DNA of 64,000 nucleotides from Rhodospirillaceae bacterium (GTDB lineage: Bacteria > Pseudomonadota > Alphaproteobacteria > Rhodospirillales > UBA2165), in the NCBI GenBank assembly GCA_038127535.1, contig JAYPHU010000011.1:33560-97559 (forward strand), written 5' to 3'. The notes below the pieces were generated by a model. It had not been told where the DNA came from and made no database searches. It saw only the letters and a program-made list of their open reading frames with translations. The translations under genes and the position numbers were made by a program. Each line of letters starts with the position of its first letter. Positions within the stretch are counted from its first letter, which is position 1. Below, piece by piece: positions 1-64,000 of this stretch.

Positions 1-890
1 AACGCTGGCGACTGCCGGTGCTGGTTGTGGTAATTGCCGGTGCGGCCTATGGCGGCTGGGAAATTTTGGGTCAGGAACTGACCGGACCCGCGCTCGAGGA
101 AATCCCACTGGTCAAAGCGCCGGAAGGCACTATTAAAGTCCGCCCCGATACGCCGGGCGGCATCGACATCCCCAACCGGGACAAGCTTGTTTATGACCGG
201 CTGGAGAAAGACCCGCCGGAACGCCAAGCGGAAAATCTGCTGCCGACGCCGGAGAAACCAATGCCGGCGCCTGCCCCCGCCGGCGAGGAACAGGTGAAAC
301 CGGCCGACGGCGGCAAGGTCGAAAACATCCTGCCGGCAGAACGCCCCATGGCCTCCATTTCGCCCAATCAGCCTCCCGGCGTCGAAGTGGCGGAACGGCC
401 TGCAGTGAAAGTGCCGGAACCGCCGAAACCAGAAGAGACGCCGGTTCATCTGCCGGAGATCAGGGAGACTGCGCCGGCGGACGACAAGCCCGAGGCGGAA
501 CCGCCAGCGCAGGCAGCGATCTCCGCGCCTGAACCTTCCGCCGCCAAGCCCGCGCCTGTCGCGAAGCCCGTGGCGCCGGAGCCCAAGGTCGAAGCGAAAC
601 CTGAACCCAAGCCCCAGGAAACCGCGAGCACTGACGGCGGATACAGTGTCCAACTCGCGGCTGTCCGGGAAGAAAGCGCCGCGCGACGGGAATGGTCCCG
701 CCTGCAGAAACGTCATCCCGACCTGCTGGGCAGCTTATCCCTTCAAGTGGTCCGGGCTGATCTCGGCAATCGCGGCATCTTCTATCGCCTGCGCGCCGGG
801 CCGATATCCGACAAGGACAAGGCCGCGCAATTGTGCACTTATCTGAAGAAGCAGAAGCTCGGCTGCCTGGTCATCCGGCCGGGCCGCTAG
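1..890 (+). CDS. SPOR-domain protein (5' end probably outside the window): TM segment, long Pro/Ala/Glu-rich linker, C-terminal SPOR fold
   Basis: The frame is open from base 3 with no upstream stop. The C-terminus 'GGYSVQLAAVREESAARREWSRLQKRHPDLL...FYRLRAGPISDKDKAAQLC' is a typical SPOR repeat. The position upstream of nagZ matches alphaproteobacterial synteny. Confidence 0.75.
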   Translation, partial: RWRLPVLVVVIAGAAYGGWEILGQELTGPALEEIPLVKAPEGTIKVRPDTPGGIDIPNRDKLVYDRLEKDPPERQAENLLPTPEKPMPAPAPAGEEQVKPADGGKVENILPAERPMASISPNQPPGVEVAERPAVKVPEPPKPEETPVHLPEIRETAPADDKPEAEPPAQAAISAPEPSAAKPAPVAKPVAPEPKVEAKPEPKPQETASTDGGYSVQLAAVREESAARREWSRLQKRHPDLLGSLSLQVVRADLGNRGIFYRLRAGPISDKDKAAQLCTYLKKQKLGCLVIRPGR

Positions 891-892
891 AC

Positions 893-1915
893 ATGCCGGG
901 AGACACGCCGCTGGCGGCCATTTTTGGCTGCGCCGGTCACAAATTCACCAACGATGAGAAAAAGTTCTTTGCCGAGCGGCGGCCAATGGGTCTGATTTTG
1001 TTCGAGCGTAACTGTGCCGAGCCCGACCAGGTACAGGATTTAGTGAGCGAATTCCGGGAATTGGTTGGGCTGCAGGGTTCCCTGGTCCTGATTGATCAGG
1101 AAGGAGGCCGGGTGACCCGGCTGAAACCGCCCCATTGGCGGCATCCGCCGGCGGGTGCGGCCTTTGTGGAACTCGCGGCGCTGAAAAGCCTGTCCGAGGC
1201 CGACGAAGCGGCGCGGCTCAACGCCAATCTGATCGGTGATGAGCTGATCGATATGGGAATCAATGTGGACTGCACGCCGGTGCTCGATCTGCCCCAGCCA
1301 GACGCCGATCCGATTATCGGCGATCGGGCCCTGGGCACGGATATCGATATGATCTCTGCTTTGGGCCGTGCGGTTTGTGACGGCTTGCTGGACGTCGGCG
1401 TGCTGCCGGTGATCAAGCATATCCCCGGGCATGGCCGCGCCACTGTCGACAGCCACAAGGCCCTGCCGAGAGTCGACACCCCTTTGGCCGAGCTGATCGA
1501 GCAGGACTTCGATCCATTCTACCGGCTGAGCGATCTGCCGGTCGCCATGACGGCGCACGTGATCTATGAGGCGATAGACCCGCATGCGCCGGTGACCACA
1601 TCGCCCACCGCTATTCATGACATCGTACGGGAGCAGATTGAATTCGACGGGCTGCTGCTGTCCGACGATCTCTCCATGAAGGCACTGTCGGGCAGTATGA
1701 CCCAGCGGGCCGCGGCCTGCCTGGACGCTGGTTGCGATATTGCGTTGCACTGCAACGGCGATATATCAGAGATGATCGCCGTCGCCGACGGGGTGCGGGA
1801 GATGTCGTTTGAGGCGCTCAACCGTTGGGAGACAGCGTTGAATTTAATCTCGTCCCCCAAACGCATCGACAAAGCGATGGAGCTGGAACGGTTCGAAGAA
1901 TTGATGGCCGGATAA
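893..1915 (+). CDS. nagZ: beta-N-acetylhexosaminidase (NagZ family, GH3)
   Basis: Motifs 'LIDQEGGRVTRL' and 'KHIPGHGRATVDSHKALP' are present. The ATG at 893 lies just after the SPOR gene stop, and the longer ORF from 833 overlaps that gene. Confidence 0.85.
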   Translation: MPGDTPLAAIFGCAGHKFTNDEKKFFAERRPMGLILFERNCAEPDQVQDLVSEFRELVGLQGSLVLIDQEGGRVTRLKPPHWRHPPAGAAFVELAALKSLSEADEAARLNANLIGDELIDMGINVDCTPVLDLPQPDADPIIGDRALGTDIDMISALGRAVCDGLLDVGVLPVIKHIPGHGRATVDSHKALPRVDTPLAELIEQDFDPFYRLSDLPVAMTAHVIYEAIDPHAPVTTSPTAIHDIVREQIEFDGLLLSDDLSMKALSGSMTQRAAACLDAGCDIALHCNGDISEMIAVADGVREMSFEALNRWETALNLISSPKRIDKAMELERFEELMAG

Positions 1916-1922
1916 CGCACCG

Positions 1923-2612
1923 ATGGATATGAGCTCCCTCCTATTTACCGTGTCCGCCTGGGCGGTGCCGGTCTTGTTGGCCATCACCTTGCACGAGGCT
2001 ACCCACGGCTGGGTCGCCTGGAAGCTTGGCGATGACACGGCTTATGTGCGGGGCCGGGTGACCTTTAATCCGATCAAACATATCGATCCGTTCGGCACGA
2101 TCCTGGTGCCGGGGCTGCTGTTGCTGGCCTCAGGCGGCTCGGCAGCCTTCGGTTACGCCAAGCCTGTGCCGCTGAATTTCGGCAGGCTCCGGTCCTGGCG
2201 AACCCACGGCGTTCTGGTCGCGCTTGCCGGGCCGGCGTCCAATTTGATTCTCGCGATTATCTCTCTTTTGCTCTTTCATGGCGTCGGCCTGCCGCCCGAT
2301 ACGCTCCAACCCTGGGTGAAGACTTGCCTGAACGCCTCCGTCTTTATCAACTTAATCTTGTTTTTTTTCAATATGTTACCGATTCCGCCCTTGGACGGCG
2401 GGCGGATTGCAGTCCTGATCCTGCCGCGCTTCCTGGCCAATCCCCTAGCTCGGTTGGAACGGATGGGCTTTGTCATTATTCTGGCGGCCGTATTCGTACT
2501 GCCGTGGATCGGCGATCAGTTGGGCCTCAATCTCAATGTCTTCAACTGGATCGTGTTTCAGCCGGCGGTGCAGTTGCTGGGCATTCTCGCCCGCTTTGTG
2601 GGTTTAGGATAA
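1923..2612 (+). CDS. site-2 protease family (M50) membrane metalloprotease
   Basis: An HExxH motif ('LHEATHGW') sits in the first TM region. The protein is polytopic and hydrophobic, with 'NMLPIPPLDGG' typical of M50. Confidence 0.8.
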   Translation: MDMSSLLFTVSAWAVPVLLAITLHEATHGWVAWKLGDDTAYVRGRVTFNPIKHIDPFGTILVPGLLLLASGGSAAFGYAKPVPLNFGRLRSWRTHGVLVALAGPASNLILAIISLLLFHGVGLPPDTLQPWVKTCLNASVFINLILFFFNMLPIPPLDGGRIAVLILPRFLANPLARLERMGFVIILAAVFVLPWIGDQLGLNLNVFNWIVFQPAVQLLGILARFVGLG

Positions 2613-2614
2613 TC

Positions 2615-3475
2615 GTGGCGGACAACGAAGAGATCAAAGCGCGCGAGTTCGAGGAAGACGAACGCACCGCCGTACCGAAAGGCCAGGAGTGGGTGGTCGA
2701 TGTCGGCGGCTTTGAAGGCCCGATTGATGTGCTGCTGACGCTCGCTCGTAATCAGAAGGTCGATCTGGCGCAAATCTCTATCCTTCAATTGGCGGATCAG
2801 TATCTGGAATGGGTGGCCATCGTGCGCCGCACCAATCTGGAGCTTGCCGCCGACTACTTGGTGATGGCGGCCTGGCTGGCCTATCTGAAATCCCGTCTTC
2901 TCCTGCCGAACCTGTCCAAAGAAGAGGAACCCAGCGGCGAGGAGATGGCCGCTGCCCTGCAGTTCCAGCTGCAGCGGCTTGAATCCATGCAGGACGCCGG
3001 CGTTCGGCTGATGGCGCGAGACCGGCTGGGCCAGGATTTCTTCAAGCGGGGCGAGCCTGAAAAGTTCGGCTACACCGCGATCCCGACCATTGATGTCAGC
3101 CTCTATGACCTGTTGAGCGCCTATAGCGATCACACCCATCGGTCCAATGTACGGACGCTCCATATCCAGGCGTCCGATCTTTATTCCCCAGATGATGCCG
3201 TTCAGTGGCTGAAAAAGATCGTTGGCCGCATCCCCGAATGGTCGGACCTGTCTCAGTTCCTGCCCGGCGAGCTGACCGGGGATATCGTCAGCCGATCAAT
3301 GATGGCTTCGGCCCTGGTCGCGGCCCTGACAATGACCAAGGAAGGGCGCATTCAGTTGCGCCAGGGTGAGCAGTTCGGCCCGCTTTATATCCGCGATATT
3401 CCGCCGCCCAACGACAATAACCCGCCGGCTCGGCCCGGCGGCGCCGAAACCGGAACCACGAGTAATCAACCATGA
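2615..3475 (+). CDS. scpA: segregation and condensation protein A
   Basis: 'FEGPIDVLLTLARNQKVDLAQISILQLADQYL' is a kleisin ScpA N-terminus. The GTG at 2615 follows the M50 stop, and the 2324 start would overlap that gene. Confidence 0.85.
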   Translation: MADNEEIKAREFEEDERTAVPKGQEWVVDVGGFEGPIDVLLTLARNQKVDLAQISILQLADQYLEWVAIVRRTNLELAADYLVMAAWLAYLKSRLLLPNLSKEEEPSGEEMAAALQFQLQRLESMQDAGVRLMARDRLGQDFFKRGEPEKFGYTAIPTIDVSLYDLLSAYSDHTHRSNVRTLHIQASDLYSPDDAVQWLKKIVGRIPEWSDLSQFLPGELTGDIVSRSMMASALVAALTMTKEGRIQLRQGEQFGPLYIRDIPPPNDNNPPARPGGAETGTTSNQP

Positions 3476-4155
3476 CCGAGGTTAACGTCCGACATCTGAG
3501 ACTGCTGGAAGCGCTGCTGTTCGCCTCCACCTCGCCGGTACCTATGAAGGTGATGACCGAACGGCTGCCTGAGGACGCGGACATCCCGGCGCTGATTGAG
3601 GAACTGACCGGCCATTATAAGGAGAGGGGCGTGAACCTGGTGAAGGTGGGCAACGCCTGGGCCTTCCGCACCGCGCCGGAACTGGGCCAGCAACTGACCA
3701 TCGAGCGGGAGGTGACAAGAAAGCTCTCCCGCGCCGCCGTTGAGACCTTGGCCATCGTCGCCTATCATCAGCCCATAACCCGCGGGGAAATCGAGGAAAT
3801 TCGCGGCGTCGGTCTTTCCAAGGGCACCATGGACGTGCTTTTCGAGGCGGGCTGGATCAAGCCCCGGGGCCGCCGCCGGACGCCGGGCAAGCCGGTGACC
3901 TGGGGCACCACAGACGCGTTTCTGGATCACTTCGGCCTTAGCGGTCTGGATGATCTGCCGGGCATGGATGACCTAAAGGCCGCCGGCATGTTGGATAAGC
4001 GCCCGGCCATTCAGACCTTGGGCACCCGCGGCGCGCTGGGGCCCAAGGCCGATCCCGACATGCTGGAGGAACCGGCGGAGGAAGAGGATGTCCTGCCGGA
4101 ACCCCTGGACCCGGACGGCGGGGAAGACGACCTCGTCGCCGCCGAGGCGGATTAG
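3472..4155 (+). CDS. scpB: segregation and condensation protein B
   Basis: 'LEALLFASTSPV', 'LSRAAVETLAIVAYHQPITRGEIEEIRGV' and an acidic tail are present. There is a 4-nt ATGA overlap with scpA. Confidence 0.85.
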   Translation: MTEVNVRHLRLLEALLFASTSPVPMKVMTERLPEDADIPALIEELTGHYKERGVNLVKVGNAWAFRTAPELGQQLTIEREVTRKLSRAAVETLAIVAYHQPITRGEIEEIRGVGLSKGTMDVLFEAGWIKPRGRRRTPGKPVTWGTTDAFLDHFGLSGLDDLPGMDDLKAAGMLDKRPAIQTLGTRGALGPKADPDMLEEPAEEEDVLPEPLDPDGGEDDLVAAEAD

Positions 4156-4167
4156 GCCGCGGGCGTT

Positions 4168-5328
4168 TTGCGTTATGAAATCTTCGTCACGGTCTGGGGC
4201 GAACGATTTGTCCGAAAATTTTGCGACTTTGCGCTGGCCAGCCAACTAAGCCCCGGCAACCTGCCGGCATTGGCCAAAGATGCCGAGGTTATCTACCGAA
4301 TCTATACTGACCGGGAGTCCCGCCAATATTTCAATGACGCTATGCCCGCGCTTGAGGCCACCGGTGTCGCCGCCGAGTTAATCTTCTACGAAGAGATGAC
4401 CTACAAGGGCGCGGCGCTGTCCGACGTGATTGCCGCATCCGACCCCACTATCGTGAAGCATAATGTGCAGCGGGAAACCGCTCAGGACCACGTGCGCCTG
4501 GCGGCGGCAACACCCGGCACGGCGGCAATGTTGTTCGATTCAGACTTTATCTTCGCCGACGGGTCCTTGGCCTATATCGACGCCCAGCGCCGGGCGGGTA
4601 AGAAGGCGGTCGCCGGTATTTATTTGCGCTTGGAAGAGGAGGGGGCCTCGCCTGAGCTCGCCAAAATGCCGGCGGATGGCTGGCCGGCGCGCACGCTCGT
4701 GCAGCTTGGCCTGGAGCACATGCACCCGATCCAGCGCAGCATGTTCATGGGTGCGGAATCGTTCTCCCCTTACCCTGCGCAGCTCAACTGGATGGTGGAG
4801 GCCGGCGGCCGCAAGGTGGGCTATATCACCCACTGTTTCTTCCCCCATCCGCTGATGATAGAGTTGGACGGCGGCGCGTTCTCCTACATGAGCACCATGG
4901 ACTACGAGGTGACCCTGCGCGCGGCGGCCGACGAGGATATCTGCTTCGTCAATTCCTCGGATGATTTGTTGTTCTGTAAACTATCGACGGGTGGGTACCT
5001 GGCGGACCGGGGCGCCGCCGAGCCGCCGAGCCTGGAAACCATGGCCCGGTTTATCCTCTCCAACACCAACGTCCGGCACCGGCTGTTTATGGAAACCCCA
5101 GTGCGGTTCATCGCCGATGATGGGAGCGGCATCGCCGGGATGACCTTTGACACGGTCGCCTGCGCGTCCTCCGCCTTCGTCTCGGAAATCTATCAGTCGG
5201 TCGAGCTCACCTTGGCCAATCAGAGCGGGATAGATCCCAAATCCATGATGTTCATCAAGAGCTACCTGGGCCCGATTGAGAACTTTATTTCGCCGCAGGT
5301 GAACGCCCGGATGGACAACTGGATGTAG
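4168..5328 (+). CDS. hypothetical protein, possible GT-A-like nucleotide-sugar transferase (tentative)
   Basis: This is a 386-aa ORF with coding-like composition. The N-terminal strand 'YEIFVTVWGERF' and 'FDSDFIF' (DxD-like) suggest the fold. It has a TTG start, no clear SD, lies 12 nt after the scpB TAG and is in the same frame. Confidence 0.5.
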   Translation: MRYEIFVTVWGERFVRKFCDFALASQLSPGNLPALAKDAEVIYRIYTDRESRQYFNDAMPALEATGVAAELIFYEEMTYKGAALSDVIAASDPTIVKHNVQRETAQDHVRLAAATPGTAAMLFDSDFIFADGSLAYIDAQRRAGKKAVAGIYLRLEEEGASPELAKMPADGWPARTLVQLGLEHMHPIQRSMFMGAESFSPYPAQLNWMVEAGGRKVGYITHCFFPHPLMIELDGGAFSYMSTMDYEVTLRAAADEDICFVNSSDDLLFCKLSTGGYLADRGAAEPPSLETMARFILSNTNVRHRLFMETPVRFIADDGSGIAGMTFDTVACASSAFVSEIYQSVELTLANQSGIDPKSMMFIKSYLGPIENFISPQVNARMDNWM

Positions 5329-5364
5329 CCTCAACCCCACCGTTACATACCATCATATTGCGAA

Positions 5365-5392
5365 TTGGGACTGGGTTGTTCGCGCCTATAAT
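5365..5392 (+). promoter_or_regulatory. putative sigma70-type promoter (TTGGGA-N16-TATAAT)
   Basis: A perfect TATAAT at 5387-5392 has TTGGGA 16 nt upstream. It lies in the AT-rich spacer ahead of the receiver-like gene. Confidence 0.25.
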
Positions 5393-5561
5393 CTCAAAAC
5401 TTATTTTTTTATCCCTTTAAGCTGCATGACTGGTCGTGGTCGTGAGCAGCCTGAAACACTTGTCAAACCTGCGGTTTATAGTGGTAAATGCGTATATGGG
5501 ATCTACGAGGGGGCTTTGGAATTATTACGTATCTCGGGTAGTGTCTGTAGTTGGGGAAGCT

Positions 5562-6479
5562 ATGACTGGACAAGTTTCACCCGCCAACGAAAAGATCGAC
5601 CTGAGCAAGCTCTCGGTGATCTTCGGCCAACCTGACAAGCATGACGCACAGGAAATGGAGCGGCAGTTAGGCGTGCTCGGCATTCAGAACGTCAAGATTT
5701 TCCGCAATATGGACTGGGTTGCCCAGGCTGTTCACAGCGAAGAGGCCGATCTGTTCCTGTGCAATATGCTCGGCAATGAAAGCCACGCGCGGCGGATTTT
5801 CAGCAGCGTGAGAAATCAACAAGTGGGCGACAACCCATTCATGGTTATGATGTCCATGGCCGGGATGATGACTGAAGATGACGTGCGGCGGTCCATCGAT
5901 TCAGGCACCGATGATCTGATTACCCTGCCGTTCCGGCGAGATAATTTTGTCACCCGGCTCAATGATCTCGCCTAGCATCGCAAGAAATTCGTCGCCACCG
6001 CTACCTATGTGGGCCCGACCTACCGCTCGGAATATCGGGAAGGGGAGCAGGGAACGGAAGAATTTGACGTGCCGAACCCGGTCTACACAATCGGCACCGG
6101 CAAATCCCGCGACGAGTTGCGCCAGCAAATCAACACCTCTTCGGTGGAGGTGAATGAGCGCAAGCTCAATACCGATGTCTAGACCATTAAGAGCATTATG
6201 GAGGAAATCAACCCCTTCTATCAGCTCTCTCAGATTGACAAGGAATTTATGAGCAAAGTCGATCTGATGCATGATGTTACCCAGTCGGTGCAGAGCCGCG
6301 CCAAGCGGATGCGCTATGAAAACCTGCTGCATCTTTGCGATATCGCCGGCAACATTGCTGACGATATCAAGGAAACCCCGAAGCCGCCGAACCTGCGCCA
6401 CTTGCGCGCCATGCCCAAGCTGGTCGAGGGGTTTGATCTCGCGCTATCGATGGGGTCGGAGCTTTTGGCCCCCGGTTGA
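5562..6479 (+). pseudogene. receiver(REC)-like protein with a C-terminal extension, interrupted by two in-frame TAG codons (5973-5975, 6180-6182)
   Basis: The ATG at 5562 follows a GGGGAAG SD. The REC-like fold has a degenerate active site ('DLFLCNM' with Asn at the phospho-Asp position, 'LITLPF' with no Lys). The same frame stays open and protein-like after each TAG ('HRKKFVATATYVGPTYR...', 'MEEINPFYQLSQ...'). Confidence 0.5.
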
Positions 6480-6663
6480 TGACTCCGTGGCCGAAGTTAT
6501 TCTGGCTAGCCCTTGATTCCATTCAATAATTCGTAAAATTGAGCGCAATATTAAACATGCGGTTCCGATTGCTCTGAATCACTCATTCTGCCATTATGCG
6601 CCCCCGCGGGGAAGAACCCCCGCAGCGTTTAACAAGAATTTTCAGGCAAGAAAGTAAGTTCAC

Positions 6664-6885
6664 ATGGGAATTGGCGGAATTTGGCAATGGGTCGTTGTCC
6701 TGGCGATTGTACTTATCCTCTTTGGCGGACGGGGCAAGATTTCCCAGCTCATGGGTGATTTCGGCAAAGGGCTGAAGTCGTTCAAGAAGGGCATTAAGGA
6801 AGACGAGCCCGAGTCGGTCGAGGCGAAAGAAGCCGCGCCGGCTGCCAATCAACAGGCGTCCGTCGCCGAAGAAAAGAAAGACTGA
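6664..6885 (+). CDS. tatA: twin-arginine translocase subunit TatA
   Basis: '[43 protein letters not shown]' is present. Confidence 0.9.
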
Positions 6886-6957
6886 CTGCGAGACTGACCC
6901 CGCCGTCCGGTCTTTACCGGCGGCCGTCACTCGAACGCCCAGGGAGCGTTGGCCGCA

Positions 6958-7455
6958 ATGTTTGATATCGGCTGGCCCGAATTATTCCTCGTTGCTGTGG
7001 TCGTGCTTTTGGTCATCGGACCAAAGGAGCTGCCGCGCGTGCTGGCGAATATTGCCCGCTGGGTGAGTAAGGCCAAATCGGTGACCCGTGAATTCCGAAG
7101 CCATGTGGATGACATGATCCGGGAAAGCGAGCTGGATGATGTTAGGCGCCAGTTCGACGCGGCGGCCAGCGGCGACGTCAACGCCATGATCGAAAACACA
7201 ATCGATCCAGACGGCGATCTCAAAAACTCCATCGACTTTGCCGATCCGGAAGTCGAGGACACGTTCGAGACCGAGGACGATCTGGATGTCTATTCCATCG
7301 GCGACTATGACGGCATGGACGATTATGCCGATGATATCGATAGCGACGATGACGTGGACGGCGGCGAACCGGAAATATTGAAGCAAGCTGAAGCCGAACC
7401 GGACGAGCCGGCGCCTGAATCTGCCCCGGACAAAAAAGAAAGTACTGCGTCGTGA
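6958..7455 (+). CDS. tatB: twin-arginine translocase subunit TatB
   Basis: 'MFDIGWPELFLVAVVVLLVIGPKELPRV' and an acidic tail are present. The ATG at 6958 is preferred over the TTG at 6949. Confidence 0.85.
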   Translation: MFDIGWPELFLVAVVVLLVIGPKELPRVLANIARWVSKAKSVTREFRSHVDDMIRESELDDVRRQFDAAASGDVNAMIENTIDPDGDLKNSIDFADPEVEDTFETEDDLDVYSIGDYDGMDDYADDIDSDDDVDGGEPEILKQAEAEPDEPAPESAPDKKESTAS

Positions 7456-8279
7456 GCGAGGAGGGGGCAAACGACAGCGGCTCCAAGATGCCGCTTCTCG
7501 AGCATCTGGTGGAGCTCCGTACCCGGCTCCTGAAATCCGTGATCGCCATCATCGTGCTGTTCTTTGCGCTCTTTGCGGTGAAGGAACATATCTACAGCTT
7601 CTTGGTGCAGCCCCTGGCCGACATCCTGCAGGAGCAGGGCGGCAACCGGCGGCTGATCTTCACCGCCCTGCATGAAGCGTTCTTCACCTATATCAAGGTC
7701 TCCTTCTGGACGGCGATCTTTGTCGCTTTTCCTTTCATCGCCATGCAGTTTTGGCGGTTCGTCGCACCCGGTCTTTATGAGAGCGAGAAAAAGGCGCTGA
7801 TGCCGTATCTGTTCATCTCGCCGATCTTATTCTTTATGGGCGGCGCGCTGGTCTACTACTTTATCTTTCCCCTGGCCTGGCGGTTCTTCATCAGCTTCGA
7901 AGCGCCGGGCACCGTGGATACCCTGGCGGTCCAGCTTGAGCCCAAGGTCAACGAATACCTGTCCCTGGTTATGCGGCTGATTTTCGCCTTCGGCATCAGC
8001 TTTCAGTTGCCGGTGGTGCTCACCCTAATGGCGCGGGCAGGCATGACCACCTCCGTCGGGCTTGCCGCCAAGCGCAAATACGCCATCGTCTTTTCCTTTA
8101 TCGGCGCGGCGATCATCACGCCGCCCGACGTGATCAGCCAGGTCGGCCTCGCCATCCCGATCATTATTCTCTACGAAGCGTCGATCATTTCTGTCCGCAT
8201 GGTCGAGAAAAAGAAGGGCATCGAGATCGAGGACGACGATGACGATCTTCTCGAGGAAACTGACTTCAACCAGGCTTAG
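7452..8279 (+). CDS. tatC: twin-arginine translocase subunit TatC
   Basis: 'MPLLEHLVELRTRLLKS' and six TM segments are present. There is a GTGA overlap with tatB. Confidence 0.9.
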   Translation: MSEEGANDSGSKMPLLEHLVELRTRLLKSVIAIIVLFFALFAVKEHIYSFLVQPLADILQEQGGNRRLIFTALHEAFFTYIKVSFWTAIFVAFPFIAMQFWRFVAPGLYESEKKALMPYLFISPILFFMGGALVYYFIFPLAWRFFISFEAPGTVDTLAVQLEPKVNEYLSLVMRLIFAFGISFQLPVVLTLMARAGMTTSVGLAAKRKYAIVFSFIGAAIITPPDVISQVGLAIPIIILYEASIISVRMVEKKKGIEIEDDDDDLLEETDFNQA

Positions 8280-8369
8280 GCTCACTCCCCTGGCTCCGGC
8301 CCCTTGCCCCCATTCTGCGTCGCGACTATAAGTCCCACCGGTAATAGCTAACGACTTCAGAGAGTTCGC

Positions 8370-9656
8370 ATGTTCGATATCCGCTGGATACGGGAAGAGC
8401 CCGACGCCTTGGACGCGGGCATGGCGCGCCGGGGCCTGGAGCCCATGGCCGCGCAATTGATCGAGATCGACAAGCGCCGCCGGGACGCGCAGACCCGCGC
8501 GCAGGAGCTGCAGACCCGCCGCAACGAGCTCTCCAAGGAAATCGGTAAGGCCAAGGCCGCCGGTGAAGACGTCAGCGCCGCTATCGCCGAGGTGCAGAAC
8601 TCCAAAGACGCGCAGGCCGCCGCCGAAGACGAGGCTAAAACCGTCGGTGAGGAGTTGGACGCCGCGCTTTCCGGCCTGCCCAACGTACCGCTCGACGATG
8701 TGCCCGACGGCGCGGATGAAGACGACAATATCGAGGTCCGCACTTGGGGGGATCCTAAAAAATTCGGCTTTACGCCCAAGGAGCACTTCGACATCGGCGA
8801 AGGCCTCGGGCTGATGGATTTCGAGACCGCGGCCAAAATGTCTGGCGCCCGGTTCTGCATCCTGTCCGGCACACTTGCGCGGATGGAACGGGCCTTGGCC
8901 GCCTTCATGCTGGATCTGCATACGGTTGAGAACGGCTATACGGAAGTTAACCCGCCGGCCCTGGTGCGGGAAAATGCAGCCTTCGGCACCGGCCAGTTGC
9001 CCAAGTTTGAGGAAGACCTGTTCAAGACCACCAATGACTTTTGGCTCATCCCGACGGCCGAGGTGCCGCTGACCAACATGGTCGCCGATGAAATTCTGGA
9101 CGAAGACACGCTACCCAGACGGATGGCCGCCATGACCTGGTGTTTCCGCTCCGAGGCGGGCGCAGCGGGGCGGGACACGCGCGGCATGATCCGCCAGCAC
9201 CAGTTCACCAAGGTCGAGCTGGTCAGCATCGTCCATCCGGATGAGTCCCTGGCCGAGCTGGAACGCATGACCAACTGTGCCGAGGAAGTGCTCAAGCGGC
9301 TGGGACTGCCCTACCGGACGATCATGCTCTGCACCGGTGATATGGGCTTCAGCGCGCGCAAGACCTACGATATCGAAGTGTGGCTGCCCGGCCAGAACGA
9401 GGGCCAGGGCCGCTACCGTGAAATCTCGTCCTGCTCCACTTGCGGGGATTTTCAGGCCCGCCGCATGAAGGCCCGGTTCCGTCCCAAGGAAGGGAAGGGC
9501 ACCCAGTTCGTCCACACGCTCAACGGTTCCGGCATCGCTGTTGGCCGCGCGCTCATCGCCGTGTTGGAGAACTACCAGCAGGAAGACGGTTCCGTCGTCG
9601 TGCCCGAAGCGCTGCGCCCCTACATGGGCGGGCTCGAGGTCATCGAAAAGGCCTAA
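8370..9656 (+). CDS. serS: seryl-tRNA synthetase
   Basis: '[11 protein letters not shown]' with a coiled-coil arm, plus class II motifs '[25 protein letters not shown]' and '[21 protein letters not shown]'. Confidence 0.95.
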
Positions 9657-9659
9657 ATC

Positions 9660-10466
9660 ATGCTGAACGCGCCCCTCAATCTTAAAAAGGCGCGGGTGCT
9701 GATCTGCAATGATGACGGGATCGACGCCAAGGGCATTAAGCTGTTGGAAAAGATCGCCAAGCCGCTGGTTGGCGAGCTCTGGGTCGTGGCCCCGGCGACC
9801 GAACAAAGCGCCACGGGGCATTCCCTATCTTTACGTACACCGATCCGCATCAAAAAGCGCGGTCCCCGGCGCTTTTCCGTGAGCGGCACCCCCACCGACT
9901 GCGTTTTACTTGCGGTTAACCAAATCATGAAAGAGTGCAAGCCGGACTTGATGTTTTCGGGCATCAACCAGGGACGAAACGTAGGCGAAGATATGACTTA
10001 TTCAGGCACCATTGCAGCGGCGATGGAGGCGACACTGTTCGGGATTCCGGCCATTGCGTTTAGCCAGGCGACCGACGGGGACACAGGAACGGTCGCCGGC
10101 AAGGCAAACTTCGGCCCGGCGGAAAAATGGTGCGCACAGATCATCCGCAAATTGGTGACCGTGGACTGGCCCCGGGACGTGCTGATGAATGTTAATTTCC
10201 CGAATGCGCCGGCAGCCAAGGTGACCCGGATCGAGGTGACCCGGGAGGGGCGGCAAAAACTGGGCGACGAGATTATCGAGAGCTTTGATCCACGGGGCGA
10301 GCCCTATTACTGGATCGGAGCAATGCGGCATAGGCCCGGCGGGCATCCGGCGGGCACGGATTTACAGGCGATGGAAACGGGAACGGTGTCAGTGACGCCG
10401 CTCTCCATGGATATGACCCATCGCCCCACAATGAAAAAACTAAAGGGCGTGTTCGAAGGCAAATAA
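9660..10466 (+). CDS. surE: 5'/3'-nucleotidase SurE
   Basis: 'VLICNDDGIDAKGI', 'SGINQGRNVGEDMTYSGTIAAAMEA' and 'VTPL' are present. Confidence 0.9.
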   Translation: MLNAPLNLKKARVLICNDDGIDAKGIKLLEKIAKPLVGELWVVAPATEQSATGHSLSLRTPIRIKKRGPRRFSVSGTPTDCVLLAVNQIMKECKPDLMFSGINQGRNVGEDMTYSGTIAAAMEATLFGIPAIAFSQATDGDTGTVAGKANFGPAEKWCAQIIRKLVTVDWPRDVLMNVNFPNAPAAKVTRIEVTREGRQKLGDEIIESFDPRGEPYYWIGAMRHRPGGHPAGTDLQAMETGTVSVTPLSMDMTHRPTMKKLKGVFEGK

Positions 10467-10482
10467 GGTTAGGACAGGCCGG

Positions 10483-11175
10483 ATGAACATGGAAATGAGC
10501 CAGGAAGTAAGCCAGGAATTTGGCTGCGAAGGCGGCCGCGATTACCGGCAAGCACGCCTCGTGCTGGGGTTGCGTAGCGCCGGTGTCACTGACACGCGTG
10601 TGATGTCGGCGATGGAGGCGATCCCCAGGGAAATCTTCGTGCCAAAGGCCTTCCACCATCACGCCTATGAAAACGTCACTCTGCCCATCGGTCATCAGCA
10701 AACCCTGAGCCAGCCCGGCATCGTCGGTGTCATGACTCAGGCCCTGGACGTCACCGATCGCTCGAAGGTGCTGGAGGTCGGCACCGGCTCCGGCTATCAA
10801 ACATCGGTTTTGGCGAAGCTCTGCCGGCGGGTCTATACGGTCGAACGCTACCGGCCCTTGCTGGCTGTGGCCGAACAGCGGTTTAAGGAACTGAAACTGC
10901 ACAACATCACCACCAAGCTGGGCGATGGGACCCTGGGTTGGGTGGAGCAAACCCCGTTCGAACGGATCATTGTCACCGCCGCGGCGCTGGATGTGCCGCC
11001 GGTGCTCGCCGATCAGTTGACGCTTGGCGGGATCATGGTCGTGCCGATCGGCTCAGACCCATCGTTTCAGACGATCCTCAAGGTCGTGCGCCACGAAGAC
11101 GGGTTCGAGACCGAGGAACTCCGCGATGTGAAATTCGTGCCGCTGATCCCGGCGGAGGTGCAGGAAGCGGTATGA
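10483..11175 (+). CDS. pcm: protein-L-isoaspartate O-methyltransferase
   Basis: 'IGHQQTLSQPGIVGVMTQAL' and 'VLEVGTGSGYQTSVLAKL' (SAM motif I) are present. Confidence 0.9.
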   Translation: MNMEMSQEVSQEFGCEGGRDYRQARLVLGLRSAGVTDTRVMSAMEAIPREIFVPKAFHHHAYENVTLPIGHQQTLSQPGIVGVMTQALDVTDRSKVLEVGTGSGYQTSVLAKLCRRVYTVERYRPLLAVAEQRFKELKLHNITTKLGDGTLGWVEQTPFERIIVTAAALDVPPVLADQLTLGGIMVVPIGSDPSFQTILKVVRHEDGFETEELRDVKFVPLIPAEVQEAV

Positions 11176-12344
11176 TCACGTTTCGTCAGATATGCCTCTC
11201 CACACGCAGCGCCGGCGTTCTGAGCCTGGCGCTGTTGATGGGCGCCTGCGGTAATCTGGAATGGCCGCCCAAGAGCGGCAGCGTCGGCCACGCGTCGCGG
11301 CCCAATCCGACTGTCTTGTCAGTGCCGATGAACGACAAATCCCTGCAGGCGCCGGACAACGTAATCTCCGTGAGGCAGTTTGATACGGTGGAGGTCGTGG
11401 CTGGGCGTTATGGTGTCTCGCCGAGAGCGCTGATCCGAGCCAATAGTCTGAAAGCGCCGTACCGGTTGCGGCCAGGCATGCGATTGACTTTGCCCGAGCA
11501 GCGAAAGCACGCGGTGGCGCGTGGCGATACGATTTCCGAAATTGCGCATAAGTATAATGTGGACGCGTTTGAGCTGGCGCAGCTGAACCAGCTGAGCCCG
11601 CCCTATACAATTTACATCGGCCAGGACCTGTCCATCCCCGACACCGAAAGCAAGCCGGTTGATCTGGCAGCCTTTAAACGGCCCGACGCAGAGGAGCGAA
11701 CGGTCTCCCGTGCGCCGCTGCCCACTCTCGAGGTGACCCGGGACGAACCCGCACCCGCGCCGGAACAGCTGCGAGCCGAGGCCGCCGAGCCGGAGCCGGT
11801 CATCGCCGAAAAGATCAAATCCACACCCACGCCCGGCGTCAAACCCGACCGGGATACAAAAGTCGCATCGCTTCCCCAAACCCGCCGGGAGCCGTCCCGC
11901 ACCTTGCCTCGCGCCCGTAAAGGATCAGCCTTCGGCTGGCCGGTCGACGGCCGGCTGGTCTCCAGCTTCGGCTCCAAAGGGTCTGGCTTGCGCAATGACG
12001 GCGTCAATATCGCGGCCAAGAAAGGCGCGCCGGTCCGAGCCGCGCGCGGTGGCGTAGTCGCCTATGCCGGGAACGAACTTCGCGGCTTCGGCAATCTTCT
12101 GCTGATCAAACATCCCAACGGCTGGGTCACCGCCTATGCCCACAATGACACGCTTCTCGTAGATAGGGGCGAAAAGGTCAGCCGCGGCCAGGTGATCGCC
12201 AGGGTCGGGGACTCGGGCAACGTCACCTCGCCGCAGATTCACTTCGAAATCCGTAAGAACAACAAGGCTGTCGATCCAGTCCGCCAGATCAGCGGCCGGG
12301 CAAACCGCCGCACCGCCCGCGCCAAGAAGAGTAGCTCCGGATAG
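11172..12344 (+). CDS. LysM + M23 peptidase lipoprotein (NlpD/LytM-like)
   Basis: A lipobox 'LALLMGAC' follows the ATG at 11172 (ATGA overlap with pcm). There are two LysM-like segments and the M23 core 'GVNIAAKKGAPVRAARGGVVAYAG...HPNGWVTAYAHN...PQIHFEIR'. Confidence 0.85.
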   Translation: MITFRQICLSTRSAGVLSLALLMGACGNLEWPPKSGSVGHASRPNPTVLSVPMNDKSLQAPDNVISVRQFDTVEVVAGRYGVSPRALIRANSLKAPYRLRPGMRLTLPEQRKHAVARGDTISEIAHKYNVDAFELAQLNQLSPPYTIYIGQDLSIPDTESKPVDLAAFKRPDAEERTVSRAPLPTLEVTRDEPAPAPEQLRAEAAEPEPVIAEKIKSTPTPGVKPDRDTKVASLPQTRREPSRTLPRARKGSAFGWPVDGRLVSSFGSKGSGLRNDGVNIAAKKGAPVRAARGGVVAYAGNELRGFGNLLLIKHPNGWVTAYAHNDTLLVDRGEKVSRGQVIARVGDSGNVTSPQIHFEIRKNNKAVDPVRQISGRANRRTARAKKSSSG

Positions 12345-12388
12345 GGGTAGAGCGGCGGAGGCAGGTTGGCGGAACCCTGAAGCGTTCC

Positions 12389-13285
12389 CTATCTCGGTGC
12401 CTTTGTTTCTCGACGAGCCATGTAGTAAGTGCCAATAAAAATGACTGCTGCGCCAACCCACGTCCAAAGATCGGTCACCTCTCCAAAGAACATAAATCCA
12501 AGGACAGAGATGATTGGCAGACGTATGAACATCACAGTGGATACCAAGCTTGCGTCCGCCACAATGTAGGCCCGGGACAGGGACCATTGCGCCAGGAAGG
12601 CCAAGCCTCCCATGAAAAAGAGCCATGCCCATTCGGCCCCTGAAGGCGTCACCCACTCATTGATGGCCAGAGGCAGGGAAAAGGGTAGCTGCAATGCGAA
12701 CCCATAGAACACGATGGATAGGGTCATATCCGTATGGGATAGCTTTCTGAGCAGGACATCGCTCAAGCCATATGCCGCCGCCGCGCCAATCGCCGCTAAC
12801 ATTCCGGGATGGATGTCCCCAAAGCCGGGACGCAGCGCGATGGCAACGCCTACAAAACCGACGAACATAGCAACCCAGCGATGCAGGCCAACCCGCTCGC
12901 GAAGTATTAGAATGGCGAACAATATTACAAATAATGGCAGGGAAAAATGTAGCGTCACCGCTTCGCCCAACGGAATCAGGGTCATCGAGAGAAACGATAG
13001 GCTCATCCCGGCATTGCCGGCAAAATTCCGTATGATGTTTAATCCGACCTGTTGAGTTTTCAGACTGATCAGCCCGCGTCGAATTATAAACGGCAACAAA
13101 ATCATAATTCCGGTCACGTGTCGAAAAAACGTCTGCTCAAATGCCCCAATATTTGCTGTGGCTGACAGGTGCCGGACAATCACAAAGGCCAGCGAAAAGA
13201 ACAACGCTGCTGACGCCATCCAGAGGATGCCTTTCATTGGGCTCTGGGTGTGAAGGGGTTCGGAAGTCGATGGCGGGGGAAGCAT
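12389..13285 (-). CDS. DMT superfamily (EamA-like) transporter
   Basis: About 10 TM segments in two EamA-like halves. The start could instead be the internal 'MKGILWM'. Confidence 0.75.
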   Translation of the reverse strand: MLPPPSTSEPLHTQSPMKGILWMASAALFFSLAFVIVRHLSATANIGAFEQTFFRHVTGIMILLPFIIRRGLISLKTQQVGLNIIRNFAGNAGMSLSFLSMTLIPLGEAVTLHFSLPLFVILFAILILRERVGLHRWVAMFVGFVGVAIALRPGFGDIHPGMLAAIGAAAAYGLSDVLLRKLSHTDMTLSIVFYGFALQLPFSLPLAINEWVTPSGAEWAWLFFMGGLAFLAQWSLSRAYIVADASLVSTVMFIRLPIISVLGFMFFGEVTDLWTWVGAAVIFIGTYYMARRETKAPR

Positions 13286-13410
13286 GCGGGGAGTGTGCTA
13301 CCAGGGCATCCAGGCTGCAACAAAAACAAACGCCGATCTGCCCGAGCCAACAGTCGAAAAATCTGGTCTGTCTATGAGGTTGACCGAACCAACAACGTTA
13401 TCGGGGTGAA

Positions 13411-14244
13411 CTACAATTTTGTAGCCCGGTCGGCATGCGTATCGAGAAACGGGCCAAGCACGGCGTTAAACCGATCCGGTTGTTCCAGATTGCTTAAGTG
13501 CCCCGCATCGGGAATAATTTCCAACCGGGCATCCCTAATCCTGTCCTCTAGTTGCCGCCCGATTTCGGGTGATGTCAGCCGGTCAAATTCCCCATAAATT
13601 AAGAGAGCCGGAACATCTATGGCAGAAAGGTCATTGCTCGCGTCAAAATAAACACTTGCTGCGAGTGTCTTGAGATAGCTTTCCTTCCGAAGTTCCAAAA
13701 GGCTTTCCTCTAATCTCTCCCGGGCATCGACGCCGCAATTGGGACCCAGCAGTGAGTCGAGCAGAGCCGGCGCCAGATCGGCGAATGATTTTCCTTCCAA
13801 CAGCGGCTGTTGCCGCAGCCGGAGGAATTCCGCGCGCTTTTCTTCCGATAAAGCCGTCTCAAAGCCGAAATGGGTATCGCAGAGGGTCAACGTGGCAATT
13901 CGGTCAGCATAGCGCGGCTGGAAATCCAATAGAATTCGCCCTCCCATCGAAAGTCCAACCAGATGCGCGGTCTCTACCTCAAGCCAATCCAGGAGCCGGT
14001 TTAGATCATCGCCAAACTCGCTGAACTCCAGGTCTCCGGGATAGTCGGCTGACGCCCCATAACCGCGAGCATCCCAGGCGACGGTCGTAAAGCGATCGGC
14101 CAAGGCCCCGCATTGGTCCGCCCAATTGGAACGGTTGCCGCCAATGCCATGAAGAAAAACAACGACAGGGCCCGAACCAGCCCTCTCATAAGCGATCCGG
14201 GGTGATCCGGGGACGAAATCCAGATCGGATTTGGCTGAAATCAT
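13411..14244 (-). CDS. alpha/beta-fold hydrolase
   Basis: 'VVFLHGIGGNRSNW', the nucleophile elbow 'GLSMGG' and the C-terminal 'DAGHLSNLEQP' are present. There is a 4-nt overlap with the upstream gene. Confidence 0.75.
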   Translation of the reverse strand: MISAKSDLDFVPGSPRIAYERAGSGPVVVFLHGIGGNRSNWADQCGALADRFTTVAWDARGYGASADYPGDLEFSEFGDDLNRLLDWLEVETAHLVGLSMGGRILLDFQPRYADRIATLTLCDTHFGFETALSEEKRAEFLRLRQQPLLEGKSFADLAPALLDSLLGPNCGVDARERLEESLLELRKESYLKTLAASVYFDASNDLSAIDVPALLIYGEFDRLTSPEIGRQLEDRIRDARLEIIPDAGHLSNLEQPDRFNAVLGPFLDTHADRATKL

Positions 14245-15269
14245 TTCAGTGGCGCCAGGTGTCCGTCTTCGACCACGGGCACGTCATCAACAAGAACGTC
14301 GCAGTGACGCATGGGAAAATCGAAGTGGCAGTTCGTAAGTCTGTTCGCGAACTCATTTGCACCGGTGGAAAACAGAAAACTCCCGGCGATTGCGCGAAGT
14401 TCGGTCCCGTTGATGTCATTTTTGTCATACATCGTCAGGGATTCCCAACTTGCTGCCGGATTTAATCCCCATCCAACGTGGGAAACGTTGTAGGCGTTGG
14501 GATCGTTCCAGGCTTCGTAGTAGGACCGTAGCATGACTGCGTCCCGGCCGGTCCCTTCGATCGCGACCACATTGTCTTTTTCGATGTGCATCGTGACCGG
14601 TGAGTCGACGTATTTCTTAAACGTCAGATTGACGTCTCCGGCATTCAGCACCAGGGTTCCGTCGACCGAGTTCTCCAGTGGGAAGCACAAAACCAAGCCG
14701 GCCGGCCAATAGGCGACCATATCTTCGTCCCGTAAAAAACCCACGCCGCCGCGGGTTGGCGCCCCCTCGGTTTTAATATGTAGATCGGTTCCAGCCCGGG
14801 ATTTGACGGACATCGTTTTCGCTACCGAGAGCCGGTTCATCGCGTCATCCAGCACCGGTAATAAGTCCGGATTAGGCATACACCTTGCGAGTATCTCTGG
14901 ATGCTCGCTCGAAATCATGAATACCCGAACGCCGGACTTGAGGAGAACGTCCCGCTGCTCGCTGTGCAAAAGTCCTTCGACCGTAACATCAATGGCAAGT
15001 GTGCAGGCGCTCAACCCGGCAAGGAGATCGTCATACCCGGCAAATGCCTGGCTTGCACCGGTGGAGCGGACGGGTACCGGATCCGAAACCCGGGGCGAAG
15101 GGACCTTGATATGAACAGCTTTGGCGCCGCACTGGAAGAGACCGGCCTCGGTCAATCCAACCAAGTCGGGCCGTGATTGGCTTTCTGAGAGAATGGCGAC
15201 CAAATCGCCCGAGCCTACCCCGCTCATTTCGAAAGTCCGCGCGAAACAATCAACCCACTTTGATTCCAT
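14241..15269 (-). CDS. NicX-like (2,5-dihydroxypyridine 5,6-dioxygenase / aminopeptidase-T-like fold) protein
   Basis: 'VSHVGWGLNP', 'FLFSTGANE' and 'CHFDFPMRHCDV' resemble my recollection of NicX. The start is set at the ATG at 15269 (GAGG upstream), though the ORF can extend to 15359. Confidence 0.6.
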   Translation of the reverse strand: MESKWVDCFARTFEMSGVGSGDLVAILSESQSRPDLVGLTEAGLFQCGAKAVHIKVPSPRVSDPVPVRSTGASQAFAGYDDLLAGLSACTLAIDVTVEGLLHSEQRDVLLKSGVRVFMISSEHPEILARCMPNPDLLPVLDDAMNRLSVAKTMSVKSRAGTDLHIKTEGAPTRGGVGFLRDEDMVAYWPAGLVLCFPLENSVDGTLVLNAGDVNLTFKKYVDSPVTMHIEKDNVVAIEGTGRDAVMLRSYYEAWNDPNAYNVSHVGWGLNPAASWESLTMYDKNDINGTELRAIAGSFLFSTGANEFANRLTNCHFDFPMRHCDVLVDDVPVVEDGHLAPLK

Positions 15270-15279
15270 ACGCCTCGCC

Positions 15280-15471
15280 CTAGCTCTTGTCTTCTTTCCG
15301 GAATCCGCCCAGTTCAAAACTGCTGCCGGTGACATGTTGAACAGCGTCCCCGTAGCCATTTGTGAACCGCCGGGGCATCAGCGCGTTGATGTCAGGGTAG
15401 TTTACCGGGTCCAGAGACCGTCCTGTTTCGTACTGGGTAACGCCGTGAATGTTTCGTCTTGCTATATTCAT
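15280..15471 (-). CDS. small hypothetical protein (63 aa) upstream of the NicX-like gene
   Basis: A good SD (GGTGGGGAGAG) lies 4-5 nt before the ATG, and the ORF stops 8 nt before the next start. No recognisable motif. Confidence 0.3.
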   Translation of the reverse strand: MNIARRNIHGVTQYETGRSLDPVNYPDINALMPRRFTNGYGDAVQHVTGSSFELGGFRKEDKS

Positions 15472-15738
15472 TGTTCTCTCCCCACCTGTTGATTATTTGG
15501 GCTTCATGCTAGACACAAACTTTCAGACAAAAAATCCCCAGTGCCATAAAGGGCCGGGGAAGGCTCGGATATGTTGATCGATAGAGGTCATCAGATACTG
15601 CGATTGCCTTAAACTAAGATCGGCGCGAGGGAAGGGCGGTGGAATAATTTACCCGTCTATCACGTGCTCTCCGAGATTGCCAACCGGCAACCGTGATCTA
15701 AGATGCCCCGTAACCACAAGCCTGCCGGGAGCTAACTC

Positions 15739-16899
15739 ATGAAAATCAGTACAGATCGGATCCTCACCACCCATGTGGGCAGCCTGCCGCGCCCGGATGA
15801 TCTGCTGGAGCTGTTGATCCAGGAAGACCGGGGCGAGGACGTGGATCAAGACGCGCTGCAGGCGAAGACGGCCGCCGCGATCAAGACCGCGGTCAAGGAG
15901 CAGGTCGATAACGGCGTCGATGTGGTCTGCGATGGGGAGCTCGGCAAAATGTCCTATCACATCTATGCCAAGCACCGGCTAAACGGCATCTCCAACGTGG
16001 ACGGTTCCGGCGTGCCCGGCCGCAAAGCGCCCCGCGACCTGCAGGATTTCGATGGCCTGGATATTGAGCAGTTAGCCGGTGGCGGGACCAACCTGATGCA
16101 GGCGACCGGGTGCACGGGGCCGGTGTCCTATGATGATCCGGCGCCGGTGCAGCGGGATATCGACAACCTCAAGGCAGCGGCGGATGCGGCAAAGCCCATT
16201 GACCTGTTCATGAACTCCGCCTCGCCGGGCTGCCTATCCACCTATGTGCCCAACCAGTATTACCCGAGCCGGGATGAATACCGGGCGGCTTTGGTCGCCG
16301 CCATGAAGCCGGAATACAATGCGATCCATCAAGCCGGGTTTGTCCTGCAGCTCGATTGCCCTGATTTGGCGGGCAGCCGGCATACCGACTATCAGGATAT
16401 GAGCGAGAAGGAGTTTTTGGCCGATGCGGAAAAAAGCATCGAGGCGCTAAACGCGGCGACGGCGGATATTCCGCCCGAGGCCATGCGCATGCATATCTGC
16501 TGGCTAAATTATCCGGGGCCCCATACCCACGATATTCCCATCATCAAATTGATTGATCTCTTGAACAAGGCGCGGCCGGCGGGGTTGCTGTTCGAAGGGG
16601 CGAACCCTCGTCACGAGCATGAATGGGAAGACTGGACATCCGTCAAAATCAACGACGATAAGATTTTGATCCCCGGCGTGGTTGATTCCACCAGCAACTA
16701 TGTTGAGCATCCGGTGCTTATCGCCCAGCGTCTCTGCCGCTATGCCGACATTGTCGGGCGGGAACGGGTGCTGGCCGGTACCGACTGCGGATTCGGGACC
16801 TATGCAGGCCGGAAGCGGGTGTTTCCCTCCGTGGTTTTGGGCAAGTTCCGGGCCATGGCGGAAGGCGCAAAGATCGCCACCGAACGGCTTTGGGGGTGA
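15739..16899 (+). CDS. cobalamin-independent methionine synthase (MetE C-terminal-domain) family protein
   Basis: 'ILTTHVGSLPRPDDLL' at the N-terminus and about 386 aa of single-domain MetE-like architecture. Confidence 0.7.
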   Translation: MKISTDRILTTHVGSLPRPDDLLELLIQEDRGEDVDQDALQAKTAAAIKTAVKEQVDNGVDVVCDGELGKMSYHIYAKHRLNGISNVDGSGVPGRKAPRDLQDFDGLDIEQLAGGGTNLMQATGCTGPVSYDDPAPVQRDIDNLKAAADAAKPIDLFMNSASPGCLSTYVPNQYYPSRDEYRAALVAAMKPEYNAIHQAGFVLQLDCPDLAGSRHTDYQDMSEKEFLADAEKSIEALNAATADIPPEAMRMHICWLNYPGPHTHDIPIIKLIDLLNKARPAGLLFEGANPRHEHEWEDWTSVKINDDKILIPGVVDSTSNYVEHPVLIAQRLCRYADIVGRERVLAGTDCGFGTYAGRKRVFPSVVLGKFRAMAEGAKIATERLWG

Positions 16900-17415
16900 T
16901 CGCCGCGAACTTTGGTTCGTGTGCTAGGGATTGCCGCAGAATGCGGCGATTCGGGGATTCAAGCCATGAAATCGAGGCGAGGCAGAGTATCGGTAATTTG
17001 CCTCAACGCGTTCCATCGACACCAAAAAATTACGAAACGAGTTGGCCGCTCCGGGCCTGAAAATTCAGTGATTAAATGTGATGTGAGTCATTGAATTGCC
17101 CGCGTGAAGGTCCAACTCTCTCAATAGAAGACCTGATGGTCGAGGGAAATCTGCGAGATTAGTGTCTGTTTCTGCGGCATAAGGATCAGTCAGCGGATGT
17201 TGGAATATCAAATTGCCGATAGCGCGATCGTTGCGGATCATGACCGGGGCCCATTGCATGTTCTGCCGCTGTCATTACTTTGCGGCTCTGCCTGCCGATC
17301 GGTCCGGCTCTCGGCTACGAATTTGTCAGTGGATATATCGTGATGTCGTGGGCAAGCTGGCTGATCTACCTGGGCATCGCCGAGTGGTATCTGCGCGCCG
17401 CCGGCGATAAACGGA

Positions 17416-18279
17416 CTAGTTCGCGTCTAGCTTCTTCCCCAAACGGCCGGCCAAATCCTGCATAAACTGCCAGGCCACTCGGCCGGAACGGGATCCACGC
17501 GTCATGGACCATTCAAGCGCTTCGGCCCGGAGCGTCTCCTTGTCGATGTCCAGGCCGAATGCCTCGGCATAGCCTTCGATGATCTCGAAGTAGGTATCTT
17601 GCTTGACCGGATGGAAGCCGAGCCACAGGCCGAACCGGTCTGAGAGGGAGACTTTTTCCTCCACAGCTTCCGCCGTGTGAATAGCGCTGGAGCGTTCGTT
17701 CTCGATCATGTCCCGGGGCATCAGGTGCCGGCGGTTCGACGTGGCGTAAAACAGGATGTTCCCCGGCCGACCTTCGATCCCGCCTTCCAGCACGGCTTTC
17801 AGGGATTTGAACGTCGTATCCTCGACCTCAAATGACAGATCATCGCAGAACAGCAGGCAGCGCCGGCCCGAATACTTCAAGACATGCAACAGCCGGGGCA
17901 GGGTGGGGATATCCTCCCGATGGATTTCCACCAGCGCCAGCGCATTCGGAGTTTCCTCGTTGATGCGGGCATGGACGGCCTTGATCAGGGAACTTTTACC
18001 GGTGCCGCGGGAGCCCCACAGCAGCGCATTGTTGGCCGGCAGCCCCTCGGCGAAGCGCTTGGTGTTGTCGTAGAGAATTTCCGTCTGCTGGGTAATACCC
18101 TGCAGCAGGGAAAGATCGATCCGGTTGACGTCGATCACGGGCTCCAGGCCCTCCGGATCGGAATGCCAGACGAAAGCGTCCGCGCCTGCCAGCTCCGGCG
18201 TTTCGACCGGCGCCGGCGCCAGCCGATCCAGGGCGTCAGCGATGCGATTCAGAAGGGGTTCCAGGTCCCGGTCGCTCAT
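17416..18279 (-). CDS. AAA/P-loop ATPase (DUF815-type)
   Basis: Walker A 'GSRGTGKSSLIKA' and Walker B 'LLFCDDLSF' are present. Position divergent from yajC is common in alphaproteobacteria. Confidence 0.75.
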   Translation of the reverse strand: MSDRDLEPLLNRIADALDRLAPAPVETPELAGADAFVWHSDPEGLEPVIDVNRIDLSLLQGITQQTEILYDNTKRFAEGLPANNALLWGSRGTGKSSLIKAVHARINEETPNALALVEIHREDIPTLPRLLHVLKYSGRRCLLFCDDLSFEVEDTTFKSLKAVLEGGIEGRPGNILFYATSNRRHLMPRDMIENERSSAIHTAEAVEEKVSLSDRFGLWLGFHPVKQDTYFEIIEGYAEAFGLDIDKETLRAEALEWSMTRGSRSGRVAWQFMQDLAGRLGKKLDAN

Positions 18280-18412
18280 GCTTTTAGTCTCCCGAAGTGA
18301 GGGCGCGGGACACTAGCACATAAGACGAGTCCGTCAATGGCGGGGACCGATCGCCGAACAATAATTCGCCAGGGATTTCCGCCAATTTTTCGTGAAAATC
18401 AACGGTTTGAGT

Positions 18413-18440
18413 TTGCATTGGCAGCCTCTGAGGCTATAGT
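18413..18440 (+). promoter_or_regulatory. putative promoter for yajC-secDF (TTGCAT-N16-TATAGT)
   Basis: The hexamers at 18413-18418 and 18435-18440 lie about 40 nt upstream of the AGGAG SD and the yajC ATG. Confidence 0.3.
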
Positions 18441-18479
18441 CCGGCCAGACCAGAGGTTTTATCTGTCAGGAGTTCACAG

Positions 18480-18872
18480 ATGTTTATTTCGCCGGCGTAT
18501 GCGCAAGCTGCCGGTGGCGGGGATGGCGGTTTCGCTACCCTTCTGCCGCTCGTACTGATTTTTGCCGTTTTCTACTTTTTGTTGATCCGGCCCCAGCAGA
18601 AAAAAGCCAAGCAGCATCGCGAAATGCTGGCGGCGATCCGCCGTGGTGACAAAGTGATCACCGGTGGCGGCATTTTGGGCACGGTGACCAAAGTCCTGAA
18701 TGAAAACGAGGTCGCCGTGGAAATCGCCGAGGGTATTAAGGTCAAGGTACAACGCAATATGATTGCCGGCGTTCTCTCCAAAGAGGGTGCGGCGGCGCAG
18801 ATGGCCGGCCCGGCGGGCCAACAGGGACAGTCCGGAGGCGGCCTTCTGGGCGGCCTCTTTGGCAAGAAATAG
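18480..18872 (+). CDS. yajC: preprotein translocase subunit YajC
   Basis: 'LLPLVLIFAVFYFLLIRPQQKKAKQHREMLAAIRRGDKVITGGGILG' is present. Confidence 0.9.
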   Translation: MFISPAYAQAAGGGDGGFATLLPLVLIFAVFYFLLIRPQQKKAKQHREMLAAIRRGDKVITGGGILGTVTKVLNENEVAVEIAEGIKVKVQRNMIAGVLSKEGAAAQMAGPAGQQGQSGGGLLGGLFGKK

Positions 18873-18908
18873 CCAAATTATCCGGCCAGGCGACTAAGTT
18901 TCCGAGAG

Positions 18909-20507
18909 ATGGTTTATTTTTCCAAATGGAAGGTCATTACGGTCCTGGCCATTGTGGTGATCGGGCTCTTCTTCGCCTCGCCCAATCTGCTCGATCCCAA
19001 AACCAACGACTCCATACCCGACTGGATACCTCACAATCAGGTCAATTTGGGCCTGGACCTCCAGGGCGGGTCCCACCTTTTATTGGAAGTTCAAGTGAGC
19101 GCCGTGATTGCGGAGCGCGTGACCAGCCTTGGCGAAGGTATTCGGGACGGGTTGCGGCCGCTGCGCCGTGACCGCATCCGCTATGGACTGAGTGTCGGAC
19201 GAGAGCGAGTGAGCGTGAATGTGCGGAACCCGCAGGCCGGCACCATGGAGAGGGTGCAACGGATTATGACCGCAGTGGAGCCGAACCTGGAGGTCAACGT
19301 TGAGGGCAACCGGATTTCGGTCACCTACAACGAAGAAGCCCTTGCCGAGATTAAACAATCGGCGGTCGAGCAATCCATCGAGATCGTGCGCCGCCGCATC
19401 GACGAAACCGGTACCAAGGAGCCTACCATTCAACGCCAGGGCGATGACCGCATACTGCTGCAGCTGCCGGGCGTTGATGACCCGGAACGGGTGAAGCGGC
19501 TGCTGGGCAGGACCGCCAAGATGACGTTCCATCTTATGTGCCCCACCGGAGGGGTGCAGGAGGCCTTGAGCGGCCGCGTGCCCCCTGGATGCGCCCTGCT
19601 GCAATCGGCGGAGAGCAACCGCCGGAGCGACTCCGGCGCGCCGCGGCAATTTCTGGTGCGCAAAAGAGTTGAAGTCAGTGGCGACCGCTTGATTGATGCC
19701 CAGCCCACTTTTGAACAACGCACCAATGATCCTGTGGTCAGCTTCCGCTTTGACACCGTCGGCGGCAAGAAGTTCGGCGATATCACCCGCGCCAACGTCA
19801 ATCAGCCCTTCGCCATCGTGTTGGACAACGAGGTCATTACAGCACCGGTGATCCGGGAGCCGATCCTGGGCGGCAGCGGCCAGATCAGTGGCGGGTTCAC
19901 CACGGCGGATACCCGCGACCTCGCGCTGCTGTTACGCGCGGGTGCCTTGCCCGCACCACTGACGATCCTGGAAGAACGCACGGTTGGTCCGGGACTTGGC
20001 GCCGACTCCATCGCCGCTGGTGAGTTCGCCAGTATGGTCGGTTTGATCTTGGTCGTGGTCTTTATGGTGTTGACTTATGGCTTGTTCGGGTTCTTCGCCT
20101 CTGTCGCCCTATTCGTAAACATGGTTCTGATTCTGGCGCTGTTGTCGGCCCTGCAGGCCACGCTGACCCTGCCGGGCATTGCCGGTATCGTTCTGACCAT
20201 CGGCATGGCGGTGGACGCCAATGTGCTGGTGTTTGAACGTATCAGGGAAGAAGTGCGCGCCGGGCGAACGCCTATTTCCGCGATTGACGCCGGCTATTCC
20301 CGGGCGCTGACAACCATCGTCGACGCCAATCTGACCACGCTCATTGCCGCCGCGATTCTGTTCCAGTTCGGCTCCGGCCCGATCAAGGGCTTCGCCGTTA
20401 CCCTGATCTTTGGCATTATTACCTCGATGTTCACGGCGATCATGCTGACCCGCCTCATGGTGGTAGCCTGGATCCGGCGCAAGCGCCCGACCGAAGTGCC
20501 GCTCTAG
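18909..20507 (+). CDS. secD: protein translocase subunit SecD
   Basis: 'LGLDLQGGSHLLLEV', 'ILEERTVGPGLGADSI' and a C-terminal 6-TM bundle are present. Confidence 0.95.
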   Translation: MVYFSKWKVITVLAIVVIGLFFASPNLLDPKTNDSIPDWIPHNQVNLGLDLQGGSHLLLEVQVSAVIAERVTSLGEGIRDGLRPLRRDRIRYGLSVGRERVSVNVRNPQAGTMERVQRIMTAVEPNLEVNVEGNRISVTYNEEALAEIKQSAVEQSIEIVRRRIDETGTKEPTIQRQGDDRILLQLPGVDDPERVKRLLGRTAKMTFHLMCPTGGVQEALSGRVPPGCALLQSAESNRRSDSGAPRQFLVRKRVEVSGDRLIDAQPTFEQRTNDPVVSFRFDTVGGKKFGDITRANVNQPFAIVLDNEVITAPVIREPILGGSGQISGGFTTADTRDLALLLRAGALPAPLTILEERTVGPGLGADSIAAGEFASMVGLILVVVFMVLTYGLFGFFASVALFVNMVLILALLSALQATLTLPGIAGIVLTIGMAVDANVLVFERIREEVRAGRTPISAIDAGYSRALTTIVDANLTTLIAAAILFQFGSGPIKGFAVTLIFGIITSMFTAIMLTRLMVVAWIRRKRPTEVPL

Positions 20508-20516
20508 GAGGATGAT

Positions 20517-21455
20517 GTGAAACCCATTAACCTCGTCCCCATAAAGCCGAACCTGAACTTCATCGGGCGGCACAAGCTGTTCCTGATGTTCTCGGCCGTG
20601 TTGGTCATTTTCTCTATAGGCCTGTTTATGACCAAGAGCCTCAACTACGGCATCGACTTCCAGGGCGGTATCCTGATCGAAATCCGGACGCCTAACACCG
20701 GCGACATCAGCCAAATGCGAAATGACCTGTCCGGCCTGGGCCTGGGCGAAGTCTCTTTGCAGGAATTCGGCCAGCCGACCGACTTTCTGATCCGTGTTCA
20801 AAAACAAGAAGGCGGGGAAGGGGCTCAACAAGTGGCGGTTGAGAAGGTGAAGGCGGCCTTACCCTCCAATATCGAGTATCGGCGAACCGAGTTCGTCGGA
20901 CCAAAGGTCAGTGAAGAACTATTCTTCGACGGCATCCTGGCAGTGATTTTTGCGATCTTTGGTATCCTCGCCTACATCTGGTTCCGCTTTGAGTGGCAGT
21001 TCGGCATCTGCGCCATAATTGCCTTGACCCACGACGTGGTGACGACCATCGGGATATTCTCCCTCACCGGGCTTGAGTTCAATCTATCGACCGTCGCCGC
21101 GATCCTGACCATTGCCGGCTATTCCATCAACGATACGGTGGTGGTGTTTGACCGCGTACGTGAGAACCTGCGCAAATATAAGACCAAGCCGATCAAAGAC
21201 CTGCTCAACGAGAGCATCAACGAGACTCTGTCCCGGACGGTCATGACCAGTTTGACCACGCTGCTGGCCTTGGGGGCGCTCTACATTCTGGGTGGCGAAG
21301 TGATCCGCGGGTTCAGCTTCGGCATGATCTGGGGTGTTCTTATCGGCACCTACTCCTCCATTTGCGTCGCCGTGCCGTTGCTCATTTATCTGAGCGTCAG
21401 CCGGGGCACGGAAAGCAGCAGCGGCCCGGAGCCGGTGGGAGAAACCGCGGACTAG
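20517..21455 (+). CDS. secF: protein translocase subunit SecF
   Basis: 'LNYGIDFQGG' and 'GYSINDTVVVFDRVREN' are present, with a GTG start. Confidence 0.95.
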   Translation: MKPINLVPIKPNLNFIGRHKLFLMFSAVLVIFSIGLFMTKSLNYGIDFQGGILIEIRTPNTGDISQMRNDLSGLGLGEVSLQEFGQPTDFLIRVQKQEGGEGAQQVAVEKVKAALPSNIEYRRTEFVGPKVSEELFFDGILAVIFAIFGILAYIWFRFEWQFGICAIIALTHDVVTTIGIFSLTGLEFNLSTVAAILTIAGYSINDTVVVFDRVRENLRKYKTKPIKDLLNESINETLSRTVMTSLTTLLALGALYILGGEVIRGFSFGMIWGVLIGTYSSICVAVPLLIYLSVSRGTESSSGPEPVGETAD

Positions 21456-21480
21456 CGATTACCCGAAATGGGGAGGCCAC

Positions 21481-21864
21481 GTGTCTTTGGATATTTCACC
21501 GATGGTGCCCGCGGGGCGTCAATTGATCCAAAGCTACGGTGATGGCCAGTTTACCATAAGTGATATTGTCTATACCGGCCCGGTGATTGTCCTGCCGGGG
21601 GAGACCCGATCCTGGTCGCCGGCTGATCCGTCAAATTTTACCACAGATGATTTCAACCCCGTCCTCGCGCTGGAGGAGCCGGTCGACATATTTTTGTTGG
21701 GATGTGGCCAAACCGGTCAGTTCATTCATCCAGGCCTGCGAGATGCTCTGCGGGAGAGCGGGATCACCATTGAGGCCATGGATACTGGCGCCGCGTGCCG
21801 GACGTTCAACGTCTTGCTGAGCGAGGACCGCCGGGTCGCAGCGGCGCTTCTACCGGTTGAGTAA
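21481..21864 (+). CDS. Mth938-like domain protein (NDUFAF3-like)
   Basis: 'IQSYGDGQFTISDIVYTGPVIVLP' and 'LLGCGQTGQFIHPGLRDALRESGITIEAMDTGAACRTFNVL' are present. Confidence 0.75.
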   Translation: MSLDISPMVPAGRQLIQSYGDGQFTISDIVYTGPVIVLPGETRSWSPADPSNFTTDDFNPVLALEEPVDIFLLGCGQTGQFIHPGLRDALRESGITIEAMDTGAACRTFNVLLSEDRRVAAALLPVE

Positions 21865-21871
21865 TCCGGCC

Positions 21872-24004
21872 ATGGACTGGTTCGAAGACTTCCCCACCGA
21901 CAGAATTGACCCGCAGGTGCGCCCGCCCAAAGAGGTTGGCGAAGACTTGACGGCGGAGGCGGCGTTTGAAACGGGGAATTATCCGGCGGCGTTCTCTAGA
22001 TGCCCGATCGAAAATCCCCGCCTCAGAGCCAAGGCACAAATCTTGTGTGGGGCGATCGTGCCGGGTTTGGCGGCGCTTGAGGAAGCGGGCCTCGAAACCG
22101 AGTCGGATAACCAGATCGCCTCCTTCGCCCGATGGTGTCTGGGGCAGGACGACGCACTCTTCCAGCAGTTCCAAAACTCAGATACCGGCCTGATCGATAT
22201 CCTGATCCTGAGCATGCCGGCCTCCGACAAGGCTGCCGTGTATGAAGGCGCTGAGGGCTTTCGGGTCATTAAACGAAGTTTGGCGCCGGAGGAATTCGGC
22301 ACACCATTCGAGGATGTGTTGGCGGCGCTGCCCGGCGGGTTTAATCCTAAACTAATTCTGTGTCTCGATTGCAACGGACCGTTTCTGCCTATTGGGGTGT
22401 TCGATACGGATATCCCCACGGTCTTTTGGGCCGGCGATCACGACTATTTCTTGGCGACGCGCTACGCCGACTTGTCCCGCGCGGATGTGATCGTCATGAA
22501 CAGCGCGGCTGAACATGACGAACTAACGGACATCTATTCGGGCCGGCTGGCCGCCATCCCCGGACATGAAAGCTTTGCGTTTGCCGATCAGTTTCAGCCA
22601 GGTGGCGAGCGGTCCAGCGATATTTTATTCACCGGCCGAGCGTTTCCCCCCTATATGCGGGACAAGGCACAGCAATTGTTCCGCCTCGCCGGCATTGATG
22701 ATCCGGACCTGGATATCCGAATTTTAGACGGCTATTTGCCCGACGAGGATTTCACGAGCCTGATGTCATCGGCCAAAAGTGTTCCATTGTTCTGGCGCTA
22801 TGGCGGCGGCATCCAAACCCGCGCCTTAGATGCGATCCGGTTCGGCGCCCGCGCGTTGGCGCCAGATCATGGAATATGCCGCGACCTGTTGGGAGCGGAC
22901 CAAGACTATTATCATTCCATTGGAACTGACGCGCCCGAAGAAGTCGCACGTCTTGCCATTGCGGCACGGCCCGGCACAGACGATCTCAGTGGCTTTAAAG
23001 ACCTTGCCTGGTCCTCGCCGGCGCGGGAGGAGCGGTTCCTAAAGTTCTGTCTGTATCAGACGTTATTGATCCCGAACCGGGACAGAACCGCCGCGCAAAC
23101 GGCAACCGCGATTGATCTCCGGGGGCATGACACCGAGACCGGGGTTAAAGTTTATACGGCTTGTATCCGGCGCAACTTGAATGACCCATCGATGGCGGCT
23201 CACTATAACTTCGCCGGCATGGCGGGGTTTTATGCCGCCATACTGGCGCAAACCGATCAGAAACTTGGCAATCTCTGCCTGAACGCTTTCGCCACGGGTG
23301 TCGATCAGTTTGCCGACAATGCGGCCTTGGTGTTCAACTTTGCCCGCGCACTTTGGGTCTTTGGCAAGCGCGACGAAGCAATTGTCGAGTTCGAGAAGTT
23401 TCTCGATGTCGAGAAGACCTGGCAGTTTGATCCGTGCCGGGATGCCTTGCTCAGCCATCGTGTGCGGGTTCTTGCGGACATGTTTTCTTATGGTGATTTC
23501 TACCGAACTGCGGTGGACGTTACCCGCAATCGTGAGCCCGGATTTGCCGCCATAAATCAGCTTGCCGGAGGCGCCCGGTCATACCTGGCCCGCGCTGCTC
23601 TTGATGATGGTGATCAATCGACGGCCCTGTTGCATCTTGAAGGGGCGCTAGACCTTTGGGCGGAGAACTTCCCCGCCTATCGCCTGATGGTCGAGGCATT
23701 GCGCAGCACGGACAATTTTGACGAGGTGCTCGGGTCATTCTATGCCGCCGTGAATCTCTACCCCCCATTGATCTTGGAGCTTTTGGCGGACGGCATAGAG
23801 GCGGAACTGTATCAGGACAATGAACCAGCCGCCCGTGATATCCTCCGGCGGTTCGTTCTGTTTTACGGCCGTTGTAGCAAATCAAACGGCAAACCGTTGG
23901 ATGCGCCCGCGGAAACCAAAGAGGTTGCGCGAAAGTATCGTGCTCTGTTGAGCGACTGGACCGGCGACATGCTGGACCAGATGATTGAAAGTGAATGGCT
24001 ATAG
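21872..24004 (+). CDS. large CgeB/DUF3880-like glycosyltransferase-family protein with a C-terminal helical (TPR-like) region
   Basis: The central region 'IPTVFWAGDHDYF...ADVIVMNS...DILFTGRAF...GIQTRALDAIRFGARALAP' resembles a CgeB-type GT-B C-domain. The last ~300 aa are helical-repeat-like. The ATG at 21872 follows the Mth938 stop. Confidence 0.5.
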   Translation: MDWFEDFPTDRIDPQVRPPKEVGEDLTAEAAFETGNYPAAFSRCPIENPRLRAKAQILCGAIVPGLAALEEAGLETESDNQIASFARWCLGQDDALFQQFQNSDTGLIDILILSMPASDKAAVYEGAEGFRVIKRSLAPEEFGTPFEDVLAALPGGFNPKLILCLDCNGPFLPIGVFDTDIPTVFWAGDHDYFLATRYADLSRADVIVMNSAAEHDELTDIYSGRLAAIPGHESFAFADQFQPGGERSSDILFTGRAFPPYMRDKAQQLFRLAGIDDPDLDIRILDGYLPDEDFTSLMSSAKSVPLFWRYGGGIQTRALDAIRFGARALAPDHGICRDLLGADQDYYHSIGTDAPEEVARLAIAARPGTDDLSGFKDLAWSSPAREERFLKFCLYQTLLIPNRDRTAAQTATAIDLRGHDTETGVKVYTACIRRNLNDPSMAAHYNFAGMAGFYAAILAQTDQKLGNLCLNAFATGVDQFADNAALVFNFARALWVFGKRDEAIVEFEKFLDVEKTWQFDPCRDALLSHRVRVLADMFSYGDFYRTAVDVTRNREPGFAAINQLAGGARSYLARAALDDGDQSTALLHLEGALDLWAENFPAYRLMVEALRSTDNFDEVLGSFYAAVNLYPPLILELLADGIEAELYQDNEPAARDILRRFVLFYGRCSKSNGKPLDAPAETKEVARKYRALLSDWTGDMLDQMIESEWL

Positions 24005-24011
24005 AGAGTTG

Positions 24012-25058
24012 ATGGATTTCTCGATCACCATTGTCACCTGCAACCGCGCACAAAGTCTGGTAAAAGGGCTCAATGCGCTGGCCGGGCAGGATTTTGATCT
24101 TTCCCGCTGCGAGATCATCGTCGCGGATAACGGCTCGACGGATGATACCAAGCGGGTCGCCGAAAACTTCAAGGGCAAGTTCCCGAATTTTACCTATTTG
24201 TTCGATGGTCGGCCGGGACAGATGGTTGGATGGCACCGTGCGCTCGAAATCGCGCAAGGGGAGATCACGTGTTTCATCGACGATGATGCCGAGCCGCAGC
24301 CGACCTGGCTTACCGGATTGGCTGATGCCTACAGACATCAGGTTGTCGGTATGGCAACAGGGCCGATTGAATTGGTTTACGAAAGCGCGCCGCCGGATTG
24401 GCTGGACAGCATGAAACTTGGTGAACCCGGTAGCCAGACCCTGCCATTCCTGGGGATGCTGGATTGCGGCACAACAATAATGGATATACCGGTAAACTTT
24501 GTCTGGGGGACGAACTTTTCCATCCGGCGGGACTTGTTGCTCGACATCGGCGGATTTCATCCTGGGGCTATGCCGGCAAGCCTGCTGCATTTTTACGGCG
24601 ACGGGGAAGTGCACGTGGGCCGTGGGGTCGCAGATCGGGGATTCAAGACTCTCTACCATCCCTTGGCAGGGGTACGGCACCATATACCGGAGGCGAGGAT
24701 GACGCTGGCGGGTGTCTCGGCCAAGTTCCACACAACTGCTTTCGCTCGAAGTTTCCAGACCCTGCGTCAATTGGGGGACGCCTACCCCGTGCCGACGGCA
24801 GAGGAGGTGAGAGAAATTGCCCGCCGATATTTTGCTGATCCGGTTAAGGCCCCAGCCGACGTTTTTGATGCCATCGTCGAGGGCCTGACTGATGGCTTTG
24901 CCAAGCACCTCTCGGCCTTCACAGGCGACCCGGCGTTCAGAGACTGGGTTTTAAGGGAAAATTATCTCGATCTTGATAGCTGTTACACCCACCCGGCGCT
25001 TACCGAATATCTTCAGTCGGGTGCAGGCGCCAAGGATTGGCGCCGGGGCGAAGATTAA
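24012..25058 (+). CDS. family 2 glycosyltransferase
   Basis: 'FSITIVTCNRAQSL...IIVADNGSTDDT' and 'FIDDDAEP' (DxD) are present. Confidence 0.8.
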   Translation: MDFSITIVTCNRAQSLVKGLNALAGQDFDLSRCEIIVADNGSTDDTKRVAENFKGKFPNFTYLFDGRPGQMVGWHRALEIAQGEITCFIDDDAEPQPTWLTGLADAYRHQVVGMATGPIELVYESAPPDWLDSMKLGEPGSQTLPFLGMLDCGTTIMDIPVNFVWGTNFSIRRDLLLDIGGFHPGAMPASLLHFYGDGEVHVGRGVADRGFKTLYHPLAGVRHHIPEARMTLAGVSAKFHTTAFARSFQTLRQLGDAYPVPTAEEVREIARRYFADPVKAPADVFDAIVEGLTDGFAKHLSAFTGDPAFRDWVLRENYLDLDSCYTHPALTEYLQSGAGAKDWRRGED

Positions 25059-25077
25059 AAACGGGCAAAACATCCAG

Positions 25078-26238
25078 ATGCGGATCATCGAAAACCGTAC
25101 CGGGGCCAGGCTGGGCAGGCCGCTGACCATTCTTTCCATCTTGCGCGGGCGTTGGGATGCGCAACGTGCGCCGGCGCTGCAGGCGTTGGCGGATTTAGGG
25201 CACGAGGTGGTCTATGTGGATGAGCCGTTGTCCATCGACGGCTACCGGAAAATCGTCGACCGCCTCGATTTTGATGTGGCGGTCTTGTGGGGTTCCACGC
25301 TCCAGAATTTCCTCATGACCGAGACCGGTCCCTTTTTCCTGGATGAAGCGGGATTGCCGTACGTCAGCCTATGGACCGACAACCCGGTAAAGCATCTGTT
25401 CCTGCTGAAGGATTTAGATAAAGCCACGCACCGCGCCATGTTCATCGCCGACACACGGGTGATCGAACAGATGTCCGACCTTGGCTACTACAACCTGTTT
25501 TATTTACCGCCGTGGCATATCGATCCGGACATTTTTAAACCCGTCGCCCCGGTCGCTGATCTCGGCTGTACGACCAGTTTCGCTGCAACGGTCAACGCCT
25601 ATGGGGCGGAGCGGCAGAAGTGGCGCATGTTTTGGGACCGGCATATGAACGCGGCGGCCGACGGTGTTCTCTCGACGCTGCAGGACAACAGAGACCACGT
25701 AGACGTGTTCGATGCCCTGGCTGCCGACTGGGACCCGCACGCGCTACCGTTCTCGCTCATCTCTCATGATCAATATTTCGAACAGAAAGCCTTGATCCGC
25801 GAACTGGTGGTGGAGTCTGTGGGAGGCCGGGATATCCACATCACCGGCATCGGCTCCGCAGGCTTTGACCGGCCTAATGTCAACATGCACGAGGGACGGG
25901 AATGGCATGACCTTTCGCCGGTCTTCTGTTCCGCCACCGTTAACCTGAACTGCACGCCCTGGCCGCGGTCCTGCCATCACCGAGTGTTCCAGATCACCGC
26001 CAGCCGGGCCTTGGCGGTCACCGATTGGCGCGATGATGCGATCAGTCTCTATGAGCCCGACAACGAGGTTATCTATTTCCGGTCAATGGATGAGATAGGC
26101 GAGATCATTGACCGCTTCGCTGCTGCGCCGGACGAAGCTGCAAAGATTGCCGGGGCTGGCTATCGCCGCTTCCTGGCGCACCACACCGCCGCCCACCGCA
26201 TGGCCGAATTGAGTGTCAAACTGTATGATATTTTGTAA
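25078..26238 (+). CDS. CgeB-family (DUF3880/Glyco_trans_1_2-like) glycosyltransferase
   Basis: The C-terminus 'VNLNCTPW...HHRVFQITASRALAVTD...VIYFRSMDEIGEIIDRF...AGYRRFLAHHTAAHRMAEL' matches the CgeB-like pattern. Confidence 0.6.
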   Translation: MRIIENRTGARLGRPLTILSILRGRWDAQRAPALQALADLGHEVVYVDEPLSIDGYRKIVDRLDFDVAVLWGSTLQNFLMTETGPFFLDEAGLPYVSLWTDNPVKHLFLLKDLDKATHRAMFIADTRVIEQMSDLGYYNLFYLPPWHIDPDIFKPVAPVADLGCTTSFAATVNAYGAERQKWRMFWDRHMNAAADGVLSTLQDNRDHVDVFDALAADWDPHALPFSLISHDQYFEQKALIRELVVESVGGRDIHITGIGSAGFDRPNVNMHEGREWHDLSPVFCSATVNLNCTPWPRSCHHRVFQITASRALAVTDWRDDAISLYEPDNEVIYFRSMDEIGEIIDRFAAAPDEAAKIAGAGYRRFLAHHTAAHRMAELSVKLYDIL

Positions 26239-26259
26239 AGGCGGCAAGGCCGGACCAAC

Positions 26260-26973
26260 ATGACGAAAGAGAACGAGGTCGCGGGAAAAATTTATGGCGG
26301 CGGTGCGCTGCGCGCTGCGCGAGCTGTGATTACCGCGCTCATTCACTGTCAGACCTATCTTGATATTCACGGCGATATCGCGGAGATCGGTTTGCTTGAA
26401 GGCGAATATTTACGGCGGTTCTGTGAACATGGTCGGCCCGGAGAAGGGACGGTCGCCATCGATCCTTAAATTGAGTATCCGGAGTTGGCGCCGAGACTGA
26501 CGGAGAATCTACAAACGTTTTTCAAGGATGAATCCCGCTACACCTTCATTCACGGTTCTTCCACCGATCTGATGGCGGCGGATATTCTGCCGGACGCCGC
26601 ACCGGGATTTCGGTTTTTCAGCATTGATGGTGATCACACAGCCGACTTTGTCCATCATGACCTCAGCCTGGCTCATGAGACACTGGTCGACGGCGGTATC
26701 GTTGCCCTCGATGACTACTTCGACAGCAATTGCCCTGGCGTCAGCATCGGAACGACGAAGTTCCTATTGGATAAAAACGATGGCCGGTTGGCTGTATTGC
26801 TATACGCTGACAACAAGGTGCTTCTCACCACGGCCGAACATCATCACGTGTATAGAATGTTGCTGGAGAAATTCACTGATTTTAGAGACCATCTCGCCCA
26901 TCCTGATGTGGATCGGTTCGGGTATCCGGCTTTTGCGGTAGACGGAATTATCTCCGGCGCTTTGCCGGGATGA
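26260..26973 (+). pseudogene. class I SAM-dependent methyltransferase (Methyltransf_24-like) interrupted by an in-frame TAA (26467-26469)
   Basis: ORFs 26260-26469 and 26485-26973 share one frame. Together they read 'IAEIGLLEGEY...GTVAIDP*IEYPE...FIHGSSTD...FFSIDGDHTADFVHHDLSLAHETLVDGGIVALDDY', a contiguous MTase fold. Confidence 0.55.
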
Positions 26974-26985
26974 CCAAGATTTCTT

Positions 26986-27294
26986 CTAAGCGCTGATATC
27001 CGATAGGGCGCCTAAGGACTCTTCTACCGAGGAGATCACCCGGGCGTTCGCCGCATAGGCGACCTTGGCGCTGAACTGCACGACGTATTCACGGACATAG
27101 CTGGTTTCATCCACCGGTGCTGTCTTGGTGTTTAAGCCGACGGCCTGGCCGGCGGAAACTTGCGTGACTATGCGCACGTCCCAGCCTTGGAAGTTGTCCG
27201 AGTTGATGTTCACCACATTTTGGGCGGACTGCCGTAACTGTTGGGCGCTGGCCTGGAGGCCGGAAACAGCGGTTGAAAGGGCGGAAATCGTCAT
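26986..27294 (-). CDS. small flagellar rod/hook-family-like protein (102 aa)
   Basis: The N-terminus 'ISALSTAVSGLQASAQQLRQSAQNVVNINSDNFQ' resembles the Flg_bb_rod motif (SGL..A....NN.AN.NT.GF). The C-terminus 'AANARVISSVEESLGALSDI' resembles the rod C-terminal helix. Confidence 0.45.
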   Translation of the reverse strand: MTISALSTAVSGLQASAQQLRQSAQNVVNINSDNFQGWDVRIVTQVSAGQAVGLNTKTAPVDETSYVREYVVQFSAKVAYAANARVISSVEESLGALSDISA

Positions 27295-27405
27295 GGGCCA
27301 ACACTAAAGCTCGCGCGTAGCCTCGGATATGATCTGGATCACAACAAAAAACGGGGCCGTTTGGCCCCGTTTTCCGCCCTCCGGAGAGGGAAATTTGTTT
27401 GAACC

Positions 27406-27912
27406 TTAGTAGAGGTTCTGCGCCGACACCATGGCATACAGCATGGGAATCGACAGCAATGTGTTGGTCCGGGACGCCATGCCCGCGGCTTTCGCGGCGG
27501 CCGCCTTTTCGTCAGCGCTGGCTTCCTTCATGCCCATGACCTTCTGCTGGTTCGGCCAAATGATGAACCAAACATTGAAAGCCATGATCAAACCAAACCA
27601 CATGCCAATGCCGATGGAGGCATGCTTGGCGGAACTGTCGAGCAGGCCAATCGCCAACGCTTCACCCAGATAACCTTGCATGTGCGCCAGAATCAGACCC
27701 CAGATCACCGTGGACAGAGCGGCCCAGCGGAACCAGAACAGGGCTTCCGGCAGAATGAACTTCGGAATCGCCGGTTTCAGCTCGTCCGGCATTTTCGGAA
27801 CGGTCGGCGTCTGCACGAAGTTGAAATACCATAACAGGCCGATCCACATCACGCCGCTCAGGACGTGTAACCAGCGGACGATAAAGGCCCAAAAGTCATA
27901 ACCAAATTCCAT
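27406..27912 (-). CDS. integral membrane protein related to the N-terminal domain of urate hydroxylase PuuD / HemJ-CopD-like helix bundle
   Basis: 'RWLHVLSGVMWIGLLWYFNFVQ' and 4-5 TM segments. The family assignment is from memory only. Confidence 0.45.
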   Translation of the reverse strand: MEFGYDFWAFIVRWLHVLSGVMWIGLLWYFNFVQTPTVPKMPDELKPAIPKFILPEALFWFRWAALSTVIWGLILAHMQGYLGEALAIGLLDSSAKHASIGIGMWFGLIMAFNVWFIIWPNQQKVMGMKEASADEKAAAAKAAGMASRTNTLLSIPMLYAMVSAQNLY

Positions 27913-27936
27913 GATAACTCTCCCTTACCCCTCTGA

Positions 27937-28029
27937 TTACGAACCAATGGCGTTCACGACGAACACCATGATAACCGTTAAAATCAGGCCACTGATGATG
28001 GCTGATTGCAATGAACCTAATGGATTCAT
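27937..28029 (-). CDS. 30-aa single-TM peptide
   Basis: A strong SD (AAAGGGGAG) lies 7 nt before the ATG. The sequence is 'MNPLGSLQSAIISGLILTVIMVFVVNAIGS'. It lies between the HpnE-like and PuuD-N-like genes on the same strand. Confidence 0.35.
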   Translation of the reverse strand: MNPLGSLQSAIISGLILTVIMVFVVNAIGS

Positions 28030-28145
28030 GAGATAACTCCCCTTTCTCTTACCTATGGTCGTGGATACATACAAAAAGCATGGCGCCATTGTAGGTCCAC
28101 TCGCTGACCAAAGTACAGCAAGCACCAAACCTAGTGGCCCAAGGC

Positions 28146-29450
28146 TTACCGATTTATTAACGTGGTGTTCCAAGCACCTAGGAATTCTGCCGCTTTTTGG
28201 CCCGACCGCACAGCCCCTTCGATGGTAGCGGGTAAGTCGGTGTTGGTCCAGTCGCCGGCCAAAAACAAGTTTTTCCAACGAGTCGCCGAATCGGGCCTCC
28301 GCCGGTTTTGTTCCGGCGTTTGCGCAATTGTCGCCCGTTTTTCCTTGATGACCCGGTTGGGTGGAACCGGCAGATCACCTGAACTCGTGATCTTTGCGAC
28401 CTCCGCCCAAATCTTCTCCGCAATCGATTCAGAGGACTGTTCGGCCAGTTCCGTTGCCGCGCTCACCGTCACGGAAATCACGTCGCCCCGCTGAAACAAC
28501 CAGTGGCCAACCCCGCCGATCAGGCCCAGGAAGGGCACGCCGTCGGGTAGAGTAACCCCCTCATCGACTCTGAAATGAACATTGACGATGGGCCGGAATT
28601 CAGTGGGCACAATCTGCTCCGGCACCAGGAGGGAGACCTCTCGCGGCGGTAGCGCCAGGATCACCGCTTCGTTATCCATCAGTTCGGTCTCGGCGCCAAC
28701 CGCCTCAAAGCCAATGACTTGGTCGTCTTTTAAATTCAGCGCCGCAATGCGAGAACCGAAACTGACCTCCCCTTGCCGTTCTTGGATATAGGATAGCGCC
28801 GGTTCCACCAGGCTGGCGGAGAGGCCTTCGGGCATAAAAAACGGCCGGGCGAACATGGGCCCCCGCAGCATAGTGCGCTCCAGCATTTGTCCGATCAGCT
28901 TTGCCGAACCTTCCTCGGCGGCCGTGTTTAGCACCGCGGCGCACAGAGGTTCCCAAAATCGCTCGAAGATCGGTGTGCCGGGCTCAACCAGCTCGCCCAG
29001 AAAGTGGTCTTCGGGCAGGGTCGTTAATTCCTGCATCAATTTGTAGTCATTGAACGACGTGCCCGGAACGCGCCGCCACGGCATCAACAACCACAGAGGA
29101 ACTTTGGCGCTGCCGGGCCTGAGCGTCCATGTCTCATCGGTGCCGAGATCGACAAACGGGAAGGAAATGTCGCCTGGTTCCAGCAGATGGTTGCTGCCGA
29201 TGGTCCGCAGATACTCAAACAGCGACGGATTGCCGCCTAAGACCAAATGGTTGCCGTTGTCGATCAGCCGGCCGATCTTGTCGTCATATAGGGATCGGCA
29301 GCGTCCCCCGGCGTGGTTGGCGGACTCATGAAGGCTCACCTGCAGTCCCAGCTCCAAACAGCGGACCGCGGCCGCAAGGCCTGCCATACCGGCGCCGAAG
29401 ATATGGACGCGGGCGGGGAGGGGGTCGGAAACTGATATTGGCTCGATCAT
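28146..29450 (-). CDS. FAD-dependent amine-oxidase-family oxidoreductase, HpnE (hydroxysqualene dehydroxylase)-like
   Basis: 'VHIFGAGMAGLAAAVRCLELGLQVSLHESANHAGGRCRSLYD...IDNGNHLVLGGN' closely follows the HpnE N-terminus as I recall it. The start is set at the ATG at 29450. Confidence 0.7.
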   Translation of the reverse strand: MIEPISVSDPLPARVHIFGAGMAGLAAAVRCLELGLQVSLHESANHAGGRCRSLYDDKIGRLIDNGNHLVLGGNPSLFEYLRTIGSNHLLEPGDISFPFVDLGTDETWTLRPGSAKVPLWLLMPWRRVPGTSFNDYKLMQELTTLPEDHFLGELVEPGTPIFERFWEPLCAAVLNTAAEEGSAKLIGQMLERTMLRGPMFARPFFMPEGLSASLVEPALSYIQERQGEVSFGSRIAALNLKDDQVIGFEAVGAETELMDNEAVILALPPREVSLLVPEQIVPTEFRPIVNVHFRVDEGVTLPDGVPFLGLIGGVGHWLFQRGDVISVTVSAATELAEQSSESIAEKIWAEVAKITSSGDLPVPPNRVIKEKRATIAQTPEQNRRRPDSATRWKNLFLAGDWTNTDLPATIEGAVRSGQKAAEFLGAWNTTLINR

Positions 29451-29539
29451 AAGCGCACGGCGGTATTGGAGAGGACGGAAAAAAACTACCACGCCACGCA
29501 TCTTTTTACAGGTGCGCAATTTTATGGCAATGGAAGAGC

Positions 29540-30412
29540 ATGACCGAACCCACCGCACATCTTGTCGAAGAGCTGCGCCGCCACGATTGGGACCGGTTCA
29601 TGTGTGCCTTGTTTGCCCCGGCGGCTCGGCGGGACGGGCTTTATGCCTTGCTGGCCTTCAACCTGGAGGTTGCCAAAAACAGGGAAGTGGTCAGCGAACC
29701 GCTGATCGGGGAAATGCGATTGCAGTGGTGGCGGGATGCGATTGAGAAGGTTTACTCAAGCGGTCCCGAACCGGTGGCGGGTCACTATGTTCTGGAACAT
29801 CTGCCGGGGCTGATTCATGAGCGTGGTTTGAGCCGTCAATGGTTCGACGCCATGCTGGATGCCCGCCAAGTTGATCTCGTCAACGAGCCATTCGCCGATC
29901 TGCATGCACTAATCGACTACGCGGACGCCACCTCCGCATCGCTCAACATGCTGATGCTGGAGTCTTTCCGTGGCAACAGTCCCGTGGCGGATGACAAATG
30001 GGATGAGGTGTGCGAAGCCGCGCGCGGCATCGGGATCGCCTGGGCTATGATCGGGTTGATGCGGGCGATCCCCAATTGGGCCGGGCAGGGACGCAGCCCG
30101 TTGCCGCCAAGTCTGTTGGACGAATGCGGATTGACGCCCGAGCAGGACTTAACACCGGGCGAGGACTTCGGCGCCGGCGCGGCGGTGGAGAGACTCTGCC
30201 GGATCGCGCGGGAAAAGGTGGCGGCAGCCCGGCAGCGGCGGCGGTCAGTGCCGCGTAAATTCCGGAGCGTCATGCTACCGGCGGCGCTGATCGATTCCCA
30301 CGTCTCGGCATTGGAGAGAACGGGTTTCAACCCGTACCTCATCAAACCGGTGCATGGCCGCGCTGGCCAACAGATCAAACTAGTGATTAAGGCCGTAGCC
30401 GGAGGCTATTAG
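29540..30412 (+). CDS. squalene/phytoene synthase family protein lacking the Asp-rich motifs (NDUFAF6-like)
   Basis: 'LYALLAFNLEVAKNREVVSEPLIGEMRLQWWRDAI' is present. No DxxxD motif is visible where 'FCRxxDDxxD' would be expected. Confidence 0.7.
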   Translation: MTEPTAHLVEELRRHDWDRFMCALFAPAARRDGLYALLAFNLEVAKNREVVSEPLIGEMRLQWWRDAIEKVYSSGPEPVAGHYVLEHLPGLIHERGLSRQWFDAMLDARQVDLVNEPFADLHALIDYADATSASLNMLMLESFRGNSPVADDKWDEVCEAARGIGIAWAMIGLMRAIPNWAGQGRSPLPPSLLDECGLTPEQDLTPGEDFGAGAAVERLCRIAREKVAAARQRRRSVPRKFRSVMLPAALIDSHVSALERTGFNPYLIKPVHGRAGQQIKLVIKAVAGGY

Positions 30413-31139
30413 CGCTAATCGGGGAGTTGTTGTACAAGTGATCGGAGCGCGCCGTCCAGTCAATATTCATGATATCCAGCGCCGTGATCACCGGGAATAC
30501 CGGCAGCCCACCGGCCTCGTGCAGCCGGATCGCCCCGTGGTTCATGTCCGGGAAGACATCCCGCGTGTCATCGAACTTCCGGATTTCCAGAATGGTGACC
30601 CTGTCTTGCTGCGTATTTTTGCTGCGCCAGACATAGGTCGGATTAGGCTGCCGCGGCCGGTCGAACTGTGCAATGATCCGCTTCCAGACGTCCGTGGATT
30701 GGCCGAACCGGGCCCGAAGGAGGGCCATCACATCGTCGAAGTTGCCGGAATTGAACATTGCGAGGAAATGGCTCGACTTGGATTTGTCATAGCGGGCGAT
30801 AGCGCGGGAGCCCTGATAGAAGGACGTGTTGACCTGGAACGCGTGTTCGATCTGGCGAGGCCAGTCCACCGGCACGATGCAGAATGATACTTTGCCTAGT
30901 TTTTTGTGCACGCACGCGTCCGGTTCAGCAATTCCTCTCGGGAGCTGCGGCTGACCAGTTGAAATCGAGTCGCCAATGGTCATTAGAACGTTCCTGAGGG
31001 GCTGGCGCAATTTGGCCAGCGGTGCATTCCTGGAAACGCGTCGCACTGCCGGCGTTTCACTGCCCTGCCGGCCGGTCACCTCGGCCTGCGCGCGACGTGC
31101 CTCCGGCGTGTCGTCGCTCAACCGGGCGATCTGCGTCAT
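30387..31139 (-). CDS. hypothetical protein (250 aa)
   Basis: A long ORF whose C-terminal ~180 aa look globular and coding. The N-terminal ~50 aa are Arg/Ala-rich, so the start is uncertain. Confidence 0.45.
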   Translation of the reverse strand: MTQIARLSDDTPEARRAQAEVTGRQGSETPAVRRVSRNAPLAKLRQPLRNVLMTIGDSISTGQPQLPRGIAEPDACVHKKLGKVSFCIVPVDWPRQIEHAFQVNTSFYQGSRAIARYDKSKSSHFLAMFNSGNFDDVMALLRARFGQSTDVWKRIIAQFDRPRQPNPTYVWRSKNTQQDRVTILEIRKFDDTRDVFPDMNHGAIRLHEAGGLPVFPVITALDIMNIDWTARSDHLYNNSPISANSLRLRP

Positions 31140-31556
31140 CGGCGCGTTGGGTCGAGGCCGGCTCCTGGGTGCCGGTTTCTCAATCTTCTCGGTAAAGATA
31201 TTTTCACGCTGGACAGCACGCCGTCAGGGGCCTTTTCGGCGGCGGCGAGCCTGCGCGGCGGCGTCTGGTTTCTGACGGTTGTCGACGCTGCCGTCCGGCC
31301 GGTTATCTCTTTCCGGGTTCGCCGGGGAAGTGACCCAATGTCGATCCGCTTGGCGAATTCGTTCGAAGTGTTCCGTTGCGGTGCGGCCTCTCTCGACGGG
31401 GCCGACGCCACGGGCAGTGGGATGCGCGGGCGTTCCTCGAAACTCTCGGCGGCTCAAACGGATCACCTAACCGGGACGGATCAGCCATCGCCGATCCGAA
31501 CCGGGATGACCGGCACCGGCGTCGGACGCGCCAGGGGCAGCGGTTCGGGCAATTTA

Positions 31557-31844
31557 TCAGGTGAGGCATCCTGCTGACGCGTCGCGGGGGGCGGGCGGGG
31601 ACTTGGCCGCCTCGAGCCGCGCAGTTTCCTGGCTGACTTCTCGTTCCTCCGGATATTCATCGGGCCGTTCCTTCTTGCTGAAGAACTTGCCCAAACCGCT
31701 AACCATCATGCTCAGCAGGCCTCTTTCGTCCTCTTCGGTCTTCGCGGCTTCATTCGCCGGCTGAGCGTCCGGCATCGGCTTCGCCGGGGCCTTGGCTTCG
31801 GTAATTTCATGTGTTTCGAGCGGCGGCTCCTGATCTTCCATCAC
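31557..31844 (-). CDS. hypothetical acidic/Pro-rich protein (95 aa), possibly a fragment
   Basis: The ORF has a GTG-ATG start and is in the same frame as the ankyrin ORF upstream. It is low-complexity. Confidence 0.25.
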   Translation of the reverse strand: MMEDQEPPLETHEITEAKAPAKPMPDAQPANEAAKTEEDERGLLSMMVSGLGKFFSKKERPDEYPEEREVSQETARLEAAKSPPAPRDASAGCLT

Positions 31845-32375
31845 TGATCGGGCTGCGGCGTAGAACGGTTTTCGTTCGGGAACTGGAATTTATTGCCCAT
31901 CGGTTTCGACCCGGAGGTCCTGTCTTTGTTCCGCCGCAACCGGTAGTGCGGATACCTCGATGAACGGGTCACCCGGTCTGATCTTGCGGGTGGATTGAAT
32001 TTTCCCGTCCGGTCCGATGACAATAACGGTCGAGGATGCTTCCTGTGGCGCTGTTGGCGATGAGAGGTTCGCCTCAGCCGGTGCCGTATTTCTGCTTTGT
32101 GCGGCGGCCAGCGCCTGCGCAGCGGCAGCTAGCTTCTCTGCACTTCCTTCTTACCGTCTCATCTCCGCCGATTGGGCGATTGCTGCGGCCGCTTACGGCT
32201 CCCTTGCTCGTTGAGGCGGCTCCTCTGGCAAGGCTTTTGGGGCCGGCCGTGCAACGACAGGGACAGGTGCCTGAACCGCCGGCTGTACAGCTGGACGTTG
32301 ATCTCCAACCACCACCTCGGGTGCAGCCTCCGGGGAGGGCTAGTTGATCGTCGCGGTCACCGCCGGTACGGGCGT

Positions 32376-32768
32376 TCAGGCGGCGGCTTGGGTCCGGGTC
32401 TTTTGCTGCTGTTGCAGCTGTCTGGCCAAGATTAAATATTGCGCTACTTCGAAATAACCGCTGCTGATTGCCAGGTCGAACGGGGTCTGGCCCTTTGAAT
32501 TCCGCATTGAAACGCCCGCACCCGCATCAACGATGGAACGCACCGCATGCGGGTTGTTATTGCGGACAGCGGTAAACAGATGTCTCTGCAGGGCGGGATC
32601 GGTTTTCGCGGCGACCGGGATGCTGGCGCTTTGATCATGCACGATGAACAGCCCTGTCACCGGACCGGACAGCGCGAAGACCGCAGCGATTCCCGCCATG
32701 GCGCACACACCTCCAAATTGAGACGCAGGCGGGGAGACTTGCGCCGACAGTTTGCTTTCCCAGTTCAC
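32376..32768 (-). CDS. membrane-anchored ankyrin-repeat protein (130 aa)
   Basis: A TM segment 'GGVCAMAGIAAVFALSGPVTGLFIV' is followed by 'LFTAVRNNNPHAVRSIVDAGAGVSMRNSKGQTPFDLAISSGYFEVAQYLI', an ANK-repeat signature. Confidence 0.55.
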   Translation of the reverse strand: MNWESKLSAQVSPPASQFGGVCAMAGIAAVFALSGPVTGLFIVHDQSASIPVAAKTDPALQRHLFTAVRNNNPHAVRSIVDAGAGVSMRNSKGQTPFDLAISSGYFEVAQYLILARQLQQQQKTRTQAAA

Positions 32769-32937
32769 TCTGAATCTTGTCGTCAGCTTAAATTAAGCAA
32801 CTTCTGGAACAAGCCTGCCAGCAAACATGTCCTCCAACCCAGATGATGCCGCTTTTGCTTTGGCCTGTCGATACGCTCCGGTGGATCACGTTTACATAAT
32901 GAAAAATTGACGGGGGAAAACGGAATTTATCTGTGAA

Positions 32938-34317
32938 TTACGACATCCAGGCGCCGATTGCCTCGCGGGCGCGGGCAGCGTACGCGGCGCGCCGGTCCTT
33001 CCCCCTTAGATTCTTGATTTTATTTCCATTTTTGTCCACGCGGGGCATTTCCAGCGGCGGAAAAAGCCCGAAATTAATGTTCATCGGCTGGTAGGTTTTT
33101 GCGTCCCCGCCACCTGTAATATGGTCCAGCAATGCGCCCATGGCGATGACCGATTCGGGTCGATTAATATGGGCATCCAAGCGCTCACAACCGGCGAATC
33201 GCCCCGCCAGCAACCCGACAGCGGCGCTCTCCACGTAGCCTTCGCAGCCGGTAATCTGACCGGCGAAGCGCAGCCGGGGGTCGGCCTTCAGCCGGAGGGT
33301 CTCGTCCAATAGCTTGGGCCCGTTGATGAAGGTGTTGCGATGGATCCCGCCCAGCCGGGCGAACTCGGCATTCTCCAGGCCGGGTATGGCGCGGAAGATC
33401 CGCGACTGCTCGCCGTGCCGGAGCTTGGTCTGAAACCCGACGATGTTGTAGAGGGTGCCAAGCGCATTGTCCTGGCGAAGCTGCACAACCGCGTGGGGTT
33501 TCTTATCGGGAGCGTGTGGATTGGTCAGCCCCACCGGCTTCATCGGACCGAAGGCCAGGGTCTCGCGCCCCCGTTCCGCCATCACCTCGATGGGCAGGCA
33601 ACCCTCGAAATACGGCGTATTCTCCTCCCATTCGTGGAAGGTCAGCTTTTCGGCGGTCAGCAGGTTATCGATGAAAGCGTTGTACTGGGCCTCGTCCAAC
33701 GGGCAATTGATATAGTCCGCCCCGTCCCCTTTGTCGTAGCGGGACTGAAACCACGCTTTCGACAGATCAATGCTGTCCTTGTGCACAATGGGCGCAATCG
33801 CATCGAAAAACGCCAGCCCGTCATCACCGGTGAGCTCGGCGACGGCCTTGGCCAATGGCTCGGAGGTCAGCGGGCCGGTGGCGATGATGACGCTGTCCCA
33901 GTCTTCCGGCGGCAGGCCTGCGACCTCTTCCCGTTCAATGGTGATTAGGGGTTCCGCCTCCAGCGCCGCCTGCACATATTGGCTGAACGCGTCACGGTCA
34001 ACCGCTAAGGCCCCGCCTGCCGGAACCTTGTTAGCGTCGGCGGCCTGCATAATTAACGAACCGCAACGCCGCATCTCCTCGTGTAGCAGGCCGACCGCAT
34101 TGTGATCAGCATCGTCCGAGCGAAAGGAGTTGGAGCAGACCAGCTCCGCCAGCCCATCCGTCTGATGCGCATCGGTGGTCCGGTGGGGCCGCATCTCGTG
34201 CAGGATCGCCGGCACACCGGCTTTCGCCAGCTGCCAGGCGGCTTCGGAGCCGGCCAGGCCACCGCCGATGATGTGCACAGGACTCAGATTGTCGGGATCG
34301 TCAGACATGGCGTTCAC
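32938..34317 (-). CDS. trmFO: methylenetetrahydrofolate--tRNA-(uracil54-C5)-methyltransferase TrmFO
   Basis: '[31 protein letters not shown]', 'CSNSFRSDD' and '[20 protein letters not shown]' are present. Confidence 0.95.
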
Positions 34318-34660
34318 ATACGCGTCCCCGGAGAGCCGCGCAAGCGTGTTCGCCGCAGGAGATCATCCAGGGCTGCGGCGTTAACCGATGACCCATGATC
34401 TGTGATGTAATTTACAGTCGATCTTCCCATATAGGTATTAGGTTGTCTTGTTGGGACGCTGTCCCAGGCGGATGGAGACTCTGAGTGAGCGACGAACAAC
34501 AGTTGGACGAGCCCGAGGTTAAGGTTGTCAAGGCCGTGCAGACGCTGGACGAGCTGCTGCAGGAAGAGGGCGCGATGTGGACCAAAGTGTCGCAGCCTCA
34601 GTTTGCTTCAAGGTCTCGAAAGATGGCTGCGCACGCTATGACGACATTTGGGGCGGGTAG

Positions 34661-35083
34661 ATGCAACGTCCTTCTACGAAAATATATCCACTAGCAAATG
34701 CCTGTCTCGCCAATGAGGGATTTGCATTCAAAGTCAATAACACGACCGTTCTCTATGATGGGTCCTGCCCTCTTTGCCGCCACGAAATCAATTTCTATAA
34801 ACGTTTGAAGGAATCAATAAGGATCGAGCGGCGAGACTTGTCCTTGATGAAAGTCCGCCAATTGTCGTCGGGTCTTTCCCGCAACTCCGCCTTGAAACGT
34901 TTCCCTGTGCGGACTTGCGACGGCTAGCTCTTAAGCGATTGCATGACGTTTGTACACCTTTGGTCGAATATACCCCGATTGGCTTTCTTTGGAAAAGTCG
35001 GACGCCTGCCCGTGATTTCTAACCTAATCAAACTGTTTTACAGGAGTTTTCTATACTGCAGACCTGCAGCTCAACAGTTTTGA
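34661..35083 (+). pseudogene. DCC1-like thiol-disulfide oxidoreductase (DUF393) interrupted by an in-frame TAG (34925-34927)
   Basis: 'VLYDGSCPLCRHEINFY' is the family CxxC motif. After the TAG the same frame continues 'LLSDCMTFVHLWSNIPRLAFFGKVGRLP...LFYRSFLYCRP', matching the expected C-terminal half of the family. Confidence 0.6.
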
Positions 35084-35190
35084 AGCGATTTGAAGAAAAC
35101 CCTGGTTTAACCAAATATTGATGCCAGTATGTTGGGCCGGACCCTCACATGGTTCGGCATGAGACTCTTGGTTTTCTCTGGAGCAAAATT

Positions 35191-36195
35191 ATGAAAAGTA
35201 TTGCGATCATCGGAAGCGGTCTTTCGGGGCTAACGGTGGCACATGCCCTTAAAGACACAGCTGCAGTCACGCTTTTCGAGAAATCCCGGGGGTATGGGGG
35301 TAGGATGGCGACGCGCCGAGCCGATCCCTTTACCTTTGATCACGGGGCTCAATTTTTTAGCGCTAAATCGGACATCTTCAAATCATTTCTCGGCCCGCTC
35401 ATCGATACCGGTATTATTAAAATTTGGCACGCGAGGTTCGCTGAGATCGGACCCGGAGCAGCCTCTTCCATTAGAATATGGAATGAAGACTCGCCACACT
35501 ATGTGGGCACCCCGCAAATGAACTCAATCGGCAAATATCTATCCAAGGGGCTTAACATTAAACTCGGAACACGGGTCGCAGATATCCAAAAAAAAGACCA
35601 ATGGCAACTCACAGATGAAAAGAACGAGAACCTTGGATCATTTAACTGGATTATATCGACCGTCCCTGCCCGACAGGCACTCGATATTCTTCCGTCAACG
35701 GTGAGCTTTTATCCCGACATCGCGAAAATCAAGATGCAGGCGTGTTTTTCATTGATGCTGGGCTTCGAGCAGCCGTTGCCCCTGGCCTTTGATGTCGCCC
35801 ATGTTAGCGGCGCAGATATCAGCTGGGTTTCCGACAACAGTTCAAAGCCGGACCGCCCTGATCACTGCTGCCTAATGATCCATTCCACTAACGCCTGGGC
35901 AGACAAACATCTTATGTCTGACCGGAAGGATGTCCTTCACCATCTTTTTGAACAGACCAGTGATGTCCTCGGACACGACGTCTCGAGCGCAGTTCATAAA
36001 GATCTTCACGGCTGGCATTTTGCTAATATTGAGAAGCAGTTCGGACCAACTTACTTCCTTGACCCGGATGCTCAGATCGCAGCGTGTGGAGACTGGTGCA
36101 TACAAGGTAGGATCGAGTCGGCCTTTCTAAGCGGTCACGAACTTGCCTCACGATTGCTGGAACTGATCAGTGTGTCGGGTTCCAAACATGCGTAA
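35191..36195 (+). CDS. NAD(P)/FAD-dependent oxidoreductase (renalase/amine-oxidase-like)
   Basis: 'KSIAIIGSGLSGLTVAHAL...LFEKSRGYGGRMATRR...FDHGAQFF' is present. Confidence 0.75.
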   Translation: MKSIAIIGSGLSGLTVAHALKDTAAVTLFEKSRGYGGRMATRRADPFTFDHGAQFFSAKSDIFKSFLGPLIDTGIIKIWHARFAEIGPGAASSIRIWNEDSPHYVGTPQMNSIGKYLSKGLNIKLGTRVADIQKKDQWQLTDEKNENLGSFNWIISTVPARQALDILPSTVSFYPDIAKIKMQACFSLMLGFEQPLPLAFDVAHVSGADISWVSDNSSKPDRPDHCCLMIHSTNAWADKHLMSDRKDVLHHLFEQTSDVLGHDVSSAVHKDLHGWHFANIEKQFGPTYFLDPDAQIAACGDWCIQGRIESAFLSGHELASRLLELISVSGSKHA

Positions 36196-36904
36196 TATTG
36201 CCGTCATTGGAAGTAGCGGCGCGATAGGTAGGGCTATGATTGAACGCTTGAGCAGTCTCTATCCTGCGGCAGCTGTTAGTGCGTTTTCAAGAACGTCGCA
36301 GACCTTCGTCAACCCCCAAATAAAATCCTACAAAATTAACTATGACTCAGAGCCTGCCATATCTCAAGCCGCTGACGCCGCGTCACAACTTGCGCCGCTA
36401 GACCTGGTTTTCGTCGCGACGGGCAAATTGCATGACCAGAATCATATGCCGGAAAAATCCATCAGGGACTTATCTTCCGGTAAGTTCCTTGATCTGTTCA
36501 TGACGAATACCGTCATTCCCGCTATTATCGCTAAGTATTTCATTCCTAAGTTGGAGACTGATCGGCCAGCAACATTTGCCGCGCTTTCTGCCCGGGTAGG
36601 CAGTATTTCAGATAACTATTTAGGGGGGTGGTATTCCTATCGAGCCTCAAAGGCCGCTCTGAACATGGTTATCAAGAACTTGGCAATTGAAACAGCAAGA
36701 AAGAGAAAGCTGGCGACAATCGTTAGTATGCACCCAGGAACTGTAGAGAGCGATCTTTCAAAGCCTTTCCAAGCTGGTGTTCCTCCAGACAAGCTGTTTA
36801 CGCCAGCGTACGCGGCGGAAAGGCTCTGTGAGGTGCTCGTAAATTTGTCTCCTGAACAAACCGGGAAATGTTTCGCCTGGGATGGAAACGAAATAGAACC
36901 TTGA
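36188..36904 (+). CDS. short-chain dehydrogenase/reductase (C-factor-like SDR)
   Basis: 'IAVIGSSGAIGRAM' (TGxxGxxG-like) and 'YRASKAALN' (YxxxK) are present. There is an 8-nt overlap with the upstream gene. Confidence 0.8.
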   Translation: MRNIAVIGSSGAIGRAMIERLSSLYPAAAVSAFSRTSQTFVNPQIKSYKINYDSEPAISQAADAASQLAPLDLVFVATGKLHDQNHMPEKSIRDLSSGKFLDLFMTNTVIPAIIAKYFIPKLETDRPATFAALSARVGSISDNYLGGWYSYRASKAALNMVIKNLAIETARKRKLATIVSMHPGTVESDLSKPFQAGVPPDKLFTPAYAAERLCEVLVNLSPEQTGKCFAWDGNEIEP

Positions 36905-37377
36905 TTAGGGAACAAAGCTAGGATGACGCCTTAACGCATAAGATTCGCGACCCCGCACCAGCTCTAGCCTATAGTCCCGCGGTTATTCCAACATCATTCG
37001 ATGACAAGGTATAGTTCAATGACAAGCAAAAAACGATGCCGCAGAGGCGGCCTCTCCGTGGCGTCGGTTGCGTCCCCTGAGATTAGCCCGCAGATTAGAA
37101 CTATCCGGAATCCCTTAATTGCCGATGGGTTATATTCTGGTGAGAGGGTGTCCGCTTATGGCTAAACCCGGCTGATTTCAAGTCCGCTGTTTCACGGCAG
37201 TTCTGATGCCGAAAACGGTCTGTCTTCGGAGCAGCCTGCGGAGGCGGTGTTGACTCCGTCTCAATGCCCGCAGTACCTCGGCCCGACCGAGTGTGAATCC
37301 TTAATCCATTGACCGGTTTTCCGATTGGTGAGACCATTCCCGTAGCCCCAGTGACGGCGGCGGATAAGGAGGTCTCC

Positions 37378-38184
37378 ATGCGGTTCAATGCAATCCAACT
37401 CGGCGCACTCTCTCTATTCATGGCGGCCGGCATTTCGACGCAGGCGTCCGCCGTGCCGCAAATCCTAGGCCTCCTGGCCTCGGCTGAGCCGGCGAAGCTA
37501 ACCTGCACCGCTGGTGTTTGCGCGGCCGAGTTTTCCTCCTTCTGTCTTCAAGAGCATCGTAAGACGCCAAATCAGGGTACGGCCTATGTGCCGTCCAAGC
37601 AGACCCAGCTCACCGTCTCGGTGACTGATGCGGCCGGTGATGTCCACACCATGTCTGTGGCTGACAAAGTGACTGTCCGCAGCCTTCGGGGATACACCAC
37701 GGTGCAGATTTCCCTGCCGGCCGATCTGGTGGCGAGCCTCGGTAAGGGTAACGCGACTCTTTCCGTGGCGCCGTACGCCTCTCTGGTGCCTGCGTCCATG
37801 GCCGATACTGATGATCCGCGGCTACGCGAGGAAATCGTCCTCTACACCGGGCCCATGCGTAAGGTGGCGTCCGCCAGCAATGAACGGGAGCCGGTCAACG
37901 TGCAGGCGGCCCGGCTGATGAACAAAATGGTCAACGACCTGCCGGCGAAGTCCGATCTGTCTCAGACAGAGCGGGATGCTGTCTGGGAAAAGTCGGTGAA
38001 GAAGCATACGGGTAATGCTTCCACGCCGGCGTTGGCCAAAGCGGCGACGGCGTTCCGCAATTGCCGGGGCGACTACAATCGCTATGGCCTGAACGGCATG
38101 CGGGCCTGCATGGGGCATGAGCATGACCGCTCGATGATCGATGTGACCCGCAAAGTCTGGCAGGACCAGAAGGGCGGCAGCTAG
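37378..38184 (+). CDS. secreted hypothetical protein
   Basis: AAGGAGG SD, signal peptide 'MRFNAIQLGALSLFMAAGISTQASA' and several Cys residues. No recognised domain. Confidence 0.55.
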   Translation: MRFNAIQLGALSLFMAAGISTQASAVPQILGLLASAEPAKLTCTAGVCAAEFSSFCLQEHRKTPNQGTAYVPSKQTQLTVSVTDAAGDVHTMSVADKVTVRSLRGYTTVQISLPADLVASLGKGNATLSVAPYASLVPASMADTDDPRLREEIVLYTGPMRKVASASNEREPVNVQAARLMNKMVNDLPAKSDLSQTERDAVWEKSVKKHTGNASTPALAKAATAFRNCRGDYNRYGLNGMRACMGHEHDRSMIDVTRKVWQDQKGGS

Positions 38185-39302
38185 ACCTTCACGCCCATTT
38201 CGGCGACGACCTCTTTGACCGCGGCGACGGCGTTTCGCATGTCGTCCGCCGTAAGGTGGCCTATGCAGCCCATGCGGAAGCTGTCCGCCTTGGTCAGTTT
38301 GCCGGGGTAAATGGCGAAGCCTCTTTCTCGCAGCCGGTTGTAGAAATCCTCGAAGTCGAAGGTGTCATCTGCCGGCGGGTGGAACGTGATGATGATCGGC
38401 GCCTGCAGGTTGTCTGACAGATAAGTCCGAAAACCCAGCTTCCGCATGCCGCTGATCAGCGCCTCCGCGTTCTTCCGGTACCGTTCGCCGCGCCCCGCAA
38501 CGCCGCCCTCAATCTTGTGTTCCTTGAGCGCCTGGTCGAGTGCCGCCAGCACGTGTGTCGGCGGGGTGAAGCGCCATTGGCCCGAACTTTCCATGTAGGC
38601 CCACTGGTCATGGAGATCGAGGCTCAGGCTGCCGGCATTACCTTTGCACCCCTCCAGCACCGCTTTGTCGATAATGACAAAGCCGATGCCGGGCGCGCCC
38701 TCCAAGCATTTGTTCGAAGACGCGATCACCGCCGCACAATGCAGCGAGCCGAGGTCGAGGGGCAGGGCGCCGAAGGAGCTCATAGCGTCCACGATCAACA
38801 GCCGGTCCGCTGCTTTGCAGGCCTCGGCAATATCCGCCAGGGGATTGAGAATGCCCGAGGTGGTCTCACAGTGAACGGCGACCACGCGGGTTATATCGGG
38901 ATCAGCCGCCAGCTTTGCCGACAGATCGGAAACCGAGGGCGACGTGTCTTCGTCCGTCTCCAGCAACTCGGCGTCGCGGCCGTGATAGCCGCAAATCTTG
39001 ACGATCCGATGCCCGTAGGCGCCGTTGACCAGCACCAGCACTTTACCCTCCCGGGGCGCCAGGGTGGTGATCGCCGCCTCAACGGCGAACGTGCCGCTTC
39101 CTTGAATTGGCACGCAGGTGTGCGTCGGCTTGTCCGGATCGATCCCGGCAATCGCTTCGATGCTGCGGCGGACCCGTGCCGTCGTCTCGATGAAATCCGT
39201 ATCGCGGGAGCCCCAGTCCTTCAGCATGGCCTCCTTCACCGAGGCAGAGGTCGTCAACGGACCGGGGGTCAGGAGGAGGGGGGTGTCGGAATTTCGGGTC
39301 AT
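38181..39302 (-). CDS. phnW: 2-aminoethylphosphonate--pyruvate transaminase (PhnW-type class V aminotransferase)
   Basis: 'LLLTPGPLTTSASVKEAMLKDWGSRD', 'VAVHCETTSGILNP', 'IVDAMSSFG', 'SSNKCLEG' (PLP Lys), 'WRFTPPTH' and 'FAIYPGKLT...FRMGCIG' track PhnW closely. The start is at the ATG at 39302. Confidence 0.8.
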   Translation of the reverse strand: MTRNSDTPLLLTPGPLTTSASVKEAMLKDWGSRDTDFIETTARVRRSIEAIAGIDPDKPTHTCVPIQGSGTFAVEAAITTLAPREGKVLVLVNGAYGHRIVKICGYHGRDAELLETDEDTSPSVSDLSAKLAADPDITRVVAVHCETTSGILNPLADIAEACKAADRLLIVDAMSSFGALPLDLGSLHCAAVIASSNKCLEGAPGIGFVIIDKAVLEGCKGNAGSLSLDLHDQWAYMESSGQWRFTPPTHVLAALDQALKEHKIEGGVAGRGERYRKNAEALISGMRKLGFRTYLSDNLQAPIIITFHPPADDTFDFEDFYNRLRERGFAIYPGKLTKADSFRMGCIGHLTADDMRNAVAAVKEVVAEMGVKV

Positions 39303-39456
39303 CGGTAAACGCCGGGAATTAAGTGTTCTAAGTGAGCCGTCAATTAGATAAGTATAGGACCGGATCATATCACGTTGGGGGATATCCGCCATCAGTCACA
39401 ATACCTGGATTCACCGCATCGTCGCGGTCGGCGTCAAGCCGCTGGCGAGAACGCCG

Positions 39457-39987
39457 GTGCAGCCTAACCAGATTACCACGCTACGGCTTGTCGGCGGGAT
39501 CGCGGCGGCGTCTTTGTTTGCCGTTGGCGATCAGGCCATGACCTATTGGGGCTGCGGCGTGTTCGTCTTTGCCATGCTGCTCGACCGGGCGGATGGGATA
39601 CTGGCGCGGCTGACCGGGCGGACCTCTGACTGGGGGCATACGTACGACTTGATCTCTGATTCTATCTCGAATTCCGTGGCGTTTGTCGGCATCGGCATCG
39701 GCTTGCGGGACAGCGAGTTGGGCGGCTGGGCTATTCCGCTGGGTCTTGTGGCCGGAGTGGCGATTTCCGCCGTTCTTTGGCTGGTGATGAAGGCAGAAGA
39801 TCAAGCCGGCGGCAGCGCTGCTGAGCTGGATAGCGCCGCCGGCTTTGATGCGGATGACGCCATGCTGTTTGTGCCGCTCGCCATGGCGCTGGGTTGGAGG
39901 GTGGAGTTGATTGTCGCAGCCGCCGTCGGCGCGAGTCTGTTTAGCGTCTTTTTCTTTTGGAAGTTCCGGCGTTTTCTACGAGTCTGA
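39457..39987 (+). CDS. CDP-alcohol phosphatidyltransferase family protein (paralog 1); true start probably upstream of the annotated GTG
   Basis: The motif 'DRADGILARLTGRTSDWGHTYDLISD' (DGxxARx8Gx3Dx3D) is present. The open frame upstream (from 39358) encodes 'NTWIHRIVAVGVKPLARTP', homologous to the paralog N-termini. Confidence 0.7.
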   Translation: MQPNQITTLRLVGGIAAASLFAVGDQAMTYWGCGVFVFAMLLDRADGILARLTGRTSDWGHTYDLISDSISNSVAFVGIGIGLRDSELGGWAIPLGLVAGVAISAVLWLVMKAEDQAGGSAAELDSAAGFDADDAMLFVPLAMALGWRVELIVAAAVGASLFSVFFFWKFRRFLRV

Positions 39988-40596
39988 GTTACGCTGGCTC
40001 AGCACTAGCCAGTGTCCGATCGACCAGAGGCAGTAGATCGATGCGCCGATGCCGGCCGCGATGAAAAACGGGGTGATATAGCCCAGCCACGTGACCGGAG
40101 CGAGCAGGTATATCCCGTCTTCCAACTCAAATCCGGCGAAACCGGGATAGCCAATGGCCTCGCCGGAGTCGGCGGTGTCCAGTTCCTGGTCGATACCCAG
40201 GTTTGAGAATAGCGAAATCAATGCGGACGCCGCACCGGCGCCGCCCAGGACCAGCGCCCAAACGCCGAGGTCGGTTTGGTAGTGGCCGATTCCTAAGCCG
40301 GCAAAGAGGGCGGCGTATCCTATGCCTCCGACGGCGTAGTCATAGTAGTAGCCGAACTTGGAAGAACTTCCCTGCAGACGCGCCAGTTCCCCGTCAAAAT
40401 GATCCAGGAATCGGGAGAGAACAAAGATACCGGCGCCCCAATAGGCGAAGGCCGTCTCATTGAATGTGAACAATAAGCCACCGGCCAGCGCCATCAGCAG
40501 GGTTAGTGTCGTGATATGATTGGGCCGGACAAATGTGTGTTGTAGCGGGCGCACCAGCACCCGCGCCAATCGTTGGTCATAGGGCGGCGCGTTCAT
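39976..40596 (-). CDS. CDP-alcohol phosphatidyltransferase family protein (paralog 2)
   Basis: 'FLDHFDGELARLQGSSSKFGYYYDYAVGG' has the last Asp of the motif replaced by Gly. The protein is polytopic. Confidence 0.7.
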   Translation of the reverse strand: MNAPPYDQRLARVLVRPLQHTFVRPNHITTLTLLMALAGGLLFTFNETAFAYWGAGIFVLSRFLDHFDGELARLQGSSSKFGYYYDYAVGGIGYAALFAGLGIGHYQTDLGVWALVLGGAGAASALISLFSNLGIDQELDTADSGEAIGYPGFAGFELEDGIYLLAPVTWLGYITPFFIAAGIGASIYCLWSIGHWLVLSQRNSDS

Positions 40597-40792
40597 GGCC
40601 GCGCACAGTCATCGAGGACCGGCTTGCTGTCAAGCCGAAGCCATTAAACTAGGTTGGTTTGGGAGGAGCCGACACGACCAGGACGCGGACACAGCCGCAT
40701 CCCGCGGCGGTCGTTCATCATCAGAAGGAGACGGCGACCCCGGCCGTCAAGGCCAAGCCATCATTGTTGTTGGCGTCTGTCGTGGATTCGTC

Positions 40793-41848
40793 TTACCAGT
40801 CCACGAACATGAGGTTGCCGAGCAAATCGATACCGGGGCCCAGCGTGTAGGCGCCGCCCAGGAAAATCATCTGAACAGAATCTTCGCCCGGCGTCGCCGA
40901 AGCCAGTGGGGCTTCGCCATGCAAGTACGTGGCGCTGACCGTAAAGGGCCCTTGAGCATAGACAACCCCGATGTCGAAGGATTTCTGCTCCGGGCTGTTC
41001 GCGGTACCGGCGAGTCCGCTGTCGATCGCATCGAATACCCGATAGGAGCCACCGACAGAAACGGCGCCGAAACCGAGGTTTAGGCCGCCACGCCATCCGC
41101 TACGTGAATTGGCGGTGGTGCCGTGGTCTTCCATGTAACCGATATCAGCGCCAAGTTCGACGGAACCAATTTTGCCCGAATAGGCAATGGCGACGTTATA
41201 TTGCTGCGTATCGATGCCGCTATTGCCGCCGACCGCTGGTGGGGTGTTGGCGGTTGAACTCGACGGCTGGTAGGACGCCCCGATCGACAGACCAGAGATT
41301 GACGGCGAGATATAGACGACCCGCATCGTGTCGTTGGAGCCAAGTAAGGTGTCCGCCGTCGCGGTAACCGCCGTCGGCTGGACGATGACAAAGGTCGAGT
41401 CGCCATCATTCGGGACAATGGCGCCGGTCGCTGGCGCGATATTGCCGATTGCGCCGGACGCATTGACGGTTGATCCCAGTTTCAATGCACCGAACCCGCC
41501 GCTCATCTGAAGGAACGACTAGTTGATTTGGAAACCGATATTGGCCTGATCGAATTCAAGCTCAATGTGTACAGACGTGGTGATCCCGTTGGCCAAGGTC
41601 ACCGTGCCGGTGAAATGAATTTCGGTGTCATTCCATTGGTTAAAAGAATGGCAGCCAACCCGACTTGTGGCGTTGGAAGACGATTCGAAGCTTTCCTTCT
41701 GTTCGGAGAAGCCAACCGCAGCCATAAGCGATCCGCCGATGGAGAGTTTCATTGGTTGAGCCTTGTTTTGTGCAAGTGTTGGCTGGGACGACATGGCGAG
41801 AAGACCGGCGCCGGCCAGGATAGTGCTTAGATAGAGTTTGTTTTTCAT
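40793..41848 (-). pseudogene. outer-membrane porin (Gram-negative porin family) interrupted by an in-frame TAG (41519-41521)
   Basis: Signal peptide 'MKNKLYLSTILAGAGLLAMSSQPTLA'. ORFs 41519-41848 and 40793-41506 share a frame: '...ANIGFQIN*SFLQMSGGFGALKLGST...'. It has alternating beta-strand patterning and an aromatic C-terminus 'NLMFVDW'. Confidence 0.6.
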
Positions 41849-42074
41849 GTTGTTACCTCGATAAGTAATTCAATTTAGTTCCAAAACGACGCCATGCTTC
41901 ACGTGGTATAATATTTTTGCTCATAGATTAATCAAATTTTATTATGATTAGTTAGTACGCAAATAACTGATGTCTTCGTTCCTGTGGCAACAAAGTGACA
42001 CTTATGTTTGCCAACAAACCGCGATGATGTATGAGATTCCCAATACCCCGAGGCACATGAACCCTGTGGATAAC

Positions 42075-42097
42075 TTGCGTATATTTGCGTATGCAAA
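42075..42097. promoter_or_regulatory. direct repeat TTGCGTAT-N2-TTGCGTAT overlapping the inverted repeat TTTGC-N4-GCAAA in the divergent porin/MMPL control region
   Basis: Read directly as 'cTTGCGTATatTTGCGTATGCAAAttc'. The 10-bp phasing is typical of winged-helix regulator sites. Confidence 0.3.
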
Positions 42098-42326
42098 TTC
42101 AGCGATTTTTAAGTTTAACCGTCGGCCTATATCCAAGGAGGAAAATTTACCCTTAAATCAAGCGTTTATGGGGTTGCGCAGCATTGGAGGGAGGCATGAT
42201 GTAAATTTGGGCGTTTTGACCGGGATGCGGAAATACTTGCGAATCGCCGCCAAACCGGATGTTCTCCTGCGGTCAGGCGCACAAAGGCGCGCATGACGAA
42301 TTGAACGTGGCGGTTATGGTGACAGC

Positions 42327-44960
42327 GTGGACAAATCTCTGAATTTGCGCGAACCCGTTGCCCGCTGGATATCTGTGGTGTCCCGGCGAGCCCGCTTGGT
42401 CGTTATGTTGTCCGGACTGCTGACTGTGGCGCTGTCATTTTACATCGACACAAACCTCGGCATGAACACCGACACCTCGGATATGTTGTCGTCCGACCTG
42501 CCGTTCCGCCAAAATTCCATCGCTCTCAGCGAGGCGTTTCCACAGTTTTCGGACAATATCGTTGTCGTAGTGGACGGTGGCGACCCTGAAGCCGTGAATG
42601 CCGCCGCCGATCTATTGGCGTCCCGATTAAGGGCAAAGCCCGAGAGATTCGGCGAGGTTTTTGACCCAGCGGGAGAGGCGTTTTTCCGGGACAATGGTCT
42701 GCTGTATTTGGAGACGCCGGTGCTGGAGCGCCTGGTGGAGCAGCTCATCGATGCCCAGCCGTTTCTCGGCAAACTTTGGCGGCAGCCCGATCTCCCAACC
42801 TTGTTCCACTCTTTGGCGCAAATTGCCGACTACCTAGGGCGTGGCGGCAACGAGATGCCAGTCGAGGCCGCCGCCGGGTTCGTGGACGGGATAGCCGCCG
42901 CGATCGGGACCGCGGACGATCCGTCGGCGCCGCCGCTATCTTGGCAACAGCTCTTCACCGGCAACGCCGGGGATTTGACGCCGAGCCGGCGCATCATCCT
43001 GCTTCAGCCGAGAGCCGATTTTGACTCCCTGCAGCCGGGTTCCGAGGCCATGTCCGCAATCCGGTCCCTGGCGGTTGAGCTTCGCGTGAAAGAGGATTAC
43101 GACGTGCGGGTCCGGCTCACTGGTTCGCTTGCCTTGGCGGATGAGGAATTGGAGAGCGTGGCGGACGGATTGGGCCTTGCCGGCATTCTTTCCTTAATCC
43201 TTGTGTTCGGTCTGCTGATCATCGGGTTGCGCCGCTGGTCTGCCGTCGGCGCCTGCTTGATCACCTTGATCTGCGGGCTGATCTGGACTGCCGGGTTCGC
43301 CACCGCCGCCATCGGCACACTGAACCTGATTTCCGTCGCCTTTGCCGTGCTGTTCATTGGTCTGAGCGTGGACTTCGGCATCCATTTCACTCTCAGATAC
43401 ATTGAGCGGGAGGCGGACGCCCCCGATGTCCAGTCGGCTCTTCATGCCGCGGGGAAAGGGATCGGCAGCACCCTATCCTGGACGGCTGTCGCTGCGGCGA
43501 TTGGCTTTTTTTCCTTCCTGCCGACTAACTACCGTGGCTTGGCGGAATTGGGTTTGATCGCCGGCGCGGGCATGGTCATCGCACTATTCGCCAATCTCAC
43601 GCTGTTACCGGCCCTGTTGGCTTGGACGGCGCCCAAAGCCGTTTACCGTACGCCAAATCAATTTCCGGGATTGACGCCTCGTCCAATCGCTCATCGGATG
43701 TCCCTGGCTATTTTCACGGTGCTCGCTTTGGCTGCCGCTGCCATCTCGCCGCGGGTGGTATTTGATTTCGATCCCCTCAACCTGAAGGACCCTGAGACCG
43801 AGTCCGTTGGGACGCTTCTTGATCTTGTCGGCAGCGACGGGAATTCGCCCTATACCATTACCATCCTTGCCCGCGATCTATCGACGGCGCGGGAAACCTC
43901 CAATAGGCTAGAGGCCTTGGACTCCGTCAAACAAGTCCGAACAATCGCCGATCTCGTGCCGGAAAACCAAGAAGAGAAACTAGAGCTGATCTCGGACGCG
44001 TCCCTGATCCTGTTGCCCGCCATGTCCGGAAACATTGGCACGCCTTTAGGGAGTACGGCGCAAACAAACGCCGCCTATCGTGCTTTGGAGAGATCATTGG
44101 CGGCAGTCAGGGGCGGTGATCAGACGCCTTTGGATGTCGCGCTCGCGCGCCTGGCCGGCGCACTAAAATCCTATCGGGAAGCAACATCCCTCAGCGCCCC
44201 AGCGCTCCAACACCTCCAGCACAAAGTGATTGCGACCCTGCCGGAGAAATTGACAAGCCTTAGAAACGCCCTGACGCCCGCCGGCATTACCGTGGCGAAT
44301 TTGCCCAAGTCTCTGCGGGAACGGCTGGTTGCAGCCGATGGCCGGATCAAAATCGATGTGACGCCCAAAGGGAATATGCGTAATCAAGCAGGACTGTCGG
44401 CCTTCGTGACCGAGGTGCAATCTGTAGTGCCCTCAGCGACCGGTGCGCCGGTCGTGATTTACGAAGCGAGTAAGGTGGTCAAGCGAGCCTTTGGAGAGGC
44501 GGGACTGACGACCATTGTCCTGATTGCCGTGCTGGTCTTCTTGCTGACACGTAATGTCAGACAAATCGTTTTGATCTTTGCCCCCATCTTCGTCGCCGGG
44601 CTGCTGACCGTTGGCGCGACGGTTGTCCTGGATATCGCCTTCAACTTCGCCAATATCATTGTCCTGCCGCTTTTGTTCGGCCTGGGTGTTGCCGGGAGCA
44701 TTCACATGGTGCGCCGGGAACAGGCGCTAGGCCCGAAGGCGGACCTGTCGGAGACCAGTACCCCCCGCGCAGTTGTCTTTTCAGCTTTGACCACCATCGG
44801 CTCCTTCGGCAGCATCGCGCTCTCAAGTCACCCGGGCACGGCGAGCATGGGCGTTTTGCTGACAATCGCCATATTCTGCACATTGGCCGCGACGTTATTC
44901 CTGTTGCCTGCCCTTATGTACATTTGGCCGGCGCCAGACACAGAATTAGGTGAGGTTTGA
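42327..44960 (+). CDS. MMPL/RND-superfamily exporter (HpnN-like architecture)
   Basis: 877 aa in two 6-TM bundles, each preceded by a large periplasmic domain. 'FGLLIIGLRRW', 'LISVAFAVLFIGLSVDFGIHF' and 'IIVLPLLFGLGVAGSIHM' are present. Confidence 0.8.
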   Translation: MDKSLNLREPVARWISVVSRRARLVVMLSGLLTVALSFYIDTNLGMNTDTSDMLSSDLPFRQNSIALSEAFPQFSDNIVVVVDGGDPEAVNAAADLLASRLRAKPERFGEVFDPAGEAFFRDNGLLYLETPVLERLVEQLIDAQPFLGKLWRQPDLPTLFHSLAQIADYLGRGGNEMPVEAAAGFVDGIAAAIGTADDPSAPPLSWQQLFTGNAGDLTPSRRIILLQPRADFDSLQPGSEAMSAIRSLAVELRVKEDYDVRVRLTGSLALADEELESVADGLGLAGILSLILVFGLLIIGLRRWSAVGACLITLICGLIWTAGFATAAIGTLNLISVAFAVLFIGLSVDFGIHFTLRYIEREADAPDVQSALHAAGKGIGSTLSWTAVAAAIGFFSFLPTNYRGLAELGLIAGAGMVIALFANLTLLPALLAWTAPKAVYRTPNQFPGLTPRPIAHRMSLAIFTVLALAAAAISPRVVFDFDPLNLKDPETESVGTLLDLVGSDGNSPYTITILARDLSTARETSNRLEALDSVKQVRTIADLVPENQEEKLELISDASLILLPAMSGNIGTPLGSTAQTNAAYRALERSLAAVRGGDQTPLDVALARLAGALKSYREATSLSAPALQHLQHKVIATLPEKLTSLRNALTPAGITVANLPKSLRERLVAADGRIKIDVTPKGNMRNQAGLSAFVTEVQSVVPSATGAPVVIYEASKVVKRAFGEAGLTTIVLIAVLVFLLTRNVRQIVLIFAPIFVAGLLTVGATVVLDIAFNFANIIVLPLLFGLGVAGSIHMVRREQALGPKADLSETSTPRAVVFSALTTIGSFGSIALSSHPGTASMGVLLTIAIFCTLAATLFLLPALMYIWPAPDTELGEV

Positions 44961-45652
44961 TGCAGCCGCTCACTCAGCCGCCCCGGCCAGAATTCCTATT
45001 CCCCTTGATCCGTCACTTGTCCACGCGGGTGACGCGGTATCTTGCCGCCACTCCATTGTCGGCCAATCAGATCACCTTCATCTCACTCTTGTTTGGCCTG
45101 GCGTCGGCCGTGGTGTTTTCGTTTGGCGAGTACCACTGGGATCTTTGGGGCGGCATATTTCTGTTCGTCATGTATCTTCTGGACCATTGCGACGGAGAGG
45201 TGGCGCGAATCAAGGGACAGAACTCCCGCTCTGGGGCAATGTTTGACACGTTCGTGGATTGGATCACGCATGCGGCGATTTTCATCGGATTGGGGATGGG
45301 CTCCCAATTTGCGCTGGGGCATGATTGGATGAATGCGGCCGGCTGGATCGCGGCGGCGGGGGCGACGATCAACTACGGGATTGCGTTGTATGGAGATATT
45401 CAGAAGTTGAAGGCCGAGTCAGCGTCAGCGACGCAGGATACAGAACCGAGTGACAGTCCTGAACGGCCGGAAAATTGGAAAGAAGCCATCCTGTTCGCCT
45501 TTCGGGAATTGGCGCGGGCCGATTTCTGGCTGATCATTCTGGGCCTCTGCGTCGTTGATGTGGTTTGGTACATTCTGCCGTTCGTCGCCATTGGCGCCCA
45601 TGCTTACTGGATCGCCGCACTATTCACACGTCATAAAAACTACCGGGTCTGA
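44960..45652 (+). CDS. CDP-alcohol phosphatidyltransferase family protein (paralog 3)
   Basis: 'LLDHCDGEVARIKGQNSRSGAMFDTFVDW' is present. The ATG overlaps the MMPL stop (TGATG) with a GGTGAGG SD. Confidence 0.75.
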   Translation: MQPLTQPPRPEFLFPLIRHLSTRVTRYLAATPLSANQITFISLLFGLASAVVFSFGEYHWDLWGGIFLFVMYLLDHCDGEVARIKGQNSRSGAMFDTFVDWITHAAIFIGLGMGSQFALGHDWMNAAGWIAAAGATINYGIALYGDIQKLKAESASATQDTEPSDSPERPENWKEAILFAFRELARADFWLIILGLCVVDVVWYILPFVAIGAHAYWIAALFTRHKNYRV

Positions 45653-45663
45653 GTGGAATAAAC

Positions 45664-46674
45664 ATGCGTTGGCTCAAACTCATATTCCTGCTTCTTGGAC
45701 TGGCACTGCTTTGGGTCGTGGTGGCAGATAGCGATCTGGCCGTCGCCGCCGACTATGCCCGCCAAGTGGGATGGGGATTTGCCCTAGTGCTGGCCCTCTA
45801 TTTCGCTGCGTTTTTGGTCGATACGTTTACTTGGCAGCTCACCCTGCCGGCCTTACCCATATCGCCGAAATGGATCGTTCGGTTTTTTAATCTGCGGATG
45901 GCCGGTGAAGCGTTCAACAACATCACGCCGGCGGCCAGCATGGGCGGAGAGCCGGTAAAGGCCATTCTGTTGAAGACATACTATGGGGTGTCCTACCAAG
46001 ATGGGGTGGCGTCGCTGATCCTGGCCAGGACAATCAATGTTGTTGCGCTCATCGCGTTCTTGGCGATCGGTTTTGTCCTGATCCTCCAGGCGCCCTTTCT
46101 GACGCAGGAGTACAAATTGGTATCCGGCGTCGGTCTGGCTGCGTTCGCCACAGGCATCGTGCTTTTCTTTCTGGTGCAGCGGTTCCGGGTGACCTCGCAC
46201 GTAGGTAAGCTCTTTGGTCGGGACAGCGTTGCCGGCTGGATCACCAAGACCTTAACAGCAATTAGTGATGTGGAAGACCGGCTGGTTCATTTCTATCAGC
46301 AGCAGAAGACGCGGCTCTTGGCTGCGTTGGCTCTGGCTTTTGCCAATTGGGTCTCGGGCGCGGCGGAGGTCTATTACGTGATGGCGTTTCTCGGCAACCC
46401 GATATCCTGGACGGATGCCTGGATTATCGAGTCCATTGCGCAGCTTGTTCGCGCCGGAACGTTTTTCATTCCCGCCAGCATCGGTGCACAGGAAGGCGCC
46501 TTTGTCCTGGTCGGCGCGTCGATCACCGGCTCACCGGCCATGGGATTGGCCGTGGCAATTGTCCGCCGGCTCCGGGAAATCATCTGGATTGCCTGGGGGC
46601 TGGTGATTTTCTATGTGATGAAACCGGATATTGATCCGGCGTCGGGCACCGGCGAAGGGCCTAGTTCCCGCTAA
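45664..46674 (+). CDS. UPF0104 / lysylphosphatidylglycerol-synthase-TM-domain (flippase-like, HpnL-like) membrane protein
   Basis: About 8 TM segments. 'MAGEAFNNITPAASMGGEPVKAILL' and 'FFIPASIGAQEGAFVLV' are typical of the UPF0104 family. Confidence 0.65.
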   Translation: MRWLKLIFLLLGLALLWVVVADSDLAVAADYARQVGWGFALVLALYFAAFLVDTFTWQLTLPALPISPKWIVRFFNLRMAGEAFNNITPAASMGGEPVKAILLKTYYGVSYQDGVASLILARTINVVALIAFLAIGFVLILQAPFLTQEYKLVSGVGLAAFATGIVLFFLVQRFRVTSHVGKLFGRDSVAGWITKTLTAISDVEDRLVHFYQQQKTRLLAALALAFANWVSGAAEVYYVMAFLGNPISWTDAWIIESIAQLVRAGTFFIPASIGAQEGAFVLVGASITGSPAMGLAVAIVRRLREIIWIAWGLVIFYVMKPDIDPASGTGEGPSSR

Positions 46675-47260
46675 TCAATTGATCGGCTTTTTTGTTGAGG
46701 GCGGCGGCCAATCCGGCAGCTCCTTTGGAACGTAGCAGCGACCGGTATTCCGAGGCGCGGACGGCTAGCTCACTGATGTTGCCGTCCAGCAGCACATCAA
46801 TGATCCGCCAGTCATTCTCGAACTTCCGCAGCAGATAGTTCAGCTTTATCGGGCTGTCCCCGGGACTGGCAATATGAGTTTTGACCAATGTCGTATCTTG
46901 CGGGCCGGAGCCCTCGCCCAAAGTCTCGAACTTCTGGCCCGAATAGCCGTCAAACCGGAAGGCATAGGTACCGACACTGACCCGCTCGAACGCCTTGGAG
47001 AGTGCGGCCTGATCCTCTGCCGAATTTTTTTTCCAGCGAGAGCCGGCGATGATGCGGATCATTACAGGGAAGTTAAACGCGCCGGTGACCGGGGCTTCCA
47101 ATTTTGCATAGCGTTCCTTCACCGGGAGAGATTTAGCCTGCTTCATCACTTCGATCAGTGCATCATGGAAGGTTTCCACCGTGGCGCGTGGGGTGTTGCC
47201 GGCCGCGGCCGGCCGGGCAATGGCGATCAAGGCGATCAGCAATATAGTGGCGAAGCGCAT
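46661..47260 (-). CDS. MlaC/Ttg2D-family periplasmic lipid-binding protein (HpnM-like)
   Basis: A signal peptide is followed by '[13 protein letters not shown]', '[10 protein letters not shown]', '[13 protein letters not shown]' and '[22 protein letters not shown]', the MlaC-like pattern. Confidence 0.7.
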
Positions 47261-47394
47261 TAAGTCGGTCCTCCCTTTGGCAGGTCAGCATATCGGACCT
47301 GCCTATCGGGTCAATTGTTTCGGGCATGAGGATCGTCTATGACTATAGCGGAACAATGACGGTCGCTTTATTGGCGGCGAAGGAGATCAGGATC

Positions 47395-47853
47395 ATGGCG
47401 AAAGCAATGTTCGGCGCAGGATGTTTTTGGGGCGTGGAAGCGGCCTTCCGGCGGGTGGACGGGGTCACCGATGTGGCCGTCGGCTATTCCGGCGGGCAAA
47501 CGAAAAACCCCTCCTATGAAGAGGTTTGCAGCGGCCGAACCGGCCATACTGAGGTGGTGGAGGTTGATTTTGATCCGGACAAGGTCTCGTTCGAGACATT
47601 GCTTGACGTGTTTTGGGATATCCACGATCCAACCACGCTGAACCGTCAGGGCCCGGACATCGGGACACAATATCGCTCCGCCATCTATGTTTATGACGAT
47701 GCGCAGGCGGATCAGGCGCGGGCGTCGCTATTGAAAACCGACGAATCAGGCCGCTATCGGAATCCAATCGTGACCGAGATCACCGCCGCTAGTCCCTTCT
47801 ACCGCGGCGAGGAATACCACCAGCGCTACTTTGAGAAGCAAGGAAGACATTGA
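47395..47853 (+). CDS. msrA: peptide-methionine (S)-S-oxide reductase
   Basis: '[12 protein letters not shown]', 'GYSGG' and '[12 protein letters not shown]' are present, with an AAGGAG SD. Confidence 0.9.
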
Positions 47854-48033
47854 CTTATGTGGGGTGCGCCGCATCCCACCGGTAACCGTCATGCCCGAAC
47901 AAGCCGTCTTGGGCCGGTCAACGGACCGGCGTAACAGTCGCGTCCCGGGTAGCTATCCAGTTGTGCGCGCCGCTAGGCGCTTCGCGTATCCATTTTGTTT
48001 CCATCCTCACCCGCTTTGTCCGGGTGTCCCGCA

Positions 48034-48083
48034 CCCCCCCCCCACTCGCGGGGGAAGGTGGCCCGTAGGGCCGGATGGGGGGG
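48034..48083. terminator. GC-rich nested hairpin element between convergent msrA and uvrA (C10 ... GGCCC-GTA-GGGCC ... G7)
   Basis: Read directly. The C-run at 48034-48043 can pair with the G-run at 48077-48083, around a perfect 5-bp hairpin at 48060-48072. Confidence 0.3.
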
Positions 48084-48085
48084 CG

Positions 48086-50941
48086 CTACCCCGCTTTACG
48101 CTTTTTCTTTTTCTTCTTCTTGCCGAGGTAGGGCGCGAGGTATTGGCCGGTGAAGCTGTCGTCCACCTCGGCCACGTCTTCCGGCGTGCCGGCGGCGACC
48201 ACCCGGCCGCCCTTGTCGCCGCCTTCCGGGCCCATATCGATCAGCCAGTCGGCGGTCTTGATAACTTCCAGATTGTGCTCGATGACAATCACCGTGTTGC
48301 CCTGATCTACCAGCGCCTGCAGCACCTCGATCAGCTTTTTGACGTCCTCGAAGTGGAGGCCCGTGGTCGGTTCATCCAATATATAGAGGGTCTTGCCGGT
48401 AGCGCGGCGGGACAGTTCCTTGGCGAGCTTCACCCGTTGCGCCTCGCCGCCCGACAGAGTCGTCGCCTGCTGGCCGATATGGATATAGCCGAGGCCGACC
48501 CGGAACATGGTTTCCATCTTGTCCCGGATCACCGGTACCGCCTTGAAGAAATCCAGGCCTTCCTCGACGGTCATATCCAAGACGTCGGCGATAGACTTGC
48601 CGCGGAAGGTGATCTCCAGCGTTTCCCGGTTATAGCGCTTGCCCTTGCAGACATCACACTGGACATAGACGTCGGGCAGGAAGTGCATTTCGATTTTGAT
48701 GACGCCGTCGCCCTGACAGGCCTCACAGCGCCCGCCCTTCACGTTGAAGGAGAAGCGGCCCGGTTTATACCCCCGCGCTTTTGATTCCGGCAGGCCGGCG
48801 AACCAGTCGCGGATCGGGGTGAACGCGCCGGTATAGGTGGCGGGGTTGGAGCGCGGCGTGCGGCCGATGGGGGACTGGTCGATGTCCACCACCTTGTCCA
48901 GGAACTCCGTGCCTTCCAGCTTATCGTGCGCGCCGGGATGCACCCGGGTGCCGTTGAGCCGGCGGGCCAGCGCCTTATAAAGAGTCTCGATCACCAATGT
49001 GGATTTACCGCCGCCGGATACCCCGGTGATGCAGGTGAGGGTGCCCAAGGGGAAATCGACGTCCACATCCTGCAGATTGTTTTCGGACGCGCCTTTGACG
49101 GTGAGCTTATGGCCCTTGTGGCCGGAGCGACGGTCTTTCGGCACCTCGATCTGGCGGAAGCCGGTGAGGTATTGCCCGGTGAGACTTTCGCTGGCCTTCA
49201 TGATCTCTTGCGGCGTGCCGCAGGCGACGACCTGGCCGCCGTGGATGCCGGCGCCGGGGCCGATATCGACGATATAGTCGGCGGTGCTGATGGCTTCTTC
49301 GTCATGTTCCACGACGACCACCGAGTTGCCGAGATCGCGCAGCCGTTTGAGTGTCTCCAACAGCCGGCCGTTGTCCCGCTGGTGCAGGCCGATAGACGGT
49401 TCGTCGAGCACGTACAGCACGCCGGTGAGCCCCGAGCCGATCTGGGAGGCCAGGCGAATGCGCTGGCTTTCCCCGCCGGAGAGTGTCCGCGATGAGCGCG
49501 CCAGGGTCAGATACTCCAGGCCGACGTTTTTTAGGAAGCCTAAGCGCTCATTGATCTCGCGAAGAATCCGCCGGGCGATCTCGTTCTGCTTGTCGGTCAG
49601 ACGCTTGTCGAGGCCGGCGAACCAAGCCCCCACATCGTCGATGGACATGCGCGCGACCTTGCCGATATGGTGGTCGTCGATCTTCACCGCCAGGGCCTCG
49701 GGCTTGAGGCGGTATCCCTCACAGGCGTCGCAAGTGGTGGTGGTCTGGTATTTTGAAAGCTCGTCCCGGATCCAGCTTGAGTCCGTCTCCCGCCAGCGCC
49801 GTTCCATATTAGGCAGTACGCCCTCGAACGGTTTCTTCAGGTCATAGGACTGCTTGCCGTCGTCATAGCTCATCTTCACCGGCGTGTTGCCGGAGCCGTT
49901 GAGGATCGCGTCCTTGTGCTTTTTCTTGAGCTTGGTCCAGGGCGTCTTTAGATCAAACCCATAGTGATCGGCCAGGCTTTCCAAGGTTTGGCGATAGTAT
50001 TGTGAGCTCGACTCCGCCCATGGAGCGAGAGCCCCTTCGCCCAGGGAAAGCCGGTCGTCGGGCACCACCAGTTCCGGATCAAAGAACATCTGAGTGCCGA
50101 GCCCGTCGCAGGACGGGCAGGCGCCGAACGGGTTGTTGAAGGAAAACAGCCGGGGTTCGATCTCGTCGATGGTGAAGCCCGACACCGGGCACGCGAACTT
50201 GGCGGAGAACGTTACCCGGTCGCCGGAATCCGCATCCTCGGCAAAGGCCAGCCCGTTAGCCAGGTCCAGCGCCGTTTCGAAGCTATCGGCCAGGCGCTGT
50301 GCCAGGCCTTCGCGGACCACTAGGCGGTCCACCACCACTTCAATATCGTGCTTGAAATTCTTCTCGAGCGCCGGGGCCTCGTCGATCTCGTAATGCTCCC
50401 CGTCTACCTTGACCCGCTGGAAACCCTTCTTGGCCAGCTCCTGCAACTCTTTGCGGTATTCGCCCTTGCGACCGCGCACGATGGGGGCCAGCAGATAGAG
50501 CCGCGTGCCCTCGTCCATCTCCATCACTCGATCGACCATCTGCGACACGGTTTGCGCCTCGATGGGCCGGCCGGTTTCCGGGGAATAGGGGATGCCGATC
50601 CGCGCAAACATCAGCCGCATGTAATCGTATATCTCGGTGACCGTGCCGACCGTGGAGCGCGGGTTGCGGGACGTGGTTTTCTGCTCGATGGAAATGGCCG
50701 GCGACAGGCCTTCGATGGAATCCACGTCCGGCTTTTGCATCAGCTCCAGGAACTGGCGGGCATAGGCCGACAGGCTTTCCACATAGCGGCGCTGACCTTC
50801 CGCATAGATGGTATCGAACGCCAAAGACGACTTGCCGGAGCCCGACAGACCGGTGATCACGGTCAGGGACTCCCGGGGTATATCCACGTCGATATTCTTC
50901 AGATTGTGCTCTCGGGCACCGCGAACTTGGATGTCTGCCAT
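48086..50941 (-). CDS. uvrA: excinuclease ABC subunit A
   Basis: '[20 protein letters not shown]', '[23 protein letters not shown]', two ABC modules and zinc-finger Cys clusters are present. Confidence 0.97.
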
Positions 50942-51002
50942 GGGGATTTATATGGACCGCCGGACCGGAAAAAGCGAGTCCGGAGTTTCCGGGTTTTGCT
51001 CC

Positions 51003-52196
51003 TTACCCCAGCTCCCCCGCCTTTTTGCCGCCTTTGAGCGCGCTAGCGGAGAAGCTGAATAGCGCCATGAACACGGCGAGGCCGGCGGCGGTGAAATAGA
51101 GCGCATCGAAATCATAAAACGCCAACAGAACCCCCGCGCCGGCCGGGGCCAGCACGTGAGCAGTCCGCAGCGCCAGGCCATTCATTGAGGAAAAGGTGGA
51201 GCGCAGATTGTCCGGGGCAATGTTCAATAGATGTACCTGCACCAATGGCCGGATGATGCCGAACGCCCCGCCATAGCAGAGCCCGGAAATCAGAATCCCG
51301 AACGGTCCCCAGGCGACGGGCACCACGGCCATGCCGACGGCCAGGATCAAAAACCCACAGGTGATGAGCTGTCGGGTGGTGAACCGGTCGGTCAGCTTGG
51401 CAATGAAAGTCGCCATCATGGTGCCGGAGAGCGCCCGGGCTGAGATCACGAAGCCGATGATCAGTGCCGGCACGCCGAACCGGTCGTTCATGAAGGTCGG
51501 GATATAAGATATAAATGCGCCGAACCCGGTGAAGATAAAGCCGAAGGTCATGAAGCAGAGCTCCAGCACCTCGCGCTGGCGGATGTGGGTCCAGGCGTGG
51601 CCGAAATAACTGCGGGAGCTGCCGGCGCTGCGCTTGGACGTATTGTTGTCCAGGTAAATCCAGACAAAGAAGCCCAGCGGGATGCCCAGCGCCGCCGACA
51701 GGAACGGGTAGTACCAGACCAGCCCGGCCAGAATGCCGCCGATCAGCGGCAGCAGCCCCGCGCCGATGTTCTGCAGCGCGCTGGTGTAGCTGGTGACCAC
51801 CACCCGGTCGCGGCCGGAGAAGAGGTCGGGCACCAGGGCCACGTTGAGTGTGGACAGGCAGCTCGCCCCAACGCCTTGGAGAAAGCGCAAGACGACGATG
51901 GTCTCCGCGTTCGGCGCAAAGCTGATCGCCGTGCCGGCCAGGGAAAACACAAAGATCGACGGGACGATCACCATTTTCTTGCCGAACGTGTCGGCCAGAA
52001 AAGCGGTCAGCGGCACGAACACCAGGGCGGGCAGGGCGAAGGACGACATCATCATCCAGCCGATATCCGCGTTGGCGATTCCGAGTTCCTTCTGCACCGC
52101 CGGCATGGCCGGACCGATGATGGGAATGCCGAGAAGGCTGACGAAGGTGACCGACAACACGATCTGCGTGCTGCGGAGCGAGAGAAGGTGCGACAT
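51003..52196 (-). CDS. MFS transporter
   Basis: 12 TM segments, with a motif-A-like 'LADTFGKK'. Confidence 0.8.
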   Translation of the reverse strand: MSHLLSLRSTQIVLSVTFVSLLGIPIIGPAMPAVQKELGIANADIGWMMMSSFALPALVFVPLTAFLADTFGKKMVIVPSIFVFSLAGTAISFAPNAETIVVLRFLQGVGASCLSTLNVALVPDLFSGRDRVVVTSYTSALQNIGAGLLPLIGGILAGLVWYYPFLSAALGIPLGFFVWIYLDNNTSKRSAGSSRSYFGHAWTHIRQREVLELCFMTFGFIFTGFGAFISYIPTFMNDRFGVPALIIGFVISARALSGTMMATFIAKLTDRFTTRQLITCGFLILAVGMAVVPVAWGPFGILISGLCYGGAFGIIRPLVQVHLLNIAPDNLRSTFSSMNGLALRTAHVLAPAGAGVLLAFYDFDALYFTAAGLAVFMALFSFSASALKGGKKAGELG

Positions 52197-52336
52197 GGCG
52201 TTTCAATATACGGTTCTTTGACGAGCGGAAAGCGCGCAGATTCGCGGCCTTTTAAAGTGGCCCTTTGTTCGCTATACCAAACTTATGATTTAAGAAGAAA
52301 ACCGGCGGAAATAACGGACCGGATCGGAGAAAGAAC

Positions 52337-53314
52337 ATGCAAAAGCTGGACCTTAAGGTTGCCGACATTCAGCAACTAACCTCGGGCATCAAGCGGTTTG
52401 AATTCGTCAATGCGGCGGGCGGCGATTTGCCCGCCTTCAGCGCCGGAGCGCACATTGATTTTCACCTGGAAAAAGGGCTGATCCGCTCCTATTCCCTGGC
52501 CAATGATCCGTCGGAAACCCACCGCTATGTCACCGCGATCCTGCGGGAAGGCTCGGGCGGCGGCGGCTCTCTCTATATGCACGATAACGTCAACGTTGGC
52601 GACACGCTGACCATCACCGAACCGGCCAACAACTTTGCCCTGGTGGATAACGCCAGCCAACACATCATGCTGGCCGGCGGCATCGGCATCACGCCGTTGA
52701 TGGCCATGGGTTATCACCTGAAGGCCGGCGGTGGCGGGCGGCATCTGCACTATTGCACCAAGTCCCGTGAGGAAACCGCTTTCGCCGACACGGTGGAAGA
52801 GCTGTTCGGCGACGATCTAACCTTCTATCACGACGGCGGCGATCCCTCGAAGGGAATCAACCTTGCCGAGACGTTCAAGGACCGGCCCGACGGCGCGCAT
52901 CTTTACATCTGCGGTCCCGGCGGTCTCCTGAAGGCGGCGCGGGAAGCGACCGAGCATTGGCCCGCCGGCACGGTGCACTTCGAGCTGTTTCAAAGCCTCA
53001 AGACCGAAGAGGAAAAAGCGGTGGATGCGGCCGAGCAGCACGAGGGTGATCAATCGTTTGAGGTGGAGCTGGCGCAGACCGGTAAGACCCTGACCATCCC
53101 CGCCGACAAGTCGATCCTGGAGGTGCTCTGGGAGAACGATATCGAGGTGATGCACGCTTGCGAGGAAGGCTGGTGCGGCAACTGCGTCGTCGATTATCTG
53201 GGCGGCGGCGTGGATCACCGGGACGAAGTCCTGGACGAGGAAGAGCAGAAGACGAAAATGCAGGTCTGCATCTCCCGCGCACTACCGGGCGAAAAGATCA
53301 TCTTGGATTTGTAG
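52337..53314 (+). CDS. PDR/VanB-family oxidoreductase (flavin reductase domain + NAD-binding domain + plant-type 2Fe-2S)
   Basis: 'RSYSL' (RxYS flavin motif), 'MLAGGIGITP' and the C-terminal 'CEEGWCGNCV...QVCISR' are present. Confidence 0.8.
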   Translation: MQKLDLKVADIQQLTSGIKRFEFVNAAGGDLPAFSAGAHIDFHLEKGLIRSYSLANDPSETHRYVTAILREGSGGGGSLYMHDNVNVGDTLTITEPANNFALVDNASQHIMLAGGIGITPLMAMGYHLKAGGGGRHLHYCTKSREETAFADTVEELFGDDLTFYHDGGDPSKGINLAETFKDRPDGAHLYICGPGGLLKAAREATEHWPAGTVHFELFQSLKTEEEKAVDAAEQHEGDQSFEVELAQTGKTLTIPADKSILEVLWENDIEVMHACEEGWCGNCVVDYLGGGVDHRDEVLDEEEQKTKMQVCISRALPGEKIILDL

Positions 53315-53845
53315 GGGTATCCTTTTCCCATCAAGGTGGGTATGTGGATCACGGACGGCGTGGCCGTCAGGTCCGCGCATGACTAGTGAAAAAAACCGTC
53401 TGTTTAAATTAGTCATCCACGGGGCCGAGTAGCGGTGACCCATGGACCCACGTTTTTAACCACGAGGGTAACATAGGATACGAAGGCGGATGAGTTGCCC
53501 GATCCCTTCGTGCACTTCGTGTTCTTGGTGTTGAATTTTTTCTTTTTAATCTTAATGCGTCGCCCCGAGTTGGCGTAGCCAAGGCTCGTAGGACCATGAT
53601 CCGGTATCCTTGGTTCCCCGAAACGGCTTCGCCTACCCGGAACCAGTCGGGGCACAAGGGTCGGGGATGACGCATTTGGGGCGTCGGCAGATCGGCCATG
53701 CCGAAGGAAAAAATGGCAGAAACTCCGCCGCATTCTCAAAAACCCCCTCTGGCTCCGCCATGGGCAACTTAGTGCGTGAACCCTCCAGGGAATCGCGCTA
53801 GTAGTTTTGTCCTAATCACGAATTCGAAAAGGTGGAGATAGGCCC

Positions 53846-54331
53846 ATGGCTGGCAGCGTGAATAAAGTTATCCTCGTCGGAAACCTGGGACGGGACCCGG
53901 AAGTACGGTTCTCCCAGGATGGCAACAAAATCGTCAACATGTCCGTCGCGACGTCCGAAACCTGGAACGACAGGAACTCCGGCGAACGGCGGGAAAAGAC
54001 CGAATGGCACCGGGTGGTTATCTTTAACGACCGCCTCGCCGAGGTCGCAGAAAAATATCTCAACAAAGGCTCCAAAGTGTATCTGGAAGGACAGCTCCAG
54101 ACCCGCAAATGGACTGGCAATGACGGTATCGAAAAGTATACGACCGAAGTCGTTCTGAACCGTTTCCGGGGCGAGCTGATCATGCTGGATTCCCGGAGCG
54201 GCGGCGGTGGCGGCGGCCAGGATTACGGCTCGTCGTCGCAAGATTCCGGCTATGGCGGCGATTCCGTCGGCAACCAGGGCGGCGGTGGTTCCGGTCCCGG
54301 CGACGATCTGGATGATGAAATTCCGTTCTAA
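53846..54331 (+). CDS. ssb: single-stranded DNA-binding protein
   Basis: '[17 protein letters not shown]', 'TEWHRVVIF', a Gly-rich linker and the 'DDLDDEIPF' tail are present. Confidence 0.95.
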
Positions 54332-54380
54332 ATCCCTATATAATGGGGAGAGCGAGACCACTTAACCCCCGGATTGATCC

Positions 54381-55214
54381 ATGACGGAATCGATCGACAG
54401 TATAAGAGAGCGCCTGCGCCAGGTTTCCACAGCCGCGGAAGTCGATATCGACATCGCCGATACGGCACTGTTGCTTGCCTCGCTGGAAGAGCCGGCGGTC
54501 AAGCTGACGCCCTATTATGAACACCTGGCGCAGATCGCCGATGATATGTCGGCAGCCGCCAAAGGCGTCGGCCATGTGCGCGACCGGGCAGCCGCCTTGT
54601 CGGACGTGATCTTCCGCCACCACGGCTATCGAGGTGATGCGGAAACCTACGACGATCCCCAGAACGCCAACCTGATGCGGGTCATCGATCGGCGGATGGG
54701 GCTGCCCGTGGCGCTAGGTATAATATTAATCCATGCGGCGCGGTCGCAAGGGTGGGCTATCACCGGAATCAATTTCCCAGATCACTTTGTCTTGCGTCTG
54801 ACCGGCGACGGGGAACAGGCGATCATTGACCCGTTCTACAAGGCCAAGCGCCTCACCATTGATAACCTGCAGGGCCTGTTGATCCAACGGCAGGGGCCGG
54901 CGGCGAAGCTGCGCGCTGAGTATCTGCAGGGAGTTAGTGACCGGGACGTCTTGTTGCGCCTGCAGAATAATATCAAGTCCCGCGCCCTGGCGGATGGGGA
55001 TCAGGAGCGGGCCATGGAAATCCTGGACACAATGGTGTTGTTGTCGCCGGACAACGCCAGTTTGGTCTCCGAAATGGCGGTGCTGGAAACCGAGTCGGGC
55101 AATATCCGCGCGGCGCTTCGCCGGCTGCACAATTTCCTGGATGCGAGACCGACCCATCCGCAACAGGATCAGGTCAGTATGCTGGTGCAAAATCTAAAGC
55201 GCCGCCTAAATTGA
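54381..55214 (+). CDS. SirB1-like protein (transglutaminase-like N-domain + TPR-like C-domain)
   Basis: 'YDDPQNANLMRVIDRRMGLPVALGIILIHAARSQGW...INFPDHFVLRL' followed by a helical repeat region. Confidence 0.65.
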   Translation: MTESIDSIRERLRQVSTAAEVDIDIADTALLLASLEEPAVKLTPYYEHLAQIADDMSAAAKGVGHVRDRAAALSDVIFRHHGYRGDAETYDDPQNANLMRVIDRRMGLPVALGIILIHAARSQGWAITGINFPDHFVLRLTGDGEQAIIDPFYKAKRLTIDNLQGLLIQRQGPAAKLRAEYLQGVSDRDVLLRLQNNIKSRALADGDQERAMEILDTMVLLSPDNASLVSEMAVLETESGNIRAALRRLHNFLDARPTHPQQDQVSMLVQNLKRRLN

Positions 55215-55215
55215 G

Positions 55216-55980
55216 ATGAGCCTCAATTTTCTTTCCTGGGGCGATGGACCGCCCCTGGTCATTCTCCACGGACTCTTCGGCTCCGCCCGCAACTGGACCA
55301 GCATCGGCAAGGCGCTGGCGGATGATTACCGCGTCATCGCCGTCGATATGCCGAACCACGGGTCAAGCCCGTGGCAGGATGATGTCTCCTACACCGCCAT
55401 GGCGCAGACCGTGGGCAGTTTCTTGCAGCGGGAGGGACTGGGCAGTGCGCCGGTGCTGGGACACAGTATGGGTGGCAAGACAGCCATGGCGCTGGCGTTG
55501 ATGCAGCCCGAACTGATCGGAAGATTATTCGTGTTGGATATCGCGCCGGTCACGTACGACCACGACAACAATCTGTATATCAAGGCGATGGAGGCCGTCG
55601 ATCTGGACAACCTCACTGGCCGTGGCGACGCGGATGACACCCTGGCAGAATGGGTGGATGACCCCAACCTGCGGGGGTTCTTTTTGCTCAATCTGGTGCG
55701 GGACGGAGATGGCTATGTGTGGCAGATCAATCTGCCCGCGCTGAAATCTGGTCTTTCAGACCTACACAGCTTTCCAGATTTCACTGGTCAATCTTATGAC
55801 GGCCCCGCGCTTTTTGTGGGCGGGGAAAAGTCCGACTACATCCTACCGGCGTACCACGGTCTTATCGGCCAACTCTTTCCGGCATCGGACATTCAGTCCA
55901 TCCCCGGCGTCGGGCATTGGGTGCACGCGGAAAAGCCGGCGGAAGTTACCGCCGCGATCCGGTCGTTCTTGGAAGCTTAA
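55216..55980 (+). CDS. alpha/beta hydrolase (YbfF-type esterase-like)
   Basis: 'LVILHGLFGSARNW', 'GHSMGGK' and 'GHWVHAEKP' are present. Confidence 0.75.
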   Translation: MSLNFLSWGDGPPLVILHGLFGSARNWTSIGKALADDYRVIAVDMPNHGSSPWQDDVSYTAMAQTVGSFLQREGLGSAPVLGHSMGGKTAMALALMQPELIGRLFVLDIAPVTYDHDNNLYIKAMEAVDLDNLTGRGDADDTLAEWVDDPNLRGFFLLNLVRDGDGYVWQINLPALKSGLSDLHSFPDFTGQSYDGPALFVGGEKSDYILPAYHGLIGQLFPASDIQSIPGVGHWVHAEKPAEVTAAIRSFLEA

Positions 55981-56666
55981 TCAGGCCGTTCCAGGCCGGA
56001 GTAGGTCATACTGTCCCACTCCGCGAACCACAGGTCCGCATAGCCACAGTCTTTGTATTCGTCGAAATACGGCCCGCCCGTGGTGAAGTGCAGGTTGGAC
56101 AGCTCTTCCTTGGGGAGTTCCGGATCATAGTCGACCAAATGGTTCCATTTGTGGGGAATGTCGCCGATAAGGTCTTCGCTCTCCAGCCAGCGGAAACGGT
56201 GCAGCTCTAGACCGCTCGCTGTGTTCACGTAGTCCGGGGTCAGTGCGGTGCATTTTACGTTGTTGAACAGCATGACGCTGGACCAGTTTTTCTTCTCGTA
56301 GGTGGTCTGGACCTGGTCGAGGAACTTCTTTTGCTCTTTGGGGCGGTGGTCGTGCTTCACGCATTGCACGGCGAATTGATCATCCCGCAGTTCCCACAGG
56401 TTGGCCATGTCGTCCAAGACCAGCATGTCGCAGTCCATGAACAGAGCCCAGCCTTCATGGCCGCACAGGTGCGGCACCAGGAAGCGGGAGAAGGAAAAGT
56501 CCGTCGATTGAAGGTTGTGCCGTTCCCGCCAGAGGAGCCCATCAAGCTGGCTTAGCATCAGAGGGGCGATAGTTACGGGCTCAGAGCACCGCCGGTGGAT
56601 CGAATGGCAGAGCACATTGTAAGCGACCGCTTCACGTGGGTCGTATCCGATGAAGATTTTTATCAT
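55977..56666 (-). CDS. GT8-like glycosyltransferase (DxD)
   Basis: 'FSFSRFLVPHLCGHEGWALFMDCDMLVLDDMANLWEL' is present, and the ORF overlaps the 3' end of the convergent hydrolase gene by 4 nt. Confidence 0.6.
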   Translation of the reverse strand: MIKIFIGYDPREAVAYNVLCHSIHRRCSEPVTIAPLMLSQLDGLLWRERHNLQSTDFSFSRFLVPHLCGHEGWALFMDCDMLVLDDMANLWELRDDQFAVQCVKHDHRPKEQKKFLDQVQTTYEKKNWSSVMLFNNVKCTALTPDYVNTASGLELHRFRWLESEDLIGDIPHKWNHLVDYDPELPKEELSNLHFTTGGPYFDEYKDCGYADLWFAEWDSMTYSGLERPD

Positions 56667-56735
56667 GGTGCTGGAAATAGGGGTTAGAGAGAGTCGCTCA
56701 ACTTTTCAAACTCTAACACGAAGGGCTGTGCTCGG

Positions 56736-57068
56736 ATCAGTCCTTGGGCGGCAGGGAGCCGGCAAAGGGTACCCCGGAGTCGATCCAGCGCCTCAATTCG
56801 TCTATATCGGCGATCTTATCCGACGCCACCATCACCCAGCCGCGCATGGGCTTGCCGGTGATATCAAATTCTTCCACCAAGTCTTCTTCCAGCGCGCCTT
56901 TGTAGGCATCGGGCCAACACGGACGATGAGGCTATTCTTGGGGACGCCGCAGGCCAAATTGCCGTTCAGGAAGTACGCAATCCCGCCGATCATCTTCTTG
57001 GCGGTGATTTCCGGGCGCGCGGCCAAATGGGTCTCGATGCGTCCGGCGAGATCGGTATCGTAGGCCAT
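56736..57068 (-). pseudogene. TfoX N-terminal-domain protein with two compensating 1-nt homopolymer indels (about 56911-56913 and 56819-56821)
   Basis: The N-terminus 'AKKMIGGIAYFLNGNLACGV...LIVRVGP' is family-typical. The next 31 codons read sensibly only in another frame ('DAYKGALEEDLVEEFDITGKPMRGWVMVAS'). The original frame then resumes ('DKIADIDELRRWIDSGVPFAGSLPPKD*'). Confidence 0.6.
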
Positions 57069-57071
57069 ATC

Positions 57072-58274
57072 TTACTCCGCCGCAGGCGAGGACTCCGCTC
57101 GCCGGTTGATGATGGAGAGCCACGCGCTGGCGGTCAAAACGATTAGCACCATCGGCAGCACGCCGTAGTTGACCCAGGTCCAGCCCATAAAGTGATAAAG
57201 CGTGCCCGAGAACAGCGCCGACAAAGCCATGCCGGTAAAAACGATAAAATCGTTAGTGCCCTGAACTTTGGCCCGTTCGGACGGCGTATGCACCTGGGTC
57301 AATAGTTTGGTCCCGCCGGTGAAGGCAAAATTCCAACCGACTCCCAGCAGGAACAGGGATATCCAGAAATAGGTGAGAGAGTCGCCATTGAGAGCGACAA
57401 TGATCGCCAGGAGTTGCAGGATCGCGCCAGTCATAATGATTTTCAAGACCCCGAACCGGTTGATCAACGAGCCTGTGAAAAAGCCGGGTGCAAACATGCC
57501 AACCACATGCCATTCGATTACGAATGCTGTGTCGTTGAAGTCGAATCCGCCGCCGACCTTCATGGCAATGGGCGTTGCCGTCATCATGAAATTCATCGCC
57601 GTATAGCCGAATAGGGCAGAGAGCACCGCCACGATCGCCGTGGGCTGCCTGAATATCTCACCTAGGGGTCTGCCGTTGTCTTCATATTCTAGCCGGCTCA
57701 ATTTGGGGATATCGACCCCTAAAACGGCAAACCCGGTGGCCAGGGTAAACATCATCAGCGCGGTGAACGCGCCTGCGAACTCCACAGCGAACAGGTCTTT
57801 CGTGAGTTTCGCCGATTCCGGTCCGACGAATGCCCCGACCACACCGGCGGCCAAAACCCATGAAATGGCTTTGGCCTTGAAATAGTCCGGCGCCGCGTCC
57901 GCAACGGCAAAACGGTATTGCTGGGCCGCACCGGAATACAGACCGAACACAAATATACCGGTGTTAAAAAGCCAAAAGTCGTTCTGGTTCACCCCATAAA
58001 TACAGACCGCCGCGCCGGCGGCGCCGATCATCGACATGATAAAGAAGCCCCACTTCCGCCCGCTCCGGCGCATCAGGTAGGCGGACGGAATTGTACTCCC
58101 CGCCGTCCCGACAAGCATCAGCGTGATCGGCAAGGTGACCAGGGTCAGGTCGTCACCCAGCATGTTGACCCCCACCAAGGCCGCCGACAGGAAAGTGAGG
58201 CTACGGGCGCTGTTGAATATCGCCTGGCAGACTGCCAGGACCCAAACGTTTCTCATGTCGCGAGAGGAGGCCAT
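57072..58274 (-). CDS. MFS transporter
   Basis: 12 TM segments, with motif A 'MRRSGRKWG'. Confidence 0.8.
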   Translation of the reverse strand: MASSRDMRNVWVLAVCQAIFNSARSLTFLSAALVGVNMLGDDLTLVTLPITLMLVGTAGSTIPSAYLMRRSGRKWGFFIMSMIGAAGAAVCIYGVNQNDFWLFNTGIFVFGLYSGAAQQYRFAVADAAPDYFKAKAISWVLAAGVVGAFVGPESAKLTKDLFAVEFAGAFTALMMFTLATGFAVLGVDIPKLSRLEYEDNGRPLGEIFRQPTAIVAVLSALFGYTAMNFMMTATPIAMKVGGGFDFNDTAFVIEWHVVGMFAPGFFTGSLINRFGVLKIIMTGAILQLLAIIVALNGDSLTYFWISLFLLGVGWNFAFTGGTKLLTQVHTPSERAKVQGTNDFIVFTGMALSALFSGTLYHFMGWTWVNYGVLPMVLIVLTASAWLSIINRRAESSPAAE

Positions 58275-58603
58275 GCAAATTGGACTTAAACCACGCTTTA
58301 GGCACTAGCAAGCACTAGAGGACCGTCCGCCGAAATATAATCTCATCTGAGATGAAAACGCCTTTTCCCGTTGGCCAGATTCGCCGGTTTTAACCACAAT
58401 ATATGGGATTTATCGGAAGAACGTGTTTAGCGGAATTTCATTAAATTTAATTGTTTTATATCAATAATTTATCGGCCTAAATTTGGCCGAAATTGGGGCT
58501 TGCGCAAGTTGTCCGAACCCCCAAATTTTGCTATAAAAATAACTGATTTTTAGATGCGTGGAGACGCTCAAAAATCACCCGAAAACGACCTGGTATAGAG
58601 CTT

Positions 58604-61552
<2,949 letters not shown>

Positions 61553-61561
61553 AACGTCCTC

Positions 61562-62077
61562 ATGACGAAAAAAATCGGTATTTACCCCGGCACGTTTGAT
61601 CCTGTGACCAATGGACACATGGACATCATCACCCGTGCGACGAAGGTGGTGGACAAACTGATCGTCGGTGTCGCCATCAACGCCGGCAAGGGGCCGTTGT
61701 TCTCCCTCGATGAGCGGGTGGAGATGGTCCGCGACGAAATTGCAGCTATGAAGGACACCAATGACTGCGAGGTCGAGGTTCGGCCGTTTGAGGGCCTGCT
61801 GACCGCGTTTGCCGCCAATGCCGGCGCCTCGTTGATTGTTCGGGGGTTGCGCGCCGTCTCCGATTTCGAATACGAGTTCCAGATGACCGGCATGAACGCC
61901 CAGCTCAACCCGGATATCGAGACCGTCTTCCTGATGGCGTCCGAGGGGCAGCAGTTCATCTCGTCCCGTCTGGTCAAGGAGATCGGTATGCTGGGCGGCG
62001 ATATCAGCCACTTTGTCAGTCCCCGGGTCCGCGAACGCACCCTGCACCAGTTCGGCAAGGACCAAGCGGCGGAATAA
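61562..62077 (+). CDS. coaD: pantetheine-phosphate adenylyltransferase
   Basis: 'IGIYPGTFDPVTNGHMDII' and 'RGLRAVSDFEYE' are present. Confidence 0.93.
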   Translation: MTKKIGIYPGTFDPVTNGHMDIITRATKVVDKLIVGVAINAGKGPLFSLDERVEMVRDEIAAMKDTNDCEVEVRPFEGLLTAFAANAGASLIVRGLRAVSDFEYEFQMTGMNAQLNPDIETVFLMASEGQQFISSRLVKEIGMLGGDISHFVSPRVRERTLHQFGKDQAAE

Positions 62078-62163
62078 ACGCCTCATTCCCGTATTGACCG
62101 GGGGGGAACACCTCCCTATGTTGCGCTCCGTCCATTCGGACATCTAGCCGGCATGACGGCTTC

Positions 62164-62239
62164 GGGTGCATAGCTCAGGTGGTAGAGCAGCTGCCTTTTA
62201 AGCAGCGGGTCCTAGGTTCGAGTCCTAGTGCACCCACCA
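62164..62239 (+). tRNA. tRNA-Lys (anticodon UUU), CCA encoded
   Basis: Folded by hand into a 76-nt cloverleaf. Acceptor GGGTGCA/TGCACCC, D arm GCTC-AGGTGGTA-GAGC, anticodon stem GCTGC/GCAGC with loop CTTTTAA, T arm CTAGG-TTCGAGT-CCTAG. Confidence 0.9.
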
Positions 62240-62671
62240 ACAGTATCAATGACTTAAGTGTCATTTTTCAGGTTTTGTCCCTGTAGTTTAAAAATAATTG
62301 CCACGTTTATTGCTACGTTGAGTGCGCAAGCTTGTATCCTCAGCACCCCCCTTTGGGTCGAGGGGGTGCCTTTGTCAGGCGGCTACGGGCTATATTCTGC
62401 GCGCTCTATTTTCAAAATTTCACAAAACTAGGTGGGTAACCTGTTTATCGCCCTAGGTCCGCTAACCGATTCTTAGCCGAAGTCATTTAGCAGGCTGATT
62501 GACTTCTGAGATTAGCCAAATACGGACATTGGAATTCAAAATAAACCATGGCTTCGCGAAAATTTGCTCGGCTATAACAGAACGTCAACGGACCACGCGG
62601 GGCAAACGCCTAGTGTTCTGTTGATAGACAGAAGGCAAAATTTTAAAACCTATTTACACAAGTGAAAGGTT

Positions 62672-63169
62672 TCAACTCCATCCAATGTTGCTTAGGATTT
62701 TTTCGACTATTTCCGGCGGTGAACTGGAGATCGAAATAGTTAAAGCGCCTTTTGGTTCTTCCAAGTCAATCATCTGTGAATCAAGAAGTTTTGCTGGCAT
62801 GAAATGTCCCTCTCGACACGCCAACCGTTTAGCAATTTCTTTCTTGTTTCCCTTCAAATAGACCAAATGGAAATTATCGCATCCGAGAATCTTTCTGTAT
62901 GAGCCTTTTAAAGCTGAGCAAGCGATCACTAGTTTACTCGGCCCCGGATGATCGCGGATTTGACGTGAAATTTCAATAAGCCAACGGTGTCTATCAGCAT
63001 CAGTTAGTGGAATGCCTCTTTTCATTTTTTCAATATTGTGGCCCGAATGGAAGTCATCGCCGTCCATAAATGTGCCACCGATGGAATTTGCGAGTAGTTT
63101 TCCAACAGTCGTTTTGCCGGCACCGGCCACGCCCATAATAAGCAAGCAATCTAAATTGATTTTTGGCAT
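62672..63169 (-). CDS. gluconokinase (GntK/IdnK family P-loop kinase)
   Basis: 'IMGVAGAGKTTVG', 'MDGDDFHSGHNIEKMKRGIPLTDADRHRWL', 'ACSALK' and 'LKGNKKEIAKRLACREGHFMPAKLL' are present. Codon usage is AT-rich. Confidence 0.85.
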   Translation of the reverse strand: MPKINLDCLLIMGVAGAGKTTVGKLLANSIGGTFMDGDDFHSGHNIEKMKRGIPLTDADRHRWLIEISRQIRDHPGPSKLVIACSALKGSYRKILGCDNFHLVYLKGNKKEIAKRLACREGHFMPAKLLDSQMIDLEEPKGALTISISSSPPEIVEKILSNIGWS

Positions 63170-63383
63170 TGGCAGTTCAATCTAATTGTTCGCAAACAAT
63201 CTATAATGTTCGTCCCAAAGGAATAAGACATAATATCATCGGGCTGCTTTGGGTCATGAGCTGATGTCGGGATTAGGCCCTAGTTTCGTCCGCTTAAAGG
63301 CCCTTATTTGCCGTTTGGAAGGATAGGTTACGTTTTATAAATGCGTCTTTGGTAATGAAAGTACGGTCTGCGGAGAGGTTTAA

Positions 63384-63731
63384 ATGAAACGCGCCTTATC
63401 AATAGCCATTACCGCTACTGTCCTCCTTGGGGCTGCAGCCGCCCTTTTTCACCCCGGCAATGCAGCCATCCCTCTCGTCCAAGCAGCAGAGGGGCCATTC
63501 AAGGTTCGGCCTCCTAAACGAGCCTATTCCATTTCCCCTGGTGATTATGATTACGTGATAGACCAACTAGCGATCCCCTATATCAAAGATAAGAAAATCA
63601 GGGATGACTATGCCAAAACGCATTGGTGCTGGACACTGGCAATGGATTATCTGCAGCACAACCCTGAACCTGATCCCGCGTTACTGAAGAAACGTGCAGA
63701 GAGACTGGTCGCACGTTACCGGCAAGATTAG
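63384..63731 (+). CDS. hypothetical exported protein whose N-terminus resembles the TM-proximal module of the SPOR protein at the window start
   Basis: A signal/TM segment is followed by 'IPLVQAAEGPFKVRP', compared with 'IPLVKAPEGTIKVRP' at 99-143. The rest is unrecognised. Confidence 0.4.
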   Translation: MKRALSIAITATVLLGAAAALFHPGNAAIPLVQAAEGPFKVRPPKRAYSISPGDYDYVIDQLAIPYIKDKKIRDDYAKTHWCWTLAMDYLQHNPEPDPALLKKRAERLVARYRQD

Positions 63732-63762
63732 GTGTTGCGCAGGGGCAGGGCGCAACCATGTG

Positions 63763-64000
63763 ATGGTTGTTGCGGACAGTTGTTATTCGGGGACCTTGAC
63801 GCGTGGCTTGCGGGTTGAGCTTACGCCAGGGGACTATATACGAAGGGTAACGCCTAAGCGCGCCCGGATGGTTATCTCATCAGGCGGTCTTGAGCCTGTT
63901 GAGGACAAGGGTAAGGCGGGACATTCCCCGTTTGCATCAGCCTTGCTGTCGACGTTGAAGGACACGACTGACGTCATCACGGGGACGGACTTGTTTAAGA
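63763..64000 (+). pseudogene. caspase (peptidase C14) domain fragment, C-terminal half only, running off the window
   Basis: 'VVADSCYSGTLTR' (catalytic Cys context) and 'MVISSGGLEPVEDKGKAGHSPFASALL' are present. The frame opens only at 63688, so the His-containing N-terminal half of the domain is absent. Confidence 0.5.

Follow-up and report, generated by a model that had tools for sequence, protein, structure and literature searches.

Organization of the locus

The window analysed is a 64,000-nucleotide stretch of a Rhodospirillaceae genome, of which positions 38181-47260 contain seven live genes and one pseudogene, carried on both strands. An ORF check recovered all eight reading frames of the initial annotation in place, and the sequence confirms the two convergent overlaps it had described, at 39976-39987 and at 46661-46674, as well as the TGATG at 44958-44962, where hpnN and CDP3 overlap. 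Its family calls for PhnW, the three CDP-alcohol phosphotransferases, the porin (Porin_4), HpnN and HpnM all pass model cutoffs; the HpnL call falls short of TIGR03476, and HpnN falls short of one newer equivalog. All seven live genes are under strong purifying selection (dN/dS 0.05-0.14).

At the left end, a leftwards-transcribed gene (38181..39302, minus strand) codes for a 373-aa PhnW/AepZ 2-aminoethylphosphonate (AEP):pyruvate transaminase, which exceeds the cutoffs of NF010006 (530 bits, cutoff 296) and TIGR03301 (479 bits, cutoff 361), and also that of the catabolic-type model TIGR02326 (477, cutoff 401). Its best solved-structure match is PDB 7E7G (E 1e-129, full length), the enzymes nearest to it among solved structures bear the name AEP-pyruvate transaminase, and its dN/dS relative to locus L005 is 0.09. 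Translation most likely starts at the ATG at 39302, where the conserved start MTRNSDTPLLLTPGPLT is common to the orthologues; a longer reading frame with a start at 39392 is probably unused, since the orthologues share the 39302 start. The 88 bp region separating phnW from the divergently transcribed CDP1 gene (39303..39390) contains no consensus sigma-70 match.

A porin gene (40721..41848, minus strand) lies between CDP2 and hpnN. Two ORFs each hold part of its Pfam Porin_4 match, and they belong to a single gene with two in-frame stops (GAG to TAG at 41519-41521 and GAA to TAA at 40793-40795). A 98.5%-identical strain has other lesions in this gene, a deletion of 370 bp and a stop not shared with the window, and an intact 403-aa orthologue is found only in L005-L007. 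The initial annotation had counted the porin as part of the system; it is instead a lineage-specific insertion, now a decaying pseudogene, outside the conserved system. Where the porin is absent, CDP2 runs divergent from hpnN. The AT-rich intergenic region of 478 bp upstream of both the porin and the hpnN operon (41849..42326) has no Rfam match. Within it are a 108-aa ORF (41970-42296) that matches no family and, directed towards the porin, a promoter-like site at 41935-41908.

To the right is a set of predicted export genes. The 877-aa HpnN-like RND/MMPL inner-membrane lipid exporter (42327..44960, plus strand) scores 925 with TIGR03480 (cutoff 752) and 710 with NF052374, the newer equivalog (cutoff 1100), and aligns along its full length with two HpnN structures from Burkholderia multivorans, 5KHN and 6WU0 (E ~1e-130). 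The 336-aa HpnL-like protein (45664..46674, plus strand) matches LPG_synthase_TM (PF03706; 108, cutoff 33) and the flippase-like domain model TIGR00374 (60, cutoff 43), with 173 against a cutoff of 196 for TIGR03476. HpnM (46661..47260, minus strand, 199 aa) is a periplasmic MlaC-like lipid carrier with an N-terminal signal peptide (TIGR03481, 194, cutoff 160; Pfam MlaC domain, 119 bits), and a promoter-like site lies beside it at 47314-47287.

The CDP-alcohol phosphotransferases

The three paralogues, CDP1 (39391..39987, plus strand), CDP2 (39976..40596, minus strand) and CDP3 (44960..45652, plus strand, 230 aa), all match CDP-OH_P_transf (PF01066; 55, 44 and 53 bits respectively, cutoff 22). 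CDP2 is convergent with CDP1, with a 12-bp overlap; dN/dS is 0.05 for CDP2 and 0.07 for CDP1. Homology of CDP1 reaches upstream of its first canonical start codon, and a GTG at 39457 was rejected as the start for this reason. At the position homologous to the start, 18 loci have ATG, GTG or TTG and 19 have ATC, ATT or ATA; the alignments place the start of CDP1 at 39391, on an ATC that is non-canonical but conserved, giving a predicted product of 198 aa; a GGGGGA Shine-Dalgarno-like site is located 8 nt before it. CDP3 starts with the ATG at 44960, has a GGTGAGG Shine-Dalgarno site, and is coupled in translation to hpnN by the TGATG overlap.

As initially annotated, CDP1 (DRADGILARx8Gx3Dx3D) and CDP3 (DHCDGEVARx8Gx3Dx3D) have the full eight-residue signature, and CDP2 (DHFDGELARx8Gx3Dx3G) has a Gly in place of the final Asp. 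This fourth Asp is missing from all 42 of 42 CDP2 orthologues, with Gly at the position each time, whereas CDP1 and CDP3 always retain it. The residue is the putative catalytic base (PMC4634129, PMC6506517), and its change to Asn in PIP synthase abolishes activity and preserves substrate binding (PMC4634129). CDP2 is probably a non-catalytic partner of CDP1.

Placement of the transferases in housekeeping families, a possibility raised at the outset, is not seen: all three are far below the cutoffs for pgsA (22 vs 109), pssA (18-28 vs 107) and ClsA (~19 vs 240). The inositol equivalogs are far below cutoff too, and inositol-phosphate-type synthases are the best sub-threshold family matches. The nearest solved relatives of CDP3 are AF2299 (4O6M) and IPCT-DIPPS (4MND), and CDP3 relatives are found in 182 species-level genomes. 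AF2299 and DIPPS use soluble CDP-alcohol donors, and the small six-helix CDP-alcohol phosphotransferases characterised to date have soluble acceptors (PMC4634129).

Conserved synteny with phosphonate and hopanoid genes

Comparison with ~190 related loci shows that the seven genes, without the porin, co-occur in conserved order. Dozens of independent contigs repeat this order, with amino-acid identities of 40-88%, which is far beyond chance. Of 33 HpnN-linked loci that had sufficient flanking sequence, CDP2 is present in 31, CDP1 in 29, HpnL in 29 and an MlaC-like gene in 32, together with Ppd in 21 and PntC and PhyH in 22 each; CDP3 is followed by HpnL in 36 of the 48 loci that are well flanked. 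In L009, L011, L012, L024, L038 and L079 the order is PntC-PhyH-Ppm::PntC-Ppd-PhnW-CDP1-CDP2-HpnN-CDP3-HpnL-HpnM-MsrA, and in L090-L093, L096 and L110 it extends leftwards to GT-HpnD-Shc-HpnG-HpnH-IspH-HpnA. The complete arrangement, GT-HpnD-Shc-HpnG-HpnH-IspH-HpnA-PntC-PhyH-Ppm::PntC-Ppd-PhnW-CDP1-CDP2-HpnN-CDP3-HpnL-HpnM, is contiguous in several marine Rhodospirillales contigs, and by gene order the seven live genes make up the right-hand third of this single supercluster. The synteny with Ppm::PntC, Ppd, PntC and PhyH bears out the proposal of a conserved functional unit tied to AEP biosynthesis and hopanoid-type export.

The supercluster core matches the seven-gene core of the published, predicted "Group 1 phosphonolipid" or "Burkholderiales_CDP-OH" cluster (AEP transaminase, CDP-alcohol transferase, LPG-synthase/HpnL-like, Ppm::PntC, Ppd, PntC and an oxygenase), which is uncharacterised, with no product characterised for any cluster of this type (PMC8942020). 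The statement that no such bacterial pathway had been described was therefore too strong, and the Group 1 cluster of Burkholderia proves to include the canonical HpnL gene. CDP1 groups with the transferase of the Burkholderia clusters. That core has a single transferase where the present locus has three paralogues, and in Burkholderia cenocepacia it lies >45 kb from any hopanoid gene, hpnN included. New relative to Group 1 are the presence of three paralogues, the invariable lack of the catalytic fourth Asp in one of them, and the fused export module HpnN/L/M.

The window itself lacks ppm, ppd, pntC and hydroxylase genes, in agreement with the initial annotation on the first three; its claim that every step is covered fails for C-P bond formation and cytidylyl activation. 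We interpret the gene order as a cluster split at the Ppd|PhnW junction in the host lineage, with the left half on other contigs. One locus, L175, is left-half-only and ends exactly at Ppd, with PEP mutase, Ppd, Shc, HpnH, HpnA and HpnD above equivalog cutoffs. It is found in three JGI samples that also hold the population of the window, and its tetranucleotide composition correlates with that of the window at 0.98. In a sister lineage both halves are paired in four shared samples and their divergence matches (Ppm 91%, PhnW 89%). The same genome probably carries the missing ppm, ppd and pntC at another site, the assignment of the left-half contig to it being circumstantial.

A proposed pathway and its alternatives

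We consider it probable that a hopanoid-linked AEP lipid pathway is encoded by a cluster split in two in the host lineage, and that the seven live genes supply its head-group-attachment and export half. Ppm::PntC and Ppd of the separate left-half locus would form phosphonoacetaldehyde, and this half would also supply the PhnY*-like hydroxylase, stand-alone cytidylyltransferase PntC, Shc, HpnH, HpnG and HpnA. PhnW would convert phosphonoacetaldehyde to AEP, and PntC would convert AEP or 1-hydroxy-AEP to its CMP conjugate, as PntC enzymes activate AEP to CMP-AEP (PMC6697681). From this donor, we infer, CDP1 would transfer the phosphonyl head group, with release of CMP, to a membrane-lipid hydroxyl, that of diacylglycerol or of an extended hopanoid, probably as a heterodimer with CDP2, which keeps the nucleotide- and metal-binding residues and lacks the catalytic base. 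CDP3, co-translated with HpnN and paired with HpnL, may perform a second, parallel or sequential, head-group transfer. HpnL would flip the product across the inner membrane, HpnN would extract it, and HpnM would then ferry it to the outer membrane through the periplasm.

PhnW is above cutoff on both TIGR02326 and TIGR03301, and its sequence suits the catabolic and the biosynthetic direction alike. The initial annotation allowed that PhnW could equally be catabolic. In such a reading it would scavenge marine AEP as a chance neighbour of an unrelated lipid locus, in keeping with the lack of ppm and ppd in the window, the TIGR02326 score and the names of its solved relatives. We regard this as highly improbable: phnX, phnA, phnY and an AEP transporter are absent from the whole 64 kb, PhnW directly adjoins Ppm::PntC, Ppd, a second PntC and a PhyH/PhnY*-like hydroxylase in related loci, the divergent PhnW-CDP1 pair directly follows Ppd in orthologous loci (59-66% identity), and this population shares samples with a left-half locus that stops at Ppd. 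Given the strong purifying selection on the seven genes, PhnW is most likely biosynthetic. The transferases could instead handle no phosphonate and form a phosphate-ester head group with CDP-diacylglycerol or a different CDP-alcohol as substrate, PhnW being kept for some other reason. L055, L057 and others do have three transferase paralogues and a cytidylyltransferase in a hopanoid cluster without Ppm or Ppd within 10 kb, Nitrospinota have CDP3 and HpnL without Ppm, and the sub-threshold inositol-type matches point the same way; we nonetheless think it rather unlikely, as Ppm or Ppd lies within 10 kb in 21 of the 33 HpnN-linked loci, CDP1 groups with a Burkholderia phosphonate-core transferase, the housekeeping and inositol scores are low, and PhnW, under purifying selection, is immediately divergent from CDP1.

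Somewhat less unlikely is that two pathways are co-located, clustering because both serve envelope-lipid functions: HpnN, HpnM and perhaps HpnL would export ordinary hopanoids, and the transferases and PhnW would make a diacylglycerol-based phosphonolipid that is inner-membrane or otherwise routed. HpnN is an established hopanoid transporter family, matched here at full length; to our knowledge every phosphonolipid described to date is a glycerolipid or a sphingolipid. The separation of the two gene sets in B. cenocepacia fits as well, and a proposed HpnN/HpnM/HpnS model of hopanoid transport makes no mention of phosphonates (10.1101/2025.07.29.667474). Against this stand the hpnN-CDP3 coupling and the HpnN-CDP3-HpnL order kept in 29-33 loci, the divergence of CDP2 from hpnN wherever the porin is missing, and L055, in which transferases and cytidylyltransferase are interleaved with ispH, hpnA and hpnN.

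The hopanoid-linked AEP lipid pathway remains our preferred reading. Against it, no hopanoid containing phosphorus appeared in the hopanoid literature searched, and the small six-helix CDP-alcohol phosphotransferase architecture would have to pair a lipid acceptor with a soluble donor, which would be new for it. The conserved supercluster points to a candidate phosphonate-bearing envelope lipid.

Gene content of the locus

Eight adjacent reading frames lie between 38181 and 47260, and the ORF listing and profile searches bear out both the eight-gene set and the family assignments of the initial annotation. That description is largely correct, with four corrections concerning the status of the porin, the starts of PhnW and CDP1, and two profile scores that fall below cutoff. 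PhnW (AepZ) passes NF010006 (530, cutoff 296), TIGR03301 (479, cutoff 361) and TIGR02326 (477, cutoff 401), and matches the solved 2-aminoethylphosphonate (AEP) transaminases 7E7G (E 1e-129 over residues 6-371) and 1M32 (E 8e-99); we place its start at 39302, where orthologs share an ATG nine codons before LLLTPGPLT. The three CDP-alcohol phosphotransferase (CDP-AP) paralogs CDP1, CDP2 and CDP3 score 55, 44 and 53 bits against Pfam PF01066 (cutoff 22). The 877-residue RND-type HpnN passes TIGR03480 (925, cutoff 752) and aligns over residues 13-864 with the solved HpnN structures 5KHN and 6WU0 (E ~1e-130), but falls below the cutoff of the strict equivalog NF052374 (710 against 1100). HpnL likewise is below cutoff on TIGR03476 (173 against 195.65) and passes Pfam LPG_synthase_TM (108, cutoff 33) and TIGR00374 (60, cutoff 43). 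HpnM passes TIGR03481 (194, cutoff 160), has a Pfam MlaC domain (119 bits) and begins with a signal-peptide-like N-terminus.

The two convergent gene overlaps are both present, as is the TGATG overlap of the hpnN stop with the CDP3 ATG, which has a GGTGAGG ribosome-binding site just upstream. Comparison with the sister lineage (loci L005-L007) gives dN/dS values of 0.05-0.14 for all seven live genes, which argues that the locus is functional and rules out its being a relic or inactive. No Rfam RNA element was found in the whole window at gathering thresholds, or in 37000-48200 at E<=0.1. Promoter-like sites number two against 4.6 expected from shuffles and terminator-like matches are mostly intragenic, and neither is used as evidence. 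Two further ORFs, of 162 aa (40595-41083) and 108 aa (41970-42296), have no family match and are treated as non-genes.

The remainder of the window consists of ordinary housekeeping genes of a chromosome, with nagZ, scpAB, tatBC, serS, surE, pcm, secDF, trmFO, msrA, uvrA, gyrA and a tRNA-Lys gene. After secDF, the segment 21857-26973 encodes a TPR-containing protein of 715 aa together with two glycosyltransferases and a fragment with a methyltransferase domain, and resembles a small gene cluster of the surface-polysaccharide type. Between the SQS_PSY-family gene region and trmFO, a stretch of ~1.8 kb (31140-32937) holds short ORFs only (91-130 aa); the one scanned, 31557-31844, has no family match, and Rfam gives none at the gathering threshold.

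A decaying porin gene

The porin, which had been counted as part of the system, is a lineage-specific insertion between CDP2 and hpnN that is now a pseudogene. It is a single Porin_4 gene (40721-41848) broken by GAG to TAG at 41519-41521 and GAA to TAA at 40793-40795, both of them G to T nonsense changes of a Glu codon, and the canonical C-terminus (...AVSF) is still in frame beyond the second stop. Contigs of the same population with 98.5% nucleotide identity (L170-L172) carry a different porin stop and a 370-bp 5' deletion, so that the decay is evidently real and ongoing; as the remaining codons have a dN/dS of only 0.06 relative to an intact ortholog, the inactivations are recent and independent. 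The closest sister lineage alone has an intact ortholog, and none of the other related loci compared has a porin at this position.

Three transferase paralogs, one lacking the fourth aspartate

CDP1 and CDP3 have the full DxxDGxxARx8Gx3Dx3D motif and CDP2 ends in Gly, as first described, and these states are conserved. The eight-residue signature D1xxD2GxxAR...GxxxD3xxxD4 is complete in 38 of 38 CDP1 and 79 of 79 CDP3 orthologs. In CDP2 of the window and in all 42 of its orthologs the fourth Asp is Gly, with the other seven residues kept, and close variants have Gly, Ala or Thr at this position. The fourth Asp is the proposed catalytic base (PMC4634129, PMC6506517), and the corresponding D93N change in PIP synthase nearly abolishes activity and leaves substrate binding unimpaired (PMC4634129). 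None of the three paralogs can be placed in a housekeeping family; all score far below the equivalog cutoffs for pgsA (~22, cutoff 109), pssA (18-28, cutoff 107), ClsA (19-20, cutoff 240) and PIP synthase (34-52, cutoff 170).

A distance tree resolves three clean CDP-AP orthogroups. CDP1 falls together with the one transferase found in phosphonate clusters of the Burkholderia type, the sister of this group is CDP2, and CDP3 forms a separate clade with Nitrospinota forms that are paired with HpnL and lack HpnN. CDP1 and CDP2 are nearly always adjacent, convergent and overlapping in related loci, and among the seven genes purifying selection is strongest on CDP2 (dN/dS 0.05). Solved members of the family are homodimers (PMC4634129, PMC6506517), and we infer that CDP1 and CDP2 may form a heterodimer of one catalytic and one non-catalytic subunit. 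The nearest solved relatives of the CDP3 family are AF2299 (4O6M, E 6e-18) and IPCT-DIPPS (4MND, E 1e-9). Because these two use soluble CDP-alcohol donors (PMC4634129), a donor role for CMP-AEP, the product of PntC enzymes (PMC6697681), would fit. The Nitrospinota loci L052, L059, L068, L073, L074, L077, L082, L084 and L086 have CDP3 and HpnL without HpnN or Ppm, followed by an NTP-transferase-like gene and a second CDP-AP (413-417 aa) on the opposite strand; these may represent a minimal, older form of the CDP3-HpnL module.

The start of CDP1 is unusual. Homology extends 22 codons upstream of the first canonical start codon, and the aligned start position is occupied by ATG, GTG or TTG in 18 loci and by ATC, ATT or ATA in 19 of 37, these being the window (39391-39393) and 18 others, among them L001, L005, L009, L011-L013, L017, L019, L024, L027, L028, L030, L038, L056 and L061. 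GGAG-like Shine-Dalgarno-like sites lie 7-12 nt upstream of these codons; most of the loci have no canonical in-frame start, and an in-frame stop is mostly found 4-13 codons further upstream. Taken together, the upstream homology, the aligned start codons, the GGAG-like site and the upstream stop indicate that CDP1 most likely initiates at the ATC at 39391, and the pattern as a whole looks like conserved non-canonical initiation. Such a start could possibly keep the catalytic subunit at low or regulated levels.

A supercluster with hopanoid and phosphonate genes

Relatives of CDP3 are present in 182 species-level genomes, and the best 80 of these come exclusively from uncultured organisms, chiefly marine Rhodospirillales and in some cases Nitrospinota. 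We mapped the proteins of the window and of one distant relative onto the related loci. Among 33 well-flanked loci in which HpnN precedes CDP3, an MlaC-like gene is present in 32, CDP2 in 31, CDP1 and HpnL in 29 each, PntC and a PhyH-type oxygenase in 22 each, and Ppd in 21. Six loci (L009, L011, L012, L024, L038 and L079) have the order PntC-PhyH-Ppm::PntC-Ppd-PhnW-CDP1-CDP2-HpnN-CDP3-HpnL-HpnM-MsrA. In L090-L093, L096 and L110, which are among the matches listed in a reciprocal metagenome scan with the Ppm::PntC fusion, the same block runs leftwards into GT-HpnD-Shc-HpnG-HpnH-IspH-HpnA. The genes shc, hpnH, hpnG and hpnA are adjacent in L019, L037, L055, L057, L090-L096, L110 and Mycetohabitans, and relatives add a gene for an MlaA-like (HpnS-type) lipoprotein. 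In the variant loci L055 and L057, three CDP-AP paralogs and a cytidylyltransferase are interleaved with ispH, hpnA and hpnN, with no Ppm nearby. This comparison identifies the seven live genes of the window as the right-hand third of a supercluster of ~20 kb, which by its predicted functions unites the making of hopanoids, the synthesis and activation of AEP, and the transfer of head groups with export.

Only half of this pathway is encoded in the window, although the locus had been described as covering every step. Tblastn searches found no Ppm, Ppd, PntC, PhyH, HpnA, MlaA, Shc, HpnH or IspH in the 64 kb, and an NCBIfam scan of its ORFs found no phnX, phnA, phnY or AEP transporter; HpnG also has no match in the window, nor do shc, hpnH and hpnA, so that no hopanoid cluster lies beside the locus. 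Ppm and Ppd adjoin PhnW in the orthologous loci, and PhnW lacks them as neighbours only in the window, its sister lineage (L005-L007) and L001.

For the window they are found on co-occurring contigs of matching composition. An exact-protein look-up places the Ppm::PntC protein P0155 in JGI samples 3300064468, 3300063454 and 3300064344, three of the five samples in which the population of the window is present. Its locus, L175, has the order HpnD-Shc-HpnG-...-HpnH-IspH-HpnA-PntC-PhyH-Ppm::PntC-Ppd and ends there; its PEP mutase, Ppd, Shc, HpnH, HpnA and HpnD genes are above curated cutoffs. The genes that follow Ppd in L175, encoding citrate synthase, PrpB and PrpD, are those that follow MsrA in L001 (84-85% identity). 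The tetranucleotide correlation of L175 with the window is 0.98, compared with 0.992 for a contig of the same population and 0.54-0.96 for more distant relatives. The sister lineage presents the same picture: P0159 (91% identical to P0155) is likewise encoded by a left-half-only locus and shares four samples with the right-half locus of that lineage, and the divergence of P0155 from P0159 matches that of PhnW (89%) and of CDP1 and CDP2 (88%) between the two lineages. Left-half contigs include Ga0606705_000120 and Ga0606704_000604, and right-half contigs include Ga0606817_000022 and Ga0606704_000257. This circumstantial but coherent evidence suggests that the supercluster was split at the convergent Ppd/PhnW junction and that the organism very probably retains both halves.

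The supercluster is broken at Ppd/PhnW both in L001 and in the window lineage, in different ways: L001 keeps PhnW...MsrA beside citrate synthase-PrpB-PrpD, a site from which its left half is gone, whereas the window lineage keeps the left half at the citrate synthase-PrpB-PrpD site and its right half has moved beside uvrA. A PEP_mutase/ICL gene near L001 and L175 was considered as a phosphonate gene, and is read as methylisocitrate lyase (PrpB) because it adjoins PrpD and citrate synthase. In the window, the place that Ppd has in relatives is taken by a secreted Cys-containing protein of ~270 aa (37375-38184, within ORF 37309-38184) that matches nothing in Pfam or NCBIfam. Its conservation is limited to the window lineage and the sister lineage (87%); the gene has a 4-bp overlap with the PhnW stop and lies at the rearrangement breakpoint. 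The left-half locus of the sister lineage (L181-L188) has, between Ppd and citrate synthase (~12778-13803), where the right half is missing, genes for a 95-aa GIY-YIG nuclease-domain protein and a 172-aa protein; both are absent from the same junction in L175, and they may be a trace of the cluster-splitting event.

At 28146-30412, 8-10 kb upstream of the locus, a gene for HpnE (hydroxysqualene dehydroxylase; 380, cutoff 283) is divergent from an SQS_PSY-family gene, the product of which, scoring 70 against 279, falls far short of the cutoff for HpnC as well as for HpnD. With the HpnD of the probable second locus added, these may complete a three-gene squalene route.

Relationship to known phosphonate and hopanoid systems

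The initial annotation knew of no such pathway in bacteria, and we find that its core is a known predicted cluster type (PMC8942020). A seven-gene core consisting of an AEP transaminase, a CDP-alcohol transferase, an LPG-synthase-like protein, Ppm::PntC, Ppd, PntC and an oxygenase (PMC8942020) has been called 'Group 1 phosphonolipid' (Yu et al. 2013) and 'Burkholderiales_CDP-OH' (Li & Horsman 2022, PMC8942020). It is the largest ppm neighbourhood family, with 36% of the RefSeq neighbourhoods analysed, and its product is uncharacterised (PMC8942020). We confirmed this core directly in B. cenocepacia and Mycetohabitans rhizoxinica. The AEP transaminase, CDP-alcohol transferase and HpnL-type genes are common to it and the window, where their homologues are adjacent; Ppm::PntC, Ppd, the second PntC and the oxygenase are not in the 64 kb, but are present in the relatives and in the probable second locus of the same organism. 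There are further differences. Burkholderia has one transferase with the fourth Asp intact, whereas the window locus has three paralogs, one of which is always without it; the window locus has the export genes for HpnN and HpnM built into its operon structure, unlike in Group 1; and the oxygenase of the marine loci is PhyH/PhnY*-like, unlike that of Group 1.

The LPG-synthase-like gene of the core is the canonical 'HpnL', since on TIGR03476 (cutoff 196) the B. cenocepacia gene (L087, 15448-16446) reaches 372 bits and the Mycetohabitans gene (L088, 15442-16443) 330 bits; the window HpnL, at 173 bits, belongs to a divergent subfamily. The hopanoid genes hpnD-shc-...-hpnA-hpnH-ispH-hpnM-hpnN directly adjoin the phosphonate core in Mycetohabitans. 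We considered whether this adjacency is general in Burkholderia, and it fails in B. cenocepacia, where there are no hopanoid genes within ~45-65 kb on either side of the core; physical linkage to hopanoid genes is on this showing frequent but not universal. Because HpnL is a member of the core ppm cluster more than 45 kb from hopanoid genes in B. cenocepacia, its 'hopanoid-associated' name may mislead.

HpnN, HpnM and HpnS have been proposed as a hopanoid export route (10.1101/2025.07.29.667474), with solved B. multivorans structures (5KHN, 6WU0). The window pump is alike over its full length, and the window also has an MlaC-like periplasmic protein above the HpnM cutoff; unlike that system, its pump is below NF052374 and is coupled translationally to a CDP-AP, and there is no MlaA-like gene. 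The literature on this export system makes no mention of phosphonate or CDP-alcohol genes, and literature searches found no paper tying HpnN/L/M to phosphonates and no report of a phosphorus-containing hopanoid. Terpenoid genes do flank ppm in Acetobacteraceae, where a 'terpene-phosphonate' has been suggested in passing (PMC8776678). The 1-hydroxy-AEP sphingophosphonolipid of Bacteriovorax stolpii (cited in PMC8942020) is the one bacterial 1-hydroxy-AEP lipid to be structurally characterised. Its cluster, like the window, encodes an AEP transaminase, and differs in belonging to another cluster family, in its ceramide anchor, and in having no HpnN/L/M set reported for it.

IPCT-DIPPS and AF2299 follow the same logic as the proposed pathway, in that a cytidylyltransferase makes the donor and a membrane enzyme transfers it, and IPCT is the best domain match of the PntC genes of the related loci. 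These systems are fused to the cytidylyltransferase, use soluble acceptors and make compatible solutes, whereas the window has separate genes, a lipid-export context and a presumed lipid acceptor. In eukaryotic phosphonolipid synthesis, CMP-AEP and diacylglycerol are joined by an ethanolaminephosphotransferase-type enzyme; such enzymes are bigger proteins of about ten helices, and have no hopanoid or RND export context. The likeness to the window would lie in the enzyme superfamily and the proposed donor.

A proposed pathway and its acceptor

The locus had been read as a dedicated lipid pathway. What stands of this is a conserved and selected module for lipid head groups and their export, with ties to AEP biosynthesis and to hopanoid genes; the porin does not belong to it, and the window holds half of the pathway. 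From the observed family memberships, the state of the motifs, the conserved gene order, the selection and the joint occurrence of both halves we infer a donor, an acceptor, a heterodimer and transport roles, most likely acting in six steps. Phosphonoacetaldehyde would be made by Ppm and Ppd, encoded at the other locus, and PhnW would form AEP; a 1-hydroxyl group may be introduced by a PhnY*-like hydroxylase, and PntC would give the CMP conjugate. CDP1 (with CDP2) and CDP3 would then move the phosphonyl head group onto a hydroxyl of a membrane lipid, after which HpnL would flip the product, HpnN extract it and HpnM ferry it to the outer membrane.

As to the acceptor, precedent favours diacylglycerol and gene context favours an extended hopanoid, the latter because the transferases lie inside hopanoid clusters, because hpnN and CDP3 are translationally coupled, and because of the distribution of HpnL, which is restricted to hpnH-containing alphaproteobacteria (PMC12583986). 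We tentatively suggest, as a reading rather unlikely to hold in full, that the acceptor is a bacteriohopanepolyol and the product a (1-hydroxy-)aminoethylphosphonyl-hopanoid, made by a heterodimeric transferase in which CDP2 is a non-catalytic lipid-handling partner and exported to the outer membrane by HpnL, HpnN and HpnM. For such a product the calculated [M+H]+ would be 654.4857 as bacteriohopanetetrol-AEP and 670.4806 as its 1-hydroxy form. Against the scheme as a whole, whichever the acceptor, the six-helix CDP-APs characterised to date take soluble acceptors (PMC4634129), and no lipid of the proposed type has been seen to date.

Implications

On these comparisons, the canonical HpnL gene belongs to the phosphonate core; in marine Rhodospirillales, predicted hopanoid and AEP synthesis, three head-group transferases and HpnN/L/M export form one contiguous cluster, in which one transferase paralog, CDP2, has universally lost its putative catalytic base. 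Phosphonate genome mining and hopanoid research each describe parts of this arrangement and are not connected with each other; hpnL, hpnM and hpnA are conserved hopanoid genes of unknown function (PMC12583986; 10.1101/2025.07.29.667474). Two questions, what the Group 1 phosphonate clusters make and what HpnL does, are joined here and can be tested together. If the phosphonyl-hopanoid proposal were true, it would define a class of phosphorus-containing hopanoid not reported so far, give a role to HpnL, and identify the product of the commonest ppm neighbourhood in sequenced bacteria. The identity of the molecule that carries the phosphonate bears on outer-membrane biology. Marine phosphorus cycling may also be touched, given the great abundance of such Ppm::PntC proteins, for which matches at E<=1e-100 number at least 7,980 protein clusters.
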